This document shows positions 1 to 64,000 of a stretch of DNA of 64,000 nucleotides, piece after piece. The stretch is from a virus (taxonomy: Duplodnaviria > Caudoviricetes), in the IMG/VR virus record IMGVR_UViG_3300013121_000024, positions 1 to 64,000 of that record. One strand, written 5' to 3'. The notes under the pieces were generated by a model. That model worked only from the letters and a program-made list of their open reading frames with translations, was not told the origin of the DNA and did no database searches. The position numbers and the translations under genes were made by a program. The stretch's first letter is position 1. Each line of letters starts with the position of its first letter.

Positions 1-543
1 AATGGTACCACCCAGGTAAGCGGAATTGTTGGCTGAAAGTGTGGCCACATTGGCGGCCAGGCCTGCCGTAGTCTGGTAACCACTGGCAATGGTACCACCT
101 AGATACAAAGCATTGTTTGACGTGCCGGAAAATGACGTAGCATTGATTATCGTGTTTACCACACTATTACCAACCCATACTTTAGAATTGGCTGCTATGA
201 CATTAGACGTTAAGTTAGCACTTACGGTCACTGTATTTCCGGATAGAGAATCGAAATTGCTTGTATTGATATAGAGAACACCAGATGTTATTACTAAGTT
301 GGATGTAAGCGTAACGTTGGATGATGCGGTTACGTTTCCTCCTCTTAAGGTATTTGCAAATAAGGTTGTGGACCCAAAAATACCCTGAACAATACCATTT
401 CCAGTGGAAACCGAGCCGCCAGCACTGGAATTTACAGTAACACATTCGGTAGAAATTGTGTCAATTGCGTTATTTACTACTTGAAATAGTTGTAAGAATG
501 TGTCACCACCGTCATAATCAAATGGTGTTAATACTTTGCTCAT
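1..543 (-). CDS. Tail fibre / virion structural protein, N-terminal part (runs off the window)
   Basis: Manual translation from ATG at 543: MSKVLTPFDYDGGDTFLQLFQVVNNAIDTIST..., open to position 1. N/S/T/G-rich, with a recurring NN(A/S)xYLGGTI motif. Lies downstream of the baseplate genes. Not in the ORF track because there is no stop in the window. Confidence 0.7.
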   Translation of the reverse strand, partial: MSKVLTPFDYDGGDTFLQLFQVVNNAIDTISTECVTVNSSAGGSVSTGNGIVQGIFGSTTLFANTLRGGNVTASSNVTLTSNLVITSGVLYINTSNFDSLSGNTVTVSANLTSNVIAANSKVWVGNSVVNTIINATSFSGTSNNALYLGGTIASGYQTTAGLAANVATLSANNSAYLGGTI

Positions 544-745
544 CTAGAAGACCTCTAATCTGGGTTTTTATTTTTTGTATTTCTTCCTTTAACTTTGCAA
601 TTTCTTTGCTCAGTCGGACAAGCTCTTTGTCTTTTTTCCGTTGCTCAACAAGCTTTTGAAATTCCTCGGCATTATTATTTAGGACCACACCAGTTGTGGT
701 ATTTTTGGTGAAACCATTTTTTACATTATTTATGTAATCTATCAT
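518..745 (-). CDS. Small coiled-coil virion-associated protein
   Basis: 75 aa with a TGVVLN motif followed by a heptad K/E/L tail. This type of small gene typically follows DUF4815-type genes in T4-like phages. Confidence 0.6.
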   Translation of the reverse strand: MIDYINNVKNGFTKNTTTGVVLNNNAEEFQKLVEQRKKDKELVRLSKEIAKLKEEIQKIKTQIRGLLDEQSINTI

Positions 746-762
746 TTAGATGATTCCTTGAA

Positions 763-3297
763 TTATGCTGAAACAGCAATAGCTCTACAGTCACCTATTT
801 TAGGCACCGTGATCTCACTCGGAGACAGCATTACCAGTTTAAGTTGAAATGAATTGAATCCATCGAATTCCACCATTGATGAATTGTAATACCTGGCAAC
901 ATTATCAGTGGTAATATTGTTGAATATTTGATATGGATATGCTATTCTGTCTATTTTTAATCCTGAACCGGTTACACTCACATTTGTTATAGGCTCCGTA
1001 AGTACTATTTCTCCATCGTTTGTTATGCTGTCTACTACTCCTATTACATAATTTGTATTAGCAAATAGTGGTGAGTAAACTTTTACCAAATCATTTGTTG
1101 ATAGATCGCTGGTAAATGTGGTATTAACGCCTACAATAGTTGCATTATCAACTTCTGTTGTTATCATTCCATCTAATTCCAGTGCCGTGTTCGGATAGGC
1201 CGAAAAGTTATAGGTGAGTTCCACCAAATCACCTTGGTTGGTGGGGTTGGAATATACACCTATTCCATCGACCTGTTCCAGCAATGTCCAGTCTTTATCA
1301 TCAAAAGATTCCGGATCTTGCGAATTGTGGGCCCTCACATATACTTTGATATCTGTATTTGGAGGCCGGAAAGCTGTCAGGTATACCATGATATCCTCGG
1401 CCTTCTGGTCTTGTGACAATTCGACCTTTGTGGTGATGTGCTTGGCAATTGCATTTCCGTAATTGGTGTGTTCATTGGTATAGTCATTATTGATGTTATA
1501 TTTTGCAAAATAAGAAGAAATACCATATTGTCCAATATCGGCAAACGTGAAGGAGTTGTTGGAAGTTGCTAATATATTGAAGGTGGCCACATTTGAATCA
1601 TATGTACCAAGTACCGAGGTGTTTGGAATAGAACCATTAGCATAGCAAATTACGAATTGATTAGACCTGGATACTATTACAGGTGTGTTTCCGTTAAGGT
1701 ATTCAGTGTTTTGGTTGGTCATGTTGATTGGTGTGGCCTGTGCGGTCTCGTCTACTAGGTATTTTTTGCCGGATACAGTGTTGAGTGAATTTTCCACAGT
1801 GTACATTGTTGTAAAATTCACCGTATAAGTAACACCCGTTGGATTATCCAGTTGTATCAATGGGGTAACCTGAGCAACATCCATATTGATTATTGTAGTA
1901 TTAGAAAAATAGATATTTCCATGACCAAATTCGGTTAACAATTTACTTCCTACTGTGAATTCAATGTTGGCCGTGGTTCCGGAGCTAGGATTTCCTGTGT
2001 TTGCTTTAATGTTATATGTAAGTCCATCCACAAAACCGCATCCGGTATTTGAGAAAAAGACATTGGTAATTACACCCGATCCATCAGTTTTTATATTCGC
2101 ATATGCAGCATAACCTCCAAGAACTTCATTTGTCACATTTTCAAATCCCGTGATTTCGATATAGTCAGTATTTGCATAACCGGTTCCACCAGACACGATG
2201 TTGCTGGTCATGGAGATTGCATCGTTAACAAACCTCACCTCGGAATTAGCATTTGAATCACCTAGGATAAGTAAGTCTGTTATCACACCATCATGGGCTG
2301 TGTTTGCACGGGTCATAACTCTGGCCACAGGTGATTTGTAAAATGTGGCCACAGCATTAGTAAAGTTTATGGCTTCATCTACCTTCAGAACATTATTGGC
2401 CGCATAATAGTTAAGTACTTTTCTTACAGCATATTTGTGCTTTCCTGCTCCAGAGTGGTTTTTGGAAACAACTACAATATATTCTGGTTGTGTGGAGACA
2501 TTGAATAGGTGTCTCCAGTTAAAGTTTGATCCATTTGCCTCCAGAAAATTGGAATTGCCTGTAATAAACAAGGAATTGTTTGATACAGCACACGTACATT
2601 TAGTTTTTTCATTCGGATAACTAGGTCTATCCTCAAAAACATAATCTCCGTATAGCAAATCGGTTGTTGATGATGTTTTCCTGTCATACTTCACAAATTC
2701 CATAGGCAATGCCTGTGCTATAACAGATAAAACCTGTGGAACTTCTGGATCCACAAACACATCAATTGCTTTGAAAGAAAACATTAAGTCGGTATCAGGA
2801 AGAGGTTTCCAGTTGGATTCGTTGTAATCAGTCACATTTGCGGAATTAACATAATTAAACAGGTTTCCCGTTATTTTAGGACATTTTGTTGTAGTACCTA
2901 TTAAGTTGTCTCCTGTGTGTGCTGTCCAGGGAATAAAATCTTCATCTCCATCATATTTGATAATAAGTGCATACCATTTTCCCGAATCCAATCTAGGTCC
3001 AGTGGTCCAAGTAAAAGTGGTTTTTAAACTAGCATCACCTGATGTGTTGATGTTGGAATATTCCGTTCGTGCTATATTTGGAGATATTCTTGTTGTTCCG
3101 ACATACTTGGAAAGGTCGGGCACACCATTAACAACATCGGTAATAAACAATTCAACACCAGGAGCATGTATTCCAGATTTATTTCCGTCAATTTTTGGTT
3201 TGGCTCGGAAATATAAATCAACGGAATCAACATTTACCTTTGTTGCACCTTCTAGTCTATCAGGATCAATGTAAATTAGTCTGGCTAGGTTAAACAC
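763..3297 (-). CDS. Baseplate-associated structural protein (C-terminal half of DUF4815/VrlC-type protein)
   Basis: 844 aa. Has SVDLYFRAKP, DLMF and KHITTKVEL...IKVY...FQLKLVM...P.I.D.RAIA motifs typical of the C-terminus of T4-like DUF4815 proteins. Confidence 0.65.
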   Translation of the reverse strand: MFNLARLIYIDPDRLEGATKVNVDSVDLYFRAKPKIDGNKSGIHAPGVELFITDVVNGVPDLSKYVGTTRISPNIARTEYSNINTSGDASLKTTFTWTTGPRLDSGKWYALIIKYDGDEDFIPWTAHTGDNLIGTTTKCPKITGNLFNYVNSANVTDYNESNWKPLPDTDLMFSFKAIDVFVDPEVPQVLSVIAQALPMEFVKYDRKTSSTTDLLYGDYVFEDRPSYPNEKTKCTCAVSNNSLFITGNSNFLEANGSNFNWRHLFNVSTQPEYIVVVSKNHSGAGKHKYAVRKVLNYYAANNVLKVDEAINFTNAVATFYKSPVARVMTRANTAHDGVITDLLILGDSNANSEVRFVNDAISMTSNIVSGGTGYANTDYIEITGFENVTNEVLGGYAAYANIKTDGSGVITNVFFSNTGCGFVDGLTYNIKANTGNPSSGTTANIEFTVGSKLLTEFGHGNIYFSNTTIINMDVAQVTPLIQLDNPTGVTYTVNFTTMYTVENSLNTVSGKKYLVDETAQATPINMTNQNTEYLNGNTPVIVSRSNQFVICYANGSIPNTSVLGTYDSNVATFNILATSNNSFTFADIGQYGISSYFAKYNINNDYTNEHTNYGNAIAKHITTKVELSQDQKAEDIMVYLTAFRPPNTDIKVYVRAHNSQDPESFDDKDWTLLEQVDGIGVYSNPTNQGDLVELTYNFSAYPNTALELDGMITTEVDNATIVGVNTTFTSDLSTNDLVKVYSPLFANTNYVIGVVDSITNDGEIVLTEPITNVSVTGSGLKIDRIAYPYQIFNNITTDNVARYYNSSMVEFDGFNSFQLKLVMLSPSEITVPKIGDCRAIAVSA

Positions 3298-3311
3298 TCT
3301 GTTAGTATCCT

Positions 3312-6300
3312 TTAGATGTTATCAAAAAATAGTGATGATGAGGCCTTACATGAAGATCCAGCGGTTTTTAACTCTAGTGTGACAAGAGGATCATAACTGG
3401 ACTTGAATGTATTGTTTGAAGAAAATTCTGGTATAGTCAAAGATGAATAACCACGTGATATTAACATGTTAACATTTACAGTATTATTCCTGGTTACATT
3501 TAATCCAGAAGTATTCATGGAATCTGGATAATACACCTCAAAGTTGACCTTTCCGTCTGGTCCGGTAATGATGGAATCACCGAAATTTCCTCCTACTGGT
3601 CTTACCTGTTTATTTATAACGTTAGTATTGTTGATGCCGTTAATGAACAATAAGTGTTTGGAAGATGGTTTTAGACCTGAACAACTAACCGTGACATAAT
3701 CATACTGTTTAAGGGATGGCACGGCAGATATTGAAAAGTTGGTGCTGATTTGCATTGTTCCGTTATAATTAGTTGTCGTTGCTGCTCCACAAGGGTCTAC
3801 CACTATACCTGTATTAGAGGTTGTTGCCACCGGAAGTACTAGTAGCCACACAAAATCTACCCCACTTATAAAGGCCGGCATACCACCGTCGCCACCTGCG
3901 GGAGAGCTATTGGCATATGGATCATCAGCCGAGGTGGTTGTAATGATTAATGTTTTTCCCTTGCTTGGATCAAATGTGAAGTCTATTTCTCCTACTCCAG
4001 AAACCCAACCTTGACCAAGTGCTATAAAATCATCAGCCAAAAAGTTAGAAAGTGTGCCGGCCGCTACTGAATTAGCAATCCATTGTTGTCCATTGGCTAG
4101 TCCGTTTGTTTTAAAGAAATTCTGTTGGGTTACAGTGGCACCAACAGAACTTGCTAATGTCATGAAATCGGCTGCATAAGGATTTGAAGCCAAGAATATG
4201 AATTCATTGTTGGTTATTGCCCTTGAGTTGGCCGAAGTTACAATCGGAGTTAAAGTGCTAATGTTGAAGCTGGCTCCAACAGGGGCAACTAAATCTCCTG
4301 GATGACCATACAGACTTATACTATCCAATGTCCGTATAGAAGAATTTGTTGTCTGTCTGACGGCGAAATATGGATCTACCGAAACAAATCTCTTTTCCCT
4401 ATCTCTGGTAGCCCAAAATAGTTTTGCAGGTCCGGCCACGGCCGCATCAACACCAAAGGCAATGTCATCTGTGGCTGTTACAGAATGGCTTAAAACACCC
4501 CAGTTTGATAGACTTACCGTGCCAGACCGATAGAAGTAAGCATTTGAGTAACCACCACCAGATGTATTCGAGTATACAACCTGTAATTCGGTGTTACATA
4601 CTACCGGTATGTCCGTGGCATTTCTTTGTGTCGCTATAGTATAAGACTTTCTAGATCCAACTGTTGTATTATCTCTATCGATAGTAAAATTGTGTGGAAT
4701 ACCAAAAACAAATTTAGGTGGAGCTATAAGGTTATTAGCTTGAACAGAAATTGTGTTGCTTGTCAATGATTGGTAATTTACTATTTGACTCGCTGTTTCC
4801 AAAGAGGCGGCATACTGAGGATTTTTCAATTCTGAATATAATGTGGATGAAAAATCGTCCACAAAAAATCCAAATTTGAATCGATTTACTGAATTATCTA
4901 TCGATGAAGGAATAACTTTATTTGTTATCGATGTCTCCAAAAGGGTGAGACCATTGTAATATTCCAACACTTTCAAACGACGTTCAAGCTGGGATATTTC
5001 AGACATAGTATAAGCTTTTGGTTGTTCAATTGCCACATTATTAGCATTAAGTGTGGTGTGAATTCTATGATCTTTTATTCTTTGTCCAAGTATTACCTCA
5101 TTGACAATTCTCGTATTGACAACATCATTAACAGCCTGTGAAATATTTTCTGTGATATTAGGATATGGGGGAACTACAATTGTCTGTAGTTTGAGAGCGT
5201 CCGTTGGTACTGCCGCTTCTCTCCTGTATACAGGGTCCGCGGAATAAGTTCCTTCTATTACGTCTGCATATCCATCACCACCGATAATAACGGTGTCCAA
5301 ACGTCCCATGTAATGTTCGATATCCGACCTGCAAATTGTTCCTGGAAGAGGGAATTTCTTACTGTTAGCAGGATCAGCAGTATTACCAAATGACAGTGTT
5401 GAACCTGGATTGATTGGTGCACCAGCAACCGTTATTGATGGGGCCACAGTATTGGCGGCCGCCGGCCGGAAGTCAAAGCAATTTAACATGTCATAGTATT
5501 TTCCTGTCTTGGTGTGCATTTCTGGCACTTCCCAAGAACAGGCTGAGGTTGTCAAATCATCCACAGCAAGTGAATCCAAAGTTGAAATTTGTTCGGCATT
5601 GGAAGTCCCAAGATAGGATGTGGTGTCAAAATATCCGTCATCAGACCTGACCATATAATCAAATTCTACCAACAGGTAATCTGTGGATTCCAGTGTCAGT
5701 CCAGATTTTGGATGCTTGTATAGATAAGACAGTCCAAGGTAATCCACCGTCTGGTTGTTATCAATATAGAAATCGGATGCAACAGAAGTGGAATCAACAT
5801 TTACAGTGCTCGTTCCTATATACACGTTTTTTAGTCGGATTGCATCAGGAACACCAAGGCACCATGGGCCTACAGTATTGGCCGCGGCATTGGACAATCG
5901 TAATTTTACATATCTATTTCTATTGGCAGTTTTGCTGGTAGAACTAATATTTGTCCTTTCAATATTTACGCCGACAAGTGTATTGGCGGAAGTAGTACCG
6001 GCAAATGTTGTACCAAAGTTTACTGTGAGTATATTACCGCCTGCATCCACATTAGCCGAAAGTCCGGATCTGGTTCCGAAAGGAACAGGCACATTCTTTG
6101 GGAATGTCCTAAAGAGATTGGTGGAAGTATTAGCAAAGGAACAATTGGAGTCCAGGGTAAGGAATGTATTGTTTACAACAGACACAACCTTTTTTATGGC
6201 ATTGGCCGAGGCATTTGGGGACAGTGTGATATAATCTCCTGCCTTTAGGTCATTAATGAACGTTGTTCCTGAACCAATTACGTTAATAGACGTGGTGTTG

Positions 6301-8513
6301 CAAGACGCAGCACCGGTTAATGATGTGTATGCGACCAGGTCCCGGGACACCGGAACGATGTACAATTCTTTAAGTTGTGTGCTGCTTAGTGTTCCAGAGT
6401 ATGGATAGAATTCATCCGGCGAAGACACTATTGATTTGGTCAGGATTCCATTGTTTCCGGTTGCCGTTGTCTGATCAATCGTTCTATACGTATATGTTGT
6501 ATTATTAGAATTTCGGATAGATTCGAATCTGGTAGGAAATACCAGTGCGTCATTCTGTGCTCCATATAGGATGGCCACATTAGATCCAGTTGTGGCATCT
6601 GTTTCCAGAACCACATCGGCTATGCCTTTATATGCAGTTCCATCATAGTACACACTCTTTGCATTTTTGAAATTCTTACCTGGGCGTGTAGAAATATCAA
6701 ACAAGTATAGTTTGTAAATGGCCGTTGGATCTCCAGGTGTTCCATTTTCTAGTACCATGGAACGAATTCTTGCCGTTCCTATTTGTGATCCAGGAGGTGT
6801 TGTATTGGCCGTTGTGATGTAAGTTGTGTTAGATAAGAATCCTTTAGCGGTGTCATATAGTTTTACTGTGTCTCCTGTAGAAAACTGGAACAGACCGCCA
6901 GCTTCCGAGATGCGGATATATTTATCGTAGTTTATTGAGATTTTTTGATTGTTGGAAATTTTGGTATCTGTACCCTTGTTAAGGTCAAATCGATAATTGG
7001 CGAGCGTTTTTACTCGATATCCATCGATATAAGCACTACCAGGGTCAATTATAACTGAGTATGATTGACTTTCCATTTCAGCATTTGTTACCGAGTCTGT
7101 AGTTACCAAGAATGGATCCAAAACGAAGTTGCCGCTTGCATCTTTGGTTCTGGTGGCCATTTCATCCCCAATCTTTGAATAATTGGTGACTTGGTTGACC
7201 TTATATGGATTGCCTTGATTCCACTCCACAAGAGGCAAGAACTCGGTGTTAGATTGAGCCACATCGGTATTAACTGTGTATAGGGTTGGAATTAGCTGTA
7301 AACGATCTGCACCATATGCATACCTGTTATCTGTTTCTAGAACATTATCAAGCAAGTCTGGGTCGATGGCGGCACTTATTATTTTTTCTTCAGTGGTAAA
7401 TCCCACAGAAATATTATTCGGGGTCTGTGAATATTTGGAAACAACCACAGTTTGTGGTTCCACCCTGATGAAGTATCCTTTTTGGTATATTACTCCTTCT
7501 CCTATAGAAAAAGCATATCCATTTCCAACTGAATCCCCAGAACCAGGAATATTTACCTTGGTGAGATAGTTTCTACCAGTGAGACTTAGGGTTCCTAATC
7601 CAGAAAGGTTGTCTATAGACCTTACGGTTACGTGTGGTACTATTGAATATCCTGCTCCTGAATAATTCAATATTGTACTGGTTATTCTACCAGATGCATC
7701 GGTTTGTATTCTACCAACGGCTCCAGTACCATACTGTTTTACCACGGTTCCGATTACAGTGTTGCCAATGTTATGTATAACGTCTAGTGTATTGACTGTC
7801 CATGTTGTGGAATCAACATCTCCATTGGCCAGATCGGCTGTTCTTGGAGCTAGTTTCAATATTACAAGATTGTCCGAATCGGTGGTCTCCACCCCTATAA
7901 TTTGTACGTTAGATCCTGTATCTTCACAAGTAATGTATTCTCCGTTAGTGAAAGTTCCAGACTCCACACGAATCATTACAGCACTGGTGAATACCATGGA
8001 ATCTGTATTAGAAAATCCAGTTCCTCTGTTATTTACCGTGATGCCAAAAAGTCCATTATTTCCATATTTGATTTCCAGAACATCTCCGGGAGTGAAAGAC
8101 TCGGCTGTCAAATCATCACCAGCATTGGTGTATTTAATGTACAGTGTTTTTAAATCTGGACTGGTTGATTCATAACCTTCCACGGAATCAACAATGTAAG
8201 CTTTGAGTCCGTTAGAATCCACCGCAAACAGGCCTTCCATTTGAGTTGGATTTACAGTGGAACCCGTATCCGACACATCAGAAATCTTCACATAAGGATA
8301 AGAATTGTGATATACAAAGTTACATCCGTCAATCACAGTTCCTTTTTTGAAGATATTATCACCAAATTTTTCTATTTGGTTTTGTAGTATGGTCTGGAAT
8401 TCGTTTAACTCGCCTACTTGTACGCTTGTCGTCGGCTTAAAGAGTACTTTATGGTACCCCTTTGTTGCGTCGAATCTGTCATAGTATGGACCATTTGGTG
8501 TTAGTACTGGCAT
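3312..8513 (-). CDS. Large DUF4815/VrlC-like baseplate structural protein
   Basis: 1733 aa. N-terminal PYYDRFD..KGYHKVLFKP..VQ..ELNE.Q.ILQNQIEKFG and later YTM.EI..LERR...LEYY..L.LLE, RFK.GFFVDDF motifs. Follows gp8. Confidence 0.8.
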   Translation of the reverse strand: MPVLTPNGPYYDRFDATKGYHKVLFKPTTSVQVGELNEFQTILQNQIEKFGDNIFKKGTVIDGCNFVYHNSYPYVKISDVSDTGSTVNPTQMEGLFAVDSNGLKAYIVDSVEGYESTSPDLKTLYIKYTNAGDDLTAESFTPGDVLEIKYGNNGLFGITVNNRGTGFSNTDSMVFTSAVMIRVESGTFTNGEYITCEDTGSNVQIIGVETTDSDNLVILKLAPRTADLANGDVDSTTWTVNTLDVIHNIGNTVIGTVVKQYGTGAVGRIQTDASGRITSTILNYSGAGYSIVPHVTVRSIDNLSGLGTLSLTGRNYLTKVNIPGSGDSVGNGYAFSIGEGVIYQKGYFIRVEPQTVVVSKYSQTPNNISVGFTTEEKIISAAIDPDLLDNVLETDNRYAYGADRLQLIPTLYTVNTDVAQSNTEFLPLVEWNQGNPYKVNQVTNYSKIGDEMATRTKDASGNFVLDPFLVTTDSVTNAEMESQSYSVIIDPGSAYIDGYRVKTLANYRFDLNKGTDTKISNNQKISINYDKYIRISEAGGLFQFSTGDTVKLYDTAKGFLSNTTYITTANTTPPGSQIGTARIRSMVLENGTPGDPTAIYKLYLFDISTRPGKNFKNAKSVYYDGTAYKGIADVVLETDATTGSNVAILYGAQNDALVFPTRFESIRNSNNTTYTYRTIDQTTATGNNGILTKSIVSSPDEFYPYSGTLSSTQLKELYIVPVSRDLVAYTSLTGAASCNTTSINVIGSGTTFINDLKAGDYITLSPNASANAIKKVVSVVNNTFLTLDSNCSFANTSTNLFRTFPKNVPVPFGTRSGLSANVDAGGNILTVNFGTTFAGTTSANTLVGVNIERTNISSTSKTANRNRYVKLRLSNAAANTVGPWCLGVPDAIRLKNVYIGTSTVNVDSTSVASDFYIDNNQTVDYLGLSYLYKHPKSGLTLESTDYLLVEFDYMVRSDDGYFDTTSYLGTSNAEQISTLDSLAVDDLTTSACSWEVPEMHTKTGKYYDMLNCFDFRPAAANTVAPSITVAGAPINPGSTLSFGNTADPANSKKFPLPGTICRSDIEHYMGRLDTVIIGGDGYADVIEGTYSADPVYRREAAVPTDALKLQTIVVPPYPNITENISQAVNDVVNTRIVNEVILGQRIKDHRIHTTLNANNVAIEQPKAYTMSEISQLERRLKVLEYYNGLTLLETSITNKVIPSSIDNSVNRFKFGFFVDDFSSTLYSELKNPQYAASLETASQIVNYQSLTSNTISVQANNLIAPPKFVFGIPHNFTIDRDNTTVGSRKSYTIATQRNATDIPVVCNTELQVVYSNTSGGGYSNAYFYRSGTVSLSNWGVLSHSVTATDDIAFGVDAAVAGPAKLFWATRDREKRFVSVDPYFAVRQTTNSSIRTLDSISLYGHPGDLVAPVGASFNISTLTPIVTSANSRAITNNEFIFLASNPYAADFMTLASSVGATVTQQNFFKTNGLANGQQWIANSVAAGTLSNFLADDFIALGQGWVSGVGEIDFTFDPSKGKTLIITTTSADDPYANSSPAGGDGGMPAFISGVDFVWLLVLPVATTSNTGIVVDPCGAATTTNYNGTMQISTNFSISAVPSLKQYDYVTVSCSGLKPSSKHLLFINGINNTNVINKQVRPVGGNFGDSIITGPDGKVNFEVYYPDSMNTSGLNVTRNNTVNVNMLISRGYSSLTIPEFSSNNTFKSSYDPLVTLELKTAGSSCKASSSLFFDNI

Positions 8514-8522
8514 GATTTTCCC

Positions 8523-10529
8523 TTAGTACGAAAAGAATAATTTGAAAGATTCTGTGTTATTAGTCCGATTAACGGGCTCAAAGTTGTTAAGATATAAAAT
8601 ATCTCCTGAGCCAAATTGGATGTCCGGTTTATAAGCATTATTTATCAATGCTTTATTTCCAGAAGTGCTTCCATCGATATCGTGGTTCTCATAAAATACG
8701 CCACTCTGTCTTGTTACATGTACATTGGATCCCTCTATGGACTGCACATATGCGGTGGCATTATTTGTGTTGTATTGGTACACTGTCTCATTTTCTTCAA
8801 AGGAGCCGCTGTACATGGATACATCATATTTATACATGGCAGAATATGTCTTGAAATCTTTCGGTATGTCAGACATGGATAAAGATTCGACGGTTCCAAT
8901 TGAACCGGAATCTATTCCTACCAGGAAATCACCTACACCAAAAGTTCCTCTGCAATCACCGAGGGTGAACACGTCTCCTGAAATTGATTGCACCACTGTT
9001 CCTTGGTATGTGGCATTGGCCAGGTATATTTTAGTATTAGATGAAGTTAGTCTAGAAACACTTGTTATGGTAAATTCTGAGGAATTGGTTATTGCATCAA
9101 CAACCCCCAATTGGTATTCGGGACTATCCGGATCTACCAGATATACATAATCACCAGAAGCTAATTGTTCATCAAATGCACTTGATGCTGTGCCAGTTAT
9201 TGTGTCGGATCCTACTGTACTAGTACAATTGGAATCCAGCTTTCTGGTAGAAACCTTGTAAACAGCTTCTCCTGTCGTGAATACTCCAAAATTGGTGTTA
9301 ACCGTCACTTCGGTATTGGAGAACAGTACATTTTTAATGACGCCAAGTTGTCGATAGGTATTCGTGGTGACTATGGTATTGGATTCACTGTTGGCCAGTT
9401 TTGCTGAAAGTATAACACCACGTGAACCAAGTTCGGCTGGAATATCAGATCCATGGCCTCCACTTGGTGAATATATCGGCCGCAATTCGGACCGTGTTAT
9501 TACTCCTACTACCGAATTGGTCACTACATTAGCTGACGCATATGTATAACCGGCACCTCGATCCAACATCTCTATTCTACATATTGAGTTTCCTGAACTT
9601 GCATTTATCACGGCCCTGGCTACTGCATTTATTGTCTGGTATCCATCTCCGTTGATATCCACACTAGGATAAATTTCATATGTGGAACCATTGGTTGGTG
9701 CGGTGGTAAACGCCTCGGTCAATTGGACATATTTTCCTGATTCTGTAACAAAGTAATCTAGTATTGTGGTATGGCCACCAGCACCGGTGCCTCCGGAAAT
9801 ATACATGCTGCAACCGGTATAGTATCCGTTGACGAAGGATGCTGTAGAATTGGTGATGGCGTAAATCGTTGGATCACCATTGATTTTTAGGTCGGCTTTT
9901 GCCAAGGTACCACGTAAGTAATTGTTGTATCCTCTTCCTGTGTTGGCAATTGCAATGATGTCTATGGCTCCTGGAACAGGCTCAACCGATTGCTCAATGT
10001 CGTAAATGAGTGGAAAATAATCGGTTGTACCAAATGTCGATACATGTCCGGAGGTTGTACTGTACATGTACCTCCACCTGTAGCCATCACTTGTCTTATA
10101 AATGTAGGTGTTGCTGCCGGAAATATCGGAATACTCGGGTTGTACAGTTGAGTTGGCACCAAAATTGTTGTCTAAACACTTGAACACGTGGAAATAAGCG
10201 CCCGAATCTACCTGTACATAGTAATCGGAAGTATCTAGATTTGAATCCGTGTCATCATACATGTCATAAACTGTATCTGATACGTATGGTATACGACGGA
10301 CGACCTCGGAAAAATTATTTGAGTAAAGTTTTTTTCCACAAATCATGTTCCTGTGGGGATCCAAGTGTGTATCATAATAGTTTAATGACATTTCTGGAAC
10401 TGTATTATCCAGTGGTGAATGATTGCCTATGAATAGGTAATACGTATTGGACCCGACTTCCACATCGGTCAACAAGGCTTGTGCCATGTTCTTGGAATAT
10501 GCAATTGTGGATAACGTGTTTGAACTCAT
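8523..10529 (-). CDS. gp8: Baseplate wedge subunit gp8
   Basis: YDMYDD, VFKCLDNN, TSDGYRWRYMY, GHGSD..AELG motifs and C-terminal SGDILYLNN..P..R. Order gp6-gp7-gp8. Confidence 0.85.
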   Translation of the reverse strand: MSSNTLSTIAYSKNMAQALLTDVEVGSNTYYLFIGNHSPLDNTVPEMSLNYYDTHLDPHRNMICGKKLYSNNFSEVVRRIPYVSDTVYDMYDDTDSNLDTSDYYVQVDSGAYFHVFKCLDNNFGANSTVQPEYSDISGSNTYIYKTSDGYRWRYMYSTTSGHVSTFGTTDYFPLIYDIEQSVEPVPGAIDIIAIANTGRGYNNYLRGTLAKADLKINGDPTIYAITNSTASFVNGYYTGCSMYISGGTGAGGHTTILDYFVTESGKYVQLTEAFTTAPTNGSTYEIYPSVDINGDGYQTINAVARAVINASSGNSICRIEMLDRGAGYTYASANVVTNSVVGVITRSELRPIYSPSGGHGSDIPAELGSRGVILSAKLANSESNTIVTTNTYRQLGVIKNVLFSNTEVTVNTNFGVFTTGEAVYKVSTRKLDSNCTSTVGSDTITGTASSAFDEQLASGDYVYLVDPDSPEYQLGVVDAITNSSEFTITSVSRLTSSNTKIYLANATYQGTVVQSISGDVFTLGDCRGTFGVGDFLVGIDSGSIGTVESLSMSDIPKDFKTYSAMYKYDVSMYSGSFEENETVYQYNTNNATAYVQSIEGSNVHVTRQSGVFYENHDIDGSTSGNKALINNAYKPDIQFGSGDILYLNNFEPVNRTNNTESFKLFFSY

Positions 10530-13030
10530 GTTGTTATTTCCAGTGTCCTAATGTTTGGTTTGGTTGTTCCATTTTTCTGTGTGTAAACTAGAGTACCAAA
10601 GTATTTAGTACCAGCTATGTGCATTATTTTTCTCAGTGAGTTTTCATACTTTTCCAATTCCAGTGAGGACCTGATATCATAAGAGAACTCCTGGTAGTAA
10701 TATCCATCCCTTAGTTTATTAACATCTGACAGGAATCCGTTTCTATCTGCATAAAACCCCTCGGATGATCCGTGTGTCCGAACTAATCCTATTCCTCTTC
10801 CAGTGGTACCTGTGTTTCCTGATGGTGAAAAGTATAGATATTCACCATCGGTAAAATTGAATCCGGAATCAGTGATTTTAATAGAATTTACAGCACCATT
10901 ACCGGTAATTAAGGTAGCATCCACTAATGCATTAACACCTGTATATTTTGAACTAAAGTCGGTAGCTACATAAACCACATTTGCTGTTGTTCCAGAAGTT
11001 TCTCCTACTAGAACACTTGTTGGTCCTGTTGTGGTTTCGAAGAGGTTTTGAGGAAGAACCCGCAAATTCTCAACAACACACTTGTTTGTGCCCGAGTCAA
11101 ATGATGTTACAAGACCTCTACCATTGCTACTTTCTTGTGTGAGAATTTCTCCTGTTATGAATTCTCCGGACACATCTTCCAATTCTAGAACCAAATTCTG
11201 AGCTTTCATCATATAACCATAACGATCATATATTAGAACAAATGGTGGTGCATTGTAATCGGTGCCAGGATTAAGTCCCATCAACAAGGTTTCTTTGCCG
11301 AATGTTATTATTTGTGTGGTTAGTAATTCATTTACCGGTGTGCTGGAGTTTCCAGATGGATTTGCTGGAAATCCATAAGTGCTGGCATTTCCTGGAGTAG
11401 AAATATAATCGGATATTTGATCTGTATCAACTGTAACATCTTCTGTATAAATTAGATTATTGGAATTCACATTCACGGAAGCACCAGAACCTGTTGAAAT
11501 AAAAGATATCGTACCATTCACGAAACTGGATGTTACAAAATTTCCTGTGGTAGAGATAAAATCGTTGTCTATCCCGATTACACCTATGTTGACATTCTGT
11601 GATACGACGTTGCTAGTATTCAAAAGATTGTCGGTGGAGTATAACGTCTCGTTCTGAACAAACACACCAGCCACGTTGCTCAATTGCAACAGTCTTGCTC
11701 CTGTTATATTATTTGAGTACCGTAATACATTACCATTAGCAGTCTCATTCATAAAAACGTCCTTTTGGTATACACGGTCACCCACGGTATAATCCGATGA
11801 ATTCCCATTGACAACCAAAGTTAGAGTGGTGGAATAACCAATTACATTAGCCGTGGTTACACTATTGAAAACTCCATTAGAGACGGTTAGGTTGGCTCCA
11901 ACAGAGTTTCCAACTCCATATATGGCGAGATTGCCAAATCCTCCTGATACCAATTGTATTGTAAGTATACCATTGGTAGCTGTGGAATTAGAGGCCGCAA
12001 CGATATAACCCTCGGCTTCTATTTCATTATTTGCATAGTAGGAATATACATTTTGGCCTACTGAAAACGCTCCATTAGCATTTGTGTAATTTAGGTAATA
12101 TGTTGGTTGTGTTATTGTGTCAAACAAATCGAAGTAGGTATTGGAGTTGGTATTCGTTATACATAAATTGGATACCGTCAAGTATTTTTCTGATACAAAA
12201 ACTTCTGTTGCGTTGGAATAACCATATCCACCATTTACTAGTTCAAATTCCGCCAATCCTGAAACATTTTCTATGCCGGTAACGATACCCTTAGCTCCGA
12301 ACCCCGTGGAAGAGTATATGTCCAATTTATCACCCACGGCGAAATTGTAGCCAGTTCCTTGTAAGTCGATGTCAACATCGGATAATGATCCTACTATTGT
12401 CGGACATTCTTCCATGGTCAAACCAGAATTGGCCGAATTAACAAGTTCGCCCGTTTCGAATGTTCCGGAGAGTGAGGAAATATAGAGCACATCCAACAGA
12501 CGTCTGTTGGATGATGTTCTAACGGCTCTTTCCACGAATGCCGTCGCACCCGATTTAGAACCAACAATTTCTTTATGTACTAGTGCCGACAGGTTTTCGT
12601 TCAATGAGACTTCCAAGTATTTTGGAATTACCCATTTACCAGAACTTGCCTTGAATAGATCGGTGCTTGGATAATACACCTCTGCACCATGTCCGTATTC
12701 AGCTCGTAAAAGCAGATCAATTCCTCTTTCGGTACCCTTGGACCGATATAGGTCTAGTGAATGCTTTAATAATTGTCTTGTTTTTACACTGGAATCTAAT
12801 GCTATTCCATTGAGATACTTTTGTTTGAAGTAAACCAGGAATTCATCTATGGTCTCGTCTATATCCTTCATTTCAAGGAATCGACGGTTGTAATAGAGTG
12901 GGTTATTCTCGGATTCCAGCCATTCCATATAGTACTTGAAGAATTTTACAAACCTAGGACCTTCATCCCTGTATAGTGCAGGGAATTGTGATTCAATAAG
13001 AGGTGATATATTTTTCTGGATTACGTCCAT
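10526..13030 (-). CDS. gp7: Baseplate wedge initiator gp7
   Basis: N-terminal SQFP...F..YY.WLE, LYRSKGT..I..L, ASSGKW. C-terminal D.YYYQEFSY.I.S....H.AGTKYFG. Confidence 0.85.
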   Translation of the reverse strand: MDVIQKNISPLIESQFPALYRDEGPRFVKFFKYYMEWLESENNPLYYNRRFLEMKDIDETIDEFLVYFKQKYLNGIALDSSVKTRQLLKHSLDLYRSKGTERGIDLLLRAEYGHGAEVYYPSTDLFKASSGKWVIPKYLEVSLNENLSALVHKEIVGSKSGATAFVERAVRTSSNRRLLDVLYISSLSGTFETGELVNSANSGLTMEECPTIVGSLSDVDIDLQGTGYNFAVGDKLDIYSSTGFGAKGIVTGIENVSGLAEFELVNGGYGYSNATEVFVSEKYLTVSNLCITNTNSNTYFDLFDTITQPTYYLNYTNANGAFSVGQNVYSYYANNEIEAEGYIVAASNSTATNGILTIQLVSGGFGNLAIYGVGNSVGANLTVSNGVFNSVTTANVIGYSTTLTLVVNGNSSDYTVGDRVYQKDVFMNETANGNVLRYSNNITGARLLQLSNVAGVFVQNETLYSTDNLLNTSNVVSQNVNIGVIGIDNDFISTTGNFVTSSFVNGTISFISTGSGASVNVNSNNLIYTEDVTVDTDQISDYISTPGNASTYGFPANPSGNSSTPVNELLTTQIITFGKETLLMGLNPGTDYNAPPFVLIYDRYGYMMKAQNLVLELEDVSGEFITGEILTQESSNGRGLVTSFDSGTNKCVVENLRVLPQNLFETTTGPTSVLVGETSGTTANVVYVATDFSSKYTGVNALVDATLITGNGAVNSIKITDSGFNFTDGEYLYFSPSGNTGTTGRGIGLVRTHGSSEGFYADRNGFLSDVNKLRDGYYYQEFSYDIRSSLELEKYENSLRKIMHIAGTKYFGTLVYTQKNGTTKPNIRTLEITT

Positions 13031-13036
13031 GGTTTT

Positions 13037-14848
13037 TTATTCTTTAATTCCATTGATTGTTAGTATTATTTCACTTGTCTCGGTCGTCAGTATGTTATTG
13101 ATGGCCGGTTCAATGTCTTGTTCTTCTGGTACGGCATAAAGTCTAATACTATCTCCAGTATAATCTGAGAAGGAGACAGAATTTAGCTTAACGAGTCCAA
13201 GTGTGTAATCGATGGTTCCTACCTTGCTTATTGGTCTAAAGACTCCGGCATCCTTCTTATTGATGTAAATATTTCCATTCCCGTCATCCTGTAGTACACA
13301 ATCAATTCCTCTGTAATTAAATCCAGAGGAAATAAAAGTCGAATCGGTTAAAGTAGAATGGTCATTTACTTGTGGTGGAAAAGTTGATTTTAATGGAATA
13401 CCATAGTTTACAATGAAAGATTCCGAGGATTCTATTGCAGGTGTTATTTTCTTGTATACTTTGAGTATGGTCTCATTGGAAATAATGCTATTGTCTGATG
13501 CATCAATGTATGCACAAAGCTTGCTATACCTTAATTTTACACCAAAATCATCCAAATAGGAATTATTATAATCAAGTATTGCATTTGTCACAATGCTTCG
13601 GATACGGTTGTCATTTTTTGCGGACAATGCCAAGTTGTAATTAACCATCGATTTCACCTGGAAATAGAGATATTCGGGAACAATTATTTCTGGTCTGATA
13701 GTTAGTGACATTTTATCGCCTAGGAATTTACTATACTCCTGTTTTTTTGAATCAGGTATACCACTGACGTTTGAAATGTCAACCGATACAAATACTTTTC
13801 CAAATTGTGGAGGATCCAAGTCTTCTCCGCCTATAGCAGACACGGCATTAATTTCAGGGAATTGAGCTTTTAGTAAAAGTTCGTAATCGTTTGGTATAAC
13901 CGCTCGTTCCTGGACTTGGAAGTGTTTTGGTGCATAGTACTTTACGGATTCCAATGTCTCCGGTTGACTTCCATCGGCAGAATAACTTGGCAATGACACC
14001 TCGACACTGGAGGTTAATTCTGAAATTTCTCCTGTTGGATCAAAGTTACAATTAAAAATCTTTGCTCCATTGGCTGCATCACCAGACGAGACCCTGTAAT
14101 CCAGTATTATTAAGGCTCCGCTATTTGGCCTTTTACCTATCACACCATCACCAAATTGTACTTCATAATATCCATCTTCAGAAGCTTGAAGGAAAAATAC
14201 TTTTGATGTATCTGTTACACCCAGAAGTGTTGTGGCATACGTATAACTATCTCCGATAACCGCTCCATCTTCATATACAGTCACGGTGAGACTGGTTGTG
14301 TCGACCATTTTATTGCTTATCCTGTACCTAGGATATTCTTGTGTACCATCCATGATATAACTATCTTTTAGGTAAACGCCTTCATAGATATCCAACTCAA
14401 ATTCGAAATTTGTGTCTATGGAATCCACTTTAATTGTTTCTGGTACAGAAAATACATAAGCTTCATTTTTTACCAATGTGGAGAAGGTTAATCCTTTTGC
14501 TATGTAATATGGTTGGCTCTCACCAGAGGCCGTAAATGAACAGGTTACCGTGGCCCGCGCACTTCTGGCGCTCCTGGGAAGGTAATTAAGCTCTTTTGCA
14601 TGGGACAACACACTGGAACGTAATTGTGCACTGTCCAAAAATGATTCCGAGAATAACATATTTGTGAAAAAAGCATTATGTCTTGTATTATGGGTAAGAA
14701 GATCAATTAATACAGACAAATTTGAACCGGAGAAATCATAATCTTTAAATTCCGGTTTTGATTGCATATAGGATACTAATGACGCATGAAGTGTATCAAA
14801 ATCAAGGTCTACCAAGTTTAGCGAGGAGTTGTTTATTGTATTAGCCAT
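13037..14848 (-). CDS. gp6: Baseplate wedge subunit gp6
   Basis: LDFD..., FKDYDFSGS, ESFLDSAQLRSSV.SHAKELNY.PRS, FGDG..GK, RAV..DY motifs. Confidence 0.92.
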   Translation of the reverse strand: MANTINNSSLNLVDLDFDTLHASLVSYMQSKPEFKDYDFSGSNLSVLIDLLTHNTRHNAFFTNMLFSESFLDSAQLRSSVLSHAKELNYLPRSARSARATVTCSFTASGESQPYYIAKGLTFSTLVKNEAYVFSVPETIKVDSIDTNFEFELDIYEGVYLKDSYIMDGTQEYPRYRISNKMVDTTSLTVTVYEDGAVIGDSYTYATTLLGVTDTSKVFFLQASEDGYYEVQFGDGVIGKRPNSGALIILDYRVSSGDAANGAKIFNCNFDPTGEISELTSSVEVSLPSYSADGSQPETLESVKYYAPKHFQVQERAVIPNDYELLLKAQFPEINAVSAIGGEDLDPPQFGKVFVSVDISNVSGIPDSKKQEYSKFLGDKMSLTIRPEIIVPEYLYFQVKSMVNYNLALSAKNDNRIRSIVTNAILDYNNSYLDDFGVKLRYSKLCAYIDASDNSIISNETILKVYKKITPAIESSESFIVNYGIPLKSTFPPQVNDHSTLTDSTFISSGFNYRGIDCVLQDDGNGNIYINKKDAGVFRPISKVGTIDYTLGLVKLNSVSFSDYTGDSIRLYAVPEEQDIEPAINNILTTETSEIILTINGIKE

Positions 14849-14854
14849 ATTATC

Positions 14855-15277
14855 TTATCGTACCCTTTTTAACGTTTGAACAAAACTATGTATGACTCCA
14901 GGAGTATTTATCAATGCAAACTGTATGATGATTCTGTACTCATTCTGATCCCCGGATGGTATAACTTCCACGTTATTGAGTGTGCACCTAGGTTCATGAT
15001 TATTTATTGTTTCCGTAATGGTTATTTTTAGTAAGTCTGTGGTTGCGGAATCCACAGGTTCAAATAATAAAGATTGTATCTTGCTTCCCAGATTTGGTTG
15101 ACATGGTCGTTCACCCACATCAGTTAATATAAGGTGTTCAATAGACCTTTTTACAGCTTCCTCGTTGGTGACCTTTTCTAATAAGCTGGTAACAGGGTTC
15201 CGATCCATGTTTATTGTGAAATCGGAATAATATTCTGGCATTTTACTTAGTTTAGTGTATTTATCGGCTCTTGCCAT
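14855..15277 (-). CDS. gp25: Baseplate wedge subunit gp25
   Basis: EAVKRSI..LILT..GERP..P..GS.I..LLFE, I.NHEPR motifs. Confidence 0.92.
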   Translation of the reverse strand: MARADKYTKLSKMPEYYSDFTINMDRNPVTSLLEKVTNEEAVKRSIEHLILTDVGERPCQPNLGSKIQSLLFEPVDSATTDLLKITITETINNHEPRCTLNNVEVIPSGDQNEYRIIIQFALINTPGVIHSFVQTLKRVR

Positions 15278-15319
15278 GTAACCATCCTTTGAGTTTGGCT
15301 AGTTATCCAATGTATAGGT

Positions 15320-15853
15320 TTAGGAATTCATGTAAATATTAGGTGCATTCATTTTTATATCTCCGCCCGACTTAATTGTGGTTTTACCGCCTATCTGCAT
15401 GTCAAGGTCGCCAGCAAAATTCATACTCATCGGACCGGCGGTGGACATATATCCAGAACCAGCAACAGCGGCTTGCATGTTACCCGCGACAACAGTTGTG
15501 GAATCCCCTCCAACTGATATGGCAGCGTCTCCTCGTACCTCAATGTGGGAGCCGCCTTCTACCGTTAATCTTTGACAGCCTGCCATGTTCACATCACCAT
15601 TATGATCTATAGTAGTGGTAACTCCGGATTTGTGGTACATGTGTGTATCTCCGGTGGAGAATACTGTCGTTTTACCATTATGATCGACTTCCATAAATGT
15701 GCTGGAGTTTCCATGTGACCACCGGAACATAGTTTTACCTTCAGCAACCACATGAGTTACCATTGTTCCATCTGGATAAACTTTAGTCCAATTCCATGGA
15801 TACACATCTTCTTTCGGAAATGAGGTAGGTAGATCCCTTGCATTTGTTGCCAT
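15320..15853 (-). CDS. gp5 C-terminal beta-helix (spike) protein
   Basis: YPWN motif, H..TFMEVD..G, then repeated 8-residue V.G beta-helix repeats ending I.MN. Lies directly upstream of gp25. Confidence 0.7.
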   Translation of the reverse strand: MATNARDLPTSFPKEDVYPWNWTKVYPDGTMVTHVVAEGKTMFRWSHGNSSTFMEVDHNGKTTVFSTGDTHMYHKSGVTTTIDHNGDVNMAGCQRLTVEGGSHIEVRGDAAISVGGDSTTVVAGNMQAAVAGSGYMSTAGPMSMNFAGDLDMQIGGKTTIKSGGDIKMNAPNIYMNS

Positions 15854-15867
15854 ATTACTTCCTTTAG

Positions 15868-16821
15868 TTAAACATATGCCCCACCGTCTACAACCACAGT
15901 AATTGTGTCAATTGTATCGGCCGGTGCTAGTGTGGGTCTCAGTTCTTCTTCCTCTTCCTGGACTGTATTTATGAAATCCTGTACCTGTTGTAATTGGTCA
16001 TTCTTTTCAGTGTCCTTTTTCTTGGGATCAAATATTTTTTGTATGAACTGAAGTGCACCAAATAAGTTTTGGGGGCCTACGGATTGTATCATTTTTGGAT
16101 TTAAACCACCCTTGACTTTCTTTAGTTCAAGTATCATATCTAGTGCTTGTGGAATAGCACCAGAAAGGTTCTTTGGGTTAAGTCCTTTGATAAACTGTGT
16201 GGCAGATTTCTGTCCATCAAATTTTACTGTACCAAGGGAGAAAGTATTTGGATTAAAGGACGATTTCAATGCTGTGATATTTCCATAAGAACCTGGTGAT
16301 TCCAGCTTAGCATGCTCGGTGGGTCCTTTTGTGTCATGTTTTGGTGTTTCTTCAGAGATACCGTTTAAAATTCCACCATTTTTAGATCCCCAATAACCAT
16401 TGATTATCCTTAAGTCTTTTCCTTCATTATCTCCATCTGCCACCGGTTTAGGAACATATTTACCACCTTTATCCTGATTGGCATCTCCAGAAGGATTCGT
16501 TAAAGAACCTTCCGATCCTACTACTTTAAGTTGTCCACCAACATATGTACACCATACTAATGTTCCTGGAATATATTCGGTAGCTGGACCGGAAACACCA
16601 TGTAATGCACTGTCTTTTCTAAACGGTTGAGCCCAGTTCAATTTATCATCCGGAACAGCTTGTTTGCTTATATCCAGAGGTCTTACTTTTACTGCACCGG
16701 CCTTTTTTGGATCTTTGTTATCAATGACAACACATGGAACTAAACCAGACTGGTTTCCACCTGGCATAAGACTTGATGTTGATTGGTCCTGTATTGGACC
16801 TGTTAAACCACCCCCACTCAC
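15868..16821 (-). CDS. gp5 N-terminal OB-fold hub protein
   Basis: V.DNKDPKKAG.VKVR, L.WAQP and GTLV motifs of the gp5/VgrG OB-fold. No lysozyme motif is visible. Confidence 0.7.
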   Translation of the reverse strand: MSGGGLTGPIQDQSTSSLMPGGNQSGLVPCVVIDNKDPKKAGAVKVRPLDISKQAVPDDKLNWAQPFRKDSALHGVSGPATEYIPGTLVWCTYVGGQLKVVGSEGSLTNPSGDANQDKGGKYVPKPVADGDNEGKDLRIINGYWGSKNGGILNGISEETPKHDTKGPTEHAKLESPGSYGNITALKSSFNPNTFSLGTVKFDGQKSATQFIKGLNPKNLSGAIPQALDMILELKKVKGGLNPKMIQSVGPQNLFGALQFIQKIFDPKKKDTEKNDQLQQVQDFINTVQEEEEELRPTLAPADTIDTITVVVDGGAYV

Positions 16822-18095
16822 GTGTATGTTCCTCCTTTAATTGCTGCAATATCACAAATGGCCGGATTCTTTACATTTTCGCCCATGGTATAGGAATGTC
16901 TAATTTTGGTTACCAGTGCTTCTCCATCCATGCTAGATACTGTCTTTTTGAATTCGCCTGGAGCTTCCAAGAAATTACAATATATTCTCTGACCAACTGT
17001 TATAATATCCAATGCTCCTTGTGTTGGTACCCTGATAGAATAGCTGGGACCATTTTGAGCGGCCGCGCTGGATAATATACCTTCTGGTGTAGACAATTGA
17101 TAATTACTTCCTTTATCTCCCTGATTTCTTCCATTTCTTACATGGTAATTCGGTTGTGTACCCTCGGCAGATGCAATGTTACCAATAATTTTGGCTGCAT
17201 TTCCTAGGAATCCACTCAAGTCTCCTGCAAATTTGTTTGGTTTTATAAATGATGGTAATTTTTTGATGATGTCCCGTGAGTTTGTGTCAAGAATAAAGTT
17301 CATTTGTTTGGCGGCACCAGCAATTTCATTAATTCCATCTCCACCTGGAATACTTCCTCCTTGTGACATAGGTGTAACACTCATTATAGTTCTATATGCA
17401 TCTCCACCACCGAATTGTTCTTGCCAATTTTTACCAGTGGTAAAGCTTTGGATGAATCGATTTAATATTGGAGTGGATTGGAACAAGAATCCTAATGGTG
17501 CTAATACAGCCTTGTCCTTGTCCCTGAAATAGAGTGTGGTTCCAGGTGAAAATTGAGCATAGTTGGATATTCCAGCTAGACCACGTATCGCTGTAATCAC
17601 GTTTTTGTTATCGATAATGTGTGATGTTTCTTTTGCGAGCACATTAATTGCCGGTATAAGTACGGACAGACTTGTGCCCATGAACATCTTGTGTATAGAG
17701 CTTATGGCAGCCGTTGGCACTTGGCCCACAGGAATTGCTTTTGTTACCAGGTTCTTGTCTTTATAAAACTCTGGACCAATAAGCTCTAATATTCCAAACT
17801 GACTCTTACCACTTGGTGAAGGATCGGCTGCATTTTTTTTGGCCACAAGCAATTCGGCGGTATAAGTATTCACTCCGGAATCAAGTGTTATGGTCACAGG
17901 AGTTCCTGGTGTTGATCCTTTCAACACCAGGTTCTGTATGTTTGGGTTATCTATTAGTATCTTTACTCTTCCGGTGAGATATGGTTTGCAGATATCCTCG
18001 AATATTTCAACTTGGTTGACGTGTTTACTCAAGTCTACTCCACTAATGGTACACTGTGTTATTCTACCACTGGTTGGCTGTACAATTTTTGCCAT
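16818..18095 (-). CDS. Baseplate hub protein (gp27-like)
   Basis: IFEDI.KPYLTG and C-terminal G.ALVTKIRH motifs. Position between gp53 and gp5. Confidence 0.65.
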   Translation of the reverse strand: MAKIVQPTSGRITQCTISGVDLSKHVNQVEIFEDICKPYLTGRVKILIDNPNIQNLVLKGSTPGTPVTITLDSGVNTYTAELLVAKKNAADPSPSGKSQFGILELIGPEFYKDKNLVTKAIPVGQVPTAAISSIHKMFMGTSLSVLIPAINVLAKETSHIIDNKNVITAIRGLAGISNYAQFSPGTTLYFRDKDKAVLAPLGFLFQSTPILNRFIQSFTTGKNWQEQFGGGDAYRTIMSVTPMSQGGSIPGGDGINEIAGAAKQMNFILDTNSRDIIKKLPSFIKPNKFAGDLSGFLGNAAKIIGNIASAEGTQPNYHVRNGRNQGDKGSNYQLSTPEGILSSAAAQNGPSYSIRVPTQGALDIITVGQRIYCNFLEAPGEFKKTVSSMDGEALVTKIRHSYTMGENVKNPAICDIAAIKGGTYT

Positions 18096-18986
18096 TTATT
18101 CTACCACCTTTAGTAGTTGTCTTGTATATTCGGATGCGTCAAAGGAATATTTTGCATCCAATAGTCTGATAAATTTGTTGGCTTCATTTTTCTCATTCTC
18201 ATAATCATAAATCGTGACAGGACCCCAATAATCATATTCCGAATCTTCTATATTATTAACTAATACTTTATGGGATACAATAGTACTAGATGTCCCAGAA
18301 CTACGTCCGAGAATAGTATTTCCAGGATCTAAATATGTGGCATCGAGACCTGTGACATGTTTTACCATGATATAATTATTTGTACTATCAACCAATTCTA
18401 CTTCGGCTTCGCCTACTGTGTTATTACCAGTGTCCTTGATAAGTAGGAGTTCTTCTTTCGTTAAACTACCTACAGTGTTTACATAAATCTGTATAAGTTT
18501 ATTCGTGTTTACTGTCCAGTCTTCCTGTCTTTTTTTGTAAAATACCACTCTAGATCCTTCACCGAATACAGGACTATAGTATTTCTTCAACACTTCTGGA
18601 ACTGTATTTTCAAAATACTCAGGTGTTATTAGAATATCATCATCTGCCCACTTTAATCGGTAAAATATGGTTCTATCTTGGGTGTATTCAATAGAACCAT
18701 ATTTATCTATGAGGTAATTATTGAAATCTGTATAGTCCAAGTACCAGCCATAGTAAGGGTCCACTATGCCATTCATCATGTAGATCATCCACTCGTATTC
18801 CCAGTTTTTATAATAAGCCTCGGCTAGTGTATCAGCACGTAGACCGGAACGTAATTCATATGGATAGAAGAATGTGGGAAGTTTTTCTATGGCCCGATCA
18901 AAAATGACACGTCTGGACATGTCCCTTGTTGTAAGATTATTGTACGTAATAGTTGGAAACTTACTAAAATAGTTGTCGGTCGACAC
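18096..18986 (-). CDS. gp53: Baseplate wedge subunit gp53
   Basis: YFSKFP.I.Y, RADTLA..YY, W.I...N.I.DPY..W, YDYE...NE..K.IRLL motifs. Confidence 0.88.
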   Translation of the reverse strand: MSTDNYFSKFPTITYNNLTTRDMSRRVIFDRAIEKLPTFFYPYELRSGLRADTLAEAYYKNWEYEWMIYMMNGIVDPYYGWYLDYTDFNNYLIDKYGSIEYTQDRTIFYRLKWADDDILITPEYFENTVPEVLKKYYSPVFGEGSRVVFYKKRQEDWTVNTNKLIQIYVNTVGSLTKEELLLIKDTGNNTVGEAEVELVDSTNNYIMVKHVTGLDATYLDPGNTILGRSSGTSSTIVSHKVLVNNIEDSEYDYWGPVTIYDYENEKNEANKFIRLLDAKYSFDASEYTRQLLKVVE

Positions 18987-18991
18987 GGTTT

Positions 18992-19939
18992 TTATTCTCC
19001 TCTTGGACCTATTGTGTCATACATATCATTTGAATCTTTAAAATCTCCACGTAGCCAATACTCCAATTCTAAAAATTGATATTGAAGTCTGACAGTTTCA
19101 GGTGCATTCTGGTTGAACGTTTTGGTATTCGCCTTATAGAATGCCGGAATTCCAGAAGGAGAGTAATTGGTCGTGAAATTGACCAATACCGACGGTTTAA
19201 ACCTGAATAGATATTTTGGATTCGGCGAAAACCCTATGTTAAAGATCATTGGAAAATCAAAGGTGGCCTGGCTTACCGGTCCCCATCTGGCGGCCATAAA
19301 ATTGTTTGATTTTCTTATTATAGTACGCAGCGTTTCACTCTCCACCGCCGTTTTAGGAGAAATAAGAAATTCTAGTTTAAATTGTTTGTACTCCGGACCT
19401 TTTAACAGTACAGTTAGGAATTGGTTGGAAGTGAATCCACCAAATACTCCCGTGCCAATATTGGTATAGGTTCCAATTCCTGGTATAGCAGAAAGTGCGG
19501 CCGCAGAACCACCTAGAGTTCCACCAAGAAAATCCGAAATATTATTCACATTAAAATTGCCTGAAACTAGTTTATTTCCTAGCCCCCACAAAACACCGAG
19601 TTCAGCCTTATCGTCATATTTTACACTGTTGTGGTTGATTAATTGTAATGGTAATGGAAGAATGAATTGTGCCTTGGTGTCCCTGGTATCCATGGCCATC
19701 AAATTTTTTCTGGAATATTCTGATACTCCTAATATAGTATAATACTTTCCCGTTTCGGATGGAATTCTCAGTGGTGTAAGGGTGTTCTGTGCGGACAGCC
19801 AATCATCTATAACAGTAGGTGGCTGTGGTGGATTGTACATGCTGCTTGGGTATTTTACAGTACCACCCTGATTTGTCCCACCAGGAGTTTCAACGGACGT
19901 ATTGTTTTGTATACTAGATATGTTGATGGTGTTTGCCAT
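18992..19939 (-). CDS. gp48: Baseplate tail-tube cap gp48 paralog 2
   Basis: ILPLP, GP.YK.F...F..SPK...ES, FP..F, FKPSVL...NY, F.ELE motifs. Confidence 0.75.
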   Translation of the reverse strand: MANTINISSIQNNTSVETPGGTNQGGTVKYPSSMYNPPQPPTVIDDWLSAQNTLTPLRIPSETGKYYTILGVSEYSRKNLMAMDTRDTKAQFILPLPLQLINHNSVKYDDKAELGVLWGLGNKLVSGNFNVNNISDFLGGTLGGSAAALSAIPGIGTYTNIGTGVFGGFTSNQFLTVLLKGPEYKQFKLEFLISPKTAVESETLRTIIRKSNNFMAARWGPVSQATFDFPMIFNIGFSPNPKYLFRFKPSVLVNFTTNYSPSGIPAFYKANTKTFNQNAPETVRLQYQFLELEYWLRGDFKDSNDMYDTIGPRGE

Positions 19940-21066
19940 TAATCCATGGATCCCCTAAATTGTCCGGACAACCAGTATTCCAATTCAATGAAGTGCATTG
20001 ATACGGTATAGTGTGCCGGTTTAGTATCTTTATGAAATACCGGTAATCCATTGGAATCCATATAGTTGACGATAAGATCCGAACAAACGGCCGGTTTGAA
20101 TTTGTACAGGTAATCCATTTCATTTGATCCATTGGGTCCGGCGGTTCTGTATGATACCTTAAATATTCTAGGAAAAGAAAACAGGGTTCCTCCAAATGTT
20201 AATCCCGGAGAAACATAATTATTCATGTCACGTATTATTTTGTTGACCGTCTCGGCCTCGGCTGCGGACCTCGGGGAGAAATCCCATACAAGTGTGTGGT
20301 GTTTGAACGCTGGACCATGAAATAATACAACCTCAAAATGGTTAGGAGTTACTCCGTATTTACTTTGTATTCCACCACGCACATTAACTCCTACATTTTG
20401 GGAAGCCCAATCAATGGCTCCTGCTATACCTGGACTAATGGATGATCCCACTAGAGCACCTTTGGCCACTGTTTCTCCAGCATTGTCCATCATACCTCTA
20501 ATGGTTCCTATGGAATCTTTACTGTAATCGTGATTCCTATATCGGAATTTATCTAGAGCGCGGTTCATTACCGATTTGCCTGTATTTTTTGCTCCTTGTG
20601 CAATATTACTTAATTGATTGTTTACAGCCGCATTAAGTCCTTTGGTTCGGTAATCGTTAACGATTTGCTTAAGATTGTCATGTCCAGCATTGTAAACGTC
20701 GTTTATTATCTTTCCTGTAACCGGTCCTATAGTGAATACTTCATATATAACATCATGTGCATCTACCAATTGTTTTGGTAGAGGAAGAATTATAGATTGT
20801 CCGAGACTAAGAGGATTGACAGAAATATAGTTGTCTCTTGTGCCATAACTATAAACATCTAGCCTGGTGAAATGTTTGGGTGTATCAGCCGGATATCGGG
20901 TAACACCTATGGAGCTAGAACCTACTAGAGAGGCAGTTAACGATTCCGTTTCATTTGATCTCCTGTTATACACATCATTGGAAGTCGTCCGGTAGTCTAC
21001 AGCAGAACCACCGGTTACATACGAACCAGCCGATGTGTTGTTTAAAGTTCTAATGTCAGGGGGCAT
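19939..21066 (-). CDS. gp48: Baseplate tail-tube cap gp48 paralog 1
   Basis: YP.D, ILPLP, GP.FK.H...W.FSPRS..EA, FKPAV...VNY, F.ELEYW motifs. Confidence 0.78.
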   Translation of the reverse strand: MPPDIRTLNNTSAGSYVTGGSAVDYRTTSNDVYNRRSNETESLTASLVGSSSIGVTRYPADTPKHFTRLDVYSYGTRDNYISVNPLSLGQSIILPLPKQLVDAHDVIYEVFTIGPVTGKIINDVYNAGHDNLKQIVNDYRTKGLNAAVNNQLSNIAQGAKNTGKSVMNRALDKFRYRNHDYSKDSIGTIRGMMDNAGETVAKGALVGSSISPGIAGAIDWASQNVGVNVRGGIQSKYGVTPNHFEVVLFHGPAFKHHTLVWDFSPRSAAEAETVNKIIRDMNNYVSPGLTFGGTLFSFPRIFKVSYRTAGPNGSNEMDYLYKFKPAVCSDLIVNYMDSNGLPVFHKDTKPAHYTVSMHFIELEYWLSGQFRGSMD

Positions 21067-21083
21067 GTTAATTCCTTTTTGGT

Positions 21084-21106
21084 GATAAATACAAAAGGTA
21101 TTTATA
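21084..21106. promoter_or_regulatory. Divergent pair of T4-type late promoters
   Basis: GATAAATA (+, 21084-21091) faces gp4. TATAAATA (-, 21099-21106, exact T4 late consensus) faces the gp48 operon. Confidence 0.7.
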
Positions 21107-21120
21107 CAGGATAGAGGGGA

Positions 21121-21558
21121 ATGGCACTACTACAGGGAATTTATAATCCAAAAAATCCAAATAAGTATGCGGGAAACACCAAGAACATCGTTTATCGTAG
21201 TTCCTGGGAGCTGTCGTGTATGAGTAAGTTTGATTTGGATCCAAATATCATTTATTGGGCATCCGAAGAAGTTGCCGTGCCGTATGTATCACCACAAGAC
21301 GGCCGGATTCACAGGTACTTTCCTGATTTTGTAATTAAAAAGCGTTTTCCTGATGGAAAAATACGCACACTCATGTTGGAAATCAAAAGGCAAGACCATG
21401 TCGATCCTCCAAGGCCAGGAAAGAACAAAAAAAGGTATCTACTGGAAGCTCTCCAATGGGGTGTCAATCAAGCTAAATGGCAGGCAGCTAAGAGTTATTG
21501 CGAACAGATTGGCTGGGAATTTGCAGTAATCACGGAAAAAACGGGAGGATTTAAGTAA
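21121..21558 (+). CDS. gp4: Head completion nuclease gp4
   Basis: PKNPNKY.G, YRSSWE, WASEE..VPY.SP.D..HRYFPDF, EIK, NQAKW.AA motifs. Confidence 0.93.
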   Translation: MALLQGIYNPKNPNKYAGNTKNIVYRSSWELSCMSKFDLDPNIIYWASEEVAVPYVSPQDGRIHRYFPDFVIKKRFPDGKIRTLMLEIKRQDHVDPPRPGKNKKRYLLEALQWGVNQAKWQAAKSYCEQIGWEFAVITEKTGGFK

Positions 21559-22451
21559 TGTTGGGATTTAGAAAATTTTTGATGGAAATTGCTGCAATAC
21601 GAAGGGGATTTCCGAGAGATGTGGAAACATATTCTGACACAGGGTATTTTGAAACCAATACTAGTCATCCAGAAAAGAACATTCTTAAACCAGGCGCAGA
21701 GCCACTTACGAATGATGAAATAAGAGCGATAAGAACGTATACCTCTGATAAGTATAATGAAATGAACACGGTTGCAAAAACCAGGATTAATAAAGTCGGT
21801 AACAAGTCCATGAGCTGGTACCAGTTCAGCCGGACGCGCGCAAATAATAAACATCTTTCTTCCGCAATCGGTAAGCACCAGACTGTGAAGGATATGTACG
21901 TTTACCGTGGATTTGAACAAGGTGGTCCTAATAGAATGCAAGGTCCAACGCAACCAGGAAAAGATTATTTAATTCGTACAATGAGAGGCTTTGCCTCCAC
22001 ATCAATGGACCATCATCGGGCTTCCAATTTCGGAGAAATGACTTATAACCCAAAGAATCAGAAATCATATATACATGTGGTAAAAATACATGTTCCGGCC
22101 GGATCGCATGGAATATTTGTGAATAAGGTGTCCGAGCATCCAAGTGAAAGGGAATTTTTGATCGCACCCGGTGCTCAAATAGCTATAAGTAAAAAATTCA
22201 CTGTAAACAATATACGTAGAAGAATCACCTGGCATGCTAACTTGGTACATGATGGTTTTGATAAAACCAGACACGCCTTCGGTAAAAATGATCCAGGATA
22301 CCAATTAAAGTTATTCAATAAAAAAGATTTGCCGATAAAACAGGTTGACCTTTCCAAGCACCAAGATGATACACCCAGTCAAGATCATTATAATTGGAAT
22401 ATTATCCAAAGGGGTCCGATATTCAATTTTGACAACCCCAGTAAAAAATAA
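21558..22451 (+). CDS. R-S-E class (VIP2/Alt/Mod-like) ADP-ribosyltransferase, probably virion-packaged
   Basis: YT...Y..MN helix, YVYRG, FASTS and EREFL motifs. N-terminal MLGFRKFLME resembles a capsid-targeting sequence. Confidence 0.85.
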   Translation: MLGFRKFLMEIAAIRRGFPRDVETYSDTGYFETNTSHPEKNILKPGAEPLTNDEIRAIRTYTSDKYNEMNTVAKTRINKVGNKSMSWYQFSRTRANNKHLSSAIGKHQTVKDMYVYRGFEQGGPNRMQGPTQPGKDYLIRTMRGFASTSMDHHRASNFGEMTYNPKNQKSYIHVVKIHVPAGSHGIFVNKVSEHPSEREFLIAPGAQIAISKKFTVNNIRRRITWHANLVHDGFDKTRHAFGKNDPGYQLKLFNKKDLPIKQVDLSKHQDDTPSQDHYNWNIIQRGPIFNFDNPSKK

Positions 22452-22487
22452 GTATAAGAAGTATATTTTAGAGTACGATAGAGACCA

Positions 22488-22763
22488 ATGAGAGCACACC
22501 GAGATGGAGACCTTAGGGCTTGTGGAGCCACAACCACAGTTGTGGGCCAAGGTACAGTTTTTGTTAATGGAAAACTATGGGCTGTTAAAGGAGACACAAA
22601 CACACATAATGCCGGAGGCTTGATAAATACATTCACCGGTGTTTATGTTCAAGGCAAGCCTGTAATCGTGCACACACCAGATTTAGCACAGTCTGATGGT
22701 GCGGGTCATGTGCTCGTTCAAGATCAAACAGCCCAGGGGTCAGGAGATGTGTTTGCTTATTAG
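22488..22763 (+). CDS. gp5.4: PAAR spike-tip protein gp5.4
   Basis: AHRDGD..CG, TVFVNG...AV.GD..H, QGSGDVF motifs. Confidence 0.85.
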   Translation: MRAHRDGDLRACGATTTVVGQGTVFVNGKLWAVKGDTNTHNAGGLINTFTGVYVQGKPVIVHTPDLAQSDGAGHVLVQDQTAQGSGDVFAY

Positions 22764-22774
22764 GAGTATTCAAG

Positions 22775-23038
22775 ATGTATTATCTAGCTGTAATGATTTG
22801 CATGGAAGGTGCATGTAAGTATCTTCCACCAAGGCCAACTTGGAGTGGCGAGAATTGTTTGGCCGAGAAACGTTACCTCATGTTAAAAAATAAATATGTA
22901 TTGGAATATATGCTGCACCAGGAGCATGATGTATTTATTAACTGCATAGATTCCTCTTATTCTATGATTGAACAAAAAGTTCAAAATATTATGATGGAGA
23001 AATTGTTAAAAAGGAATTCTAAAATATATGGTAAATAA
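22775..23038 (+). CDS. Hypothetical protein
   Basis: 87 aa ORF with an AGGAG RBS, co-oriented in the late operon. Confidence 0.5.
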   Translation: MYYLAVMICMEGACKYLPPRPTWSGENCLAEKRYLMLKNKYVLEYMLHQEHDVFINCIDSSYSMIEQKVQNIMMEKLLKRNSKIYGK

Positions 23039-23603
23039 ACCATTACCTCCATCCGTTACATCTGATGTATTCAAATGGTTTATAAGCCGAATACAAAAGG
23101 TGGTAGATATGACCACCGTAAAGTCATCGGATAAGTATGATAGAGTGAACCGTATTTCTCCACATAATATAGGCCAGATGTTTTTGTTTTACTATGAGGC
23201 CAAATTAAAGAAAAAACTTCCTTATTGGGATAGATTTCCTCTTATTTTCCCAATAAAGTTCTACCCAAATGGATTTCTTGGAATAAATCTGCATTATGTT
23301 TCACCAGACATGCGCAAAAAAATGCTGACCGCCTTGTATGGAGTTATTACCAATGTTGGATCACCAGACCAAAGGTTGAAAGTGAACAACGAATTTTTAC
23401 AAAATACTGCTAGAATCCGATCCATAAAGCCATGTATCAAGAGATATCTGTACACACACGTGGGAACGGAATTTTATCAGGTTAAACCGGAAGAGTGGGG
23501 AACAGTTATTCAGCTTCCACAAGAGAGGTTCACTACCATGACAAGGAAGTCTATCACAAAACAACAAGTTTGGAATGAATCTATAAAGAAGATGGGATTA
23601 TAA
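23028..23603 (+). CDS. gp2: DNA end protector gp2
   Basis: G.M..F.Y.AK.K..LPYWDRFPLI, GINLHY, KPCIKRYL..HV motifs. Confidence 0.92.
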   Translation: MVNKPLPPSVTSDVFKWFISRIQKVVDMTTVKSSDKYDRVNRISPHNIGQMFLFYYEAKLKKKLPYWDRFPLIFPIKFYPNGFLGINLHYVSPDMRKKMLTALYGVITNVGSPDQRLKVNNEFLQNTARIRSIKPCIKRYLYTHVGTEFYQVKPEEWGTVIQLPQERFTTMTRKSITKQQVWNESIKKMGL

Positions 23604-23609
23604 AAAACG

Positions 23610-24203
23610 ATGGCCAATCGAAATTTGGGAATAGACAATTTTTCCGCACAAATTGATGGAATACAAGGACAAGGACCACAAACCACAAACAGGTTCCAAT
23701 TGGTGATACCTACACCAAAGGGTCTTTTGGACAAGGGATTTTCAACCACCAATGAACTCAGATTTTGGTGTAGGAGTACCACAATGCCTGATATAGCAGT
23801 TGCATTGCATCCCGTTGTCCGTTATGGATACGGGTTGATTGAGAATAAACCAAGCTTCACCAAATTCAAGGATTTTTCTGTAATAGTAATGTCCGATTCT
23901 GAAGGAATGAACCTTAGGTTTTTCCATGAATGGTTGACACTAATAAACAATCCCTACTTCACCGAGGGAATAAATACACCAAGTGACCAATGGGAGGTGG
24001 CTTATAAAGAAGACTATTCCGTTGATATGAATTTGATTACCTACGACAAGAGTAATACACCAATACACAATATCAGGTATGTAGAAACTTTTCCATATAT
24101 TGTTCAACCAATTCAGTTAGACTGGGGAGACACAAACAAAATCATGGAATTTTCTGTAGGATTTAGTTTTATGTCTTGGTCACATGATGCATCGCCTTCT
24201 TAA
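23610..24203 (+). CDS. gp54: Tail tube initiator gp54 (gp19-like fold)
   Basis: NRF, C....P, FF.EW, YK.DY, FP.....LDW, F.V.F motifs. Order gp2-gp54-gp26. Confidence 0.8.
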   Translation: MANRNLGIDNFSAQIDGIQGQGPQTTNRFQLVIPTPKGLLDKGFSTTNELRFWCRSTTMPDIAVALHPVVRYGYGLIENKPSFTKFKDFSVIVMSDSEGMNLRFFHEWLTLINNPYFTEGINTPSDQWEVAYKEDYSVDMNLITYDKSNTPIHNIRYVETFPYIVQPIQLDWGDTNKIMEFSVGFSFMSWSHDASPS

Positions 24204-24214
24204 TTACAAACACC

Positions 24215-24952
24215 ATGGAGTATACAATGAAACCATCAAATATACCATTTATAATTTCCCACCCATTATATGAAACAAGGATTCCTTCTACTGGTGCAAA
24301 GGTCACAATGCGACCGATGTTGGCCAGAGAGGAAAAAATACTCTTAATAGCCAAGACAAACGGTGAGTATTCAGAAAAATTAAAGGCAGTAACTCAGATA
24401 TTGCAGGCCTGTTGTAATGATGTTGTTATTAACAAACTCACTATGTTCGATCTGGAATACCTATTCGTACAGCTACGTGCCTTCTCAATCAATAACATAA
24501 GCCAAGTTTCCTATAAGGATCTGGATGATGGTAAGAAATATGATTTTTCAATCAACCTTTATGATATCAATGTGAAGTTTCCAGAATCGGTGGAAAACCC
24601 CATTAATGTAAAGGACACAGACATCTCCATTAAATTGCGTTATCCTAGTGTGGAAACTTTTGTTGAAATGTTGGATAAAAAAATTGATACTTATGAAGAT
24701 AAGTTGCAATATATTATTCAAAGATCCGTGGAGTCTATCTCACAGGGAAAGAAAGTAATTTCTGCCGCCCAATATTCAACTGATGACATACAGAAGTTTT
24801 TGGATGAACTTCCTGTACTAACATGGAATAAAGTGAAGTATTTCTTTGAATCCGAACCGTCATTGACACATGAATTAAAGTATACAAATGCCAGTGGGGA
24901 CGAGAGAACAATAACACTTCGCACGTTAGACGATTTTTTTACATTGGTCTAG
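24215..24952 (+). CDS. gp26: Baseplate hub assembly / tail chaperone gp26
   Basis: P.Y...IPSTG....RP.L.REEKILL, FDLEYLF.QLR..S, LRYP motifs. Ends DDFF at a T7 run. Confidence 0.9.
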   Translation: MEYTMKPSNIPFIISHPLYETRIPSTGAKVTMRPMLAREEKILLIAKTNGEYSEKLKAVTQILQACCNDVVINKLTMFDLEYLFVQLRAFSINNISQVSYKDLDDGKKYDFSINLYDINVKFPESVENPINVKDTDISIKLRYPSVETFVEMLDKKIDTYEDKLQYIIQRSVESISQGKKVISAAQYSTDDIQKFLDELPVLTWNKVKYFFESEPSLTHELKYTNASGDERTITLRTLDDFFTLV

Positions 24953-25131
24953 CACACAATACATTGGAAAATTACTATAAAACACTCTGGATGATGACAC
25001 AAGAACATAAATATAGCATAAGTGATCTGGAGAATTGTTACCCCTTTGAACGTGACATTTATGTTGGCCTCTTGAATCTTAAGATTCAGGAGGAAATAGA
25101 CGAAGAAATGAGACGTAAAGGATTTGCCTGA
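24940..25131 (+). CDS. gp51: gp51-like hub assembly protein, probably translated as a -1 frameshift extension of gp26
   Basis: Manual translation of the -1 frame: YIGLAHNTLENYYKTLWMMTQEHKYSISDLENCYPFERDIYVGLLNLKIQEEIDEEMRRKGFA*. The stop overlaps the next ATG. The conserved HN.LENYY motif lies upstream of the first ATG (24991). Confidence 0.75.
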   Translation, partial: YIGLAHNTLENYYKTLWMMTQEHKYSISDLENCYPFERDIYVGLLNLKIQEEIDEEMRRKGFA

Positions 25132-28100
25132 TGGCAGGAAAAACAGATATATTAGCAGGAACCTTAGGTAAAAAATTAGACAAAATTACGGGCGTCGATA
25201 ATATTAGAACCCGTCTAAAAAACTTGAGTGAATCTTCCAATATTTCTAAGACTTTCAAAAAAATATCACAACTGGATAATACCCAATATTCACGACTGAC
25301 CGGGGAAACAGGGGATTTAACTGGCATCACCGCTGAAAAACTTACCAAGAGTGTTGATAATCTTGGTAATAGAGTAATCGTGGCTGTAGAAAAAATAAAC
25401 TCTAGATTAAATGAAATAGATTCAGGTATTCGTGTATTGAATACAAAGGTCGAACGTCTTGAAAAGTCGGCCGAAAAAATAGATAAAAGAGTGAAGGATC
25501 TTGAAAACAAGGACGAGGATAAACATGACAAATGGAAGTTGGCCTCGGCTGGTGGATTTTCTGTTCTTGGTAAAAACGACCATTCCCCGAATTCATTATT
25601 AGGTGCACTGTCTAACATTCTAGGTGTTGCTTCAATTGGTAAATTAGGTGCCGATACATTAGGTAAATTAGGAGCTCTTTCTGGTATAAGTTCTGGTATA
25701 GGTTCTGGTGCAGGTGGATTAGCTGGTCTGGCTAGAATGGCTCCTCTTGTCCTGAAAACCGGCGGCGCTATTGCTGGTGGTACAGCCATTGGTTTAACGG
25801 GTTATGGAATTAAAAAATGGTTAGAAGGTGAAGATTCACTCAAAGGTGTACAAGGTCCTTTCAAATCCGGTCCTGGATTAGGTCCACAAATCCAATCGGA
25901 GATGGACAAAAGGCCCCCTGGTTTTGAAAATCCCATATACAGATGGTTGAGAGAGAATACACCATCTTTGAATCCATTCGGTGATCCAATGAGGGATCGG
26001 CCTGAATTTCAACCAGACTTCCAGAGACAGTCTTATAGCGGAGGTGGAGGTGGTTATAGTGGATCCGCAATACCGGGTTCTCCAGGAAGCCAGACACACA
26101 ACCAAATGGGTGAACTATCAAATTACGTACCAAATGGAAACTCCACAATCCTGGCGGATAAACAAGGAAAAGTAAATCCACAGGCTTTTTATGATTCTAT
26201 GGTAATCAAATTTTCAAATTCTGCCTTGAAGGGATATGTACCAAAAGATGGAGAAAAATATGGTATAAAAACCGGTTCACCACAAGAATGGGCCAGATTT
26301 GCAACAATGCTCATCAAACAAGAATCTGGATTTAACATTAATTCCACCGGAGATAATGGAAATTCGTATGGTTTGGTGCAGATGAAGGCCGGAGAGTATG
26401 GATTGAAAACGCGCGAAGACGTTATGGATCCAAATAAATCCTCGGATGCGTTAATTAAACAATTTGAGAAATATATTATACCATCAGAACATATAGGAGG
26501 CACTGGTAGCGGTGCTGGAACATATCATGGCTGGCGTGGAGCCGCGGCGTATTTTGGTCCTATTCGCCGTGATGAAATTTTTAAACACTCAAATTGGTTC
26601 AAAAACACTATTAACACAGGCAATGCAGTACAATACTCTGGTGCAGTACCCTATGTTAACCTGGAAAGACCTCCATCCGAATCAGATATTAAGATGGGAG
26701 TTGGTGTAGCCGGAAAGGGGGCTTCATTCCAATTTAATCCTACTCATGAGGGATCGGCCGCGGCGGTTAGGGAAATCAATAAACAAGGTGCCTCGGCAAT
26801 TGCTTATTATCAAGGAGGAGGATTGGCAGCGGCAGGAGAAAAGGAAATTAACCTCAGTTCGGCCGAACAAAGAGAAAAGATTACACAACTTTCCAGTCAA
26901 TACAGGCTGGCAGGCTATTCTGGATTCAAGATTGACAATTTACACCGTTTACAAACAACGGACCAATTAAAGAAAGTCTTTGATGCGGTTCATCCGGAAA
27001 TGAAAATTGTTGCTAATGGCAATCCAGTGTTGTTACAAAGATTCCTGGAAGAAAATCCTGAGTATAAAAGTCGTATTCAGTCGGAGGCCGAGAACCTTGC
27101 ATCAGGTCAAAATCGAGAGAACGTGGAAGCCGTGAAAGCCCTTGGTAAAATGGGGGTTAAAACTAATGTATTTGAATTTTCAAGTGCAAGTGATCCAAAA
27201 CACAGTGCCACCAAAGAACAGGCGGCCGCACTGGCCAAAGAACTTCCTGGTGCTACGGTATCCCATTACAACCAAGTAGAATTGCCAGGAAGAGGGGAAA
27301 GAGGTGGAATTTCTGGTACAGAAGGCCGAAGTGTGTTCTCGTCTGAATATGGATATTCTTCCGAAACAAGATCGTTTGATAAATTAGGTTTAAATAAGTC
27401 CGGAAAATATTTTACTTCTGGTTTGATGTATGATGAAAGTAAAACTCCAGGAGGCCGAGATGCTACAGGAGTAGGTGTGCCTAGTGCACCTAAAGCCATT
27501 TTGGATAAAGCACGTGAAATAGCCAGTCTGGAAGGTCCACAGGCAGTTTATAATTATATGAGAAATCAAGGCTATCCAAAGGATGGAGCTTGGTGTGGTC
27601 AATTTGCGGCAACTGTAGTTAAATCTGCCGGATTTCAGCCACCAAAAGGAGCAGCGGTTGCATCCAATTGGAGAAATTTTGGTACTCAGGTAGAATTTCC
27701 TGAACCGGGGGACATCGCGGTAAGAAAGCGTTCACGGTATGGTGGATATACATCTACCGGTGATACTGGAAGTCATGTTACAATTGTATCCGAAATAAAC
27801 AATAATAAAGTTAAATTGTTGGGGGGTAACCAAGGTGGTGCAATGCCAAATATTTATTCCAGGAACATTGGAGAATTTGAATATTTTCGTGCTGGTGGTG
27901 TAGCATCTAAACAGAATTCTGAAAATACTAGATTTAAAGAATGGTTGCAGTCTGTGTATCCGGAAACTTCTTCCAAACCTGAAGGTCCGCTTACGGCTCG
28001 ACTGCCCGGCACCCAAATATCCTCCGAATCACCCCAGTTTAAACTACCGGAACTTGGTGTTGTCGGAACTGCAACACCGGATAAACAAACCGATTATAGA

Positions 28101-28613
28101 AATATTGGATTATTCGGTTCCACAGATCAATCGGCCGTTCAAGATGCACAAAGATATCTCGATTCCATTCCTACAGGAGAAGCAATAAAACAGGCCGAAC
28201 AGGAACAGAAATATTCCCAATCCACACACCAACCAGAAAACCAAGGCACCAAGTACACATATGCACAGCCTGAGAATACGGTTGGAGGAATGTCAGAATC
28301 GGACGCCAAGCGCTCATTTGGTGCGGAGGCCATCCAAGAGACTGAGAATATGGTCACTCCATTACCACAACCTTCTGGATCTGGATTCAAGGGTGAAAAT
28401 GCTACAGCCGAACAAAAAGTTGCGCCTCCTCCGACACCCGATCCAAAAGAACCTTCTGGATACAGGACAGAAAAGGCGCCACAATTACAGACACGTGACG
28501 AGGATGGTGTGCGTCCGAGCAACCACAGTGGTTCGGATAGAACAAAGCCCACCGTTAGTAACGGTGGGCCTGGTGATAGCCACAGAGGGCCAAAACATTT
28601 CTGTAATATCTAA
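25131..28613 (+). CDS. Tape-measure/hub-like protein with SLT transglycosylase, GH114-like and CHAP/NlpC (TIGR02594-type) domains
   Basis: N-terminal coiled coil and G/A/L-rich segment. QESGFN...SYGLVQM (SLT). IAYY...GYSGFKIDN...AEN (GH114-like). AWCGQF...HV..V...LLGGNQ (peptidase). Follows gp26/gp51. Confidence 0.7.
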   Translation: MAGKTDILAGTLGKKLDKITGVDNIRTRLKNLSESSNISKTFKKISQLDNTQYSRLTGETGDLTGITAEKLTKSVDNLGNRVIVAVEKINSRLNEIDSGIRVLNTKVERLEKSAEKIDKRVKDLENKDEDKHDKWKLASAGGFSVLGKNDHSPNSLLGALSNILGVASIGKLGADTLGKLGALSGISSGIGSGAGGLAGLARMAPLVLKTGGAIAGGTAIGLTGYGIKKWLEGEDSLKGVQGPFKSGPGLGPQIQSEMDKRPPGFENPIYRWLRENTPSLNPFGDPMRDRPEFQPDFQRQSYSGGGGGYSGSAIPGSPGSQTHNQMGELSNYVPNGNSTILADKQGKVNPQAFYDSMVIKFSNSALKGYVPKDGEKYGIKTGSPQEWARFATMLIKQESGFNINSTGDNGNSYGLVQMKAGEYGLKTREDVMDPNKSSDALIKQFEKYIIPSEHIGGTGSGAGTYHGWRGAAAYFGPIRRDEIFKHSNWFKNTINTGNAVQYSGAVPYVNLERPPSESDIKMGVGVAGKGASFQFNPTHEGSAAAVREINKQGASAIAYYQGGGLAAAGEKEINLSSAEQREKITQLSSQYRLAGYSGFKIDNLHRLQTTDQLKKVFDAVHPEMKIVANGNPVLLQRFLEENPEYKSRIQSEAENLASGQNRENVEAVKALGKMGVKTNVFEFSSASDPKHSATKEQAAALAKELPGATVSHYNQVELPGRGERGGISGTEGRSVFSSEYGYSSETRSFDKLGLNKSGKYFTSGLMYDESKTPGGRDATGVGVPSAPKAILDKAREIASLEGPQAVYNYMRNQGYPKDGAWCGQFAATVVKSAGFQPPKGAAVASNWRNFGTQVEFPEPGDIAVRKRSRYGGYTSTGDTGSHVTIVSEINNNKVKLLGGNQGGAMPNIYSRNIGEFEYFRAGGVASKQNSENTRFKEWLQSVYPETSSKPEGPLTARLPGTQISSESPQFKLPELGVVGTATPDKQTDYRNIGLFGSTDQSAVQDAQRYLDSIPTGEAIKQAEQEQKYSQSTHQPENQGTKYTYAQPENTVGGMSESDAKRSFGAEAIQETENMVTPLPQPSGSGFKGENATAEQKVAPPPTPDPKEPSGYRTEKAPQLQTRDEDGVRPSNHSGSDRTKPTVSNGGPGDSHRGPKHFCNI

Positions 28614-28616
28614 AGG

Positions 28617-29585
28617 TCAGTCTGCCTTTAGTTCCTCAAACAATTTCCTGAGGTCCTCGGAATCTTCCGTATGGTCCTCATCCCATGGTGGTGTTTCCGA
28701 AATTTGTTTTTCCGGTATCTTAGGAGATTTTCTTCTGGGCGTGGAGTCTGGGGAAATTTTTTCCACATAACTCTTGGATTTATTTACCTTGGAACTTGGT
28801 AATCCGGTTTCTTCCATTCCCATGACTCTAGTCAGTGTGGCTTCCAATTCCTCATAAGTCTTGAATTCTGTTGGTGCCACGAATTGTTGTAGGGAGTGTG
28901 CTGAATTCCAAACATCTTCGATCTTGGAATCCTCTTTAAAAAGAGGACCTTGGGCATCCCACTCCGAATTGTCGAAGTTTGGATATTTCCTTTCTTGGTC
29001 GCCTTCTCTCACCACAATGGTCTTAACCCGAACTTTCAAGTTCTTTCCGTTCCAGAGGTCGAAGGGGTCGCAAGGAGTTTCACCTTCGAATGGAGGTTTA
29101 ATCTGGTTCATAATCTTCTCAAAGATTTTCTTACCAAATCTCCAAACAAGTACCTTTCCTTCATTTTCTGGTTTGGCCGCATCCTTGATAACATATACAT
29201 TAGCAAAATATGTAAGTCTGCGTTTCTGGCTCCTTGCTTGGTCTTGACCGGCGGGTCCTTGATTCCAAAGCCAAGAGTTATATTCTCCACATGGATCCTT
29301 TTGACCAAGTGTGGTTAAGCTGTTCTCAATATACCAAGCGCCAGTCTTCGGGTTCTTGAATCCGTGACTGAATTTTTGTACCCACGGCATATCCTCACCT
29401 TTGGGTTCAGATAGCAATCTAACGATTGCAAACCCATTTCCATCGGGGCCTGTTGTAGGAGACCAGAATATATCGGAATTCTCATCTTCCTTTCTTGAAG
29501 GCTTCGACATTTTGTCTAATTGTTCGGAGAGTTTTTGCAGTGATTCCTGGCGGGACTTTTTGAGTTCTTTAAACGATAGTGCCAT
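28617..29585 (-). CDS. gp32: Single-stranded DNA-binding protein gp32
   Basis: GNGFAIVR, HGFK...WYIENSLTTLG..DP, ANVYVIKD...PENEGKV, FGKKIF, PFDLW.G motifs and an acidic tail. Likely start MALSF at 29585. Confidence 0.95.
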   Translation of the reverse strand: MALSFKELKKSRQESLQKLSEQLDKMSKPSRKEDENSDIFWSPTTGPDGNGFAIVRLLSEPKGEDMPWVQKFSHGFKNPKTGAWYIENSLTTLGQKDPCGEYNSWLWNQGPAGQDQARSQKRRLTYFANVYVIKDAAKPENEGKVLVWRFGKKIFEKIMNQIKPPFEGETPCDPFDLWNGKNLKVRVKTIVVREGDQERKYPNFDNSEWDAQGPLFKEDSKIEDVWNSAHSLQQFVAPTEFKTYEELEATLTRVMGMEETGLPSSKVNKSKSYVEKISPDSTPRRKSPKIPEKQISETPPWDEDHTEDSEDLRKLFEELKAD

Positions 29586-29664
29586 ATTTGTTGTATCCTT
29601 TATATTGTTTGTTTTAGTTGTATTTTCTATGTGGGGTTCGGCCGTTCGCCTCACCTTGCACTAT

Positions 29665-29672
29665 TATTTATA
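29665..29672 (-). promoter_or_regulatory. Late promoter TATAAATA upstream of gp32 (also the -10 of a TTGCCT-N17-TATAAA sigma70-like promoter)
   Basis: Exact motif on the minus strand. Confidence 0.6.
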
Positions 29673-29776
29673 CAACACTCCTGGAGAAGAGGCAATCAAA
29701 ATCTGCTTATGCTCATTAATACATTTTGGTATAATAACAACCAAAAAGACAAGTAAAATGTAAATAAGAGTAAATT

Positions 29777-30571
29777 TCAATGACATGATAAATTGCTCCA
29801 GTCATAAAGTGATCTCATTATGGCCGGAATATCATGTTGGTAAAACCCTGAGCCATTTATAGAGTTGAATTCAATAACATGTACACCATTCTTTGTCACC
29901 GCGGTATCCATGACACAACATGGGTGTGGTAACCAAACATCAGCCATGGACTGGGCCTCTTTAATTACGTCTTCGTCCAATTCCTTCAAAAGGTATAGTT
30001 GGTTCCGGCGTCTATACATTGATCCGCTGATGATTTTTCCTCCAACGATAAACCATCTCCATTCTGCCATTATTTCCTTAGGAGATGAAATTACAATATC
30101 GGTATCACCCGGCAATTGATATGATCCAGACGATGCACAATTCATCGCGTCTTCAAACCATTCCCAACCTTCCATAGCATTCACGGTTTGACCTGAAAAT
30201 TGTTTCCTGTCTTCTGATGGTCTGACAAACCACATTGATCTTGGATCCTGTGATTTTAAAAACTCTATGGCCTCCCGTAATGGAATAATTTGTCCGGTAT
30301 TCAACATGTCATTTCGATTTTCAACTGAGGCCTTATAGTTGAATTTTGCAAGGTCGGAATAACATCCTTTCCAGTTTAATTCATCGGCCAGTGTTATAAA
30401 CAGTGTTGAACCGTATGGAATCCAATCTTTTTCCTCTAGTACCCAATCGGGAGATATATCCCTAGAAAAAGGAGTAAGATTCACCCTTACATGTGGAAGC
30501 CCTCTCACTCCTTCTAAGATTCCATCCAGATTTTTTTTGGATATCAAATTGTCTTGTATAATGAATTTCAT
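29777..30571 (-). CDS. ATP-grasp protein (R2K/DUF4343-like)
   Basis: FVRP..D.K.F.G, EWRWFIV.G.II.GS.Y, VMD, VIEFN..N.SGFY motifs. Confidence 0.8.
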   Translation of the reverse strand: MKFIIQDNLISKKNLDGILEGVRGLPHVRVNLTPFSRDISPDWVLEEKDWIPYGSTLFITLADELNWKGCYSDLAKFNYKASVENRNDMLNTGQIIPLREAIEFLKSQDPRSMWFVRPSEDRKQFSGQTVNAMEGWEWFEDAMNCASSGSYQLPGDTDIVISSPKEIMAEWRWFIVGGKIISGSMYRRRNQLYLLKELDEDVIKEAQSMADVWLPHPCCVMDTAVTKNGVHVIEFNSINGSGFYQHDIPAIMRSLYDWSNLSCH

Positions 30572-30835
30572 TCAGCTAATTCCGCAGATGTTAGGACTAT
30601 CATATATGGGGGTAACCGTATTGGTTACAGCATACCTTATATCAGAAAACGTCATCGGGAACAACAACCTGGGTTCTTTTTTACCACTTGGAATAGCATA
30701 AACTTTGAATCCAAGTGCATTTCCATATTCATCTTGTAATGTTTTGTAGGTGAATTCTTTATAAGTGGAGTGTTGTTCCTGTAGAATACGTTCCAGTTTA
30801 ACAAGATCGTGAAAATTAATATAACGTTGCATCAT
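30572..30835 (-). CDS. Hypothetical protein
   Basis: 87 aa ORF in a tight minus-strand operon. Confidence 0.5.
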   Translation of the reverse strand: MMQRYINFHDLVKLERILQEQHSTYKEFTYKTLQDEYGNALGFKVYAIPSGKKEPRLLFPMTFSDIRYAVTNTVTPIYDSPNICGIS

Positions 30836-30847
30836 ATTGCCTTTTTA

Positions 30848-31012
30848 TCATGTTGTATTTGTTTGTAATGGACACTGTGTATTATAACACACATAATTAA
30901 GATTGTCACCGAAGTCTGAACCACACGTCTGACAACCATAAGTATAGGAAGGACCGTAAACCCTTACTCTTGGATTTACCGTATACTCTTGGACGTACAT
31001 ATATTTTTTCAT
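30848..31012 (-). CDS. Small Cys-rich (Zn-finger-like) protein
   Basis: Manual translation MKKYMYVQEY...GCQTCG...VCYNTQCP.. with a GAGG RBS. Confidence 0.5.
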   Translation of the reverse strand: MKKYMYVQEYTVNPRVRVYGPSYTYGCQTCGSDFGDNLNYVCYNTQCPLQTNTT

Positions 31013-31042
31013 TTCCTCTCGTGTATGGTCATCAAGATGTGT

Positions 31043-31366
31043 TTATTTTTGGTGGCGAAGATATTTTTTGTCAATTGGTATGTGTTTTCCAAATTTAAGT
31101 TCTTTTCCTTTAGTATTATTTTCAAGAAAGGCCAAATCAATATCACCCATCTGGATCATTAATCCTACGGCTGTAAACACATCAGCCAATTCTGTTTGTA
31201 GGTCGATCTTGTTGCCTTTGTGTTGGGGATTGGTGGGATCAAATGACTTATATCCATGACGTAATATCTTTGTGCCAGCTTTTATTACCTCTGAACATTC
31301 CTCAATCAACCAAACCAGTCTCTCTTGTTGTGCTGGTGTTAGTTTTTCCGGTATTGTCTCTGTCAT
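31043..31366 (-). CDS. MazG-like NTP pyrophosphohydrolase
   Basis: LIEECSEVI....K..RHG and L..ELADV motifs. Confidence 0.75.
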   Translation of the reverse strand: MTETIPEKLTPAQQERLVWLIEECSEVIKAGTKILRHGYKSFDPTNPQHKGNKIDLQTELADVFTAVGLMIQMGDIDLAFLENNTKGKELKFGKHIPIDKKYLRHQK

Positions 31367-31595
31367 TTTTCTTTTCTCCTATTCCAAATAAACCAATGAT
31401 TACTGATATTGTTGTAATCAATAGTCCTATTAAAGCACCCATTGCAATTAAATCTTCCGCAGTATATAACTCTCCAGAACTTAACATTACACAATCAACC
31501 AAATACAGAATGCAGAATTACGGAAATTACAATAGAAAAAAAGACAAACGGCAATAAAATTATTTTGAACATTGATGCAATTTTGTTCTTGTTCA

Positions 31596-32183
31596 TTAAA
31601 GATTCCCCTTTATGATTTCTTTAAAAACTTGTCGGTCATATTCAAACCATGGTCTGTATTTTACCAATCTTAATTTCACATCTGGCCAGAGTATATTATC
31701 CACCAATTTTCTATCTAGATATGCCATTGTTCTAGTTATGTCTATTAATATGATAACGGTTTCTATGGAAATTTCACCATGTAGGTAATTTTTAATAAGG
31801 ACAGGCAATTGTCCATTATCAGATTTCAATGCAGATTCAATTGACCCACTGGAATTATTTATCTTATCTAGCTCATTCTTAAAGTTATATTTGAGACTTT
31901 GTAATACCTTTTTCCTGGAAGTATGTATCGATTCAATTTTATCCAGGTTAACTATGTCGCCGATCCAAGATTTTGGATCGTACACAAACATGGAAACAAG
32001 TATTTCTTTTGCTTCAACGAGTCCTTTGGAGGCCAATTTCTTGAAAAACCCCTGGTCGGTCCTTTTTTCAAAGGAGTTGTAATTAACCCTTGTATGCCCG
32101 GACCTGTTATGGTAATTATATGTTTTGCTGTTAAAGTGCAACTTAATTGCTACATATTCTCTATAGGCTTCAAACGGTGTCAT
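31596..32183 (-). CDS. gp59: Helicase loader gp59
   Basis: Y..Y.A.KLHF....Y.Y, F.KR.D..FF.KL, WIG, YL..EIS.ET, KY.P motifs. Confidence 0.9.
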   Translation of the reverse strand: MTPFEAYREYVAIKLHFNSKTYNYHNRSGHTRVNYNSFEKRTDQGFFKKLASKGLVEAKEILVSMFVYDPKSWIGDIVNLDKIESIHTSRKKVLQSLKYNFKNELDKINNSSGSIESALKSDNGQLPVLIKNYLHGEISIETVIILIDITRTMAYLDRKLVDNILWPDVKLRLVKYRPWFEYDRQVFKEIIKGNL

Positions 32184-32197
32184 GATATAACCTGGTG

Positions 32198-32485
32198 TTA
32201 ATCTAAAGTTATTGGTAACCTCGCAGTAACAGGAATAAATTTCAATGACTCGGCTTCCTCTGTTATTTTTTCCATAGCTTTTGGACTTTTCATTATCATG
32301 CTGGCCACCGATTCAATCTCTATTCCTTTGGTCGTAGAATAATGAATTGCCGAATCAATGATGCTTACGTTGTTAATTTCCGAAAAGGACATAATATCCT
32401 TTATTGCCGAACCGGCGTCACTGTGTAATATGTTTGATAATTCATCTTCTCTAATTTTTGTCATAATTGAGTTCCATTCTGTCAT
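32198..32485 (-). CDS. gp33: Late-promoter coactivator gp33
   Basis: IDSAIHY....IEIE.VA, K...EA..L.F....ARLPI motifs. Adjacent to gp59. Confidence 0.8.
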   Translation of the reverse strand: MTEWNSIMTKIREDELSNILHSDAGSAIKDIMSFSEINNVSIIDSAIHYSTTKGIEIESVASMIMKSPKAMEKITEEAESLKFIPVTARLPITLD

Positions 32486-32867
32486 ATTCTTTTTGAATTA
32501 TTTTCAAGGTGTGTTCTCGGTCTACAACAAAGAATTCGATTTTCAAAGGTTCAAATTCCTTTATAGCATCAAAAACCACATCTCGGTCAAGATGCCCACA
32601 TGTGTATACATCTAATTGTAATAATTTTGGTGTGTCTTCATCCCAAAAATGGGCGGCTGCATGCGACGTTTCCAGTACACAGATTGAGGTAAAGCCTCGG
32701 TTGCCAACCATATTACAATAAGCTGTATATGGTCCCATCATAACCTTCATCTTGAGTTTGTCCACCAAAATTTTCATCCAGTTATTCAGGTATTCCGTAT
32801 CGTGTGGTTCCGGTGCCTTCATAACTTCAGCCCGGATGATAATGTGTTTGTGTTCCAGAATGCTCAC
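32451..32867 (-). CDS. speD: S-adenosylmethionine decarboxylase proenzyme (pyruvoyl)
   Basis: G.T....LETSH...H.W and QLDVYTCG motifs. Confidence 0.88.
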   Translation of the reverse strand: MSILEHKHIIIRAEVMKAPEPHDTEYLNNWMKILVDKLKMKVMMGPYTAYCNMVGNRGFTSICVLETSHAAAHFWDEDTPKLLQLDVYTCGHLDRDVVFDAIKEFEPLKIEFFVVDREHTLKIIQKEYDRMELNYDKN

Positions 32868-32940
32868 ATCAGTAATTCCTTATGAAATAGCCTCGTTTAT
32901 TTTCTTTGTTGAAATTCCACAGGTTCCGTCTTAATGACGG

Positions 32941-33396
32941 TCATCGTTTTTGCAACTTCTGAAACTCAAATTCCGCCCAGAGCGCTTTACGGGTAGAGTC
33001 CGAAAGGCTTAATATAGCAGTTTTCGGGTCCACGTCAAGTAACATAGCAACATAATTGGCCCTTGTTATTGGGTGGTCAATCTTGGAGTTGATGAAAAAG
33101 TCTCGTATTGTTTCGCCCTTTGTTACCGGATATCTATTGACAGGTCCGGCCACGGTTTTTTCCACATTCTTGGTTTCAGTGACGGAAACTGGTGCTTCTG
33201 TACTGGTAATAGGAACTTCCTTTTTCCAATCAAGAGATATTATAATTATTAGAAACACTAATATACCAGATATTCCGCCTATTTTTCCCATTCTTTTCAA
33301 TCGACCCTTTGGATCAAAAGGATTGCTGGCCGCGGAAGATACTTTTGGCGTTTTGGTTGTTGGTTTTTTGGGTTTTGTGGTTTTAGTACGTTCCAT
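32941..33396 (-). CDS. Single-pass membrane protein
   Basis: Basic N-terminus followed by hydrophobic segment GISGILVFLIIIISL. Confidence 0.55.
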   Translation of the reverse strand: MERTKTTKPKKPTTKTPKVSSAASNPFDPKGRLKRMGKIGGISGILVFLIIIISLDWKKEVPITSTEAPVSVTETKNVEKTVAGPVNRYPVTKGETIRDFFINSKIDHPITRANYVAMLLDVDPKTAILSLSDSTRKALWAEFEFQKLQKR

Positions 33397-33423
33397 TTAA
33401 ATTTTTTTCCTCTATATAAACGC

Positions 33424-33795
33424 AAAAAGGAGGGTTTTCTGTTGCCAGGTAAACCCTCCAAACCCCGTTCGATCAGGCAGCTAGTGCCATATCTCCCATG
33501 TGCCAGTTATCATTGGCATCTATGATGTGCGCCTTTAACGACGGTCGCCTTACGGATAACTCCACGTTTTCTTTTGTTTACTGTCGATCCTATTTCGCCC
33601 CCATCAGGGATACATTAATGACAAATTTTCACCTGCTTTGTCTTTCAACCACCCACAGGCACCTTTATCGCAGACTTGGGCAATATTTCTATTGCTGGGA
33701 TGAACACGGCATAATTAATGTATCCTTGGTGAAGGCGCCGGGTATCGCACCCGGGTCCAGCAAAACTACTTGAACACGCTTCAACGTTATCAGTC
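33424..33795 (-). ncRNA. ssrA: Permuted (two-piece) tmRNA
   Basis: Minus strand: acceptor piece ending ...GACCCGGGTGCGATACCCGGCGCCTTCACCA (3' end 33727), an intervening segment, then the coding piece starting GGGGGCGAAATAGGATCGAC (33602) with a G3.U70 pair. Tag ORF ANDNWHMGDMALAA* at 33517-33473, then a terminal hairpin and U-run. 5' end approximate. Confidence 0.92.
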
Positions 33796-33809
33796 TCTTA
33801 TTTAGTATT

Positions 33810-34097
33810 TTACTCCTCGCCACCATCTTCCGGTAACATACCAAGAGCATGTTTATAGACTTCCAAGATGGAATCGAATTCTACAACTTCAATATGTGAT
33901 TTTTTTCGTATCTTAATTAGTTCTTTCATGGCTTTGGTGTTGAATCCGGCACTTTTAGCTTCAGAAAATTTATCCCGAATGTCACTAGATATTCCGGCTT
34001 TGTCCTCCATCAACCTCTCAATTTGTTCAATATATTGCCTAAGTTGATTTTGTGTTGATTTTTGCAATGCGACGATTTCGGTGGCTTCTGTTGTCAT
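33810..34097 (-). CDS. gapR: GapR (DUF2312) nucleoid-associated protein
   Basis: QLRQYIE.IERL.E.K..I..DIRD.F.EAKS.GF..K.M..LI.IRK...ILE.Y..ALGM matches the GapR consensus. Confidence 0.9.
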   Translation of the reverse strand: MTTEATEIVALQKSTQNQLRQYIEQIERLMEDKAGISSDIRDKFSEAKSAGFNTKAMKELIKIRKKSHIEVVEFDSILEVYKHALGMLPEDGGEE

Positions 34098-34138
34098 GAT
34101 ATATTAGTCTCCTTTTCTTTCTGTTAATCTTATTAAAT

Positions 34139-34172
34139 GATAAATAATAGCACGGTACACAATTAATGGCAA
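34139..34172. promoter_or_regulatory. Overlapping divergent promoters: sigma70-like to gapR (-) and late GATAAATA to the ART/lysin operon (+)
   Basis: Minus strand TTGCCA-N17-TATTAT (34172-34144). Plus strand GATAAATA (34139-34146). Confidence 0.6.
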
Positions 34173-34191
34173 GAGGTAAAAATATACACAC

Positions 34192-34752
34192 ATGATCACG
34201 TTTAAGGAATTTTTAGTAGAAGCCCAAAAAGGAAATTCTGATTATTATTACCATGCAACACTGGGAGAAAATATGCCAAGTATAACGAAACATGGATTGG
34301 TTGGAAGTGGTAATACACTTAACAAAAATAAATGGAATTATGGTTTTTCCAAACCCAATGTTGTATACCTAACAGACAATCCAAATCTCAATAAAATATA
34401 TTATAGTGAAATAGGAATTTGGTCAGGGAATCCTTCAAAGGCATCGCGATCTCCTCATAGTATTAGGGTATTACGTATACATAAATCTAAATTAGATCCT
34501 AAATTGTTGAAATCAGATAGAAATATGAGCGGAGAGAAAGGTTATTATGAGTATCACGATAATATACCCCCTGAACACATTGATTTTGGAAATTCTAGAA
34601 CGTTTGGTGGGCATTTTGACAGGGGCACAGATAAATGGAACAAAGTTATGGCAAAATCGATCGCCGGTGGTTGTTTACCCGTATTACCCAAGAAACCCTA
34701 CAGGGAACATAAAAAAAAGCAAAAGGAAGCAAAAGGAATAACCAATGACTAA
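34192..34752 (+). CDS. Putative H-type (Tpt1/DUF952-like) ADP-ribosyltransferase-fold protein, probably virion-packaged
   Basis: YYHAT....SI..HGL, VYLTD, VLRI and IPPEHI motifs. N-terminal MITFKEFLVE resembles a capsid-targeting sequence. Confidence 0.6.
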   Translation: MITFKEFLVEAQKGNSDYYYHATLGENMPSITKHGLVGSGNTLNKNKWNYGFSKPNVVYLTDNPNLNKIYYSEIGIWSGNPSKASRSPHSIRVLRIHKSKLDPKLLKSDRNMSGEKGYYEYHDNIPPEHIDFGNSRTFGGHFDRGTDKWNKVMAKSIAGGCLPVLPKKPYREHKKKQKEAKGITND

Positions 34753-35371
34753 AATATTTCCAAAAGTACTAGATATTTCACACTATGACAGTATCAGTTC
34801 ATTCCAAAAGATGTATGATTTTGGCGTTAGAGGACTTATTCACAAGGCCACACAAGGAACTGGATACTTAGACGATAAGTACGTAAAAAGACGCAGACAA
34901 GCCCTGGATGCTGGATTCCTTTGGGGAGCCTACCATTTTGGCACCAAGAATGACATAGAAGGTCAGGTAAACCACTTTCTAGAATATGCTCAACCGGATG
35001 ATAATACACTTGTGGCACTTGACTATGAACCTTATAGAACCTCACAGATGACATTAGAAGGTGCAAGGAAATTCTTGCAGTTAATAGAGAAACGACTAGG
35101 AAGAAAAGCCGTATTATATTCAGGTTCACTAATAAAGGAAGTGCAATCAACACCGGATGAATATTTTGGTGGCCATAAATTGTGGTTGGCCCAATATGGT
35201 TCCAAGGCTGTTCTTCCTCCTAGTTGGAAGAACAAAGGCTATTTTCTTTGGCAGTTCTCTGGTGATGGAATAAACACAAGAGGATATGAGGTTCCAGGAA
35301 TATCCGATGATTTGGACTTAAATCATTATGACGGCACAGATGAAGAATTGGCAGAGGAGTGGGCTAAATGA
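34745..35371 (+). CDS. GH25 muramidase (endolysin)
   Basis: LDISHY, KATQG, GAYHF, LDYE, LWLAQY, WQFS and DLN motifs. Confidence 0.92.
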   Translation: MTKIFPKVLDISHYDSISSFQKMYDFGVRGLIHKATQGTGYLDDKYVKRRRQALDAGFLWGAYHFGTKNDIEGQVNHFLEYAQPDDNTLVALDYEPYRTSQMTLEGARKFLQLIEKRLGRKAVLYSGSLIKEVQSTPDEYFGGHKLWLAQYGSKAVLPPSWKNKGYFLWQFSGDGINTRGYEVPGISDDLDLNHYDGTDEELAEEWAK

Positions 35372-35601
35372 AAGTGCGTTTAAGAGTGGATTCTGCCGTT
35401 GCACAAGATTCCGACGCGGTTATCAAAGCTATGGTTACATACGGAAAAATCAGTGAAACGGATGCTAAAAAAATCATAAATGCCACACTAAGAGTGGGTT
35501 TCTCTAAGTGGTACGAAGCACCCATACCAGAAACCTACTTTAGTATGGTCAAAGATTATGTTTATGGAAAGGGATTTCACCTTGAAAAAGAAGATGTCTA
35601 G
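35368..35601 (+). CDS. Hypothetical protein
   Basis: 77 aa, ATGA overlap with the lysin stop. Confidence 0.55.
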   Translation: MKVRLRVDSAVAQDSDAVIKAMVTYGKISETDAKKIINATLRVGFSKWYEAPIPETYFSMVKDYVYGKGFHLEKEDV

Positions 35602-35786
35602 AAAAACCTACTGTTTTTAACTAAAACCATCATCTCTTTAAAGTTCATTTCCACGATCTCATGAGTCTGCCATCGCTGACGGAATGGAAATGTGTGAAGT
35701 TCCTCACCATCGATATCGATGCACACCGACACTACCTCACCTGTACCAGGAATTCTAGCCACCAAGAATTTATCGTAAATCTGCAT
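35598..35786 (-). CDS. Hypothetical protein
   Basis: 62 aa ORF at the end of a minus-strand operon. Confidence 0.5.
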   Translation of the reverse strand: MQIYDKFLVARIPGTGEVVSVCIDIDGEELHTFPFRQRWQTHEIVEMNFKEMMVLVKNSRFF

Positions 35787-35816
35787 TTTTAATACCCATC
35801 AAATAGATATAATACC

Positions 35817-36170
35817 TTAGTTGCCGCCAATTAAATCAGTCATTCCTGCTAACACATTTTCTGCACACCTGATTTCATTCTGGAAATACATGTATACCCA
35901 GTCGTGGTCCATATAACACTGCCCTTTGCACCTGATGTGCGTTCTCCTTAGAGCATAACTAGTCGGTTCAACCATATAAACCAGTGTGGACTTATTGCGC
36001 AGAAACAGCGCGGCCTCCAATTCCCTTTGATCTTGGGTGGTAGCACATACAATAATATCATCATCACCCACAATATCAACCAGGCGTGTCGTCCTTCCGG
36101 TACCACGGGAAATTTTATCGTAAAACTCAATGGCCATCTTGGCCATTGAGTCAAATCCATACTTATTCAT
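35817..36170 (-). CDS. Hypothetical protein with degenerate P-loop (RGTGRTT)
   Basis: 117 aa, RGTGRTTRL motif. Confidence 0.5.
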   Translation of the reverse strand: MNKYGFDSMAKMAIEFYDKISRGTGRTTRLVDIVGDDDIIVCATTQDQRELEAALFLRNKSTLVYMVEPTSYALRRTHIRCKGQCYMDHDWVYMYFQNEIRCAENVLAGMTDLIGGN

Positions 36171-36183
36171 TTTGGATCACCCA

Positions 36184-36585
36184 TTAATCATTGAAGATTG
36201 TGAGCTTATACTTAGAGGTTTTAGGAGAAACTTTTATCGTCTCCTTGGTAGGCAATAGGTTCCACCAACGAATATCACCTTCCGGGTCCTTCTCGGTGTG
36301 GCTCACATACCACCACGTGGTCTCCCGCGTGGCCGGATTGAATAGGATCAACCCAACGTCCTCGGCGTCATTATACAGTTTGACAAACCCATCGATCTGG
36401 TGGATACTACCACCAGGCTCTAGTATAAGGTCTGACATCTCCGAGATGCCGGTCGCAGTGCTGGAACTACCACGTTGGCCCCACTTAATACGTGATGCAT
36501 ACCGTGAAGGAGCATAATTACAGTGGGGGAACGTCTTTTGGTTCGTCTTGGTCATATTTTCAACCATGTGTCCTGTTTCATTCAT
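36184..36585 (-). CDS. Hypothetical protein (start uncertain)
   Basis: ORF downstream of a GTTGCC-type early promoter (about 36600-36625). Confidence 0.5.
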   Translation of the reverse strand: MNETGHMVENMTKTNQKTFPHCNYAPSRYASRIKWGQRGSSSTATGISEMSDLILEPGGSIHQIDGFVKLYNDAEDVGLILFNPATRETTWWYVSHTEKDPEGDIRWWNLLPTKETIKVSPKTSKYKLTIFND

Positions 36586-36651
36586 TAAGGATTATAATAA
36601 TAGAACCAGTCCTCCGAGGCAACCTATAAAATCCTTAAAGGATTCAATCCT

Positions 36652-36954
36652 TTACTCTTTTGGCTCATAGTAGCTACCACTTTGTCCGCACCTCTCATGA
36701 CCAGATCCAATATAAATATAATTTGACCAAAAAGTTCCATACCTCTCACTAGAACATTTTCTTGTCCTGACAGGAATGCTATTTCCTGTTACCAGATCAT
36801 TTGGTAGTGGTCTACAACAAATTTGATCTTCAGATTTTTTTGTTTTACTATTATATTGTCCAACGACAACATACCACCGACAATTGACACAATATTTTTC
36901 GGTTGATTTGGTTGGAATTGTCATTTCGCTATTGGAGCCGAAATCATTGGCCAT
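36652..36954 (-). CDS. Cys-rich hypothetical protein
   Basis: C..C.W...C...C..ER...CG..G.YYE pattern common in small phage proteins. Confidence 0.55.
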
Positions 36955-37751
36955 GGATTATATTCCCTTAATTCAAAATCTTTATAACGGAAGTCATCAA
37001 TATGTGTAATGTCCGGATTTAATTTCATTTTAGGAAGAGCACGTGGTTCTCTTCCTAATATTTCGTTCACTTGTTCGACATGATTTTTGTAAATATGTAA
37101 ATCGCCGAATGTGTGTATAAAGTCTCCAGGCTTCAATCCTGTCACCTGGGATACCATCATAATCAGTAAAGCATAGGATGCAATATTAAAAGGAACACCA
37201 AGGAATGCATCTGCGGATCTTTGATATAACTGGCAATCCAGATATTTACCATCCCTAACATTGAATTGGAATAGACAGTGACAGGGAGCCAAAGCCATTT
37301 GGTCTACCTCGGCCGGATTCCAGGCCGTCACGACCAATCGACGGCTATTAGGATCGGTTTTTATTTGATTAATTACCTTATTGATCTGATCAATGGACTC
37401 TTTACGGTATAAGTCTTCTCTGGTACCAAATTGTGGATAAAATGCAGACCATGATCGCCACTGTTTACCATAAACAGGACCCAAATTACCATCCTCATTG
37501 GCCCATTCATTCCAAATAGTAACACCATTATCGGTAAGGTACTTTATATTTGTATTGCCTTGAAGAAACCACAATAACTCATGAATAATAGACTTTAGAT
37601 GCACCTTTTTGGTCGTAAGTAGTGGAAACCCGTCTTGTAAATTATATCTGTTTTGGTAGCCAAAAATACTATAAGTACCAGTTCCAGTTCTGTCCGTTTT
37701 TTCGGTTCCACGCGACATTATATTAAATAACATATTTTTGTATTGTTTCAT
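36921..37751 (-). CDS. thyA: Thymidylate synthase
   Basis: [46 protein letters not shown] motifs. No intron interruption. Start MKQYK at 37751. Confidence 0.97.
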
Positions 37752-37764
37752 TGTTAATGGTGAC

Positions 37765-37986
37765 CTAAAATGTTTCAAATTTATGAGGGTTACAATTGAA
37801 TTTATTTACCTTCCATAGAGGATTATTTTCTCTCCATTTAGACAGTGTTACCTGTCCTATCATCATACATTGTTGTGGTGTCACGTTGTCTGACTGAGAT
37901 TCATAAGAAAATTCAACCTTTTTACATTCTCCTTCATTGAATACCAGGCATACCGTGGCGACCAATTTTAAAAACATGTTGCACAA
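37765..37986 (-). CDS. Small secreted Cys-containing protein
   Basis: L...VC.....C...C...GQ.....W...P...V....C pattern. Confidence 0.5.
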
Positions 37987-38010
37987 TCCTTTTCTGTTTA
38001 ACTTTTCTGT

Positions 38011-38247
38011 TTAACTTTTCTGTTTAAATTCGAATATATCCCTTATAGAACGTAGTATCATGTCATTTAATGTTGGATTTGATTTTGAATTTAGTAACCT
38101 CATCGTTTGTAATACATCTATATGTAGTTGAGAAATTACATTATTGTCCATTTTTGTGTTAAAACAGTCCCATATTTTTACGTCATAGTCCAAACTAAAT
38201 AAAATATCAGATTGTTTACTGAGTTGTCCGACATCATCTTTTACCAT
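38011..38247 (-). CDS. Hypothetical protein
   Basis: 78 aa ORF in operon. Confidence 0.45.
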   Translation of the reverse strand: MVKDDVGQLSKQSDILFSLDYDVKIWDCFNTKMDNNVISQLHIDVLQTMRLLNSKSNPTLNDMILRSIRDIFEFKQKS

Positions 38248-38494
38248 ATTTGACCAAATTATTATATATCTGTGTTATTTCACGTGAGATTTCATTGTGT
38301 GCTGGCCTTATATGTAAGTCAATTTCTCGTAACTGATCATGAATATCAAATAAGTATAATGTTTTACTATCAATCTGCTTTGAAACATGTTTACTCATTT
38401 TGAAATTTACCAATTCCAAAATAGTCTTACATCTGGAAGATTTCTTATAGGTATTTGGTAATATTCCAAGCATCATTGCACTCCACAGCATCAA
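38234..38494 (-). CDS. Hypothetical protein (true start probably internal, MSKHV)
   Basis: ORF in operon. Confidence 0.4.
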   Translation of the reverse strand: MMLWSAMMLGILPNTYKKSSRCKTILELVNFKMSKHVSKQIDSKTLYLFDIHDQLREIDLHIRPAHNEISREITQIYNNLVKYGKR

Positions 38495-39116
38495 ATTCCA
38501 TTACAACATCGAAGTCCGGACACATTCTAAACATTTGGGGAACCAAGTTGCCTCTAGAATTAATCATAGTCTCCAGTTCATGGAAGTCAAGTGTGAAATC
38601 CTCTAACCTTTTTAGACTGTCCAATACAACTTCCACACAGGAAAGTTTATTGCTATCTATTAGGTCAAATAAATCGTCATATGGTCGGCCTGGAAATTCC
38701 AACAATTGATCTATAATTTCCGTCCAGTCCTTGTTTGTTACTTTTTTGGGCGTCAATAAACATACCTTGGAAGCACCGGCAAAAACTTGATCGAATGTAG
38801 AATAATGAACGCCGGTAGCCGTTGCTTCAACGAATTTAAATTTGTTGTAATCGTCCGGTGACGTAAATTTATCACAATTCATCAAGACATGTGTATAATC
38901 TCCCCATTTTCCTGTTAAAAATATAGTCATCAATGAAATAAGGAAGGAGCTTAAACGTTGTCTCTCTGTTACCAAAATTATATAATATCCGGATGATAAA
39001 TGTTTGATCAATGTTTCTTTTTGTTCAACCGAAAATGTCGTATCATTATACGGCAACTTAATTTTTGGAACAAGTTGTGTTATTTTATGGTACAGAGAGT
39101 ACAACCATTCAAACAT
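38445..39116 (-). CDS. Permuted papain-like NlpC/P60 (YiiX/YaeF-type) protein
   Basis: His (YTHV) precedes Cys (G.PYD..FD......SCVEVV). VEA...GV motif. Confidence 0.75.
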   Translation of the reverse strand: MFEWLYSLYHKITQLVPKIKLPYNDTTFSVEQKETLIKHLSSGYYIILVTERQRLSSFLISLMTIFLTGKWGDYTHVLMNCDKFTSPDDYNKFKFVEATATGVHYSTFDQVFAGASKVCLLTPKKVTNKDWTEIIDQLLEFPGRPYDDLFDLIDSNKLSCVEVVLDSLKRLEDFTLDFHELETMINSRGNLVPQMFRMCPDFDVVMEFDAVECNDAWNITKYL

Positions 39117-39119
39117 TGT

Positions 39120-39527
39120 TTACACTATCCGAAAAGCTATGGCACCGGACACGGACCGGGCCCTCTCTCTTACTCGGCCACCATCGTTGCCAGATTTTAC
39201 GATCCATTGTCCATTGGAAGCTCTACCGGTAATTACTCCAACATGGTGTGGCCAAACAACAATAGCTCCCACATGAGGCCCGTGTGTTTTGCTTCCTCTA
39301 TTCTTCCAGTTACGGGCAAGGTTGTATTCGGGTCCGCCGCCATATAGTTGACGCATGTACCAACCACACCATTTGCCTGGTCTTGAATTATTCCCGTTGG
39401 CTACTATGGAAACTCTCGATCCATTGTATTCTCCATAATACCTTCTAGCTTCGGCCGATGTTAATGTTAAAAACATATAACCAACGGAAATCAAGACAGA
39501 TAAAATTATTGTACGTGTATTAAGCAA
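39120..39527 (-). CDS. Secreted CHAP/NlpC-like cysteine amidase
   Basis: Signal peptide ending AEA, then WCG, LARNW, HVG and SGN motifs. Start reassigned to a TTG behind an AAGGA RBS. Confidence 0.75.
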   Translation of the reverse strand: MLNTRTIILSVLISVGYMFLTLTSAEARRYYGEYNGSRVSIVANGNNSRPGKWCGWYMRQLYGGGPEYNLARNWKNRGSKTHGPHVGAIVVWPHHVGVITGRASNGQWIVKSGNDGGRVRERARSVSGAIAFRIV

Positions 39528-39671
39528 TATTATTTCCTTTCTATAGTTTCTAGTTCTTACAATGATATTTAGTCGTCGTCTCCTACTAGATATATAATCC
39601 AGATAACAGTAAGTGTGCAGGCAAAAATAATGAATGCCAGGTGTACCCACAAAAATGTGAATGTGGATGTA

Positions 39672-40004
39672 TTAAACATGTGTTATTGCCGCATCTTTAT
39701 TTTGTGTTCTCCAGTCCGGCCAATTTCTATGTTCATTAATAGATTGTTTTGACTCAATTGCCATAGCAATTTCTTCTGGTGTATATCCTAAACGCCACGC
39801 ACCATCAAGTGCCAGCAATATGATATCAACCCACTCTTCCAGTGTTTCGTGCTCATTCTTTGCGGTTAAAACTTCATTCAGTTCTTTACTAATGTGGTCG
39901 ATAATTCCGACCTTCCTATCTCCAGGACCAAATGTAGACCTTGAAAACGCTCTTTGTCTGTATAAGTGTGCGACAAGATCATAATTATTGAATTTGTTGT
40001 TCAT
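39672..40004 (-). CDS. DUF550 dATP/dGTP pyrophosphohydrolase
   Basis: FS..TFGPG....IIDH..KE..E, EWVD..ILALDGAWR, K...N..R.WPDW motifs. Confidence 0.85.
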   Translation of the reverse strand: MNNKFNNYDLVAHLYRQRAFSRSTFGPGDRKVGIIDHISKELNEVLTAKNEHETLEEWVDIILLALDGAWRLGYTPEEIAMAIESKQSINEHRNWPDWRTQNKDAAITHV

Positions 40005-40043
40005 ATTTTTCCTTTCTTTTAATTTCCATTGGTCTAGGTATAC

Positions 40044-40253
40044 TCACCACACACCACACAACTCTTTATATAACTCATTGTATACCGACCAATATGGATC
40101 GTTGCTTACCACACTGTCAATGGGATGTAGTGTATTATTTTTGAGAAAATAATAGTCGTTTACACTTATTTGTTTTTTTAATTCTGATTGTATTAGAACA
40201 AAAATACTAGATTCAAGGGGCTCGGCCACCGTTGAGGTTTTTGGTTCTGTCAT
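40044..40253 (-). CDS. Hypothetical protein
   Basis: 69 aa ORF with an AAGG RBS. Confidence 0.45.
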   Translation of the reverse strand: MTEPKTSTVAEPLESSIFVLIQSELKKQISVNDYYFLKNNTLHPIDSVVSNDPYWSVYNELYKELCGVW

Positions 40254-40278
40254 TTGATTATGCCTTAATCTGGAACTT

Positions 40279-40313
40279 AAAAAAAGAGGAAGGAATGAGC
40301 ATTCCTTCCTCTT
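40279..40313 (-). terminator. Rho-independent terminator
   Basis: aagaggaaggaatg/cattccttcctctt perfect stem followed by a U-run on the minus strand, just after the DUF932 stop. Confidence 0.8.
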
Positions 40314-40335
40314 GTGTGTTATTTTATTTGGTATT

Positions 40336-41298
40336 TTAGGCCGCCATGGCGTATTCCAGTGCCTTCTCCAGTGCTACAATCTTACGGCCGCGATTGACAC
40401 CAAACCAAGCACTATTGAGTCGGGTATCGGCAGAACGACCTAGCTTATGATCAATGGCATAGGTAACAGCATTCACAGGCTGCCACCAGGTGCCTCGTCC
40501 TTTATCAGCACCAGGCTGGGTTTCCATGATATCGAAAGCGGTCTGAGCCCGGCGAGACATTTCTTCACCATCCTCACCCTTTGTGCCGAGAACATCCTTG
40601 AAATAGTCAACCAACTGGCTTTTCTTGTATCGGTGTTTGGCCAAAACCTCGGCCATCTCCTTGAATTTGGCCATCTGGGCCCGATTGATATTGAGGGCCT
40701 TTTTCACCTCTTCCTGGTTGAATTTGGCGCGATGGTCGAGCCGGAGTTCATGCTTGCTCTTTTTACTCAGAGCAAGGTCGAGTGTGTTGTTACACACAAC
40801 CCGGATACCAGTGTGCTTTGCCACCAAACTTCGGCCATAGATGTGGGGAGACACAAGAAGCATGTATCCTCGCACTGGGTCATCCTTGAACACCTCGAAC
40901 GCCTCCGATGTTTTGGCGAGGGCCCAGAAAATACGACCTTCCTGCAAGGAGCCCATGGTATCCATCTCCATGTCACCAACATCGGTCCATTCGTGGAAAA
41001 ATTCGGCCGCCTCGATATTAGGCACAGGCTCCCAGTCATTCGAGATTACGGTGAGGACCTTAGAGTCCTCGGCCCGAATGAGCGCCTGTCTGTCCGCTTC
41101 GATAAGTTTGTCCTTGTAAATGCCGTATAACGGCACCTTTACCAGTGAAAAATTGTTTCCGGAAACTTCCAGCATCTCTAAAGGAGACATGCCTGGATCA
41201 ACCGGTTCTCCTAGTCCGTGCCAAGGCACGTCGGCCTCTGTACGTTTTGTGTATGCCATACGTGCCTTACCGTCTACGATCTCAAGATTGTGTGACAT
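40336..41298 (-). CDS. DUF932 (TIGR03299-type) protein
   Basis: MSH.LE...MAY, PWHGLG, GSL..GR, IRVVC.NTL, GTWW...NAVT...DH, S.WFG motifs. Confidence 0.88.
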   Translation of the reverse strand: MSHNLEIVDGKARMAYTKRTEADVPWHGLGEPVDPGMSPLEMLEVSGNNFSLVKVPLYGIYKDKLIEADRQALIRAEDSKVLTVISNDWEPVPNIEAAEFFHEWTDVGDMEMDTMGSLQEGRIFWALAKTSEAFEVFKDDPVRGYMLLVSPHIYGRSLVAKHTGIRVVCNNTLDLALSKKSKHELRLDHRAKFNQEEVKKALNINRAQMAKFKEMAEVLAKHRYKKSQLVDYFKDVLGTKGEDGEEMSRRAQTAFDIMETQPGADKGRGTWWQPVNAVTYAIDHKLGRSADTRLNSAWFGVNRGRKIVALEKALEYAMAA

Positions 41299-41475
41299 GA
41301 TATGGGTGTCCTTTGGGTTGTATTGTTGTCAATGATCAGTAATTGTCATTTTCAGGGGGGTACTTTTTACATAATTGGCCACCAACCACACCTACCAGTG
41401 CGATTACAAGACCAATTAATATAAAAATTATAGCAGGAGACATAACTGTTTTCTTTCAGTTCTTAACTTAAGTTG

Positions 41476-41530
41476 AATAATAGAGGTTCCATCACGGATG
41501 GCAACCTCTATTATTCTTCAAGGATAACAA
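41476..41530. repeat. 55-bp direct repeat, copy 1 (palindromic early-promoter element)
   Basis: Identical to 42030-42084. Internal inverted repeat aataatagaggtt/aacctctattatt. Minus strand reads TTGCCA...TATTAT. Confidence 0.85.
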
Positions 41531-41534
41531 CGTG

Positions 41535-41735
41535 TTAAGCCGCCTCGGAAACTTCCGTGTCGTTCTGGTCCAATATTACATAGTGTTCAGCCAGCTTACG
41601 GAACTGGGGTACATGGGAATTGAGATGGTTTGCGATCAGTCGAAAGCAATCCTCCAGGACAGCGGACCTTAATACAGTCCGTTCTACAGTTATATTAGGG
41701 GTTTCTTCTTTGTATACAACCCTATACATTCCCAT
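41535..41735 (-). CDS. Hypothetical early protein
   Basis: 66 aa, AAGGA RBS, ends ...SEAA. Confidence 0.55.
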   Translation of the reverse strand: MGMYRVVYKEETPNITVERTVLRSAVLEDCFRLIANHLNSHVPQFRKLAEHYVILDQNDTEVSEAA

Positions 41736-41797
41736 GTTGTGGTGTCCTTTTTTGTTTGCTTGTGTTATCTGTCACATTAACTTATTTAGTACCAATT

Positions 41798-42018
41798 TTA
41801 TTCACCAAACAGTTCATTCCATTCTTCAGGTGTGATGCCTGTCATGATGAATTCACGGTCTTCTGGTGAAAGATTGGGCATTGCGTTTTGAATTAGCTCA
41901 CCAGCCCGCCAGGAATCAAGCTGTTCCTGCGTGACATCAATTTCCAATTGATGCATTTTACCAGTAAACGGCGATTTACGAACAATCTTCATCGTTTTGG
42001 TTCTTTCTTTCGCTTCAT
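41798..42018 (-). CDS. Conserved small phage protein
   Basis: MKIVRKSPFTGK...IQNAMPNLS..DREFIMTGITPEEW is a widespread small phage family. Start approximate (likely MKIVR near 41992). Confidence 0.6.
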
Positions 42019-42029
42019 AATTTATGTAT

Positions 42030-42084
42030 AATAATAGAGGTTCCATCACGGATGGCAACCTCTATTATTCTTCAAGGATAACAA
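42030..42084. repeat. 55-bp direct repeat, copy 2 (palindromic early-promoter element)
   Basis: Identical to 41476-41530. Confidence 0.85.
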
Positions 42085-42121
42085 TAAGTTATAAGAATTA
42101 CAACGGGGTGCAGCCAGGGTA

Positions 42122-42343
42122 TTATGTCTGTGTTACACTTGTCTTTATTATGTCGTGCACAACCGAATGAACGACCGCATGAACGGCCGCCAGGATGGCC
42201 GGGCCAACGGCCGAGCCAACGGCCGAGTAAACAGCCGAGTCAACGGCCGAGTAAACGGCTGAGCTAACGGCTAAGTTAACGGCCGAGTCAACGGTCGAGT
42301 GAACGTATAAGAAAACGACTGAATTTTTATAATTTTTATTCAC
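42122..42343 (-). CDS. xSAV repeat mini-protein
   Basis: ORF track; leader MNKNYKNS. Confidence 0.65.
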   Translation of the reverse strand: MNKNYKNSVVFLYVHSTVDSAVNLAVSSAVYSAVDSAVYSAVGSAVGPAILAAVHAVVHSVVHDIIKTSVTQT

Positions 42344-42545
42344 CTAGTTCTCCTGGGTCAACGACTGAGTTAACGGCTGAGTTAATGGCCGAGCCAACGG
42401 CTGAATTGAGGGCCCGGTAAACGGATGAGAAAACGGCCGAGTAAACGTCCCAGTAAACGGCCGAGTCAACGGCCGAGGCAACGGCCGAGTGAACGGTCCA
42501 GTAAACGGCCGAATCAACGACTGAATTTTTGTAATTATTATTCAC
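42336..42545 (-). CDS. xSAV repeat mini-protein
   Basis: ORF track; leader MNNNYKNS. Confidence 0.65.
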   Translation of the reverse strand: MNNNYKNSVVDSAVYWTVHSAVASAVDSAVYWDVYSAVFSSVYRALNSAVGSAINSAVNSVVDPGELGE

Positions 42546-42747
42546 TTAGGTCTCCTGAGTAAACGACGGATTCAACGGCCAAGTAAACGGCCGAGTCAAC
42601 GGCTGAATTGAGGGCCCGGTAAACGGATGAGAAAACGGCCGAGTCAACGGCTGGGTCAACGGCTGAGTGAATGACAGAGTTAACGGTTGAGGTAACGGCT
42701 AAGAGAACGGCTAAGCCAACGGTTGAATTTTGATAAATGTCATCCAT
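42538..42747 (-). CDS. xSAV repeat mini-protein
   Basis: ORF track; leader MDDIYQNS. Confidence 0.6.
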   Translation of the reverse strand: MDDIYQNSTVGLAVLLAVTSTVNSVIHSAVDPAVDSAVFSSVYRALNSAVDSAVYLAVESVVYSGDLSE

Positions 42748-42829
42748 TCATGTCCACCGAGTCAATATCCCAGTAAACGGCCGAGCTAACGGCCGAATCA
42801 ACGACTGAATTTTTGTAATTATTATCCAC
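42740..42829 (-). CDS. Short xSAV unit (29 aa)
   Basis: Manual translation: MDNNYKNSVVDSAVSSAVYWDIDSVDMNG*. Confidence 0.5.
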   Translation of the reverse strand: MDNNYKNSVVDSAVSSAVYWDIDSVDMNG

Positions 42830-43055
42830 TTAGGTCTCCTGAGTCAACGACTGAGCTAACGGCCGAGCTAACGGCCGAGCCAACGGCCGAGTGAACGGTC
42901 CAGTAAACGGCCGAGTAAACGGTTGAGGCCACGGCCGGGTCAACAGCCCAGTAAACGGCCGAGTCAACGGCCGAGTAAACGGTCAACTCAACGGCCGAGT
43001 CAACGGCCGAGCCAACAGCCGAGCCAACGGTTGAATTTTTGTAATTATTATCCAC
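42822..43055 (-). CDS. xSAV repeat mini-protein
   Basis: ORF track; leader MDNNYKNS. Confidence 0.65.
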   Translation of the reverse strand: MDNNYKNSTVGSAVGSAVDSAVELTVYSAVDSAVYWAVDPAVASTVYSAVYWTVHSAVGSAVSSAVSSVVDSGDLSG

Positions 43056-43269
43056 TTAGGTCTCCTGAGTAAACGACAGATTCAACGGCCAAGTAAACGG
43101 CCGAGCTAACGGCCGAGCCAACGGCCGAGCCAACGGCCGAGTGAACGTCACAGTAAACGGCTGAGCCAACGGCCGAGTGAACGGCTGAACAAACGGCCGA
43201 GCCAACGGCTGAGTAAACGGCCGAGCCAACGGCCGAGTTAACGTCTGAATTTTTATAATTTTTATCCAC
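43048..43269 (-). CDS. xSAV repeat mini-protein
   Basis: ORF track; leader MDKNYKNS. Confidence 0.65.
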   Translation of the reverse strand: MDKNYKNSDVNSAVGSAVYSAVGSAVCSAVHSAVGSAVYCDVHSAVGSAVGSAVSSAVYLAVESVVYSGDLSG

Positions 43270-43507
43270 TTAGTTCTCCTGAGTAAACGACAGATTCAAC
43301 GGCCAAGTCAACGGCCGAGGCAACGGCCGAGTTAACGGCCGAGTCAATGACCGAGGCAACGGCCAAGTAAACGGCCGAGTCAACGGCCGAGTAAACGGCC
43401 GAGTCAACGGCCGAGTAAACGGTCCAGTCAACGGCCGAGGAAACGGCCGAGTAAACGGCCGAGTGAACGGCTGAGTCAACGGCCGAATTTCTGTAATTGT
43501 TATCCAC
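43262..43507 (-). CDS. xSAV repeat mini-protein
   Basis: ORF track; leader MDNNYRNS, RBS CAGGAGA. Confidence 0.65.
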   Translation of the reverse strand: MDNNYRNSAVDSAVHSAVYSAVSSAVDWTVYSAVDSAVYSAVDSAVYLAVASVIDSAVNSAVASAVDLAVESVVYSGELSG

Positions 43508-43581
43508 TTAGGTCTCCTGGAGTGTCACGTCGTTGATAACGATTGTTCCACCACTAGACACTCATATGACTGATAATCATA

Positions 43582-43749
43582 TCAATCCAAATTAAAAGTG
43601 CCGGGAACCAACATATAAGACAGGTTTGGTTCAAGATTTCCGTAATTTTCCCAAATACGAAGATGGTGCATAAAAAAGTTCTCATTATAAGTTGCAGTCA
43701 GATACTCTCCTCCGGACTCGACTTCTGTTTGGAAGTATACAGTGTACAT
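43582..43749 (-). CDS. 55-aa hypothetical protein heading the array-1 operon
   Basis: Manual translation MYTVYFQTEVESGGEYLTATYNENFF...FNLD* with a GGAGAG RBS. Confidence 0.5.
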   Translation of the reverse strand: MYTVYFQTEVESGGEYLTATYNENFFMHHLRIWENYGNLEPNLSYMLVPGTFNLD

Positions 43750-43790
43750 GATATCTCTCCATGGAGTTCAACTAGGATTTAACTTCTAAA

Positions 43791-43819
43791 ACCTTACAAT
43801 ATACGATATTCAATGTCAA
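43791..43819 (-). promoter_or_regulatory. Sigma70-like early promoter upstream of array 1
   Basis: TTGACA-N17-TAAGGT. Confidence 0.6.
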
Positions 43820-44313
43820 CTAGAGTTTTTTTCAAGGATTTCAGTCTTCTGCCGTTTCATCCGGCGGCCGCGATGCCGGCTCTCACTCTCAATGGTTACC
43901 TTCTGGGTATACTTAAAGTAAAGTCCTACTTCCATACCGTAGGCCTCAATTTCAGCGGGAGAAAACCAATAATGATCTGATAAATCTTTTCTCATAACCA
44001 CAGGTGTGTTATACATTGTATTCTGGTTTTTTGCGAATTGTTTTATGTGGACTAGTTCATGGGCTAATGTTGATAATAAATCACTACGACGCATATTAGC
44101 CCGCAACTCAATGGTAAATTTTCTAGGATGTACCTCTTTATCATCATCTGAAACTGCACTACCCCTCACATCCAGCTTTTGTCTGTTAAATATTTTGATA
44201 TCCAATTTATCAATTATTCTTTTTGATAAAAGAAAAGGTAACCAGAAATTAACCGCATCCCTTATTTCTTTCTTCTCCACGTATTTTGGTTTTCCGTAAA
44301 TAGTTAGTCTCAC
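43816..44313 (-). CDS. Zn metallopeptidase-like protein (HExxH)
   Basis: TLAHELVHIKQ and YW..P.EIEAYG motifs. Confidence 0.75.
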   Translation of the reverse strand: MRLTIYGKPKYVEKKEIRDAVNFWLPFLLSKRIIDKLDIKIFNRQKLDVRGSAVSDDDKEVHPRKFTIELRANMRRSDLLSTLAHELVHIKQFAKNQNTMYNTPVVMRKDLSDHYWFSPAEIEAYGMEVGLYFKYTQKVTIESESRHRGRRMKRQKTEILEKNSS

Positions 44314-44956
44314 TTAACATAAACTCCTGTAATTGTGGTAAAAATTCTGTTCTATCTTTCTCCCAAACTAGTGGTTTGACCATTTTATCCAGGTCAACCG
44401 ACATAATGATTACAAGTTTTTCCGCTTTCAATCCAAAAAGCTCCTGTAGCATTAACGAATAAAGTGTTACTTGCAGCCAATAGGCCAAAATGTCTTCTGG
44501 TGCTTTTGGCCAATTACTACCTTTAAAATCGACTATTGAAGTCTTGTTCTTCCAATCGGCAATCAAATCACTTTTGCCGGCAACATGAAGTCTTTTTGAG
44601 TATAGTGTTTGTTCAATTCCATATATATTAGATACATTTTCATCTAACAATTTGCGTATAGTACGAAAAGAGTATTTCGTATACATCGGTGTGTGATCGG
44701 GTAAATTTCCATAACGGAGATAGTGTTCACATGCATTATGCAATAACTCACCCCTGGCAGAACCTTTATTCTTTTCCTCGATCGCTTTCTCTGTACCCAC
44801 TCTTTCTTTCCAGGCTTCCAGTGTTGGATTAGGAAGCCCGGAAAGTAGTGTGGTTACCGAAGGAACCCACTGACCATCAGGCAGTTGGTACAACCGGCCC
44901 TCGGTTCCTTCCAATTTTGGTAATTTCACTTCTGGTAATAATTTATATTCAAACAC
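44249..44956 (-). CDS. PD-(D/E)XK (Cas4-like) exonuclease
   Basis: PSVTT, RG..LH..CE.YL, AG..D.I, IVDFK.S, Q...Y motifs. Confidence 0.85.
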   Translation of the reverse strand: MFEYKLLPEVKLPKLEGTEGRLYQLPDGQWVPSVTTLLSGLPNPTLEAWKERVGTEKAIEEKNKGSARGELLHNACEHYLRYGNLPDHTPMYTKYSFRTIRKLLDENVSNIYGIEQTLYSKRLHVAGKSDLIADWKNKTSIVDFKGSNWPKAPEDILAYWLQVTLYSLMLQELFGLKAEKLVIIMSVDLDKMVKPLVWEKDRTEFLPQLQEFMLSETNYLRKTKIRGEERNKGCG

Positions 44957-44976
44957 ATCGCAACCTTACTATTTTC

Positions 44977-45834
44977 TCACACCGCGTGAATTTCTCCTTG
45001 TTCTTCCAAACGGTGTCTAGCAAGAATGTATTGTTTAAGGAAAGGCCCGCGAACTATATCTTCGGCCGTCATCTCAATAAATGAGAATTCTTCCATCTCC
45101 CGTACAATTTTACTAAAGTCAGATATTCCCGTTTTCTCGGAGTATTTTTTACTCTCGGTATCGAGGTCTGTTTGGTGAATATCACCGGCAATGAACAACC
45201 TAACATTTTGACCTAGACGTGTGATTGTTGTGTGTAATTCGCGGTCAGTGAAATTTTGGGCCTCATCAATCAAAATCACCGCGTTGTTCCAGGTCAATCC
45301 TCTATTATAACTTGTGGTGGAGAACTTAATTTTACCTTGACGTTTCAGTGTTTCATATGCACCAGACACGTTATAAAACTCTTGTACCATATCTGGGTAA
45401 ATCAATTCAAATACTTTATCCTTATCTCCTCCAAGAGCAGCACCAGGAAGGAATCCTTGATTTCGAGATGGAACGGCACTACGAACTATGATAAGTTGTT
45501 CATACAAACCGTCTTCTATGCTTTTCAAGGCCAGATATAAACCTAAAAAGGTCTTTCCTGTTCCTGGCATACCATGACAGAATATATTCTTTCCTTTACC
45601 ATATTCAACAAACACACGTCGTTGATTAATGGTTTTAGGTGTAATTGGTTTCACTACAAATGGTTCTGTCTCCGGGTATACTGTTGCACGCGCTAGTTTT
45701 CTTTTTGTTTTTGACACTGGTCGATATCTCCCTGGATTTTTATGTTGTTTGTTGTTTTGTTTATTGCCTATATGTGCTCCTCTCCTGTTATTTTCTGTAC
45801 AGTAAATATCATCTGGTGTTAATACCATCACCAC
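44977..45834 (-). CDS. phoH: PhoH-family ATPase (start uncertain)
   Basis: G.PGTGKT, RSAV..R..GFLPG, RGLT, IDEAQN, TRLG, GD..QTDL, DIVR motifs. Confidence 0.93.
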   Translation of the reverse strand: MVMVLTPDDIYCTENNRRGAHIGNKQNNKQHKNPGRYRPVSKTKRKLARATVYPETEPFVVKPITPKTINQRRVFVEYGKGKNIFCHGMPGTGKTFLGLYLALKSIEDGLYEQLIIVRSAVPSRNQGFLPGAALGGDKDKVFELIYPDMVQEFYNVSGAYETLKRQGKIKFSTTSYNRGLTWNNAVILIDEAQNFTDRELHTTITRLGQNVRLFIAGDIHQTDLDTESKKYSEKTGISDFSKIVREMEEFSFIEMTAEDIVRGPFLKQYILARHRLEEQGEIHAV

Positions 45835-46042
45835 CGGTTCTTTTCTTAATATCCTTTAAGAGTGAATTAAATTCATTATCGGTTTTAGTTCTACCTGCGG
45901 TTACTGGATCAATGATATTCAAGGTTGTGAATACCTGACGCAAAAAAGGACGCTCACGCAAGTAAGCGTCCTTTTTTGAAATCGTCATAAACTCGGAATG
46001 GATTTCTCCATTCCGAGTGTCTTCAAATTGGTATGTGGGCAT
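45809..46042 (-). CDS. FmdB-like small protein conserved in T4-like phages
   Basis: MPTY.F.D...GE..., F..LL..IKK motifs, upstream of phoH. Confidence 0.65.
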   Translation of the reverse strand: MPTYQFEDTRNGEIHSEFMTISKKDAYLRERPFLRQVFTTLNIIDPVTAGRTKTDNEFNSLLKDIKKRTGGDGINTR

Positions 46043-46203
46043 TAATCATCCATTTCAGTTAAAGTATCGATGTCTTTTGACCTAAGTGCACTTTTCATTT
46101 TCTTTTGGTCTCGCCTGGAACGTTCCTTACCCTTGTGTTTACGATCCTCTTGACCACGATCATAATCGTCATAGTACCACTTATGGTTTTTGCTCTTTGA
46201 CAC
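46042..46203 (-). CDS. Small basic protein
   Basis: Manual translation from GTG: MSKSKNHKWYYDD...LTEMDD*. Stop overlaps the next ATG. Confidence 0.5.
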   Translation of the reverse strand: MSKSKNHKWYYDDYDRGQEDRKHKGKERSRRDQKKMKSALRSKDIDTLTEMDD

Positions 46204-46207
46204 AGTA

Positions 46208-46771
46208 TTATCCTCTTTTGCCTTTCTTGGTGTTAACGGTTTTCTTAGTTTTAGTAGTTTTTCCGGTTTTAGAAGACTTGCTATTTTTTGCCACGATCTT
46301 TGGAACAGATTTTGGCTGTTCCTTTGTGGTGGATTCTTCCTTTTTTTCTCCCTCGGGAAAGTTTAAATCAAAGGTATCTTTCACCAACTCCTTTGTAACA
46401 GTTTTATACACACATGTCAAGTCGTGATTTTTCGTTGCGTCCATTACAATTGCGTCACGTTTATCCAACGACTCCAGCAACTGGATCCAAAGTCTTTGTA
46501 CAGTTTCTTCACCGAGCCTGTTCTCTTTACTATCCATGAACAGGTACAACCTTCTGTGTTCCATGTACAGTTGTCCATGTAAATCCAATTGATCACTTGG
46601 TTTATATGGTGTGGGCCCTGGTGGAAGTTTCCATTTGACAGTGTGATCAAAATTTAAAGCCAATATAGAAATCAGGACGTTTGATTCATTCTTTTTTAGA
46701 ATGTCCATTTTTTCCTGTTTTGTATACGCATTCTCCACTTTATCCAAAATTTCTGAAATGCCTAATTTCAT
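46208..46771 (-). CDS. Conserved T4-like protein (DUF6433-like)
   Basis: ISEIL, FD....W.LP.G..PYKP, E.RRLY.F, IQLLE.L motifs. Follows rnh. Confidence 0.7.
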   Translation of the reverse strand: MKLGISEILDKVENAYTKQEKMDILKKNESNVLISILALNFDHTVKWKLPPGPTPYKPSDQLDLHGQLYMEHRRLYLFMDSKENRLGEETVQRLWIQLLESLDKRDAIVMDATKNHDLTCVYKTVTKELVKDTFDLNFPEGEKKEESTTKEQPKSVPKIVAKNSKSSKTGKTTKTKKTVNTKKGKRG

Positions 46772-46950
46772 ATTTTTATTCCTTTTTTATATTTTCATCT
46801 TCTCTGAGTAAGGAAGTTACCATTGCTCTGGTTACTTCTATACACCATGTTTTTGCATCTTGTGCTAGCCAACCCCAATGATTCCAATCCAGTCTTTCAT
46901 TGCCGTATTTGATATCAAAAAGGGTTCTAGCCATTCGTTCAATATTCTCC

Positions 46951-47826
46951 TCAGAACTCAGCAATTCCTTGCATGAGGTTGACAAGTTGGTTTTTTTGGA
47001 AGTATCGGTAAATGGAAACATTTTTTTCCTTTTCATATTCATTAAGAAATTTTTTACGTATACCAGAGGATATTTCTTCTGGTATATAATCCAAATCTAT
47101 TAATTGGCGATTCCGAGCGAACCCCCTATCTGCCCACGAGGGCAATTTGGAACTTAAACCAGTCATTATGGTATTTAAACGTTTTTTAGATACGGCCGAC
47201 TGTCTATTGCCCAAGGCCAGACAGTCGTCAGGACTTAAGCAATTGGGAATACCATCACTGTGGTCTCCAAATATAACATGTTCGATAAGTGTTTTATTAG
47301 GATTATCGGTCACCAAATGTTTTTGGTGCCATGGTGAGTATTGGTGAATGTTTGACCATTTTTGCAATTGTAACAAATCTTTATCGGAAGAAATAATGGT
47401 AATCTCCTCATTTGTGCCACCATATATCCTACACACGGTAGCTATAATGTCATCGGCCTCAGCACCCTCATACTCCATTATGGTGTATGGCATTGATTCC
47501 TGAAACTCATTCTTAATTGTATTTATACATTCATAGACAGTCTTCCAGTCTAGTATTGATTGGTCTCGATCTTTTTTCCTTCCTGCCTTATAAAAGGGGA
47601 ACTTCTTTTTTCTCCAATAATTCTTACCATCAAAACAAAGAATCACATCTTTACGAAATTTTGGATTAAACATCTTTTTATATTTGCGAATCGAAGATAA
47701 TACCATGTGACGTACTAGGTCTGGTTTTATTTCTATACCGTCTTTGCCGTATGGACCCTTGTATTTTTGGGATTCCATAATCACACTGGAAATAATTAAT
47801 TGGTGTGTATCGAATAATAATTTCAT
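46951..47826 (-). CDS. rnh: RNase H / 5'-3' exonuclease
   Basis: YWRK..FP.YKA.R, EADDII, SSDKD..QL, GD.SDGIPN, RN..LIDL..IP motifs. Confidence 0.93.
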   Translation of the reverse strand: MKLLFDTHQLIISSVIMESQKYKGPYGKDGIEIKPDLVRHMVLSSIRKYKKMFNPKFRKDVILCFDGKNYWRKKKFPFYKAGRKKDRDQSILDWKTVYECINTIKNEFQESMPYTIMEYEGAEADDIIATVCRIYGGTNEEITIISSDKDLLQLQKWSNIHQYSPWHQKHLVTDNPNKTLIEHVIFGDHSDGIPNCLSPDDCLALGNRQSAVSKKRLNTIMTGLSSKLPSWADRGFARNRQLIDLDYIPEEISSGIRKKFLNEYEKEKNVSIYRYFQKNQLVNLMQGIAEF

Positions 47827-47827
47827 A

Positions 47828-48133
47828 TTATACCATTATCAGTTCATTGTTTCTATCTGTAAAAAGGTCCTCTGTTACTTTATGTAATGGATGATACCTA
47901 TTTGTGTTCTTGGACATTAAACTCTCTATAGAATATACAACCATGGCAATATCTTTGTCCGATTTAAATGTGTCCACATTAATACCGATTTTCGACATTG
48001 ATTCAAGTAAATAAGAAAGTGCCCCACTAACCACAGTGTCGGAAGTTTCTTCCGATACATTGTGGTTGTGAGGCCTGTTAATTCTATTTGTTTGTTTGCC
48101 CCTGTTTATTGGAATTACGTTATTATTGGGCAT
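47828..48133 (-). CDS. Conserved hypothetical protein
   Basis: NVI.. N-terminus and D......SI.SL.....HPL motif, typical upstream of rnh. Confidence 0.6.
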   Translation of the reverse strand: MPNNNVIPINRGKQTNRINRPHNHNVSEETSDTVVSGALSYLLESMSKIGINVDTFKSDKDIAMVVYSIESLMSKNTNRYHPLHKVTEDLFTDRNNELIMV

Positions 48134-48136
48134 TTT

Positions 48137-49207
48137 TTATTTTGTTACCTTTAGAATAATAGTGTTCTTGTTCATCCGGCCATTTACCACAACCGGTTTG
48201 GTACGCAAGGATTGCCAAATTTTATTTTCCTCACGCTTTCCAGACTTCACCATTGCACCGAGGACCAGGTGAGGTTTGCGGAGACGCTTACAAACAGACT
48301 CCTTACCAAACCCGATGACGGTGGTACCCTTTACACTCAGTCCACCAGACACCTCAGCCTGTAGCTTAGTCAGTTTCTTATAACGAGTGTTATACAACCA
48401 AACTACGGTTGCACCAACAATCTTCTCCGGACTGACCGAGGTAATTTTGAGGTCGCGGTTTGCGACCTCAAACTGTACCTTTTTGGTAAGTTGACCGGCC
48501 GACTTCACTTTGACCTTCCGGGGCTTCCGGGGCTTCTTTGGAATGCTCTCGGACGAGCCTCCAAGTGTCTCCAGGTGCTTCACCAGACGGTCAACATAAG
48601 TCACGTAAGCCTTGCGTTCCTTGGGTCGGACTCGCGTGTATCCCTCATTGGAGGTCAGGACCTCCTTATGAAGTTGCTTATAATACTCCACGGCGGCCGC
48701 AACGTCGGCTTTGGTGACACCAGAACTCAACTTATAGTCTTCCACTACCGGTCCGGTCTTGTATTTGGAACCGTAAAACTGGTCCAAATACTCATCCAAG
48801 TCGGCAATCACCAGGTTTTCACGGTGCGTGACCCCCTGAAGCTTGGTTACCTTGGCCTTGACGACAAGTGCCGGAACAACCAAGTCCGCCAGCTTGGATT
48901 TAAACGACTTGACAAGTGTGGTGGGCAACTTGATTCCGTTGGTCAGCATTCGGGCAACCGAACACACAAACATCGGAACCTTGTCCTTCTGGAACAGTTG
49001 GACCTGCTCCTTTGTGTAACCAGTTTGCGTCATGTACTGGACTACCCACTTCACCCCATCCTTGGGTTCATAGAAGTGAGAATACCAGTTGAGAGCCTTG
49101 ACAACAGAGACAGGATCCGAACCATGGACCCAATCCTTTGAAGGCTCCGAACCATACACCTTGAGATCAGGGTTGGTTCTAGATACTGCCATCGCTTTTA
49201 TCTTCAT
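48137..49207 (-). CDS. Conserved basic early protein of T4-like phages
   Basis: YG.EP, ALNWY, SV.P.KIVGA..VW.YNT.YKKL, L.VKGTT..GF, LRKP, NGR.N..TI.LK motifs. Start placed after the promoter at 49217-49245. Confidence 0.75.
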   Translation of the reverse strand: MKIKAMAVSRTNPDLKVYGSEPSKDWVHGSDPVSVVKALNWYSHFYEPKDGVKWVVQYMTQTGYTKEQVQLFQKDKVPMFVCSVARMLTNGIKLPTTLVKSFKSKLADLVVPALVVKAKVTKLQGVTHRENLVIADLDEYLDQFYGSKYKTGPVVEDYKLSSGVTKADVAAAVEYYKQLHKEVLTSNEGYTRVRPKERKAYVTYVDRLVKHLETLGGSSESIPKKPRKPRKVKVKSAGQLTKKVQFEVANRDLKITSVSPEKIVGATVVWLYNTRYKKLTKLQAEVSGGLSVKGTTVIGFGKESVCKRLRKPHLVLGAMVKSGKREENKIWQSLRTKPVVVNGRMNKNTIILKVTK

Positions 49208-49216
49208 AGTTTTTAG

Positions 49217-49245
49217 ATGGTAGTCGGTCCATATCTCAGTGTCAA
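49217..49245 (-). promoter_or_regulatory. Sigma70-like early promoter
   Basis: TTGACA-N17-TACCAT. Confidence 0.7.
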
Positions 49246-49280
49246 CCTCTAAATTTATCAAGGAATTCAACACACTATCC

Positions 49281-50306
49281 CTAGATCACAGTATACTCAA
49301 ACATTCCTCCATCGGAACCTTCGGGTATTGATCTATCGGAAACAGTTTCTTTTAGATGTTTTAACAGGTGCATCCACTTTATTTTTTGTGTATTCCAATC
49401 GTGTGTCAAATCGGCATATGTTTTTGTTGTTTGTACAGCACCTAATACTTTATTTTCCTTGATTAAAGGAATAATCATATCCATATTATGATATAGTATT
49501 TCTGCATGTTTTGAAAGATCCTCATGAAGGTCATACATTTGTGTTAAACCACCAGAAGTTTCTGGTAACGCGGCATAATTTGAATGAACACAAAGATTTC
49601 CCGCTGACATTGCCTCAATAAGAGAAAGACATGAGGTTTCTGCCCAAATTGAAGGATATGCAAATATGTGTGATTTTTTAAGTTCTTCACGAATATTATC
49701 ATTGGTTGTATGTCCATGATAATTCATATTTTCCGATCTCTTAATTTCATCAAAAAGATTCATGTATTGTTCATCCCTTTGATGCCACCCGTATATTCCA
49801 AAGGAAGAGTAGACGTCGAGTTTAATTTCTGGATATTTTTCTGTTAGTTTTTTTACCACTGGAATAAGTATGTTTAATCCTCGGTGCGGTGTTGTGTGGT
49901 AAATTAGTTTAATAGGATCACCGGGTTTAAACTTAAATTTGTCTTCAACTTTAACATCTATGGGATAAATTCCATTCGAAATTACGGCAGTTTTTGACCA
50001 CGGAATACCAAAGGTTTGTACATATGCATCTCGTTGCCAGTGCGACACAAATACAATCTTGTGAAATTTGGCCCAGCCACCATCGGAAAGATGTGCTGAT
50101 TCCGTATCATTGGGAAGATCATGCACCCAATAAACACGAATCTTATCGGGTTCCAGTGGTTTCCTTAATCTCGAAACAACAATATGTAAATCCGATAAAA
50201 TCTCTGGAGGCAAGGAATTTATCAACCTTTCGGTCATTAATTCACTTCCACCGGCCGAGTTAGCATTTAATTCATTGCGTTCAATTACGCCATTAATAAT
50301 ATCCAT
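49281..50306 (-). CDS. GT-B (family 4-like) glycosyltransferase
   Basis: GGSE, WVHD, FVS.WQ, Y.TTPHRGL, YPS.W.ETSC...IEAMSAG motifs. Confidence 0.88.
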   Translation of the reverse strand: MDIINGVIERNELNANSAGGSELMTERLINSLPPEILSDLHIVVSRLRKPLEPDKIRVYWVHDLPNDTESAHLSDGGWAKFHKIVFVSHWQRDAYVQTFGIPWSKTAVISNGIYPIDVKVEDKFKFKPGDPIKLIYHTTPHRGLNILIPVVKKLTEKYPEIKLDVYSSFGIYGWHQRDEQYMNLFDEIKRSENMNYHGHTTNDNIREELKKSHIFAYPSIWAETSCLSLIEAMSAGNLCVHSNYAALPETSGGLTQMYDLHEDLSKHAEILYHNMDMIIPLIKENKVLGAVQTTKTYADLTHDWNTQKIKWMHLLKHLKETVSDRSIPEGSDGGMFEYTVI

Positions 50307-50307
50307 A

Positions 50308-50568
50308 TTATTTACTCACCACCTTATACGATTCCACCGAGTCATTTTTGAAACTTCTCCAAGCATTTTTCTCCAAGTCCCAAACCTGTGTTACATGAGG
50401 AGATGTTCGCCGTGGAGTGCTGTCTTTAGTATTAGTTACTGGAGGCAAATGAGATTTCATTAATGTGCAATGCATCACTCTCATTTCACCATTTTGTTTT
50501 CTGAATTCTACTTCCACGATATTTTCAGAAAGCAATTCTTTCAATTCTAATTGATATTTTGTATACAT
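50308..50568 (-). CDS. WYL_2/SH3-fold protein (DUF2693-like)
   Basis: V.F.K.NGE.R.M.CTL and VWDLEKNAWRSF motifs. Confidence 0.8.
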   Translation of the reverse strand: MYTKYQLELKELLSENIVEVEFRKQNGEMRVMHCTLMKSHLPPVTNTKDSTPRRTSPHVTQVWDLEKNAWRSFKNDSVESYKVVSK

Positions 50569-50583
50569 AATCTAGTATCCTTG

Positions 50584-50841
50584 TTAAGAGGCCAATGATA
50601 ATTTGGCGGATGGTAGAATTTCTTTATTGATATAGAGTAACAATTCCTCATATCCACCAAAATATTTAGATTCTTTTTCTATGATAGGTAACATTTTTAT
50701 GTTTGGATGTTTTGTGAGAACGTCATTTCTGGGAATGTCCTTGTCAATAATTAATTCCTTAAAGGAGATTTTGTATCTTTGTAAGAGGGCCTTGGATTGG
50801 TCGCATCGGATACAGCCTGGACGAGATATAACATTAAACAT
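50584..50841 (-). CDS. Glutaredoxin
   Basis: GCIRC active site, LP.I and FGGYEEL motifs. Confidence 0.8.
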   Translation of the reverse strand: MFNVISRPGCIRCDQSKALLQRYKISFKELIIDKDIPRNDVLTKHPNIKMLPIIEKESKYFGGYEELLLYINKEILPSAKLSLAS

Positions 50842-51085
50842 TCTTTTTTTTCTCCTTTTTTTTGAACGATTCCCAGTGTTCACACAACCAACCTGGTTTT
50901 ACAACAAGGTAGCCATTTTTACCCTTATTGTCAAGTGCCTTTTCTCCCTGTGAATTTACCAATAGACGACAAATACTCAATGGGTTGTAATAAAAAAAAC
51001 AGTTACCACAACACGATTCATTGGCTGTGGTAACTGCATTATTTATGATATCTTGAACCTGTAGTACTGTATTGGAACTGTGCAT
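50834..51085 (-). CDS. Cys-rich hypothetical protein
   Basis: C.NC.F...C...V...WLC.HW pattern. Confidence 0.5.
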   Translation of the reverse strand: MHSSNTVLQVQDIINNAVTTANESCCGNCFFYYNPLSICRLLVNSQGEKALDNKGKNGYLVVKPGWLCEHWESFKKKEKKKNV

Positions 51086-51133
51086 GTATGTTTATTGTTG
51101 TTTTCCTTTCAACACCTGTAAATATATTTTTTT

Positions 51134-51826
51134 TCAGTCAACGTAGGTGTGTTTGTACACCAAAAAGTCATTATCTGGAATTGCGCGAATGCCGTCCACG
51201 ACGGCGGACAAACAACCATTACAAGGATAATATCCATATGATGCATATTTCAAAAGTCGTCTCAAAATGGCAACTCCATATTTCACCTTATGCAATACTA
51301 ACCTTTTTTTGGCAATATCATGGAGAGTGAATTCTCCTGTGACAATGTGGCCTGTATATGGATCTAATGCAATTTGTGAAATGGTGAAATCGAAATCATC
51401 AAATAATTCTGTTATACTGTTATAATAATTAATGGATATTAACTGAATTTCGAATTTTTGTAGGTTTTCGGTCTTAGTAAAAGTTGAAGCATGTGGTTTT
51501 ACACTATTTTCTTCCCAGTTATTATATAGAAGAAGTTCACGCATTTCATTAAATGTCTTTTCATCAGAAAAAAATAAATCAATATCACCATTCTTTAAAG
51601 GTGAATTTTCCACAATTCTTCTCCAGAATCCACCAGCAAAATAAATAGTACCTTCTGAAGCTTTTATGGTGTTTCTAATCTCGTCAATAAATCCGTTGGT
51701 TGATCCGTCTTTGAACTTTAATCGCAAATTCGATAAAGTGTTCCAGTACTTTTCATTGTCAGAATTCTTTACTAGAAATCTTTTAAGGAATTCATCAAAA
51801 TTAAATGTAACAATATTCACCGACAT
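51134..51826 (-). CDS. Pol-beta nucleotidyltransferase (CCA/poly(A) polymerase head-like)
   Basis: AGG..R, DIDLFF, FDFTI.Q and R..KY...GY motifs. Confidence 0.8.
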   Translation of the reverse strand: MSVNIVTFNFDEFLKRFLVKNSDNEKYWNTLSNLRLKFKDGSTNGFIDEIRNTIKASEGTIYFAGGFWRRIVENSPLKNGDIDLFFSDEKTFNEMRELLLYNNWEENSVKPHASTFTKTENLQKFEIQLISINYYNSITELFDDFDFTISQIALDPYTGHIVTGEFTLHDIAKKRLVLHKVKYGVAILRRLLKYASYGYYPCNGCLSAVVDGIRAIPDNDFLVYKHTYVD

Positions 51827-52035
51827 TATTTATTCCTTTTCATGTAATTGCGTAAAGATTGATGTATGTCTCCATTGGTCAAGATTCCACGTTTTTTATA
51901 ACCACGAGGATCAAATAGGTCTAATGCACGATATACAGCTTTTATAGGAGTTAAAGTTTCATTACCCTCTTCAGAGAGTATTCTGCCTATCATTTCCATA
52001 ATTTCTTTTTGCAAGTCCGTCATAATATACCTCAT
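51826..52035 (-). CDS. Hypothetical protein
   Basis: ORF in a tight operon. Confidence 0.5.
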   Translation of the reverse strand: MRYIMTDLQKEIMEMIGRILSEEGNETLTPIKAVYRALDLFDPRGYKKRGILTNGDIHQSLRNYMKRNK

Positions 52036-52265
52036 ACTAATTCATCAGGATCCAATCCATAACGAGAACACAATTGAGTTGAAAATGTGCTACCCAAGGC
52101 AAAAACATCCATCACATGCACCCAGCGAGGATGTTTTTGCCTTTTGTTTTTGCGAGGAGACCTACAATTGGTCACGGCCCTCTTTAGAAGAACGTCATCT
52201 GCTATTGAATTAACAGTTAATTCATCTGGTATAATTCTAAATACCGAAATCATTTCAGACTCCAT
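52032..52265 (-). CDS. Hypothetical protein
   Basis: PRW..V...F..GST....LC..YGLDPD small phage family pattern. Confidence 0.55.
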   Translation of the reverse strand: MESEMISVFRIIPDELTVNSIADDVLLKRAVTNCRSPRKNKRQKHPRWVHVMDVFALGSTFSTQLCSRYGLDPDELV

Positions 52266-52789
52266 TTTTCAAACACCTCTTCCACACTAATCGGTTTATA
52301 ACCGATTCTTTCTACAGAAAGGTTGATATACCTGGGGTCTCCAACATCTTTCTCGTGTATATGACCATGCAAATTCACAGAATTTTTTCGAAATTGGAAT
52401 TCGAATTCGTGTAGTGGATAGTGCGACAAAATGAACCTGGTTTCCTTTCCCAGAAATTCTTCCATGTACCTTGTGGAATACACGGCTTTAAAATATTTTC
52501 TGTATACTTTTACATCTAGTGTATCATGATTACCAAGCAACAAAGTTTTGTGACCATTCAGTCTCGGCATTACCGCATGTAATACACCTTGCTTGAAACA
52601 TACATCACCAAGATGATACACCTTGTCCATGGGAGATACAACCGAATTCCAGTTGGAGATCATAGTTTCATCCATATCTTCCACAGAGGAAAATCCAGGA
52701 CGCACAAGTGTGCCGTCCTGTTGTTTAAAATTTAGGATGTTCGCATAGCCAAAATGTGTATCACTCACAAAAAATGTTTTTTGTGTCAT
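52250..52789 (-). CDS. Calcineurin-like metallophosphoesterase
   Basis: SDTHFG, HLGD, GNHD, HYP and HGHIH motifs. Confidence 0.88.
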   Translation of the reverse strand: MTQKTFFVSDTHFGYANILNFKQQDGTLVRPGFSSVEDMDETMISNWNSVVSPMDKVYHLGDVCFKQGVLHAVMPRLNGHKTLLLGNHDTLDVKVYRKYFKAVYSTRYMEEFLGKETRFILSHYPLHEFEFQFRKNSVNLHGHIHEKDVGDPRYINLSVERIGYKPISVEEVFEKWSLK

Positions 52790-53022
52790 AAAATAATTCC
52801 CATTACCTTTGCAAGATCCTCGTCCACAAATGGTGAGATACGACACTTTTTCATTATTAGTGCGGGAAATCTTTCCCCTTTAGTATAGGCAAATTGGGGG
52901 TTTTTATCTAATAGACAATCGGCCTCCATTTCAGTTTCAAAATAACCCACCGTTTCTTTAAACGTGATATTGCGCAGTGGGTTACCTTCTAGTGTAACTT
53001 TCCATAACATGTACATGTTCAT
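52786..53022 (-). CDS. Hypothetical protein
   Basis: ORF coupled to its neighbours. Confidence 0.5.
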   Translation of the reverse strand: MNMYMLWKVTLEGNPLRNITFKETVGYFETEMEADCLLDKNPQFAYTKGERFPALIMKKCRISPFVDEDLAKVMGIIL

Positions 53023-53870
53023 ACCTCAAATCTCTTTAGTTCGAACCTGGAATATATTGGTTCCATAGGATATCCTAATGGGTTACTAAGACATCTGGTA
53101 TTACCAATAATGACGTCCATTGGACTGTGTGTATGTCCCGAGATCCAATGTGTAATATTGTTCTTTTCAACCAACCAATTTACATAATCTGTATAATAAG
53201 CCGCATCCAATATACTTGGACCGTAACTGTTATTAAGTGCAAATTGTGTAATTGGATGATGTGTAATTACCACCATTTTACCAGTTTCGCCAGTTACCAT
53301 CTTGATATAATTCCAAGAAAACCTGTGCTCACCTACTGTAAAAAGTGGTGTAATACACGCCTGGGCATGTGCCAACCTATGGTTGTGCCTTTCTGTGTAT
53401 GTAAGCTCAATTGGATCCTTTAGTAATATCAGATTATAATCCATCATGCTACGTTCTGCATGGTACATTGCCAGTGGATTTTCATTATTAAAGGAAGTCC
53501 AAAGTGTGGATCCAACAAATGTAATATCACCGATTTTTACGGTATCATTATCTAATATTACCCAATTATCAGCATATTGGTTGACAAACCCGCGCATAAT
53601 TTCTTTTGTTTGTCCGAATAAACCGTGATAATGCTCATGGTTTCCCATAACAAACAATACCTTGTTATATCCTTTTGTGGACTCGATAAACTTTTTGGTC
53701 CTGGCCTGTACCTTTCTGCTAGATGCATCGGTCTTATTCTGTGTAAGACGATGTGGCAGGGTAATATCACCTGCAAGAACCAAAACATCACCAGAACCAA
53801 TACCACCTTTTATCCTGGGCGTTCCGAATTCTAGATGCAGGTCACTGCAATATGTTACATTAAGAGTCAT
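53019..53870 (-). CDS. Calcineurin-like metallophosphoesterase
   Basis: SDLHLE, LAGD, GNHE, THH, GHTH and NP.GY motifs. Confidence 0.9.
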   Translation of the reverse strand: MTLNVTYCSDLHLEFGTPRIKGGIGSGDVLVLAGDITLPHRLTQNKTDASSRKVQARTKKFIESTKGYNKVLFVMGNHEHYHGLFGQTKEIMRGFVNQYADNWVILDNDTVKIGDITFVGSTLWTSFNNENPLAMYHAERSMMDYNLILLKDPIELTYTERHNHRLAHAQACITPLFTVGEHRFSWNYIKMVTGETGKMVVITHHPITQFALNNSYGPSILDAAYYTDYVNWLVEKNNITHWISGHTHSPMDVIIGNTRCLSNPLGYPMEPIYSRFELKRFEV

Positions 53871-53903
53871 AATTTGAGTACGGTAAACGAACCGTCCTTC
53901 CTG

Positions 53904-54047
53904 TCAATCGATCAATAGTTGTACGTCAATTTTACTACTACCTTCAGTTACAGAACACTTCTTGCATTCCTTCACATCTGGTGAATATACAGTTTTACAA
54001 ATAGGACATTGCCAACCAGATGGAGATTGGTCCTTTTTTTCTTCCAT
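53904..54047 (-). CDS. Small Zn-ribbon protein
   Basis: Manual translation ...GWQCPICKTVYSPDVKECKKC... Confidence 0.55.
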   Translation of the reverse strand: MEEKKDQSPSGWQCPICKTVYSPDVKECKKCSVTEGSSKIDVQLLID

Positions 54048-55084
54048 TAAAAAACTCCTAGTTTATTTTTGGTTGCCGATATATCATCTCGATTAAAAAT
54101 TTTTCCAAGTGAATAATTAGTTTTTTTATCCAATGGAGGAAGATTATTATCCTCGACAACTTTATTGGCTTCATCAAAGGTCAAATTTCGAAAATCTACC
54201 ACATCAAAACATCTTCCTGGACGAATGATAGCATCATCAAATTTGGAAAGTTGTGTGATATTTGTGGTAAAAATGATCTTTTTGTTCGGCGCCTTAATCA
54301 AACCGTCGGATGCGTTAAGAAGTTTACTCATCACCCTGTTGCTATCATTTTCCCGTGATTTTAGGAAATCGTCCGCATCTTCGATAACAAGCAATGATGA
54401 ATTGTTACTAAACATCCAATTTATGAAAAAAGAATCCTTGAGGATCATACTTTCATCAAATGTAATTGTGGTCTTTAACCTACGTGTGTAAATAAGGTGT
54501 TTGATGAAACTGGTCTTTCCTCCCCCAGGAGGACCCATGAGAATAAGAACATTAGACTCTGAAGCCAGGTATCGATCAATAAAATTTTCAATTCCCCCTT
54601 TTATGTACGGATGATGACTATCATATACCTTTTTAACGGAGTTCAATTCCATGGGATATTCTGAACCACCATAAGAATTCGTGTTATACACCCATGTAAT
54701 GAGTGCATCACGTACCATTCCACCCTGATCTAGTTTTTTTACAATGTGTTCGATTATCTCTTTAGAACCATTCATCTCAATGGTTATCAGATCATTGTCG
54801 TCAATATACACATGAATAAAAACTACAGGGTTGTACATGATGGTGTGATTTGCTGAGAACGCTTCCAGGGTTTTTCCATATGGTTCACAGGAATTCAAAA
54901 ATTCAATTACATCATCCGACCGTGAATTCTTCAATTCTATACGCCTGAAAAAGAGATTTCCCTGATATCCGGCAATAAATTCTGCCTTTCTAATCCACAC
55001 AAAATCCTGGTCACGTTCTACGTTTATCCGTGCTCCTACACCCATAAACGGTTTTGGAATTGAAAATTTATTATTTTGCCACAT
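54047..55084 (-). CDS. AAA+ ATPase
   Basis: GPPGGGKT, VIEDAD, LLN.SDG, FTTN and RPGRCFD motifs. Confidence 0.9.
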   Translation of the reverse strand: MWQNNKFSIPKPFMGVGARINVERDQDFVWIRKAEFIAGYQGNLFFRRIELKNSRSDDVIEFLNSCEPYGKTLEAFSANHTIMYNPVVFIHVYIDDNDLITIEMNGSKEIIEHIVKKLDQGGMVRDALITWVYNTNSYGGSEYPMELNSVKKVYDSHHPYIKGGIENFIDRYLASESNVLILMGPPGGGKTSFIKHLIYTRRLKTTITFDESMILKDSFFINWMFSNNSSLLVIEDADDFLKSRENDSNRVMSKLLNASDGLIKAPNKKIIFTTNITQLSKFDDAIIRPGRCFDVVDFRNLTFDEANKVVEDNNLPPLDKKTNYSLGKIFNRDDISATKNKLGVF

Positions 55085-55116
55085 GATGAAAAAGTCCCTT
55101 AAATCAATTTGTTTGA

Positions 55117-55947
55117 TCAGACCAATTTATTCAGTGCCACTGGTCCATAATAAGTAACATACTTCAAATCCAATTCTTTAATATTCCGTTCAACGGCACG
55201 TTTTTTGGTTCCTCCGACATATTCAACCATAAGAACAAGTTTATTTTCTTTCGTAAAACGATTTAGGTTTTCGATGGCATATTGTGAGTCTTCCTTAGAC
55301 ACCTTTGTGCCATCATTCTCATAAAAGGTGTTTTCTTTTCCGATACCATCAACTGCCGCAAGGTATTCTGGAATTTCAGCCATCTCCTCGGCATTTTGAG
55401 GAATTACCAAGAAATTGGGGTTTTTGTTTTTTACATATTCACTAACACTTATGATATATTTGGACATTAGAAATTTCAGTTCTTCACTACCACCTAGGTC
55501 CTGGTAAGCATCCACTTTATCAATATAAATGCCATCAAATCCGGCGGATAATACCCTGTCCAATATAGCCTTTGTTATATCTTGCCAGTCTGGGTGCCAC
55601 CAATCCTTGATGGTATAATTACCAGGCCAATCTGGATTAGATTTTCCAAGCCACTTAGGTTGGTTCTTTTTCCAATTATTATTCCAATACCATCGATAGT
55701 CCTCGGCTTCTCCAAGAGAAATATATGCAATAATTAATTTCCTCTTACCAGAAGGACTTTCCTTCATATGATCCACATCGGACTTAGAAAAAGGCTCCCC
55801 ATTACTGTCATCCGTGTCGGTAACTATTAAATCATACTCGGAATTATAGATTTTTTCTACTACAGGTCCGTTAATATAGTAACCCCACGAATTCACCTGT
55901 GGTCGTTTGGAATTAAACCTTAATATATTCAAAATTTTATTAAACAT
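55117..55947 (-). CDS. GH114 / TIGR01370-type endo-alpha-1,4-polygalactosaminidase-like hydrolase
   Basis: IAYISLGEAEDYR.YW, NP.WPGNY, GFDGIYID.VD, PQN, GIGKE and VEY motifs. Confidence 0.85.
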   Translation of the reverse strand: MFNKILNILRFNSKRPQVNSWGYYINGPVVEKIYNSEYDLIVTDTDDSNGEPFSKSDVDHMKESPSGKRKLIIAYISLGEAEDYRWYWNNNWKKNQPKWLGKSNPDWPGNYTIKDWWHPDWQDITKAILDRVLSAGFDGIYIDKVDAYQDLGGSEELKFLMSKYIISVSEYVKNKNPNFLVIPQNAEEMAEIPEYLAAVDGIGKENTFYENDGTKVSKEDSQYAIENLNRFTKENKLVLMVEYVGGTKKRAVERNIKELDLKYVTYYGPVALNKLV

Positions 55948-56096
55948 GTGGAGTCCCTTTTTCTTGTTGTTATATGGACACTATATAGTTACTTTTTAGA
56001 CTTTAATTTCCTGGCTTTTCTCTTTGAACTTCCAACTTTCCGGCGACCTTTGCGGGGACGATTTTTACGTTCATGCATTCTTGTCACTCCTTCTTT

Positions 56097-56279
56097 TTAT
56101 AATTCTTCTCTGACTTCTTTTTTCAGGGCCAGTTTAACACGATGCCGAGCCGCTGTTTTCCCGTGGTTAAAGTTGCTTTTTCCAGAATTATGCTTGCTAT
56201 AGCGACCCTGACAACACGGGCATCGCCGCAATATTTTGAATTCACCATGCAGAGGTTTCATATTTCTATTTCCTAGCAT
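56097..56279 (-). CDS. Small basic Cys-containing protein
   Basis: MKP.G....CPCC...K..AR...K pattern. Confidence 0.45.
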   Translation of the reverse strand: MLGNRNMKPLHGEFKILRRCPCCQGRYSKHNSGKSNFNHGKTAARHRVKLALKKEVREEL

Positions 56280-56418
56280 TAAATAACAACTGATTTAATA
56301 CTAACCATATCATGGTCTGTTGGTATAGGCAAACCACCAAAAATGGCAACGGATACAACGGCATGCAATTTCTCCCTATGATATTATCATGGTATTATTT
56401 AGGAGAAATTGATGTTCC

Positions 56419-57033
56419 TCACGTATTGAGTATCGGATTTAGATCACAAGGTGTGTAAAATGGGCCTTTGAGTATTTTTCCATCTTCCCTATAGATAGGC
56501 CGGCCATCTTCGCCCAGTTTGGACATATTTGACCTGTGCACTTCTGCGAAACATTTTTCAAGATCAATCCGTTCTTGATTTGTGTAAATAAAGCATTTAC
56601 GAATCATTGTTTCTAAAGGAAGGCGTAATGCAACTGGATCTTGTATTCCATTTATTTGTTGGTCCTGTATTTCTTTATGTAAATTTTCATTACAATTAAG
56701 GAGGTCGGTAAAAAATCCAACATCACTAAAATATATCATATTGTGTGTGAAGCTATTAGGCAATACTCTTAAAGGTATACCAAAAGCAATTCCAAATCCA
56801 TAAAGAACGTATAGTAAATCACAAATTTCTTTTACCAATTCAGGCCGGCCTTCATTTAATCCAGCTTTAATTACTTCCAATAGTTCTTCATTAATAAGCC
56901 GGACTCTTAATCCCATCAATTCAGGATTATTTAAGTCCGGCCTGTCAAAATCACCAATATCTGAATTAAATACTTTTTGGAATTCCATGACGGAATTCCA
57001 AAATATATTATTCGGCAATTCAAGATTTTTCAT
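56419..57033 (-). CDS. MazG-like / PRA-PH-type NTP pyrophosphatase
   Basis: LR..LI.EE..E, KE..DLLYV.YG, F.EVHRSNMSKLG.DG.PIYREDGK.LKGP.Y motifs. Confidence 0.85.
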   Translation of the reverse strand: MKNLELPNNIFWNSVMEFQKVFNSDIGDFDRPDLNNPELMGLRVRLINEELLEVIKAGLNEGRPELVKEICDLLYVLYGFGIAFGIPLRVLPNSFTHNMIYFSDVGFFTDLLNCNENLHKEIQDQQINGIQDPVALRLPLETMIRKCFIYTNQERIDLEKCFAEVHRSNMSKLGEDGRPIYREDGKILKGPFYTPCDLNPILNT

Positions 57034-57186
57034 TAATTAATATGTACCTCTCAAATTTTTGAAGGTGAACAGACGACAACATATTACACTACTAGCCGCA
57101 GCCAATCCAATCACGGATGCTATAACTGGCACCAGTGCAATGATCATAATGACAATCTGTTGCATGTGATTATCCTTTTTTTAGAA

Positions 57187-57261
57187 TGGAGCTCTAGTCC
57201 GGTTACGATCCGGAGTCTCCTCCTTACCAAGGAGGTATCTTAGCCATTGGACCACAAGAGC
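57187..57261 (-). tRNA. tRNA-Thr(GGT)
   Basis: Cloverleaf, anticodon arm CCTCC-TTGGTAA-GGAGG, encoded CCA. Confidence 0.85.
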
Positions 57262-57263
57262 AA

Positions 57264-57337
57264 TGGAACGGAATCCGGGTACTGCCCCCGAGCTTGAAGT
57301 GTGGCACACTCCCGTACTGCTATTATACTAATTCCGC
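57264..57337 (-). tRNA. tRNA-Gly(GCC)
   Basis: GCGGAAT acceptor, loop GTGCCAC, CCA. Atypical T loop. Confidence 0.75.
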
Positions 57338-57338
57338 A

Positions 57339-57415
57339 TGGAGATTCCAGCAGGATTTGAACCCGCAACCCTCTGGTTCGAAGCCAGATACTCTATCCGG
57401 TTGAGCTATGGAACC
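57339..57415 (-). tRNA. tRNA-Arg(TCG)
   Basis: TCTGG-CTTCGAA-CCAGA, GGTTCAAATCC, CCA. Confidence 0.9.
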
Positions 57416-57423
57416 ATGTTAGT

Positions 57424-57431
57424 TATTTATA
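57424..57431 (-). promoter_or_regulatory. Late promoter TATAAATA upstream of the Arg/Gly/Thr tRNAs
   Basis: Exact motif about 9 nt before tRNA-Arg(TCG). Confidence 0.55.
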
Positions 57432-57468
57432 TAATGTGCCAGTGAGTACCAGCACTATATATTCCTAA

Positions 57469-57544
57469 TGGCGGCGCTAGGGGGACTCGAACCCCCATGA
57501 TCCCTTACGGTATCATGTTTAGGAGACATGGCCGATATAGCGCT
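57469..57544 (-). tRNA. D-arm-less tRNA-like gene, anticodon CCT (Arg AGG)
   Basis: AGCGCTA-TATCGGC-CATGT-CTCCTAA-ACATG-long variable region-GGGGG TTCGAGT CCCCC-TAGCGCC-G-CCA. Confidence 0.7.
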
Positions 57545-57561
57545 ATAACTAAAAATCAATA

Positions 57562-57639
57562 TGGCGCTCCTGACAGGACTCGAACCTGTATCTATCCATT
57601 ATGCACCAGTCGCTTAGAAGGCGCGGCCAATACAGGAGC
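57562..57639 (-). tRNA. D-arm-less tRNA-like gene, anticodon TCT (Arg AGA)
   Basis: GCTCCTG-TATTGGC-CGCGC-CTTCTAA-GCG..-long variable region-ACAGG TTCGAGT CCTGT-CAGGAGC-G-CCA. Confidence 0.7.
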
Positions 57640-57643
57640 AAAT

Positions 57644-57735
57644 TGGTAGGCGTCCAGGGATTTGAACCCTGCCGTGAACGGTAATCTGCCGCTAAAGAGT
57701 TTATAAATCTCTCCTGCGCACCAGCGCCGACGCCC
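57644..57735 (-). tRNA. Atypical long-variable-arm tRNA, anticodon TAT (Ile AUA)
   Basis: GGGCGTC acceptor, mini D arm GCGC-TGGT-GCGC, loop TTTATAA, variable stem AGCGG/CCGTT, T arm, CCA. Confidence 0.7.
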
Positions 57736-57744
57736 ATGTTCTAT

Positions 57745-58203
57745 TTATTTAGACTCATTCTTTAACAAAGAGTCTGTGTAATTGTGTAATTCATCTTGCA
57801 ACTCACCGGAAAGAATATCAAAATCACGTTCAGAAAGAGCCTTCATATCCCCAATGGTAGCTTCGAGCGTGGTAATATAATCCTCTTGCGACGATGTTTT
57901 AGTCTTTAGTATATCTATAACATTTTCAAGTATAGAAAGAGCATTTAGTGCACCCCTGGCATTGAATAGGTCATACGCACTGGCTTGCCGTGAAACAGAT
58001 TCACGTTTTGCTTCATCGATGGTTAATTTACCCTCAGCCTCTAACCTTTTAAACGCAGAACTGAAAGGCCGAGATACCGGCATCATTAAAACTAACAAGG
58101 CGCGGATACCATCCATGCCGTACGGCATAGCCGTCTCTGCGTTGGTTGAGGTGTTGGTTTCAGTGTCCAAGTTTTCTGCGTTCATAATAAACTCTCCATG
58201 CAT
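57745..58203 (-). CDS. Hypothetical helical protein
   Basis: 152 aa ORF downstream of a sigma70-like promoter. Confidence 0.6.
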   Translation of the reverse strand: MHGEFIMNAENLDTETNTSTNAETAMPYGMDGIRALLVLMMPVSRPFSSAFKRLEAEGKLTIDEAKRESVSRQASAYDLFNARGALNALSILENVIDILKTKTSSQEDYITTLEATIGDMKALSERDFDILSGELQDELHNYTDSLLKNESK

Positions 58204-58243
58204 TAGGACTAAATTATAGTATTTTCATTCACTTAGTTTTTTT

Positions 58244-58272
58244 ACTGTAATATATTTGTGCTACCCTGTCAA
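58244..58272 (-). promoter_or_regulatory. Sigma70-like early promoter
   Basis: TTGACA-N17-TACAGT. Confidence 0.65.
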
Positions 58273-58303
58273 CCAGTAATTTTCGTCAAGTCTTTCAATG
58301 AGA

Positions 58304-58394
58304 TGGCGGAGGGCATCGTTCCCGCCACGAAGGCCAAATTAGAAGGCCCGCAACGCTTTCCAGGCGTGCCCGGGTCTCACCCGGTTTACCCTCC
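58304..58394 (-). tRNA. tRNA-Ser(GGA)
   Basis: Loop CTGGAAA, long variable arm, G discriminator + CCA. Atypical T loop. Confidence 0.75.
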
Positions 58395-58405
58395 ACAAAC
58401 AAGAA

Positions 58406-58496
58406 TGGAGGAAAAGTGGTGGTCTCGATCCCCAGTCCCGCAAAGGACCCAATCGCTTTCGAGGCGATGCCGGCGCGCCTGTCCGGTTACTTTTCC
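58406..58496 (-). tRNA. tRNA-Ser(CGA)
   Basis: ATCGC-CTCGAAA-GCGAT, long variable arm, CCA. Confidence 0.8.
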
Positions 58497-58517
58497 ATTA
58501 TTTTTTGTTCAGGATGT

Positions 58518-58766
58518 TCAGGAATTCCAATTTTCATCCTGAACAAAATCTTTAAAGGTGGAATTCTTCATTGATGGAGTTCGCATACTCCACCAATCTC
58601 TTCCATCTTGATTAAGGAAATATTCAAAATTGGCTTCCGGATTCATAGAATTTTCAATTTGACGACACGTATATAAAAACATCTGTTGTAGTTCTATTAA
58701 TTGAACACAAACATCCTTATATTTATCATCTAAGGAACGCTCTATTCTTAGAGTTTCTTTGACCAT
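58518..58766 (-). CDS. Hypothetical protein
   Basis: 82 aa ORF with an AAGGA RBS, between tRNAs. Confidence 0.5.
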   Translation of the reverse strand: MVKETLRIERSLDDKYKDVCVQLIELQQMFLYTCRQIENSMNPEANFEYFLNQDGRDWWSMRTPSMKNSTFKDFVQDENWNS

Positions 58767-58921
58767 TTCTTAATTCCTTACATTTAGAAAAATATCTCGT
58801 ATAAAATTAGTCCTATCCCCACACAAAAACACAGTCCAAGAATACCCATTAATACAAGAAATACCATATCAATATACAGCATCGGCGTCACCAACATAAT
58901 TTAGTCTACTATTTCTAAAAT

Positions 58922-58999
58922 TGGTACCTACAATGGGATTTGAACCCATACTATTTCCCCCCTCAAAGGAACGTCTCCTACCAGTTGGACTATGTAGGC
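58922..58999 (-). tRNA. tRNA-Leu(GAG), short variable loop
   Basis: TTCCT-TTGAGGG-GGGAA, GGTTCAAATCC, ACCA. Confidence 0.8.
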
Positions 59000-59007
59000 A
59001 TTTATTT

Positions 59008-59085
59008 TGGTGTCCGGAGAGGGATTCGAACCCTCAGATTCTCTTGCTTCTGAGGCAAGCGACTTTGCCGTTTGTCCACCCGGAC
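59008..59085 (-). tRNA. tRNA-Leu(CAG), short variable loop
   Basis: CTTGC-CTCAGAA-GCAAG, GGTTCGAATCC, ACCA. Confidence 0.85.
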
Positions 59086-59099
59086 TCTTTTTTTCTCAA

Positions 59100-59175
59100 T
59101 GGAGGGATCGGTGGGAATCAAACCCACATAAAACAGTTTTGCAGACTGCGCTATAATCACTCTAGCCACGATCCC
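59100..59175 (-). tRNA. tRNA-Cys(GCA)
   Basis: GCAGT-CTGCAAA-ACTGT, U discriminator + CCA. Confidence 0.85.
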
Positions 59176-59182
59176 GTTAATT

Positions 59183-59257
59183 TGGTCTAAACCGCGCGAG
59201 TCGAACGCGCACCTCTCACGCCCCAAACGTGATGGACTACCATTATCCCACGTTTAG
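59183..59257 (-). tRNA. tRNA-Pro(TGG)
   Basis: TCACG-TTTGGGG-CGTGA, CCA. Confidence 0.85.
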
Positions 59258-59286
59258 AATAGTCTTTATTTTTTCTCCTTCTAAGA

Positions 59287-59363
59287 TGGTCCGCGGCGCC
59301 GGATTCGAACCGACGATCTCCTGTTCCCGAAACAGGCGGATTACCTGCCTTTCCTAGCCGCGG
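59287..59363 (-). tRNA. tRNA-Pro(CGG)
   Basis: CCTGT-TTCGGGA-ACAGG, GGTTCGAATCC, CCA. Confidence 0.88.
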
Positions 59364-59580
59364 CTATATTATGAAGCTTGCCAATGATGGCCAATTTCTG
59401 CCACCAATTGAGCTTATGGTTCTTTTTAATATACAACTTCATTTGTTTGATGGTATATTTAGCATCAAACAAATTTGTGGAAAGAAATATTCTACGTTGT
59501 TTTTCTTTTTTTAGTTCAGCCTGTAATTTTGCATTTTCTTCCTGTAAAGAAATAAAAAGTTGTCTGAGACTTCCTCTCAT
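59341..59580 (-). CDS. Basic coiled-coil hypothetical protein
   Basis: 79 aa, AAGG RBS. 3' end overlaps tRNA-Pro(CGG). Confidence 0.45.
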   Translation of the reverse strand: MRGSLRQLFISLQEENAKLQAELKKEKQRRIFLSTNLFDAKYTIKQMKLYIKKNHKLNWWQKLAIIGKLHNIAAARKGR

Positions 59581-59595
59581 GTTTACCTTCTGAAT

Positions 59596-59683
59596 TGGAG
59601 GATCCGGTCGGACTCGAACCGACGGTGAGCTTTCGCTACCAGATTAAGAGTCTGGTGCCCTCGCCACTAGGCTAGACGGATCC
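59596..59683 (-). tRNA. tRNA-Lys(CTT) with long variable arm
   Basis: CCAGA-CTCTTAA-TCTGG, variable hairpin AGC-GAAA-GCT, T arm, CCA. Confidence 0.85.
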
Positions 59684-59692
59684 GTTTTTTAA

Positions 59693-59995
59693 CTATTTAG
59701 AACGTTTAAACTCCTCATACAAGCAATCTGCCTGATAAAGTGTTGCCAATAGATTAAGCCGATCAACGGGGTTCATAGAATGAACCTTCCATTGAGGAGG
59801 CCTTACACCATCATGAGACAAACGTTCTATTTCCATTGCTACCGGCATAGAAGTATCTTCACCACCGAGGTCATGGTCAAAGGAAATAATAGAAACCATG
59901 CCCGTTTTCAACACCAAAAGTGCATCATGGGAAGTTTTGGCCCAATGCCAAGAACCATCCGGTGGAGTCCTAATATCATCTATCCATAACTTCAT
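59693..59995 (-). CDS. Cyclic-phosphate-processing receiver domain protein
   Basis: LWIDDIR.PP, ISFDHDLG and HS.NP motifs. Confidence 0.8.
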   Translation of the reverse strand: MKLWIDDIRTPPDGSWHWAKTSHDALLVLKTGMVSIISFDHDLGGEDTSMPVAMEIERLSHDGVRPPQWKVHSMNPVDRLNLLATLYQADCLYEEFKRSK

Positions 59996-60024
59996 TGCAC
60001 ATCTCTATCTTCATCATATTGTTA

Positions 60025-60053
60025 ACTATACCAGCATAAGGTTGGTATGTCAA
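60025..60053 (-). promoter_or_regulatory. Sigma70-like early promoter
   Basis: TTGACA-N17-TATAGT. Confidence 0.72.
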
Positions 60054-60088
60054 TAACAAAAATCATAGAAATATCAATTTGTTAAGTA

Positions 60089-60271
60089 CTATATTGTTTC
60101 CACATTGGATATATCACATCCGTGGCGCCTTACACCAAATAACTTATCCAGGAAGTATCCTATTGGACCCACCCGTTTAGCACACAACGGACACTGATCA
60201 GGAACGACTACGGGAGCCCGCAGGTGCAGGCACCCGATATCAGTAACCACCCTTCGTTTGATAAACCACAT
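60089..60271 (-). CDS. Small Cys-containing hypothetical protein
   Basis: 60 aa, CPLC motif. Confidence 0.4.
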   Translation of the reverse strand: MWFIKRRVVTDIGCLHLRAPVVVPDQCPLCAKRVGPIGYFLDKLFGVRRHGCDISNVETI

Positions 60272-60273
60272 GA

Positions 60274-60744
60274 CTAGGCAGCCAACAGGTGGTCAGCGGC
60301 ATGTGTAGCAGCCCAAGCAGCCGGTTTTATCTCCGGACTAATGTCACATGTACCTTTGATATAACCGATGGCCTGTTGTACAACCTCGTTAGAGGCATAC
60401 CGCGGATTCGGATTGATATCCAGGTGCAGTTGGACTTCCCGATTAATTAGAACGTCATAGAGTGATAGATACATTTCCGACACTTTGTAACATTCTTGCA
60501 TCAATCGGTAATTCGGCTTTGGTTTACGGCCTGTAGCATAATCCTTTTCGGTTGTGATTTCATGAAAAATCTTACAACCATTCTTACCATTTATATGCAC
60601 AACGACAACGAGGCAATAATCGGCTACCCATTCACCATACTTCTTATATCTTTGGCTATCACAACCAATGTAAACCTTGGATTCCGGGCTTTGCTTATCG
60701 ATAAAAGATTTCACTTCTTCTAAGTCTAATTTTTTCCGTGCCAT
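60274..60744 (-). CDS. RNase H-like YkuK (DUF458) protein
   Basis: YIGCDSQ, RL..E, HLDIN, KP.AWAA..AAD motifs. Confidence 0.85.
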   Translation of the reverse strand: MARKKLDLEEVKSFIDKQSPESKVYIGCDSQRYKKYGEWVADYCLVVVVHINGKNGCKIFHEITTEKDYATGRKPKPNYRLMQECYKVSEMYLSLYDVLINREVQLHLDINPNPRYASNEVVQQAIGYIKGTCDISPEIKPAAWAATHAADHLLAA

Positions 60745-60778
60745 ATCAATTCACCCTGTTTTTTGCCTTTCTTTAGTG

Positions 60779-61582
60779 CTAGTTTGATTTTGGATCCCTA
60801 TCAGCGGTTCTGATAGTCCAAAAATCATTACATAACTCTGGATTATTTATGTGTTTATACTGCATATAATAGTATCCTTTATCACCACTCTCAAGTCCCC
60901 AAGAATTACGTACAATAAAGACTTTCTTAGTATCATCATATCCGACTAATAATACAGCATGACCACCCAAGGACTCATCATTATTCACATTTGGATAAGG
61001 CACATAACCACCATTAGAATCGGCCTCATAGAAAGAACTATATACGCTAAAACCAAATACTACCAGGTGGCCAGCGGCAAGGCAAGATTTAATATCTTCA
61101 AGCCTTTCATTGTGGATACGATAATAATCAGCAATTCTGTTGCGCAAGGCCACGTTGTATAGAGCACGCGGAGGCTGTTCGAATATCTTTTCTTCCTGGA
61201 ATGGCCATGAATCTTCAGATACATAACCATCATTAGAAAGAGTCTTAATCACATCACGGATTTCAGCTCCATTATCGAATTCCACACTATTCTCTATAAC
61301 TCGGGTATTATAATACATGAATAATCTTGAAGGTGCCATGTCAGGCATCTTGTGTATTCTACGCCCAAATTGTAATAAAGGACTTATAGCCTGTGCCGTA
61401 CAAGAGGAAGTTTCACCTTGATCGAAAATGATAGGCATATTCTTACCACGGTGATCGACTATTTTTGGTAGTGTTCTTTTTCTGTCTGCTGCTAATTTGT
61501 GTTCATGATATTTACGATCGCGAAAATCTGGACGGTCTCTTAACCAACCAAAATTGGTTGGTTTGTGTATGGTTTTTCCCAT
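60779..61582 (-). CDS. Papain-family (C1A) cysteine peptidase
   Basis: DQG.TSSCTA, SRLF.YYN.R, GGHAV..VGYDD and RNSWG motifs. Confidence 0.92.
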   Translation of the reverse strand: MGKTIHKPTNFGWLRDRPDFRDRKYHEHKLAADRKRTLPKIVDHRGKNMPIIFDQGETSSCTAQAISPLLQFGRRIHKMPDMAPSRLFMYYNTRVIENSVEFDNGAEIRDVIKTLSNDGYVSEDSWPFQEEKIFEQPPRALYNVALRNRIADYYRIHNERLEDIKSCLAAGHLVVFGFSVYSSFYEADSNGGYVPYPNVNNDESLGGHAVLLVGYDDTKKVFIVRNSWGLESGDKGYYYMQYKHINNPELCNDFWTIRTADRDPKSN

Positions 61583-61675
61583 ATTGTTATCTCCTGAATG
61601 TATATTCAATTACAGGAGTTATTTATTATGAATCACATCTTATTCGATTTAAATTTTAATACCCGATTGAACGAT

Positions 61676-61792
61676 CTAGTTGACAACCAAATAAATGTTT
61701 GAGTAAAGGCTTACACCCACCGGTGATATATCTTTGGCGATAGTCCAGTAAACGACCGAGTAAACGGCCGAATATTCGAAATTGTTATCCAC
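61676..61792 (-). CDS. Degenerate xSAV unit (38 aa)
   Basis: Manual translation: MDNNFEYSAVYSVVYWTIAKDISPVGVSLYSNIYLVVN*. Confidence 0.45.
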   Translation of the reverse strand: MDNNFEYSAVYSVVYWTIAKDISPVGVSLYSNIYLVVN

Positions 61793-61801
61793 TATACCTC
61801 A

Positions 61802-62017
61802 TTATCTAACAGCCCAGGAAACGGTCGAGTAAACGGCTGAGCCAACGGCTGAGCCAACGGCCGAGTAAACGGCCGAGCTAACGGCCGAGTAAACAGTCGA
61901 ACGAACGACCGAGCCAACGTCCCAGTCAACGGCCGAGCTAACGGCCGAGTTAACGGCTGCGTAAACGGCCGAGGAAACGTCTGAACAAACGGCCGAATAT
62001 TTGAAATTGTTATCCAC
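61802..62017 (-). CDS. xSAV repeat mini-protein
   Basis: Leader MDNNFKYS, GAGGT RBS. Confidence 0.65.
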   Translation of the reverse strand: MDNNFKYSAVCSDVSSAVYAAVNSAVSSAVDWDVGSVVRSTVYSAVSSAVYSAVGSAVGSAVYSTVSWAVR

Positions 62018-62023
62018 TATACC

Positions 62024-62326
62024 TCATGATCTAACAGTCGAGTTAACGGCTGAGTTAATGGCCGAGCCAACGGCTGAATTGAGGGCCCGGTAAACGGATG
62101 AGAAAACGGCCGAGTCAACGGCCGAGCGAACGGCCAAGCTAACGGCCGAGTCAACGGCCGAGTAAACGGCCGAGCGAACGGTCCAGTAAACGGCCGAGTC
62201 AACGGCCGAGTCAAGGGCCGAGTAAACGGCCGAGTCAACGGCCGAGTCAAGGGCCGAGCCAACGGCCGAGTAAACGGCTGAGCTAACGGCCGAGTCAACG
62301 GCCGAATATTTGAAATTGTTATCCAC
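62024..62326 (-). CDS. xSAV repeat mini-protein
   Basis: Leader MDNNFKYS, GAGGT RBS. Confidence 0.65.
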   Translation of the reverse strand: MDNNFKYSAVDSAVSSAVYSAVGSALDSAVDSAVYSALDSAVDSAVYWTVRSAVYSAVDSAVSLAVRSAVDSAVFSSVYRALNSAVGSAINSAVNSTVRS

Positions 62327-62333
62327 TTATACC

Positions 62334-62564
62334 TCATGATCTAACGGCCGAGTCAACGGCCGAGCGAACGGCCAAGCTAACGGCCGAGTCAACGGCCGAG
62401 CGAACGGCCAAGCTAACGGCCGAGTCAACGGCCGAGTAAACGGCTGAGCTAACGGCCGAGTCAACGGCCGAGTAAACGGCTGAGCTAACGGCCGAGTCAA
62501 CGGCCGAGTAAACGGCTGAGCTAACGGCTAAGTTAACGGCCGAATATTCGAAATTGTTATCCAC
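62334..62564 (-). CDS. xSAV repeat mini-protein
   Basis: Leader MDNNFEYS, GAGGT RBS. Confidence 0.65.
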   Translation of the reverse strand: MDNNFEYSAVNLAVSSAVYSAVDSAVSSAVYSAVDSAVSSAVYSAVDSAVSLAVRSAVDSAVSLAVRSAVDSAVRS

Positions 62565-62571
62565 TTATACC

Positions 62572-62826
62572 TCATGATCTAACGGCCGAGATAACGGCCG
62601 AACGAACGGTTAAGGCAACAGCCGAGCCGACGGAGGCACCGGCGGCCGAGCGAACGACCGAGCCAACGACCGAGGCAACGGCCGAGTCAACGGCTGAGTA
62701 AACGGCTGAGCTAACGGCCGAGTCAACGGTAGAGTAAACAGCCGAGTAAACAGCCGAGTCAACGGCCGAGTAAACGGCTGAGCTAACGGCTAAGTTAACG
62801 GCCGAATATTCGAAATTGTTATCCAC
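62572..62826 (-). CDS. xSAV repeat mini-protein
   Basis: Leader MDNNFEYS, GAGGT RBS. Confidence 0.65.
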   Translation of the reverse strand: MDNNFEYSAVNLAVSSAVYSAVDSAVYSAVYSTVDSAVSSAVYSAVDSAVASVVGSVVRSAAGASVGSAVALTVRSAVISAVRS

Positions 62827-62919
62827 TTATACCTCATGATCTAACAGTCGAGGAAACGGTCGAGGCCTCACACTTCAGTGGAACTCAGTAGTTCTCCCAG
62901 TAAATGGTCTGAATATTTT

Positions 62920-63675
62920 TTATAAGTTGGCAGCCTGTACATGCATCCAATCAAAATCTCTAGTTCTTCCGAGAGACGTCCAACCCTCAGATTCCCACAA
63001 TTCCCACCATTTGTTATATTCCGGTTGAGCAAATCTGGCTTTACGGTGATCCAATCTCATTTCATTATGCTCGGCATCCCAATCGATTGCTATTCCCCAT
63101 GAGTGCATGCTGTATGAGTTACCACCTCTCATCTTTCGAACATTTAAGCTACCAGACCAAAGATCGAGACCAAGTCGCCTAATTTCATCGATGCCATAGT
63201 GTTTAAGGACCGCCTTGAGTACTCTATTTGCACTAGGAGCGACTTTCTTGTGTAAAGAGAACCGCTCTACTAATATTTTTGGAGACCAAGAAATCTTACA
63301 CTGATAAGGCAACTCTAACATAACCTGGTTCTCACCCACATCACCATAAAATTCATAAACATCTTTTTGGAAAGGCCATTGGTTATCTGTTGTGTTATTT
63401 ACTTCTGAACTTTTACCGGAGTCTCTTACTTGTTGATTTTGGAATTCTTCAAGTGCCTTATAATAAACTGGGCCCATAAACCCATCTATGCGGCCACTAT
63501 AAAAACTGGACATCATGACCTGTTGGACACCGACTGATAGTCGTGCATTGTTCCAGCCATCGGTATCAACGCCTCGTGATTCTAGTAAATCTTTGGCGGC
63601 CTCTCGTGTCTTAGGACCCCATTTGCCATCCGGAACCTGTCCCAGAAACTCCTGTACCTGTCTACTAGCAATCAC
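62920..63675 (-). CDS. M15 peptidase with peptidoglycan-binding domains (endolysin)
   Basis: DG.WGP.T and IDG..GP PG-binding motifs; R..RGG..SMHSWGIAID and DWMHVQ M15 motifs. Start reassigned to GTG 63675 (AAGGA RBS) because the longer ORF runs through tRNA-Ala. Confidence 0.9.
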   Translation of the reverse strand: MIASRQVQEFLGQVPDGKWGPKTREAAKDLLESRGVDTDGWNNARLSVGVQQVMMSSFYSGRIDGFMGPVYYKALEEFQNQQVRDSGKSSEVNNTTDNQWPFQKDVYEFYGDVGENQVMLELPYQCKISWSPKILVERFSLHKKVAPSANRVLKAVLKHYGIDEIRRLGLDLWSGSLNVRKMRGGNSYSMHSWGIAIDWDAEHNEMRLDHRKARFAQPEYNKWWELWESEGWTSLGRTRDFDWMHVQAANL

Positions 63676-63704
63676 CGTGATATCCTTTTTGTTTTTATTG
63701 AAAT

Positions 63705-63780
63705 TGGTGGAGCCTAAGGGGATCGAACCCTTCCCTCCGCATTGCAAGTGCGGCGCGCCGCCCACGGCCACTGAGACCCC
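63705..63780 (-). tRNA. tRNA-Ala(TGC)
   Basis: GGGG acceptor with G3.U70, CCGCA-CTTGCAA-TGCGG, ACCA. Confidence 0.85.
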
Positions 63781-63786
63781 ATTAAA

Positions 63787-63936
63787 TGGTATGCGAAACA
63801 GGATTTGATACCTGTAATGTCCATCGTCCATTGCATTTATACTATCCTAAAGTTATCCTAGGTTCTCAGGATACTTAATACAACGCCAACAAACCTCCCG
63901 GCTAACCCGGGCGAGTCTACATTCCTCCATTCGCAT
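63787..63936 (-). ncRNA. 150-nt tRNA-like RNA with large insertion
   Basis: ATGCGAA/TTCGCAT acceptor + ACCA, D-like arm GAG..CTC, CCCGG-GTTAG-CCGGG hairpin, about 80-nt insert, T-like arm ACAGG-TATCAAAT-CCTGT. Confidence 0.65.
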
Positions 63937-64000
63937 GTAAAATGTTGAGATAAACCAGTCAAGATTTGAACTTGTCCTCCTCCTTTATGTTTATGGGAGG

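Follow-up and report, generated by a model that had tools for sequence, protein, structure and literature searches.

What might a phage gain from a run of very short genes made up almost entirely of one four-residue repeat? The question is raised by the locus at 42122-43507 of a 64,000-nucleotide stretch of viral DNA (positions 1 to 64,000 of IMG/VR record IMGVR_UViG_3300013121_000024; hereafter the window), from a large, uncultured, T4-like phage (genome 150 kb, 83% complete). An earlier, sequence-only reading had proposed a family of variant peptides, serving as decoys or sponges for host defence sensors or as a self-assembling polymer; that interpretation as a whole was partly supported. 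Positions are those of the window unless the genome is named.

Anatomy and setting of the two arrays

Array 1 (42122-43507, minus strand) consisted of seven open reading frames (ORFs) of 29–81 aa, read directly. The leader M-D/N-x-x-Y-x-N-S was present in 7/7 units, followed by a core of x-Ser-Ala-Val (xSAV) tetrads, and 5/7 units carried a tail of SG(D/E)LS(G/E) type or its near-variant PGELGE; the overlap and the ribosome-binding site left little freedom in the tails and the first 2–3 leader codons. Start and stop overlapped by 8 nt at 6/6 junctions (GTGGATAA at three, GTGAATAA at two and ATGGATGA at one), and GGAGA was found 5 nt 5′ of the start in 6/7 units. Mini-gene 1 (43262-43507, 81 aa, net charge −8) was used as the partner chain in the complex model described below. 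Mini-genes 2 (43048-43269, 73 aa), 3 (42822-43055, 77 aa) and 4 (42740-42829, 29 aa, truncated) each had the overlap GTGGATAA, mini-gene 5 (42538-42747, 69 aa, ATG start) had ATGGATGA and a weak ribosome-binding site, mini-gene 6 (42336-42545, 69 aa) had GTGAATAA, and mini-gene 7 (42122-42343, 73 aa), the last unit, ended in a divergent tail. All seven lengths were 1 mod 4, so that the size differences correspond to whole 12-bp units.

Array 2 (61676-62826, minus strand) comprised five ORFs with the leader MDNNF(E/K)YS and the tail VRS: mini-genes 1 (62572-62826, 84 aa), 2 (62334-62564, 76 aa), 3 (62024-62326, 100 aa), 4 (61802-62017, 71 aa) and 5 (61676-61792, 38 aa, decayed). These units did not overlap; they were spaced 6–9 nt apart, with GAGGT before each GTG. 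Direct reading also revealed a leaderless remnant of a further unit (62830-62870, minus strand), which ends ...STVSSTVRS before a stop and gives the first gene of array 2 its ribosome-binding-site context. The 29- and 38-aa units are truncated or decayed, an observation that counts against the explanation favored below. No third xSAV array was found in the 150-kb genome.

A promoter-like, sigma-70-like site (TTGACA-N17-TAAGGT, 43791-43819, minus strand, direct reading) overlaps the stop of the HExxH gene that lies upstream; it has a weak −10 element and was not listed by a promoter scan. Array 1 starts ~280 nt downstream of it, and between them lies a 55-aa ORF (43582-43749, minus strand) with its own GGAGAG ribosome-binding site, for which no Pfam or PADLOC match was obtained. 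On the 3′ side of array 1 is a phrog_20898 gene (41798-42058, minus strand, PHROG E-value 1.2e-28), the true start of which is likely the ATG near 41992. Between array 1 and this gene is an inverted repeat of ~40 nt (42030-42069, minus strand; identical copy at 41476-41515) that may, from its sequence, be a terminator or processing site. Array 2 is flanked by an endolysin gene directly upstream (62920-63831, minus strand; phrog_17001 E-value 1.7e-80; Pfam PG_binding_1 and Peptidase_M15_4) and by a papain-like peptidase gene on the other side. The neighbors of the arrays thus encode an HExxH protein, the endolysin, the papain-like peptidase and a PD-(D/E)XK nuclease, and the mini-genes are co-oriented with all of them.

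Much of the layout given in the sequence-only reading was borne out: the seven consecutive ORFs with leader and xSAV core, the tail in most of them, the ribosome-binding sites on most units, the sister array with a leader and tail of its own, the count of about 12 variant mini-proteins (7 + 5 ORFs), the 12-bp indels that keep the frame, and the GC-rich repeats in an AT-rich genome (G+C 0.53–0.55 in the arrays vs. 0.40 in the window). The units have the look of genuine genes coupled in translation, in line with the proposed family of variant peptides. The 8-nt stop/start overlap held for array 1 and failed for array 2; and the promoter proposed upstream exists as a site, with the weak element, distance and intervening ORF noted above.

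An independently assembled contig from Logan (L058) shows no difference from this sequence as far as the first junction cassette of array 2, where it stops. It supports the entry into array 2, and the internal number of units is outside its reach. Such arrays break short-read assemblies, as in L058, and are dropped by small-ORF filters, so they are probably under-counted.

Two other constructions of the locus were discarded. One long gene read by +1 frameshifting at the junctions was rejected, as re-pairing in the +1 frame is impossible for GGA, the Gly codon before each stop, and every junction comes with a ribosome-binding site and start of its own. An array of RiPP precursor peptides did not fit either, with no known RiPP maturase family among the neighbors and a leader of only 8 residues that is partly overlap-forced.

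Variation of the repeat and its kinship with the DUF6745 tract

Both arrays are built of the 12-bp unit NNC-TCG-GCC-GTT, read as xSAV. Among 185 in-frame tetrads, Ser was second in 142, Ala third in 129 and Val fourth in 160, and 16 different residues occurred at x. Variation was concentrated in the x codon: across 102 canonical tetrads, its positions 1 and 2 were non-consensus in 46.6% of cases vs. 9.3% at four synonymous sites (Fisher odds ratio 8.5, p 1e-24, for tetrads that are not independent). Exact blocks of 76 and 65 nt are common to the two arrays, the 76-nt block falling in mini-gene 6 of array 1, and these indicate, at the level of sequence, exchange between the arrays. Codon use was atypical, with TCG making up 69% of Ser-position codons (98/142) vs. 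10% genome-wide and GAC 94% vs. 30%; this would be compatible with recent amplification or import, and it leaves open that the arrays may be young and yet to be tested by selection. The genome encodes 29 tRNAs (including Ala-GGC, Val-GAC, Asp, Asn and His; none for Ser, Tyr or Gly), a set too broad for specificity, and a tailoring of phage tRNAs to the arrays was rejected.

Searches with the mini-proteins themselves gave little. Against Pfam, matches were compositional and sub-threshold (Pardaxin, Perilipin, Gly-zipper, DUF826), with PF20530 absent; PHROGs gave no match, and PADLOC gave weak compositional matches to one nuclease model only. When the 81-aa unit was compared with 5.8 billion proteins in a near-length search, none matched at E ≤ 1e-3. 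A profile of the 12 units matched 700 proteins at E ≤ 1e-3, many of them compositionally, the query being of low complexity; the DUF6745 C-domain was present in 65 of the best 149, and most of the others were low-complexity noise. Close relatives of the two arrays were not retrieved by the region, protein or metagenome pattern searches: megablast of the region against deposited phages gave no match, of two metagenome pattern scans the first was empty and the second gave chance matches only (L060 and L061), and two window proteins looked up by exact sequence had no entry. The endolysin had no relatives among viral contigs, and in 23 distant relatives the HExxH gene was not flanked by xSAV arrays.

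The link to internal repeats of DUF6745 proteins made in the sequence-only reading proved correct, and central to the analysis. In the family, the tract is internal to one polypeptide, between an N-terminal (~75 aa) and a C-terminal (~200 aa) domain. In the DUF6745 proteins of five phage or prophage sequences (L009 and L035–L038) the same repeat is read as xSAV, in frame with both conserved domains, and the reading frame of the mini-genes is thereby fixed independently. Likeness extends to the residues at x (Y, D, N, G and R in these phrog_31813-type tracts), to a helical prediction in both, and to the mode of change: L035 and L036 are ~93% identical outside the tract, and inside it they differ only by x changes and indels of 5 and 2 whole tetrads. 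The Ser, Ala and Val codons are TCG GCC GTT here and in L009, TCC GCC GTG in L035/L036, TCG GCG GTG in L037/L038 and TCG GCT GTT/ATT in a further contig (L053), so constraint acts on the protein, not the DNA. The difference lies in arrangement, as the repeat here is free-standing and occurs in 12 separate copies, all of them provided with a start, a ribosome-binding site and a stop. Judged by sequence, then, the units (29–100 aa) are homologues of the DUF6745 tract, not DUF6745 proteins. Stand-alone arrays were correctly said not to be the usual form of the repeat, which is otherwise known only within DUF6745 proteins.

The phage also has a DUF6745 gene of its own, just past the end of the window (genome 66559-67737, minus strand; PF20530 E-value 5.4e-31 at genome 66583-67089), with a phrog_27831 partner gene beside it (genome 66185-66562; E-value 1.2e-12 at 66188-66544). 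It lies 3.7 kb upstream of array 2 and ~23 kb from array 1; the arrays do not adjoin it, and co-regulation is therefore not evident. The resident protein aligns end to end with tract-bearing relatives at 49–53% identity, and its closest relatives contain an internal (xSAV)12–18 tract. Its own central segment has no DNA repeat, with a hydrophobic residue at every fourth position in 20/28 instances, and was modeled as a folded helical segment at the tract location (pLDDT 73–90 vs. only ~42 for the tract in the model of a tract-bearing relative). With this folded segment in place nothing is obviously missing from the protein, which counts against the explanation favored below. The cassettes were rejected as silent donors for gene conversion into DUF6745, as they carry translation signals and the resident gene has no recipient repeat. 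DUF6745 homologues are widespread in uncultured phages and prophages (236 at E ≤ 1e-10), and a protein search of deposited phages gave two partial matches only. With the DUF6745 model, Foldseek returned none from the PDB at E ≤ 0.001, and the wide VIA-align search gave generic helical bundles (best Z 7.3, residues 61–173 only). Conserved Asp, His and Trp-His-Gly residues, together with a shared HSETG motif, point to a possible metal site in the C-terminal domain (about residues 214–385). In the ~8.4 million papers searched DUF6745 is unnamed, and nothing relevant was found on PF20530 or tetrapeptide repeats.

Two other contigs carry comparable mini-genes. L053, an independent marine contig of 8.8 kb, has at least 40 of them with the leader MSKTDI, xSA(V/I) tetrads and 8-nt ATGAGTAA overlaps, and resembles array 1 in its back-to-back, coupled units of a four-residue repeat. 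Its units are diverged and still open in the xSA(V/I) frame, whereas the other five frames hold 82–398 stops over 8.3 kb. L043 encodes a tract-less DUF6745 and partner, and three period-4 mini-ORFs directly followed by a homologue of phrog_20898 (45% identity, E 2e-17), as in array 1.

A modeled complex and the explanations weighed

A structure model of the 81-aa mini-protein on the resident DUF6745 gave ipSAE values of 0.79, 0.80 and 0.48 in three runs (median 0.79), and the best score of the controls (n = 3) was 0.00. The benchmark mark for ipSAE was reached by 58/80 solved complexes and 2/110 mismatched pairs (own alignments; rough counts). At least 29% of contacts were shared between runs, and the pLDDT of the partner was at least 64. 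Val and Ala pack on DUF6745, the x residues touch it too, and the Ser position is free. A constant V/A/S face with the variable residue exposed had been expected from the sequence, and this sole model disagrees with it. The model is taken to show likeness, not binding, and its high score may stem from the likeness of the mini-protein to the intramolecular tract in homologues, which were present both in the alignment and in the training data.

The balance of the evidence leans, modestly, towards real, coupled mini-genes that are detached copies of the DUF6745 tract and whose products would be made and dock in trans on DUF6745. The twelve units would encode small acidic helical proteins, almost wholly of x-Ser-Ala-Val tetrads, as free-standing and multiplied copies of the central tract; the resident DUF6745 would have retained a degenerate, non-repetitive version, and the repetitive, fast-changing one would have been relocated to the mini-genes. 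Array evolution would proceed through the addition or loss of 12-bp units as wholes and through exchange of sequence from one array to the other, with much faster change at positions 1 and 2 of the x codon. In the model, the Val/Ala stripe of the mini-protein is predicted to sit in a groove formed by the N-terminal helix 16–27 and helix 185–196 of DUF6745. One phage might in this way produce a dozen variants of one DUF6745 complex, with the variable x residue possibly tuning which host target the complex recognizes.

Were the mini-proteins instead to act without DUF6745, as self-associating helices, as decoys or sponges for host sensors (as the sequence-only reading had proposed), or as membrane-active lysis helpers, the placement of the arrays away from the DUF6745 gene would follow, as would the position of array 2 after the endolysin gene and before the papain-like peptidase gene, and the mini-genes of L053, on whose 8.8 kb DUF6745 is absent. 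Further points for it are the pardaxin and glycine-zipper matches, weak, compositional and all below cut-off, and Kyte–Doolittle 19-residue maxima of 1.69 and 1.73 in two units. The range over all units is 0.6–1.73, however, with only these two above 1.6; most windows contain Asp or Arg, most units have Asp every 4–8 residues and a net charge of −2 to −8, and a transmembrane helix of this kind would be poor. With a moment of 0.07–0.68 at 100 degrees, the hydrophobic stripe spirals about a straight helix, and this speaks against an amphipathic surface helix of the simple kind. Since the repeat is otherwise known only from DUF6745 proteins, and the genome encodes both DUF6745 and its partner, action apart from the family is considered rather unlikely. 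DNA mimicry by acidic helices was rejected, with a tract charge that ranges across the family from basic (RSAV in L009) to acidic. Less probable again is that the arrays are an evolutionary by-product, in which a detached repeat and junction cassette spread by slippage and unequal recombination with little or no translation and no benefit. In its favor, the near-uniform codon use would suit a recent expansion of a single founder unit, the repeats are open in several further frames, and there are truncated units and a leaderless remnant. Against it stand a start, ribosome-binding site and frame kept in 12/12 units, length differences in array 1 that are all multiples of 12 nt, and change at x codon positions 1 and 2 that is five-fold above synonymous sites, a pattern that neutral decay does not produce; so do the diverged units of L053 that remain open, and an adjacency to phrog_20898 that is common to L043 despite a different repeat type.

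Two further explanations were regarded as highly improbable. A diversity-generating retroelement could diversify the x codons by adenine-specific mutagenesis (AAC to NNC), with the arrays as its variable regions. The likeness is that variation falls on bases 1 and 2 of NNC codons in a constant frame; the ten constant consensus positions are without adenine, and both AAC and AAT occur at x. The third-position C is nearly fixed, but a fixed third base is family-wide and the base differs (NNC here, NNT in L053), and the Ser wobble varies between G and A only. Adenine was kept in 22% of tetrads at position 1 and in 66% at position 2, and Asn (AAC) at every x, the mark of a template repeat, was seen in no unit. 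No reverse transcriptase (PF00078) was found in the 150-kb genome, incomplete as it is, or in five virus records that carry the tract, of which one is complete and has terminal repeats; a variable codon every 12 nt in tandem is a further difference from known systems. Just as remote is a role for the repeats as DNA or RNA (iterons, an origin, a packaging or recombination site, or a structured RNA) with incidental ORFs. The G+C-rich islands in an A+T-rich genome and the palindrome CGGCCG in every unit, along with the ability of neighboring units to pair, count for it. Across lineages, though, the unit is conserved as amino acids and not as bases, the same repeat lies inside long ORFs elsewhere, the junction cassettes carry ribosome-binding site, start and stop at fixed spacing, and Rfam gave no match at E ≤ 0.1 for 41300-44000.

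Possible significance and comparison with the ip locus

Docking in trans of the mini-proteins on DUF6745 could be part of a larger, trans-acting diversity system, which is put forward tentatively and as a doubtful extension. A conserved DUF6745–partner core would take up any one member of a library of hypervariable single-helix adaptors, whose x residues (Y, D, N, S, G, H and R) would form a recognition code for a host or defence target. The library might be renewed by slippage, inter-array conversion and positive selection, with no reverse transcriptase. If the mini-proteins are made and bind DUF6745, they would represent a new viral route to protein diversity in which a reverse transcriptase is unneeded: an internal hypervariable repeat would have been cut loose, multiplied into a coupled micro-gene library, and supplied in trans. 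A first way into DUF6745, a family with no assigned function, would be opened as well.

A comparable case is the hypervariable internal-protein (ip) locus of T-even phages, where several small genes in the plastic part of a T4-like genome reportedly change fast, point the same way and share a short conserved N-terminal leader. The ip genes differ in being unrelated to each other beyond the leader and in having no repeats, and in the mini-genes the first 2–3 leader codons are largely overlap-forced.

Anatomy and reading frame of the two arrays

The window covers the initial 64 kb of a phage record of 150,379 bp (estimated 83% complete). This record carried genes for 29 tRNAs and for a major capsid protein of T4 type (PF07068, E 1.3e-149), and on this basis the source was assigned as a large uncultured T4-like phage. 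Nearly all genes between 38 and 72 kb were carried on the minus strand. The tandem xSAV mini-gene arrays proposed in the sequence-only reading were confirmed with small corrections, seven and five ORFs being read directly, and no further such arrays were found elsewhere in the 150,379-bp record.

Array 1 (window 43507 to 42122, minus strand) comprised ORFs of 81, 73, 77, 29, 69, 69 and 73 aa, with GTG starts in six and ATG in one, and GGAGA 5 nt before the start in 6/7. Each protein had the leader M-D/N-x-x-Y-x-N-S followed by x-S-A-V tetrads (12-bp unit NNC-TCG-GCC-GTT), and all seven lengths were 1 mod 4, therefore size differences correspond to whole 12-bp units. Stop and start overlaps of 8 nt, previously described for array 1, were present at 6/6 junctions of array 1 (GTGGATAA three times, GTGAATAA twice, ATGGATGA once) but not in array 2 (84, 76, 100, 71 and 38 aa; window 62826 to 61676, minus strand; leader MDNNF(E/K)YS, tail VRS), where units lay 6-9 nt apart with GAGGT ahead of each GTG. 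A leaderless remnant preceded the first array 2 unit. Both the SGDLSG tails and the opening two or three codons of the leader appear to be largely set by the ribosome-binding site and the overlap, and we infer that they are translation signals more than protein motifs. The suggested TTGACA-N17-TAAGGT promoter was located at 43819-43791, ~280 nt upstream of array 1 and ahead of a 55-aa ORF, although its -10 element was weak. A gene for an HExxH protein (DUF6782-like, phrog_10499; window 43816-44313) also precedes array 1.

Several frames were open across the repeats in both arrays, so openness alone is weak evidence of coding. On sequence evidence, xSAV was fixed as the true frame by three independent lines: in-frame DUF6745 tracts, conservation of the tetrad at the amino-acid level, and an independent array. 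DUF6745 (PF20530) proteins at five loci (L009, L035-L038) contained the same repeat, read in frame with the conserved domains on either side of it; the L009 protein, for example, was 373 aa with 18 tetrads (PF20530 at E 3e-43). The link to internal four-residue repeats of DUF6745 proteins, named in the sequence-only reading, was right. The tetrad was kept as amino acids while its codons were lineage-specific: TCG GCC GTT for SAV in the arrays of this phage and L009, TCC GCC GTG in L035/L036, TCG GCG GTG in L037/L038, and TCG GCT GTT/ATT for SA(V/I) in L053. The latter, a marine contig (8.8 kb, 0.37 G+C; L053 1-8832, ENA ERZ23486232 scaffold_10378) recovered by searching 1.84 billion representative proteins with a profile, consisted wholly of mini-genes, at least 40 of them, coupled and 31-139 aa long, with leader MSKTDI, xSA(V/I) tetrads, tail (R/K)xEIYE, 8-nt ATGAGTAA overlaps and 82-398 stops in the other five frames. 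This array was far larger than those of the window, and was present in two or more assemblies (L054).

Array 2 also held a +1-frame shadow ORF of 106 aa (window 62017-62337, minus strand) with (T/A)RP(L/F) repeats. Comparable ORFs, which result from the 12-bp period, run across the two arrays on either strand and could be wrongly annotated as genes.

Variation within the repeat

Across 185 in-frame tetrads, entropy was 1.87 bits at position 1 and 1.39 bits at position 2 of the x codon, and 0.4-1.2 bits at the remaining ten unit positions. In the 102 exact xSAV tetrads, non-consensus bases made up 46.6% at x positions 1 and 2 vs. 9.3% at four synonymous sites (Fisher odds ratio 8.5, p 1e-24, the p value being overstated as tetrads are related copies). 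The third base of the x codon stayed C. Codon use in the arrays was strongly skewed, with TAC at 89% and GAC at 94% (about 30% genome-wide) and TCG at 69% of Ser-position codons (98/142; 10% genome-wide).

On the simplest reading, a single founder unit was recently amplified and selection then drove change at x; continuing homogenisation together with selection for diversity at x is the alternative. Stretches of 76 and 65 nt were identical between the two arrays despite the 20 kb separating them, which we take as exchange between the arrays. A diversity-generating retroelement acting on the x codons would likewise give NNC codons, but no reverse transcriptase was found in this genome record or in five tract-bearing records (one complete), and this source of the variation is considered highly improbable. 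The DUF6745 proteins of the closely related phages L035 and L036 were ~93% identical outside the tract, and their tracts differed by whole-tetrad indels (five and two tetrads) and otherwise at x only, the same mode of change as in the arrays.

DUF6745, its tract and predicted docking

The DUF6745 gene of this phage (genome 66559-67737, minus strand, beyond the window; 392 aa, PF20530 E 2.7e-29) was followed by a phrog_27831 partner (genome 66185-66562; 125 aa, HSETGHNH motif), the pair lying upstream of both arrays, 3.7 kb from array 2 and 23 kb from array 1. This DUF6745 could be aligned end to end with those of L035/L036 at 49-53% identity. At the place of their (xSAV)12-18 it had ~95 residues with no DNA repeat, and because a hydrophobic residue fell at every fourth position in 20/28 tetrads (vs. 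8/29 in another register), the tract is better described as degenerate than absent. The AlphaFold2 model (mean pLDDT 87.5, pTM 0.80) placed residues 61-173 in four packed helices; for the tract-bearing relative P0002, a long helical hairpin was modelled at the tract with low confidence (pLDDT about 42). A clear tract was found in 63/120 of the closest DUF6745 homologues, of types including xSAV, xSQV, xDSV, xGAV and xxAT.

In a small sample of loci chosen non-systematically, no mini-ORF arrays were found within 10 kb at the tract-bearing loci fetched (L009, L035-L039, L045-L050), and period-4 mini-ORFs were present in the tract-less L040-L044 group. Locus L043, from a related phage, had three (86, 72 and 73 aa, D-x-L/I-x type; 3592-4290, minus strand) directly upstream of a homologue of phrog_20898, the gene after array 1 here (45% identity, E 2e-17), an order that matches the synteny of array 1. 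Its tract-less 317-aa DUF6745 and partner (9560-10906) lay ~6 kb from the mini-ORFs. The mini-gene units are very probably genuine genes that arose from the DUF6745 tract; nothing comparable to the arrays is described in the literature searched.

The phage DUF6745 (alignment A3) was modelled with the 81-aa array 1 unit (alignment A4). The complex score (ipSAE) was 0.79 (runs 0.79, 0.80 and 0.48) and 0.00 for the best of 3 controls; the score mark was passed by 58/80 solved complexes and 2/110 mismatched pairs, a rough calibration since custom alignments were used. At least 29% of contacts agreed between runs, and partner-chain pLDDT was at least 64. Mini-protein residues 8-62 ran along DUF6745, with V18, V22, V34, V38, A41, V42, A45 and V46 forming the best-determined contacts to DUF6745 19-24 and 184-193; x residues contacted DUF6745, and free residues were mostly at the Ser position. 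The model supports the proposed binding of the mini-protein to DUF6745. The score may partly reflect likeness to an intramolecular tract, because the mini-protein resembles that of the homologues, and we give docking an even chance.

Candidate role and genomic surroundings

Net charge of the mini-proteins was 0 to -8, with pI 4.1-4.7 in 11/12, but charge as such does not appear to be the conserved property, because tract charge differs widely between lineages. Their hydrophobic moment was 0.07-0.68 at 100 degrees vs. 0.74-1.55 at 90 degrees; with the moment low at 100 degrees, a Val/Ala stripe would spiral on a straight alpha-helix, and a helix held by a partner would fit better than a free amphipathic helix. 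Structure searches with the DUF6745 model returned no convincing relative, PADLOC gave no match, and no publication on DUF6745 was found in the literature searched. In a temperate-type phage (L056 10001-11541; L057), a tract-bearing DUF6745 and partner headed an early operon, with Cro/YdaS-like and GcrA-like genes next to them and AAA_24 and HNH genes following. This context would be consistent with an early role directed at the host. That the mini-proteins set target specificity is considered rather unlikely. The decoy or sponge function and the early expression put forward in the sequence-only reading are hypothetical.

The partner and the DUF6745 C-domain had a common FI-V...P-G-K...G...HSETG stretch (pairwise E 0.05; L033 1103-2655), and the partner's ESM Atlas model superposed on a DUF6745 cluster (TM 0.72 by query). 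Part of DUF6745 and the partner may be paralogous, and a metal site is hinted at by conserved His and Asp residues.

Array 2, the endolysin gene and the DUF6745 pair all lay within a tRNA-dense region at 57-75 kb holding 25/29 genome tRNAs (window 57187-63780, and up to genome 75249). Array 2 is followed by a gene for a papain-family cysteine peptidase (window 60779-61609; PF00112, E 1.2e-13). The same phage was also present in an independent assembly from short reads (L058 5820-5923, Logan SRR34260825), which was identical to the record through DUF6745, partner and endolysin. This assembly ended after 11 nt of array 2's first gene. Short-read assembly is evidently interrupted by the arrays. 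Two identical copies of a ~40-nt inverted repeat (window 41476-41515 and 42030-42069; arms AATAATAGAGGTT... / ...AACCTCTATTATT, inner stem CCATC...GATGG) each lay just 3' of a minus-strand gene and each contained sigma-70-like hexamers; they may act as a terminator or RNA-processing element specific to the phage. A permuted tmRNA-like gene was predicted by ARAGORN (window 33382-33819, minus strand; tag peptide ANDNWHMGDMALAA), overlapping called ORFs.

What the first reader, a model, noticed from the sequence alone, without database searches (positions are those of the whole stretch)
57469..57639. Pair of D-arm-less tRNA-like genes for AGG and AGA, with a D-loop-like motif inside the variable region
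Seen: both adjacent genes have a near-complete acceptor stem, G discriminator + CCA, a canonical TTCGAGT T arm and a 7-nt anticodon loop (CT-CCT-AA, CT-TCT-AA). In both, the D arm is replaced by the same 7-nt linker (TATCGGC / TATTGGC). The long variable region carries a GG(A) motif (GTAAGGGAT / ATAATGGATAG) resembling a D loop. The shared architecture in two divergent copies argues against random decay. Inference: a rearranged tRNA fold in which the variable region supplies the G18G19/A20 contacts. Alternatively, the G73 and long arm could confer Ser identity on AGR codons. Either way they could supply AGA/AGG decoding in a GC-rich host or evade anticodon nucleases.
Basis: partly seen in the sequence, partly recalled or inferred. 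Interest (0 to 1): 0.75.

Follow-up and report, generated by a model that had tools for sequence, protein, structure and literature searches.

The report
Phage arginine tRNAs with rewired D-arm
The two odd genes are conserved phage arginine tRNAs (for AGA and AGG) that are not cloverleaves: one strand of the D stem and the whole D loop lie after the anticodon arm. Many phages share this layout, gene finders miss it, and I found no paper describing it.

Summary
Observation confirmed, on the minus strand: A = 57544..57469 (anticodon CCU) and B = 57639..57562 (UCU). Each has a 7-bp acceptor stem, G73 and CCA, a standard T arm and a 7-nt anticodon loop, but no D hairpin. ARAGORN misses both, and Rfam's tRNA model barely scores A and misses B.

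They are not decay products. I collected more than 60 distinct relatives from Streptomyces, Pseudomonas, Alishewanella and Felix O1 phages and about 70 IMG/VR contigs. Their acceptor, T and anticodon stems covary.

The "linker" is not idle. Three of its bases pair with the three bases that precede the D-loop-like motif, after the anticodon arm. This helix occurs in at least 8 complementary sequence versions. So the D stem is rebuilt around the anticodon arm, and U8, A14, the 15-48 pair and G18G19 are all kept.

Evidence for real tRNA function:
- A20 accompanies Arg anticodons and U20 accompanies Ile anticodons.
- With one exception, rewired anticodons fill gaps in each phage's canonical tRNA set.
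- AGA and AGG make up 56% of this phage's Arg codons.

No expression or charging data exist. The serine alternative is rejected. This scan had already met the class on other phage DNA (Felix O1, T4-like phages). I confirmed the Felix O1 copy and add the CCU, ACG, UCG and Ile members.

The parts
57562..57639 (-). Gene B: rewired tRNA-Arg(UCU), 78 nt including the encoded CCA (57564-57562)
   Evidence: Scores 89.6 bits with model R1. Belongs to the UCU-main family of 21 distinct sequences.
57469..57544 (-). Gene A: rewired tRNA-Arg(CCU), 76 nt including the encoded CCA (57471-57469)
   Evidence: Scores 67.5 bits with R1. Belongs to the CCU family with L026, L046, L049, L052, L053 and L057.
57627..57629 (-). 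B: linker bases U11 G12 G13, the 5' strand of the rebuilt D stem. It is equivalent to canonical 23-25 and runs on into the anticodon stem.
   Evidence: Pairs 11-38 (UA 20, CG 7) and 12-37 (GC 27) in alignment A1. In A2 the same pairs are UA/CG/GC and GC/CG/UA with no unpaired cell.
57602..57605 (-). B: U35 G36 C37 A38, the 3' strand of the rebuilt D stem (equivalent to canonical 10-12). G36 is unpaired.
57590..57601 (-). B: U39 followed by the D-loop equivalent AAUGGAUAG (A14, A15, G18 G19, A20), then A and U. The final U is the position-48 equivalent, just 5' of the T stem.
   Evidence: A14 is invariant in 37 of 37 sequences. The 15/48 equivalents are A-U 39, G-C 10, G-G 9. GGA is kept in all but one Arg-type member.
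57606..57626 (-). B: anticodon arm. C14 C15 and GCGC pair with GCG(A)C(U)GG, with two single-base bulges. Loop CUUCUAA; anticodon UCU at 57618-57616.
   Evidence: The pair N1-M5 covaries as C-G, G-C, A-U and G.U with M4 bulged.
57532..57534 (-). A: linker bases C11 G12 G13, the 5' strand of the rebuilt D stem
   Evidence: Complementary to CCG at 57510-57508. The same pairing is present in all CCU-family members.
57508..57510 (-). A: C35 C36 G37, the 3' strand of the rebuilt D stem
57497..57507 (-). A: U38 followed by the D-loop equivalent AAGGGAUC, then A and U (the position-48 equivalent)
57514..57530 (-). A: regular 5-bp anticodon stem and loop CUCCUAA. Anticodon CCU at 57523-57521.
57573..57589 (-). 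B: T arm, 5-bp stem and loop UUCGAGU
   Evidence: The T-stem pairs covary, for example 53-67 as CG 11, UA 9, GC 4, AU 2, GU 1.
57480..57496 (-). A: T arm, 5-bp stem and loop UUCGAGU

Best explanation
A and B are working phage tRNA-Arg genes (CCU and UCU) of a widespread, phage-borne class with a non-cloverleaf chain order. I infer the following mechanism.

Processing: they are transcribed within the minus-strand tRNA cluster and processed like their neighbours.

Fold: after U8 and A9 the chain goes straight into what is normally the 3' strand of the D stem and on into the anticodon arm. The other D-stem strand and the D loop come only after the anticodon arm, then two or three bases, then the T arm. 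In canonical numbering, segment 10-21 has been moved into the variable region. The 3-bp helix closes around the anticodon arm and stacks on it as a D stem would. The relocated loop supplies A14 (to U8), R15 (to Y48) and G18G19 (to the T loop), so an L shape can still form.

Charging and decoding: host ArgRS charges them through A20, C35, U36 and A/G73, and they read AGA and AGG.

Shown here: the conservation, the secondary structure, the covariation of tertiary and identity positions, the way these anticodons complement the canonical tRNA sets, and the codon demand.

Inferred only: folding into an L shape, processing, charging and decoding.
For: 1. Family. The UCU core pattern is found in phages of Streptomyces, Alishewanella and Pseudomonas and in 19 IMG/VR contigs; every hit has UCU even when the anticodon was left free. 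The CCU family was found.

2. Stems. The acceptor, T and anticodon stems covary: 96.8% of cells are paired against 72% in shuffles and 31-50% with slid partners.

3. Rebuilt D stem.
- Pair 11-38 is UA 20 / CG 7, and pair 12-37 is GC 27.
- In 37 sequences these two pairs are UA 22/CG 13/GC 2 and GC 31/CG 4/UA 2, with none unpaired.
- Further versions are AGC/GCU, CCC/GGG, CGA/UCG, ACC/GGU and CUC/GAG.
- Seven versions give 18 of 21 pairs, against at most 16 in 1854 mismatched assignments.

4. Rival hairpin rejected. A local D-like hairpin needs columns 52 and 53, and these covary with the T stem instead.

5. Tertiary equivalents. U8 is invariant in alignment A1 and A14 in the 37 sequences of A2. 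The 15/48 equivalents are A-U 39, G-C 10, G-G 9, with no G-U or A-C.

6. Identity. In the CCCC/GGG subtype (29 distinct sequences), UCU and CCU members have A after the Gs of the D-loop motif. GAU and UAU members mostly have GGU (one GGC) and never A there.

7. Complementation. In L018, L080, L057, L046, L052, L053, L021, L024, LilMartin and this genome, rewired anticodons are the ones missing from the canonical set. The one duplicate is the LilMartin GAU member. Alishewanella phage Slicko01 has no other annotated tRNA-Arg in the tRNA-cluster stretch examined, 17-22 kb.

8. Demand. AGA is 37% and AGG 19% of Arg codons in 111 long ORFs.

9. CCA. It is encoded here, as in the neighbouring tRNAs, and is absent in the Streptomyces phages, as in the canonical tRNA-Gly next to the copy there.

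10. Separation. The class model scores members at 53 bits or more and canonical tRNAs at 35 or less.
Against: - There is no RNA, processing or aminoacylation evidence.
- Single-sequence folding does not recover the structure. The model sits 1.1 kcal/mol (A) and 3.1 kcal/mol (B) above the minimum free energy.
- RNAalifold predicts only the acceptor stem, a 3-bp anticodon stem and the T arm.
- Alignment A2 was fitted to the model, so its pair counts lean towards that structure.
- Within each subtype the D-stem bases hardly vary, so the covariation comes from roughly 8 subtype events.
- B's anticodon stem (3 pairs, bulge, 1 pair, bulge) is unlike any known decoding tRNA.
- A has an A1.C72 mismatch.
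- One UCU member has GGU where A20 is expected.
- LilMartin's rewired GAU duplicates a canonical tRNA-Ile(GAU).
- The genome record is only about 83% complete, so a canonical Arg(UCU) or Arg(CCU) gene could lie in the missing part.
Confidence: 0.7

Rival explanations
1. They are tRNA mimics that are not used for decoding. They might act as decoys or sponges for a host anticodon nuclease, a modification enzyme or ArgRS, or as processing signals in the tRNA operon. On this view the rewired core exists to bind a partner and not the ribosome.
For: B's anticodon stem is irregular and bulged. The core is extremely conserved across phages of unrelated hosts. The Streptomyces phages that carry the class also encode RNA ligase, polynucleotide kinase and a Ro-like protein. 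This genome holds several other tRNA-like oddities.
Against: - Their anticodons complement the canonical sets instead of duplicating them.
- Base 20 tracks the anticodon as aaRS identity rules predict.
- The class spans six anticodons of two amino acids, which is hard to explain by one nuclease target.
- AGA and AGG are the phage's main Arg codons and it has no other phage tRNA for them.
Confidence: 0.15
2. The fold is D-armless with a local hairpin after the anticodon arm: a D-like or variable arm whose loop touches the T loop. The 5' linker stays single-stranded.
For: In the Streptomyces phage copies GCAU and AUGC could form a 4-bp hairpin around the GG loop; helix 3 is 93% paired. In A the minimum-free-energy fold makes a hairpin with a GUAA loop.
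Against: - Two of the four pairs use bases that covary with the T stem (52-68, 53-67).
- There is no compensatory change within the supposed hairpin, and it shows uncompensated mismatches in the window's B, L003, L017, L022 and L057.
- A's hairpin is not conserved in the CCU family.
- The linker covaries with the distal strand.
Confidence: 0.08
3. They are charged with serine through G73 and a long extra arm, so AGR codons would be read as Ser.
For: The window's two copies both have G73, and there is a long stretch between the anticodon and T arms.
Against: - The discriminator is A in about half of the relatives.
- No variable-arm helix is supported.
- The Arg determinants A20, C35 and U36 are conserved, and base 20 switches to U with Ile anticodons.
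- It is established that bacterial SerRS needs a helical long variable arm.
Confidence: 0.03
4. They are decaying tRNA pseudogenes left over in a tRNA cluster.
For: Gene finders reject them. A has a mismatch at 1-72. The genome has other degenerate tRNA-like pieces.
Against: The same layout is present in more than 60 distinct sequences from phages of Actinomycetota and Gammaproteobacteria hosts. They show compensatory changes in every stem and invariant tertiary bases.
Confidence: 0.02

Closest known systems
Canonical class I tRNA-Arg(UCU/CCU) of bacteria and phages (Rfam RF00005; for example E. coli argU, phage T4 tRNA-Arg, and the canonical Arg(UCU) genes in L080, L057 and L046)
   Same: 7-bp acceptor stem, discriminator A or G, CCA, T arm with UUCGANU, anticodon loop CU-NCU-AA, U8, A14, G18G19, A20, and location in phage tRNA clusters.
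   Different: There is no D hairpin between positions 9 and 26. One D-stem strand and the D loop follow the anticodon arm, so the order is acceptor, anticodon arm, D loop, T arm. The secondary structure is a three-way junction and not a four-way one. The UCU subtype also has bulges in its anticodon stem.
Metazoan mitochondrial D-armless tRNAs, for example mt-tRNA-Ser(AGY) (PMC4013460, PMC9427863)
   Same: No D hairpin at the usual place; a short connector follows the acceptor stem; some read AGN codons.
   Different: In the mitochondrial tRNAs the D arm is truly lost, the variable region is short, the G18G19 to T-loop contacts are gone, and the partner proteins co-evolved. Here the D stem and D loop are kept but rewired, the T loop is canonical, and the setting is bacterial translation.
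Synthetic D-arm-less 'mini HisT' accepted by the E. coli translation machinery (PMC11551756)
   Same: It shows that a bacterial aaRS, EF-Tu and the ribosome can use a tRNA without a normal D arm.
   Different: It is artificial and lacks D elements altogether. That paper states that all known bacterial tRNAs are cloverleaves and that natural armless tRNAs exist only in mitochondria.
allo-tRNAs and other class II tRNAs with long variable arms (PMC5389517)
   Same: Extra sequence lies between the anticodon and T arms, and they are unusual tRNAs found in metagenomes.
   Different: Those keep a normal D arm and have a helical variable arm and an 8/4 or 9/3 acceptor-T branch. Here the branch is 7/5, there is no variable helix and no D hairpin.
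Circularly permuted tRNA genes of Cyanidioschyzon merolae (recalled from my own knowledge, not checked here)
   Same: The gene order of tRNA modules differs from that of the mature cloverleaf.
   Different: There the mature tRNA is canonical after circularisation and cutting. The order found here cannot be turned into the canonical order by any circular permutation.

Membership tests
tRNA (Rfam RF00005, canonical cloverleaf) | 7-bp acceptor stem, discriminator, 3' CCA | tested here: met
   All 7 acceptor pairs covary. A has an A1.C72 mismatch.
tRNA (Rfam RF00005, canonical cloverleaf) | T arm: 5-bp stem and 7-nt loop U-U-C-R-A-N-N | tested here: met
   (100% of cells paired, 4 of 5 pairs with double changes).
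tRNA (Rfam RF00005, canonical cloverleaf) | Anticodon arm: regular 5-bp stem and 7-nt loop with U33 and R37 | tested here: inconclusive
   The loop is met in both genes. The stem is regular in A, but in B it is 3 bp, a bulge, 1 bp, a bulge.
tRNA (Rfam RF00005, canonical cloverleaf) | D hairpin between positions 9 and 26 | tested here: not met
   The Rfam alignment of A deletes 15 model positions. ARAGORN makes no call. Only 6 nt lie between A9 and the anticodon stem.
tRNA (Rfam RF00005, canonical cloverleaf) | Score at or above the curated cut-off (29 bits) | tested here: inconclusive
   A scores 30.9 bits. B is not reported even at E <= 10.
tRNA (Rfam RF00005, canonical cloverleaf) | Aminoacylation and decoding | not testable with these tools
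   No RNA run holds the stretch. Only indirect evidence is available.
tRNA-Arg identity (E. coli-type ArgRS; identity rules reviewed in PMC9976931) | A20, C35, U36 or G36, A or G at 73 | tested here: met
   One UCU relative has U where A20 is expected.
Mitochondrial-type D-armless tRNA | D arm replaced by an unpaired connector; short variable loop; loss of D-loop to T-loop contacts | tested here: not met
   The connector pairs with a distal strand. The region before the T arm is 10-16 nt and holds A14, R15 and G18G19.
Class II / allo-tRNA (Ser, Leu, Tyr, Sec type) | Helical long variable arm together with a normal D arm | tested here: not met
   The candidate helix conflicts with the T-stem covariation. 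There is no D hairpin.
Rewired-D-arm phage tRNA class (defined here; models R1 and R2) | U8 A9, a 3-bp helix between the linker and the strand 3' of the anticodon arm, then U-A14-R15..GG.. and a short joint to the T stem | tested here: met
   A scores 67.5 bits and B 89.6 bits with R1, against 33 or less for this genome's canonical tRNAs. With R2 the gap between members and canonical tRNAs is clean.

The most novel reading that the evidence does not exclude
These are aminoacylated, ribosome-active tRNAs whose L-shaped core is built with a different chain connectivity: segment 10-21 is transposed into the variable region. That would make them the first natural non-cloverleaf tRNAs outside mitochondria. 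The class has diversified in phages across Arg (UCU, CCU, ACG, UCG) and Ile (GAU, UAU), possibly because the rewiring lets phage tRNAs escape host or phage enzymes that target tRNA.
Probability: 0.6. Interest if true: 0.9.

Novelty: new variant of a known kind. Interest (0 to 1): 0.85.

Why it matters
The cloverleaf is treated as universal for bacterial-type translation. A 2024 paper states that all known bacterial tRNAs are cloverleaves and that natural armless tRNAs occur only in mitochondria (PMC11551756).

A widespread natural class that keeps the tertiary core but rewires the chain would matter in four ways:
- It would show how much topological freedom RNase P, ArgRS/IleRS, EF-Tu and the ribosome tolerate.
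- It would explain 'missing' AGA tRNAs in well-studied phages. The Felix O1 genome paper expected one (PMC3185647), and one is there.
- It would expose a blind spot in tRNAscan-SE, ARAGORN and Rfam annotation of phage genomes.
- It would offer new scaffolds for orthogonal tRNAs.

Tried and rejected
- RNA evidence: no RNA holder is listed for the stretch; only activated-sludge DNA runs hold it.
- Laying contigs of four partial holders on the stretch gave no informative variants.
- Minimum-free-energy folds and RNAalifold do not recover the long-range helix, so they could neither support nor refute it.
- The local D-like hairpin was tested and rejected beyond 2 bp.
- Circular permutation or intron removal as a route to a canonical tRNA was rejected by module order: acceptor, anticodon arm, D, T cannot be rotated into acceptor, D, anticodon arm, T.
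- BLAST of a CCU-type member against named phages found no match.
- The genome-contig scan for the UCU core found only 3 MAG contigs among 185,579 species genomes. I did not check whether these are phage contigs.
- Pfam scans of 10 neighbouring ORFs found nothing related to tRNA.
- Six literature searches and two reviews gave no description of this layout.
- Complex prediction, structure prediction and the protein searches were not used because they are not relevant to an RNA gene.

Full report
**What is there.** The window is part of a 150,379-bp, 39% GC viral contig from activated sludge. It has a long minus-strand tRNA cluster and a two-piece alpha-type tmRNA.
- The finding covers two adjacent minus-strand genes: A (57544..57469, anticodon CCU) and B (57639..57562, anticodon UCU).
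- ARAGORN calls neither gene.
- Rfam's tRNA model gives A 30.9 bits (cut-off 29), with the D arm deleted from the alignment. It gives B nothing even at E <= 10.

**Not chance, not decay.**
- B has 76-84% identical, mostly unannotated relatives inside the tRNA clusters of Streptomyces phages. Examples are Karp, LilMartin, Bmoc, and Mildred21 where it is labelled 'tRNA-OTHER'.
- B also has relatives in Alishewanella phage Slicko01 (labelled tRNA-Ser) and Pseudomonas phage vB_PsaM_M1.
- A pattern of the conserved core with the anticodon left free found 19 IMG/VR contigs, and all have UCU.
- A pattern for A's 5' half recovered a CCU family.
- In 27 distinct sequences the acceptor, T and anticodon stems covary strongly. 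96.8% of cells are paired, against 72% in shuffles and 31-50% with slid partners.

**The structure.** I compared two models.
- Model X is a local D-like hairpin after the anticodon arm. It needs two bases that covary perfectly with the T stem instead, for example 53-67 as CG 11, UA 9, GC 4, AU 2, GU 1. It also has uncompensated mismatches. I reject it beyond 2 bp.
- Model Y pairs linker bases 11-13 with the three bases just before the invariant U-A that opens the D-loop-like motif. Those bases lie after the anticodon arm.
- In A1, pair 11-38 is U-A in all 20 UCU members and C-G in all 7 CCU members. Pair 12-37 is always G-C.
- Covariance model R1, built on model Y, then found members with other anticodons and other helix sequences in the same phage clusters:
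  - AGC/GCU (ACG)
  - CCC/GGG (GAU, UAU)
  - CGA/UCG (UCU)
  - CU/AG (UCG)
  - ACC/GGU (ACG)
  - CUC/GAG (Felix O1, UCU)
- In the 37-sequence alignment A2 the two central pairs take three standard pair types each, with no unpaired cell. A2 is fitted to the model, which is a caveat.
- A test that does not depend on the alignment, over seven helix versions, gives 18 of 21 pairs. The maximum over 1854 mismatched assignments is 16.
- Thermodynamic prediction does not find this helix. The case rests on comparative evidence.

**Reading in canonical numbering (inference).**
- After U8 and A9 the chain enters the strand equivalent to 22-25 and runs on through 26 into the anticodon stem.
- After position 43 and two or three bases comes the strand equivalent to 10-13. 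Then come A14, R15, Y16, (U17), G18, G19, A20 and so on, then two or three bases, then the T stem.
- So segment 10-21 has been moved into the variable region.
- In yeast tRNA-Phe the bases that become chain neighbours already sit together in base-triple layers: 9 with 12-23, 45 with 10-25, 46 with 13-22, and A21 with U8-A14 (established knowledge). The new joints 9 to 22, 45 to 10 and 21 to 46 are therefore plausible without changing the L shape.
- Consistent with this, U8 is invariant in alignment A1 and A14 in the 37 sequences of A2.
- The base after A14 and the base just before the T stem behave like the 15-48 pair. In 61 sequences they are A-U 39, G-C 10, G-G 9, with three odd cases and no G-U or A-C.
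- B's subtype has two conserved single-base bulges in the anticodon stem, with pair N1-M5 covarying around them. This is unexplained.

**Function.** There are no expression or charging data. Five indirect lines point to real tRNAs.
- Identity elements follow the anticodon. In the large CCCC/GGG subtype (38 contigs, 29 distinct sequences) UCU and CCU members have A after the Gs of the D-loop motif. GAU and UAU members mostly have GGU (one GGC) and never A there. Nearly all other Arg-type members keep A20.
- Rewired anticodons fill the holes in canonical sets:

| Phage or locus | Canonical Arg tRNAs | Rewired tRNAs |
|---|---|---|
| LilMartin | cct, tcg, acg | UCU (plus GAU) |
| L018 | ccg, acg, cct | UCU |
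| L080 | tct, ccg | CCU, ACG |
| L057 | tct, acg, ccg | CCU |
| L053 | acg (also canonical Ile gat) | CCU, UCU, UAU |
| This genome | tcg, acg | UCU, CCU |

  The only duplicate is LilMartin's GAU, which repeats its canonical tRNA-Ile(GAU).
- AGA and AGG are 37% and 19% of this phage's Arg codons.
- CCA is encoded where the neighbouring tRNAs encode it. It is absent in the Streptomyces phages, as in the canonical tRNA-Gly next to the copy there.
- The genes sit a few bases from normal tRNAs. A promoter-like and a terminator-like site bracket the block.

The serine alternative fails: there is no variable-arm helix, the discriminator is A or G, and the Arg determinants are kept.

**Distribution and novelty.**
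- The UCU core occurs in only 3 MAG contigs among 185,579 prokaryotic species genomes, so the class is essentially phage-borne.
- Model R2 separates members (53 bits or more) from canonical tRNAs (35 or less).
- I found no paper describing the layout. PMC11551756 states that all known bacterial tRNAs are cloverleaves.
- Notes from this scan show that other agents met the same class in Felix O1 and T4-like phages and read it the same way. That is not independent support.
- I checked two of their claims. The Felix O1 paper did expect an AGA tRNA. Felix O1 holds an unannotated member at 25951-26029, scoring 55.3 bits against 30.5 or less for its other tRNAs.
- New here: the CCU family to which A belongs, the ACG, UCG and Ile members, the link between base 20 and the anticodon, and the tally of how rewired anticodons complement canonical sets.

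**Limits.**
- The covariation in the rebuilt stem comes from about eight subtype events, not from many independent changes.
- The genome record is about 83% complete.
- Folding, charging and decoding are inferred, not shown.

Noticed in passing
window 57644-57736 (-): A third odd tRNA lies directly upstream of B. It is 93 nt with an acceptor stem and CCA, a 4-bp D stem with a 4-nt loop, a 9-nt anticodon loop around UAU (Ile, AUA), and a long region before the T arm. Rfam scores it as tRNA-Sec at 27.4 bits, below the cut-off. AUA is 39% of the phage's Ile codons. In other phages UAU is carried by a rewired tRNA.
   Followed up: partly
window 57259-57338 (-): An unannotated tRNA-like element between tRNA-Arg(tcg) and tRNA-Thr. 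It has a 7-8 bp acceptor stem, U8 A9, a discriminator and CCA, and it folds as a cloverleaf. However, its anticodon arm is a 7-bp stem with a 3-nt loop, and its T loop is not canonical.
   Followed up: partly
window 58922-58999 and 59008-59085 (-): tRNA-Leu(gag) and tRNA-Leu(cag) are 78 nt and have short variable loops. They lack the long extra arm of bacterial leucine tRNAs.
   Followed up: no
G000:C1:72617-72681, 75795-75867, 76408-76483 (-), outside the window: Three more tRNA-like elements that ARAGORN misses. One is a 65-nt acceptor and T minihelix with a small hairpin and CCA. One has the loop CUGCUAA (GCU, Ser AGY) and a D-loop-like motif after the anticodon arm, but a poor acceptor stem. 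One is a weak hit.
   Followed up: partly
window 33382-33877 (-): A two-piece (permuted) alpha-type tmRNA gene with tag ANDNWHMGDMALAA. It hints at an alphaproteobacterial host; this was not tested.
   Followed up: no
window 59596-59683 (-): tRNA-Lys(ctt) is 88 nt and has an insertion of about 11 nt in the variable region.
   Followed up: no
L153 (Felix O1, NC_005282) 25951-26029 (+): The rewired tRNA-Arg(UCU) is unannotated. Its 3' end is overlapped by the annotated start of HNH endonuclease ORF45 (26003-26395), so that start codon may be miscalled.
   Followed up: no
L076 1501-1578 (LilMartin 73463-73540): A rewired tRNA-Ile(GAU) lies between a nucleotidyltransferase gene and an FtsK-like gene, away from the main cluster. 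It duplicates a canonical tRNA-Ile(gat).
   Followed up: no
L023 8210-8284 (+): ARAGORN calls a tRNA with anticodon CUA (amber suppressor, labelled 'Pyl') in an IMG/VR phage contig that also carries three rewired Arg tRNAs.
   Followed up: no
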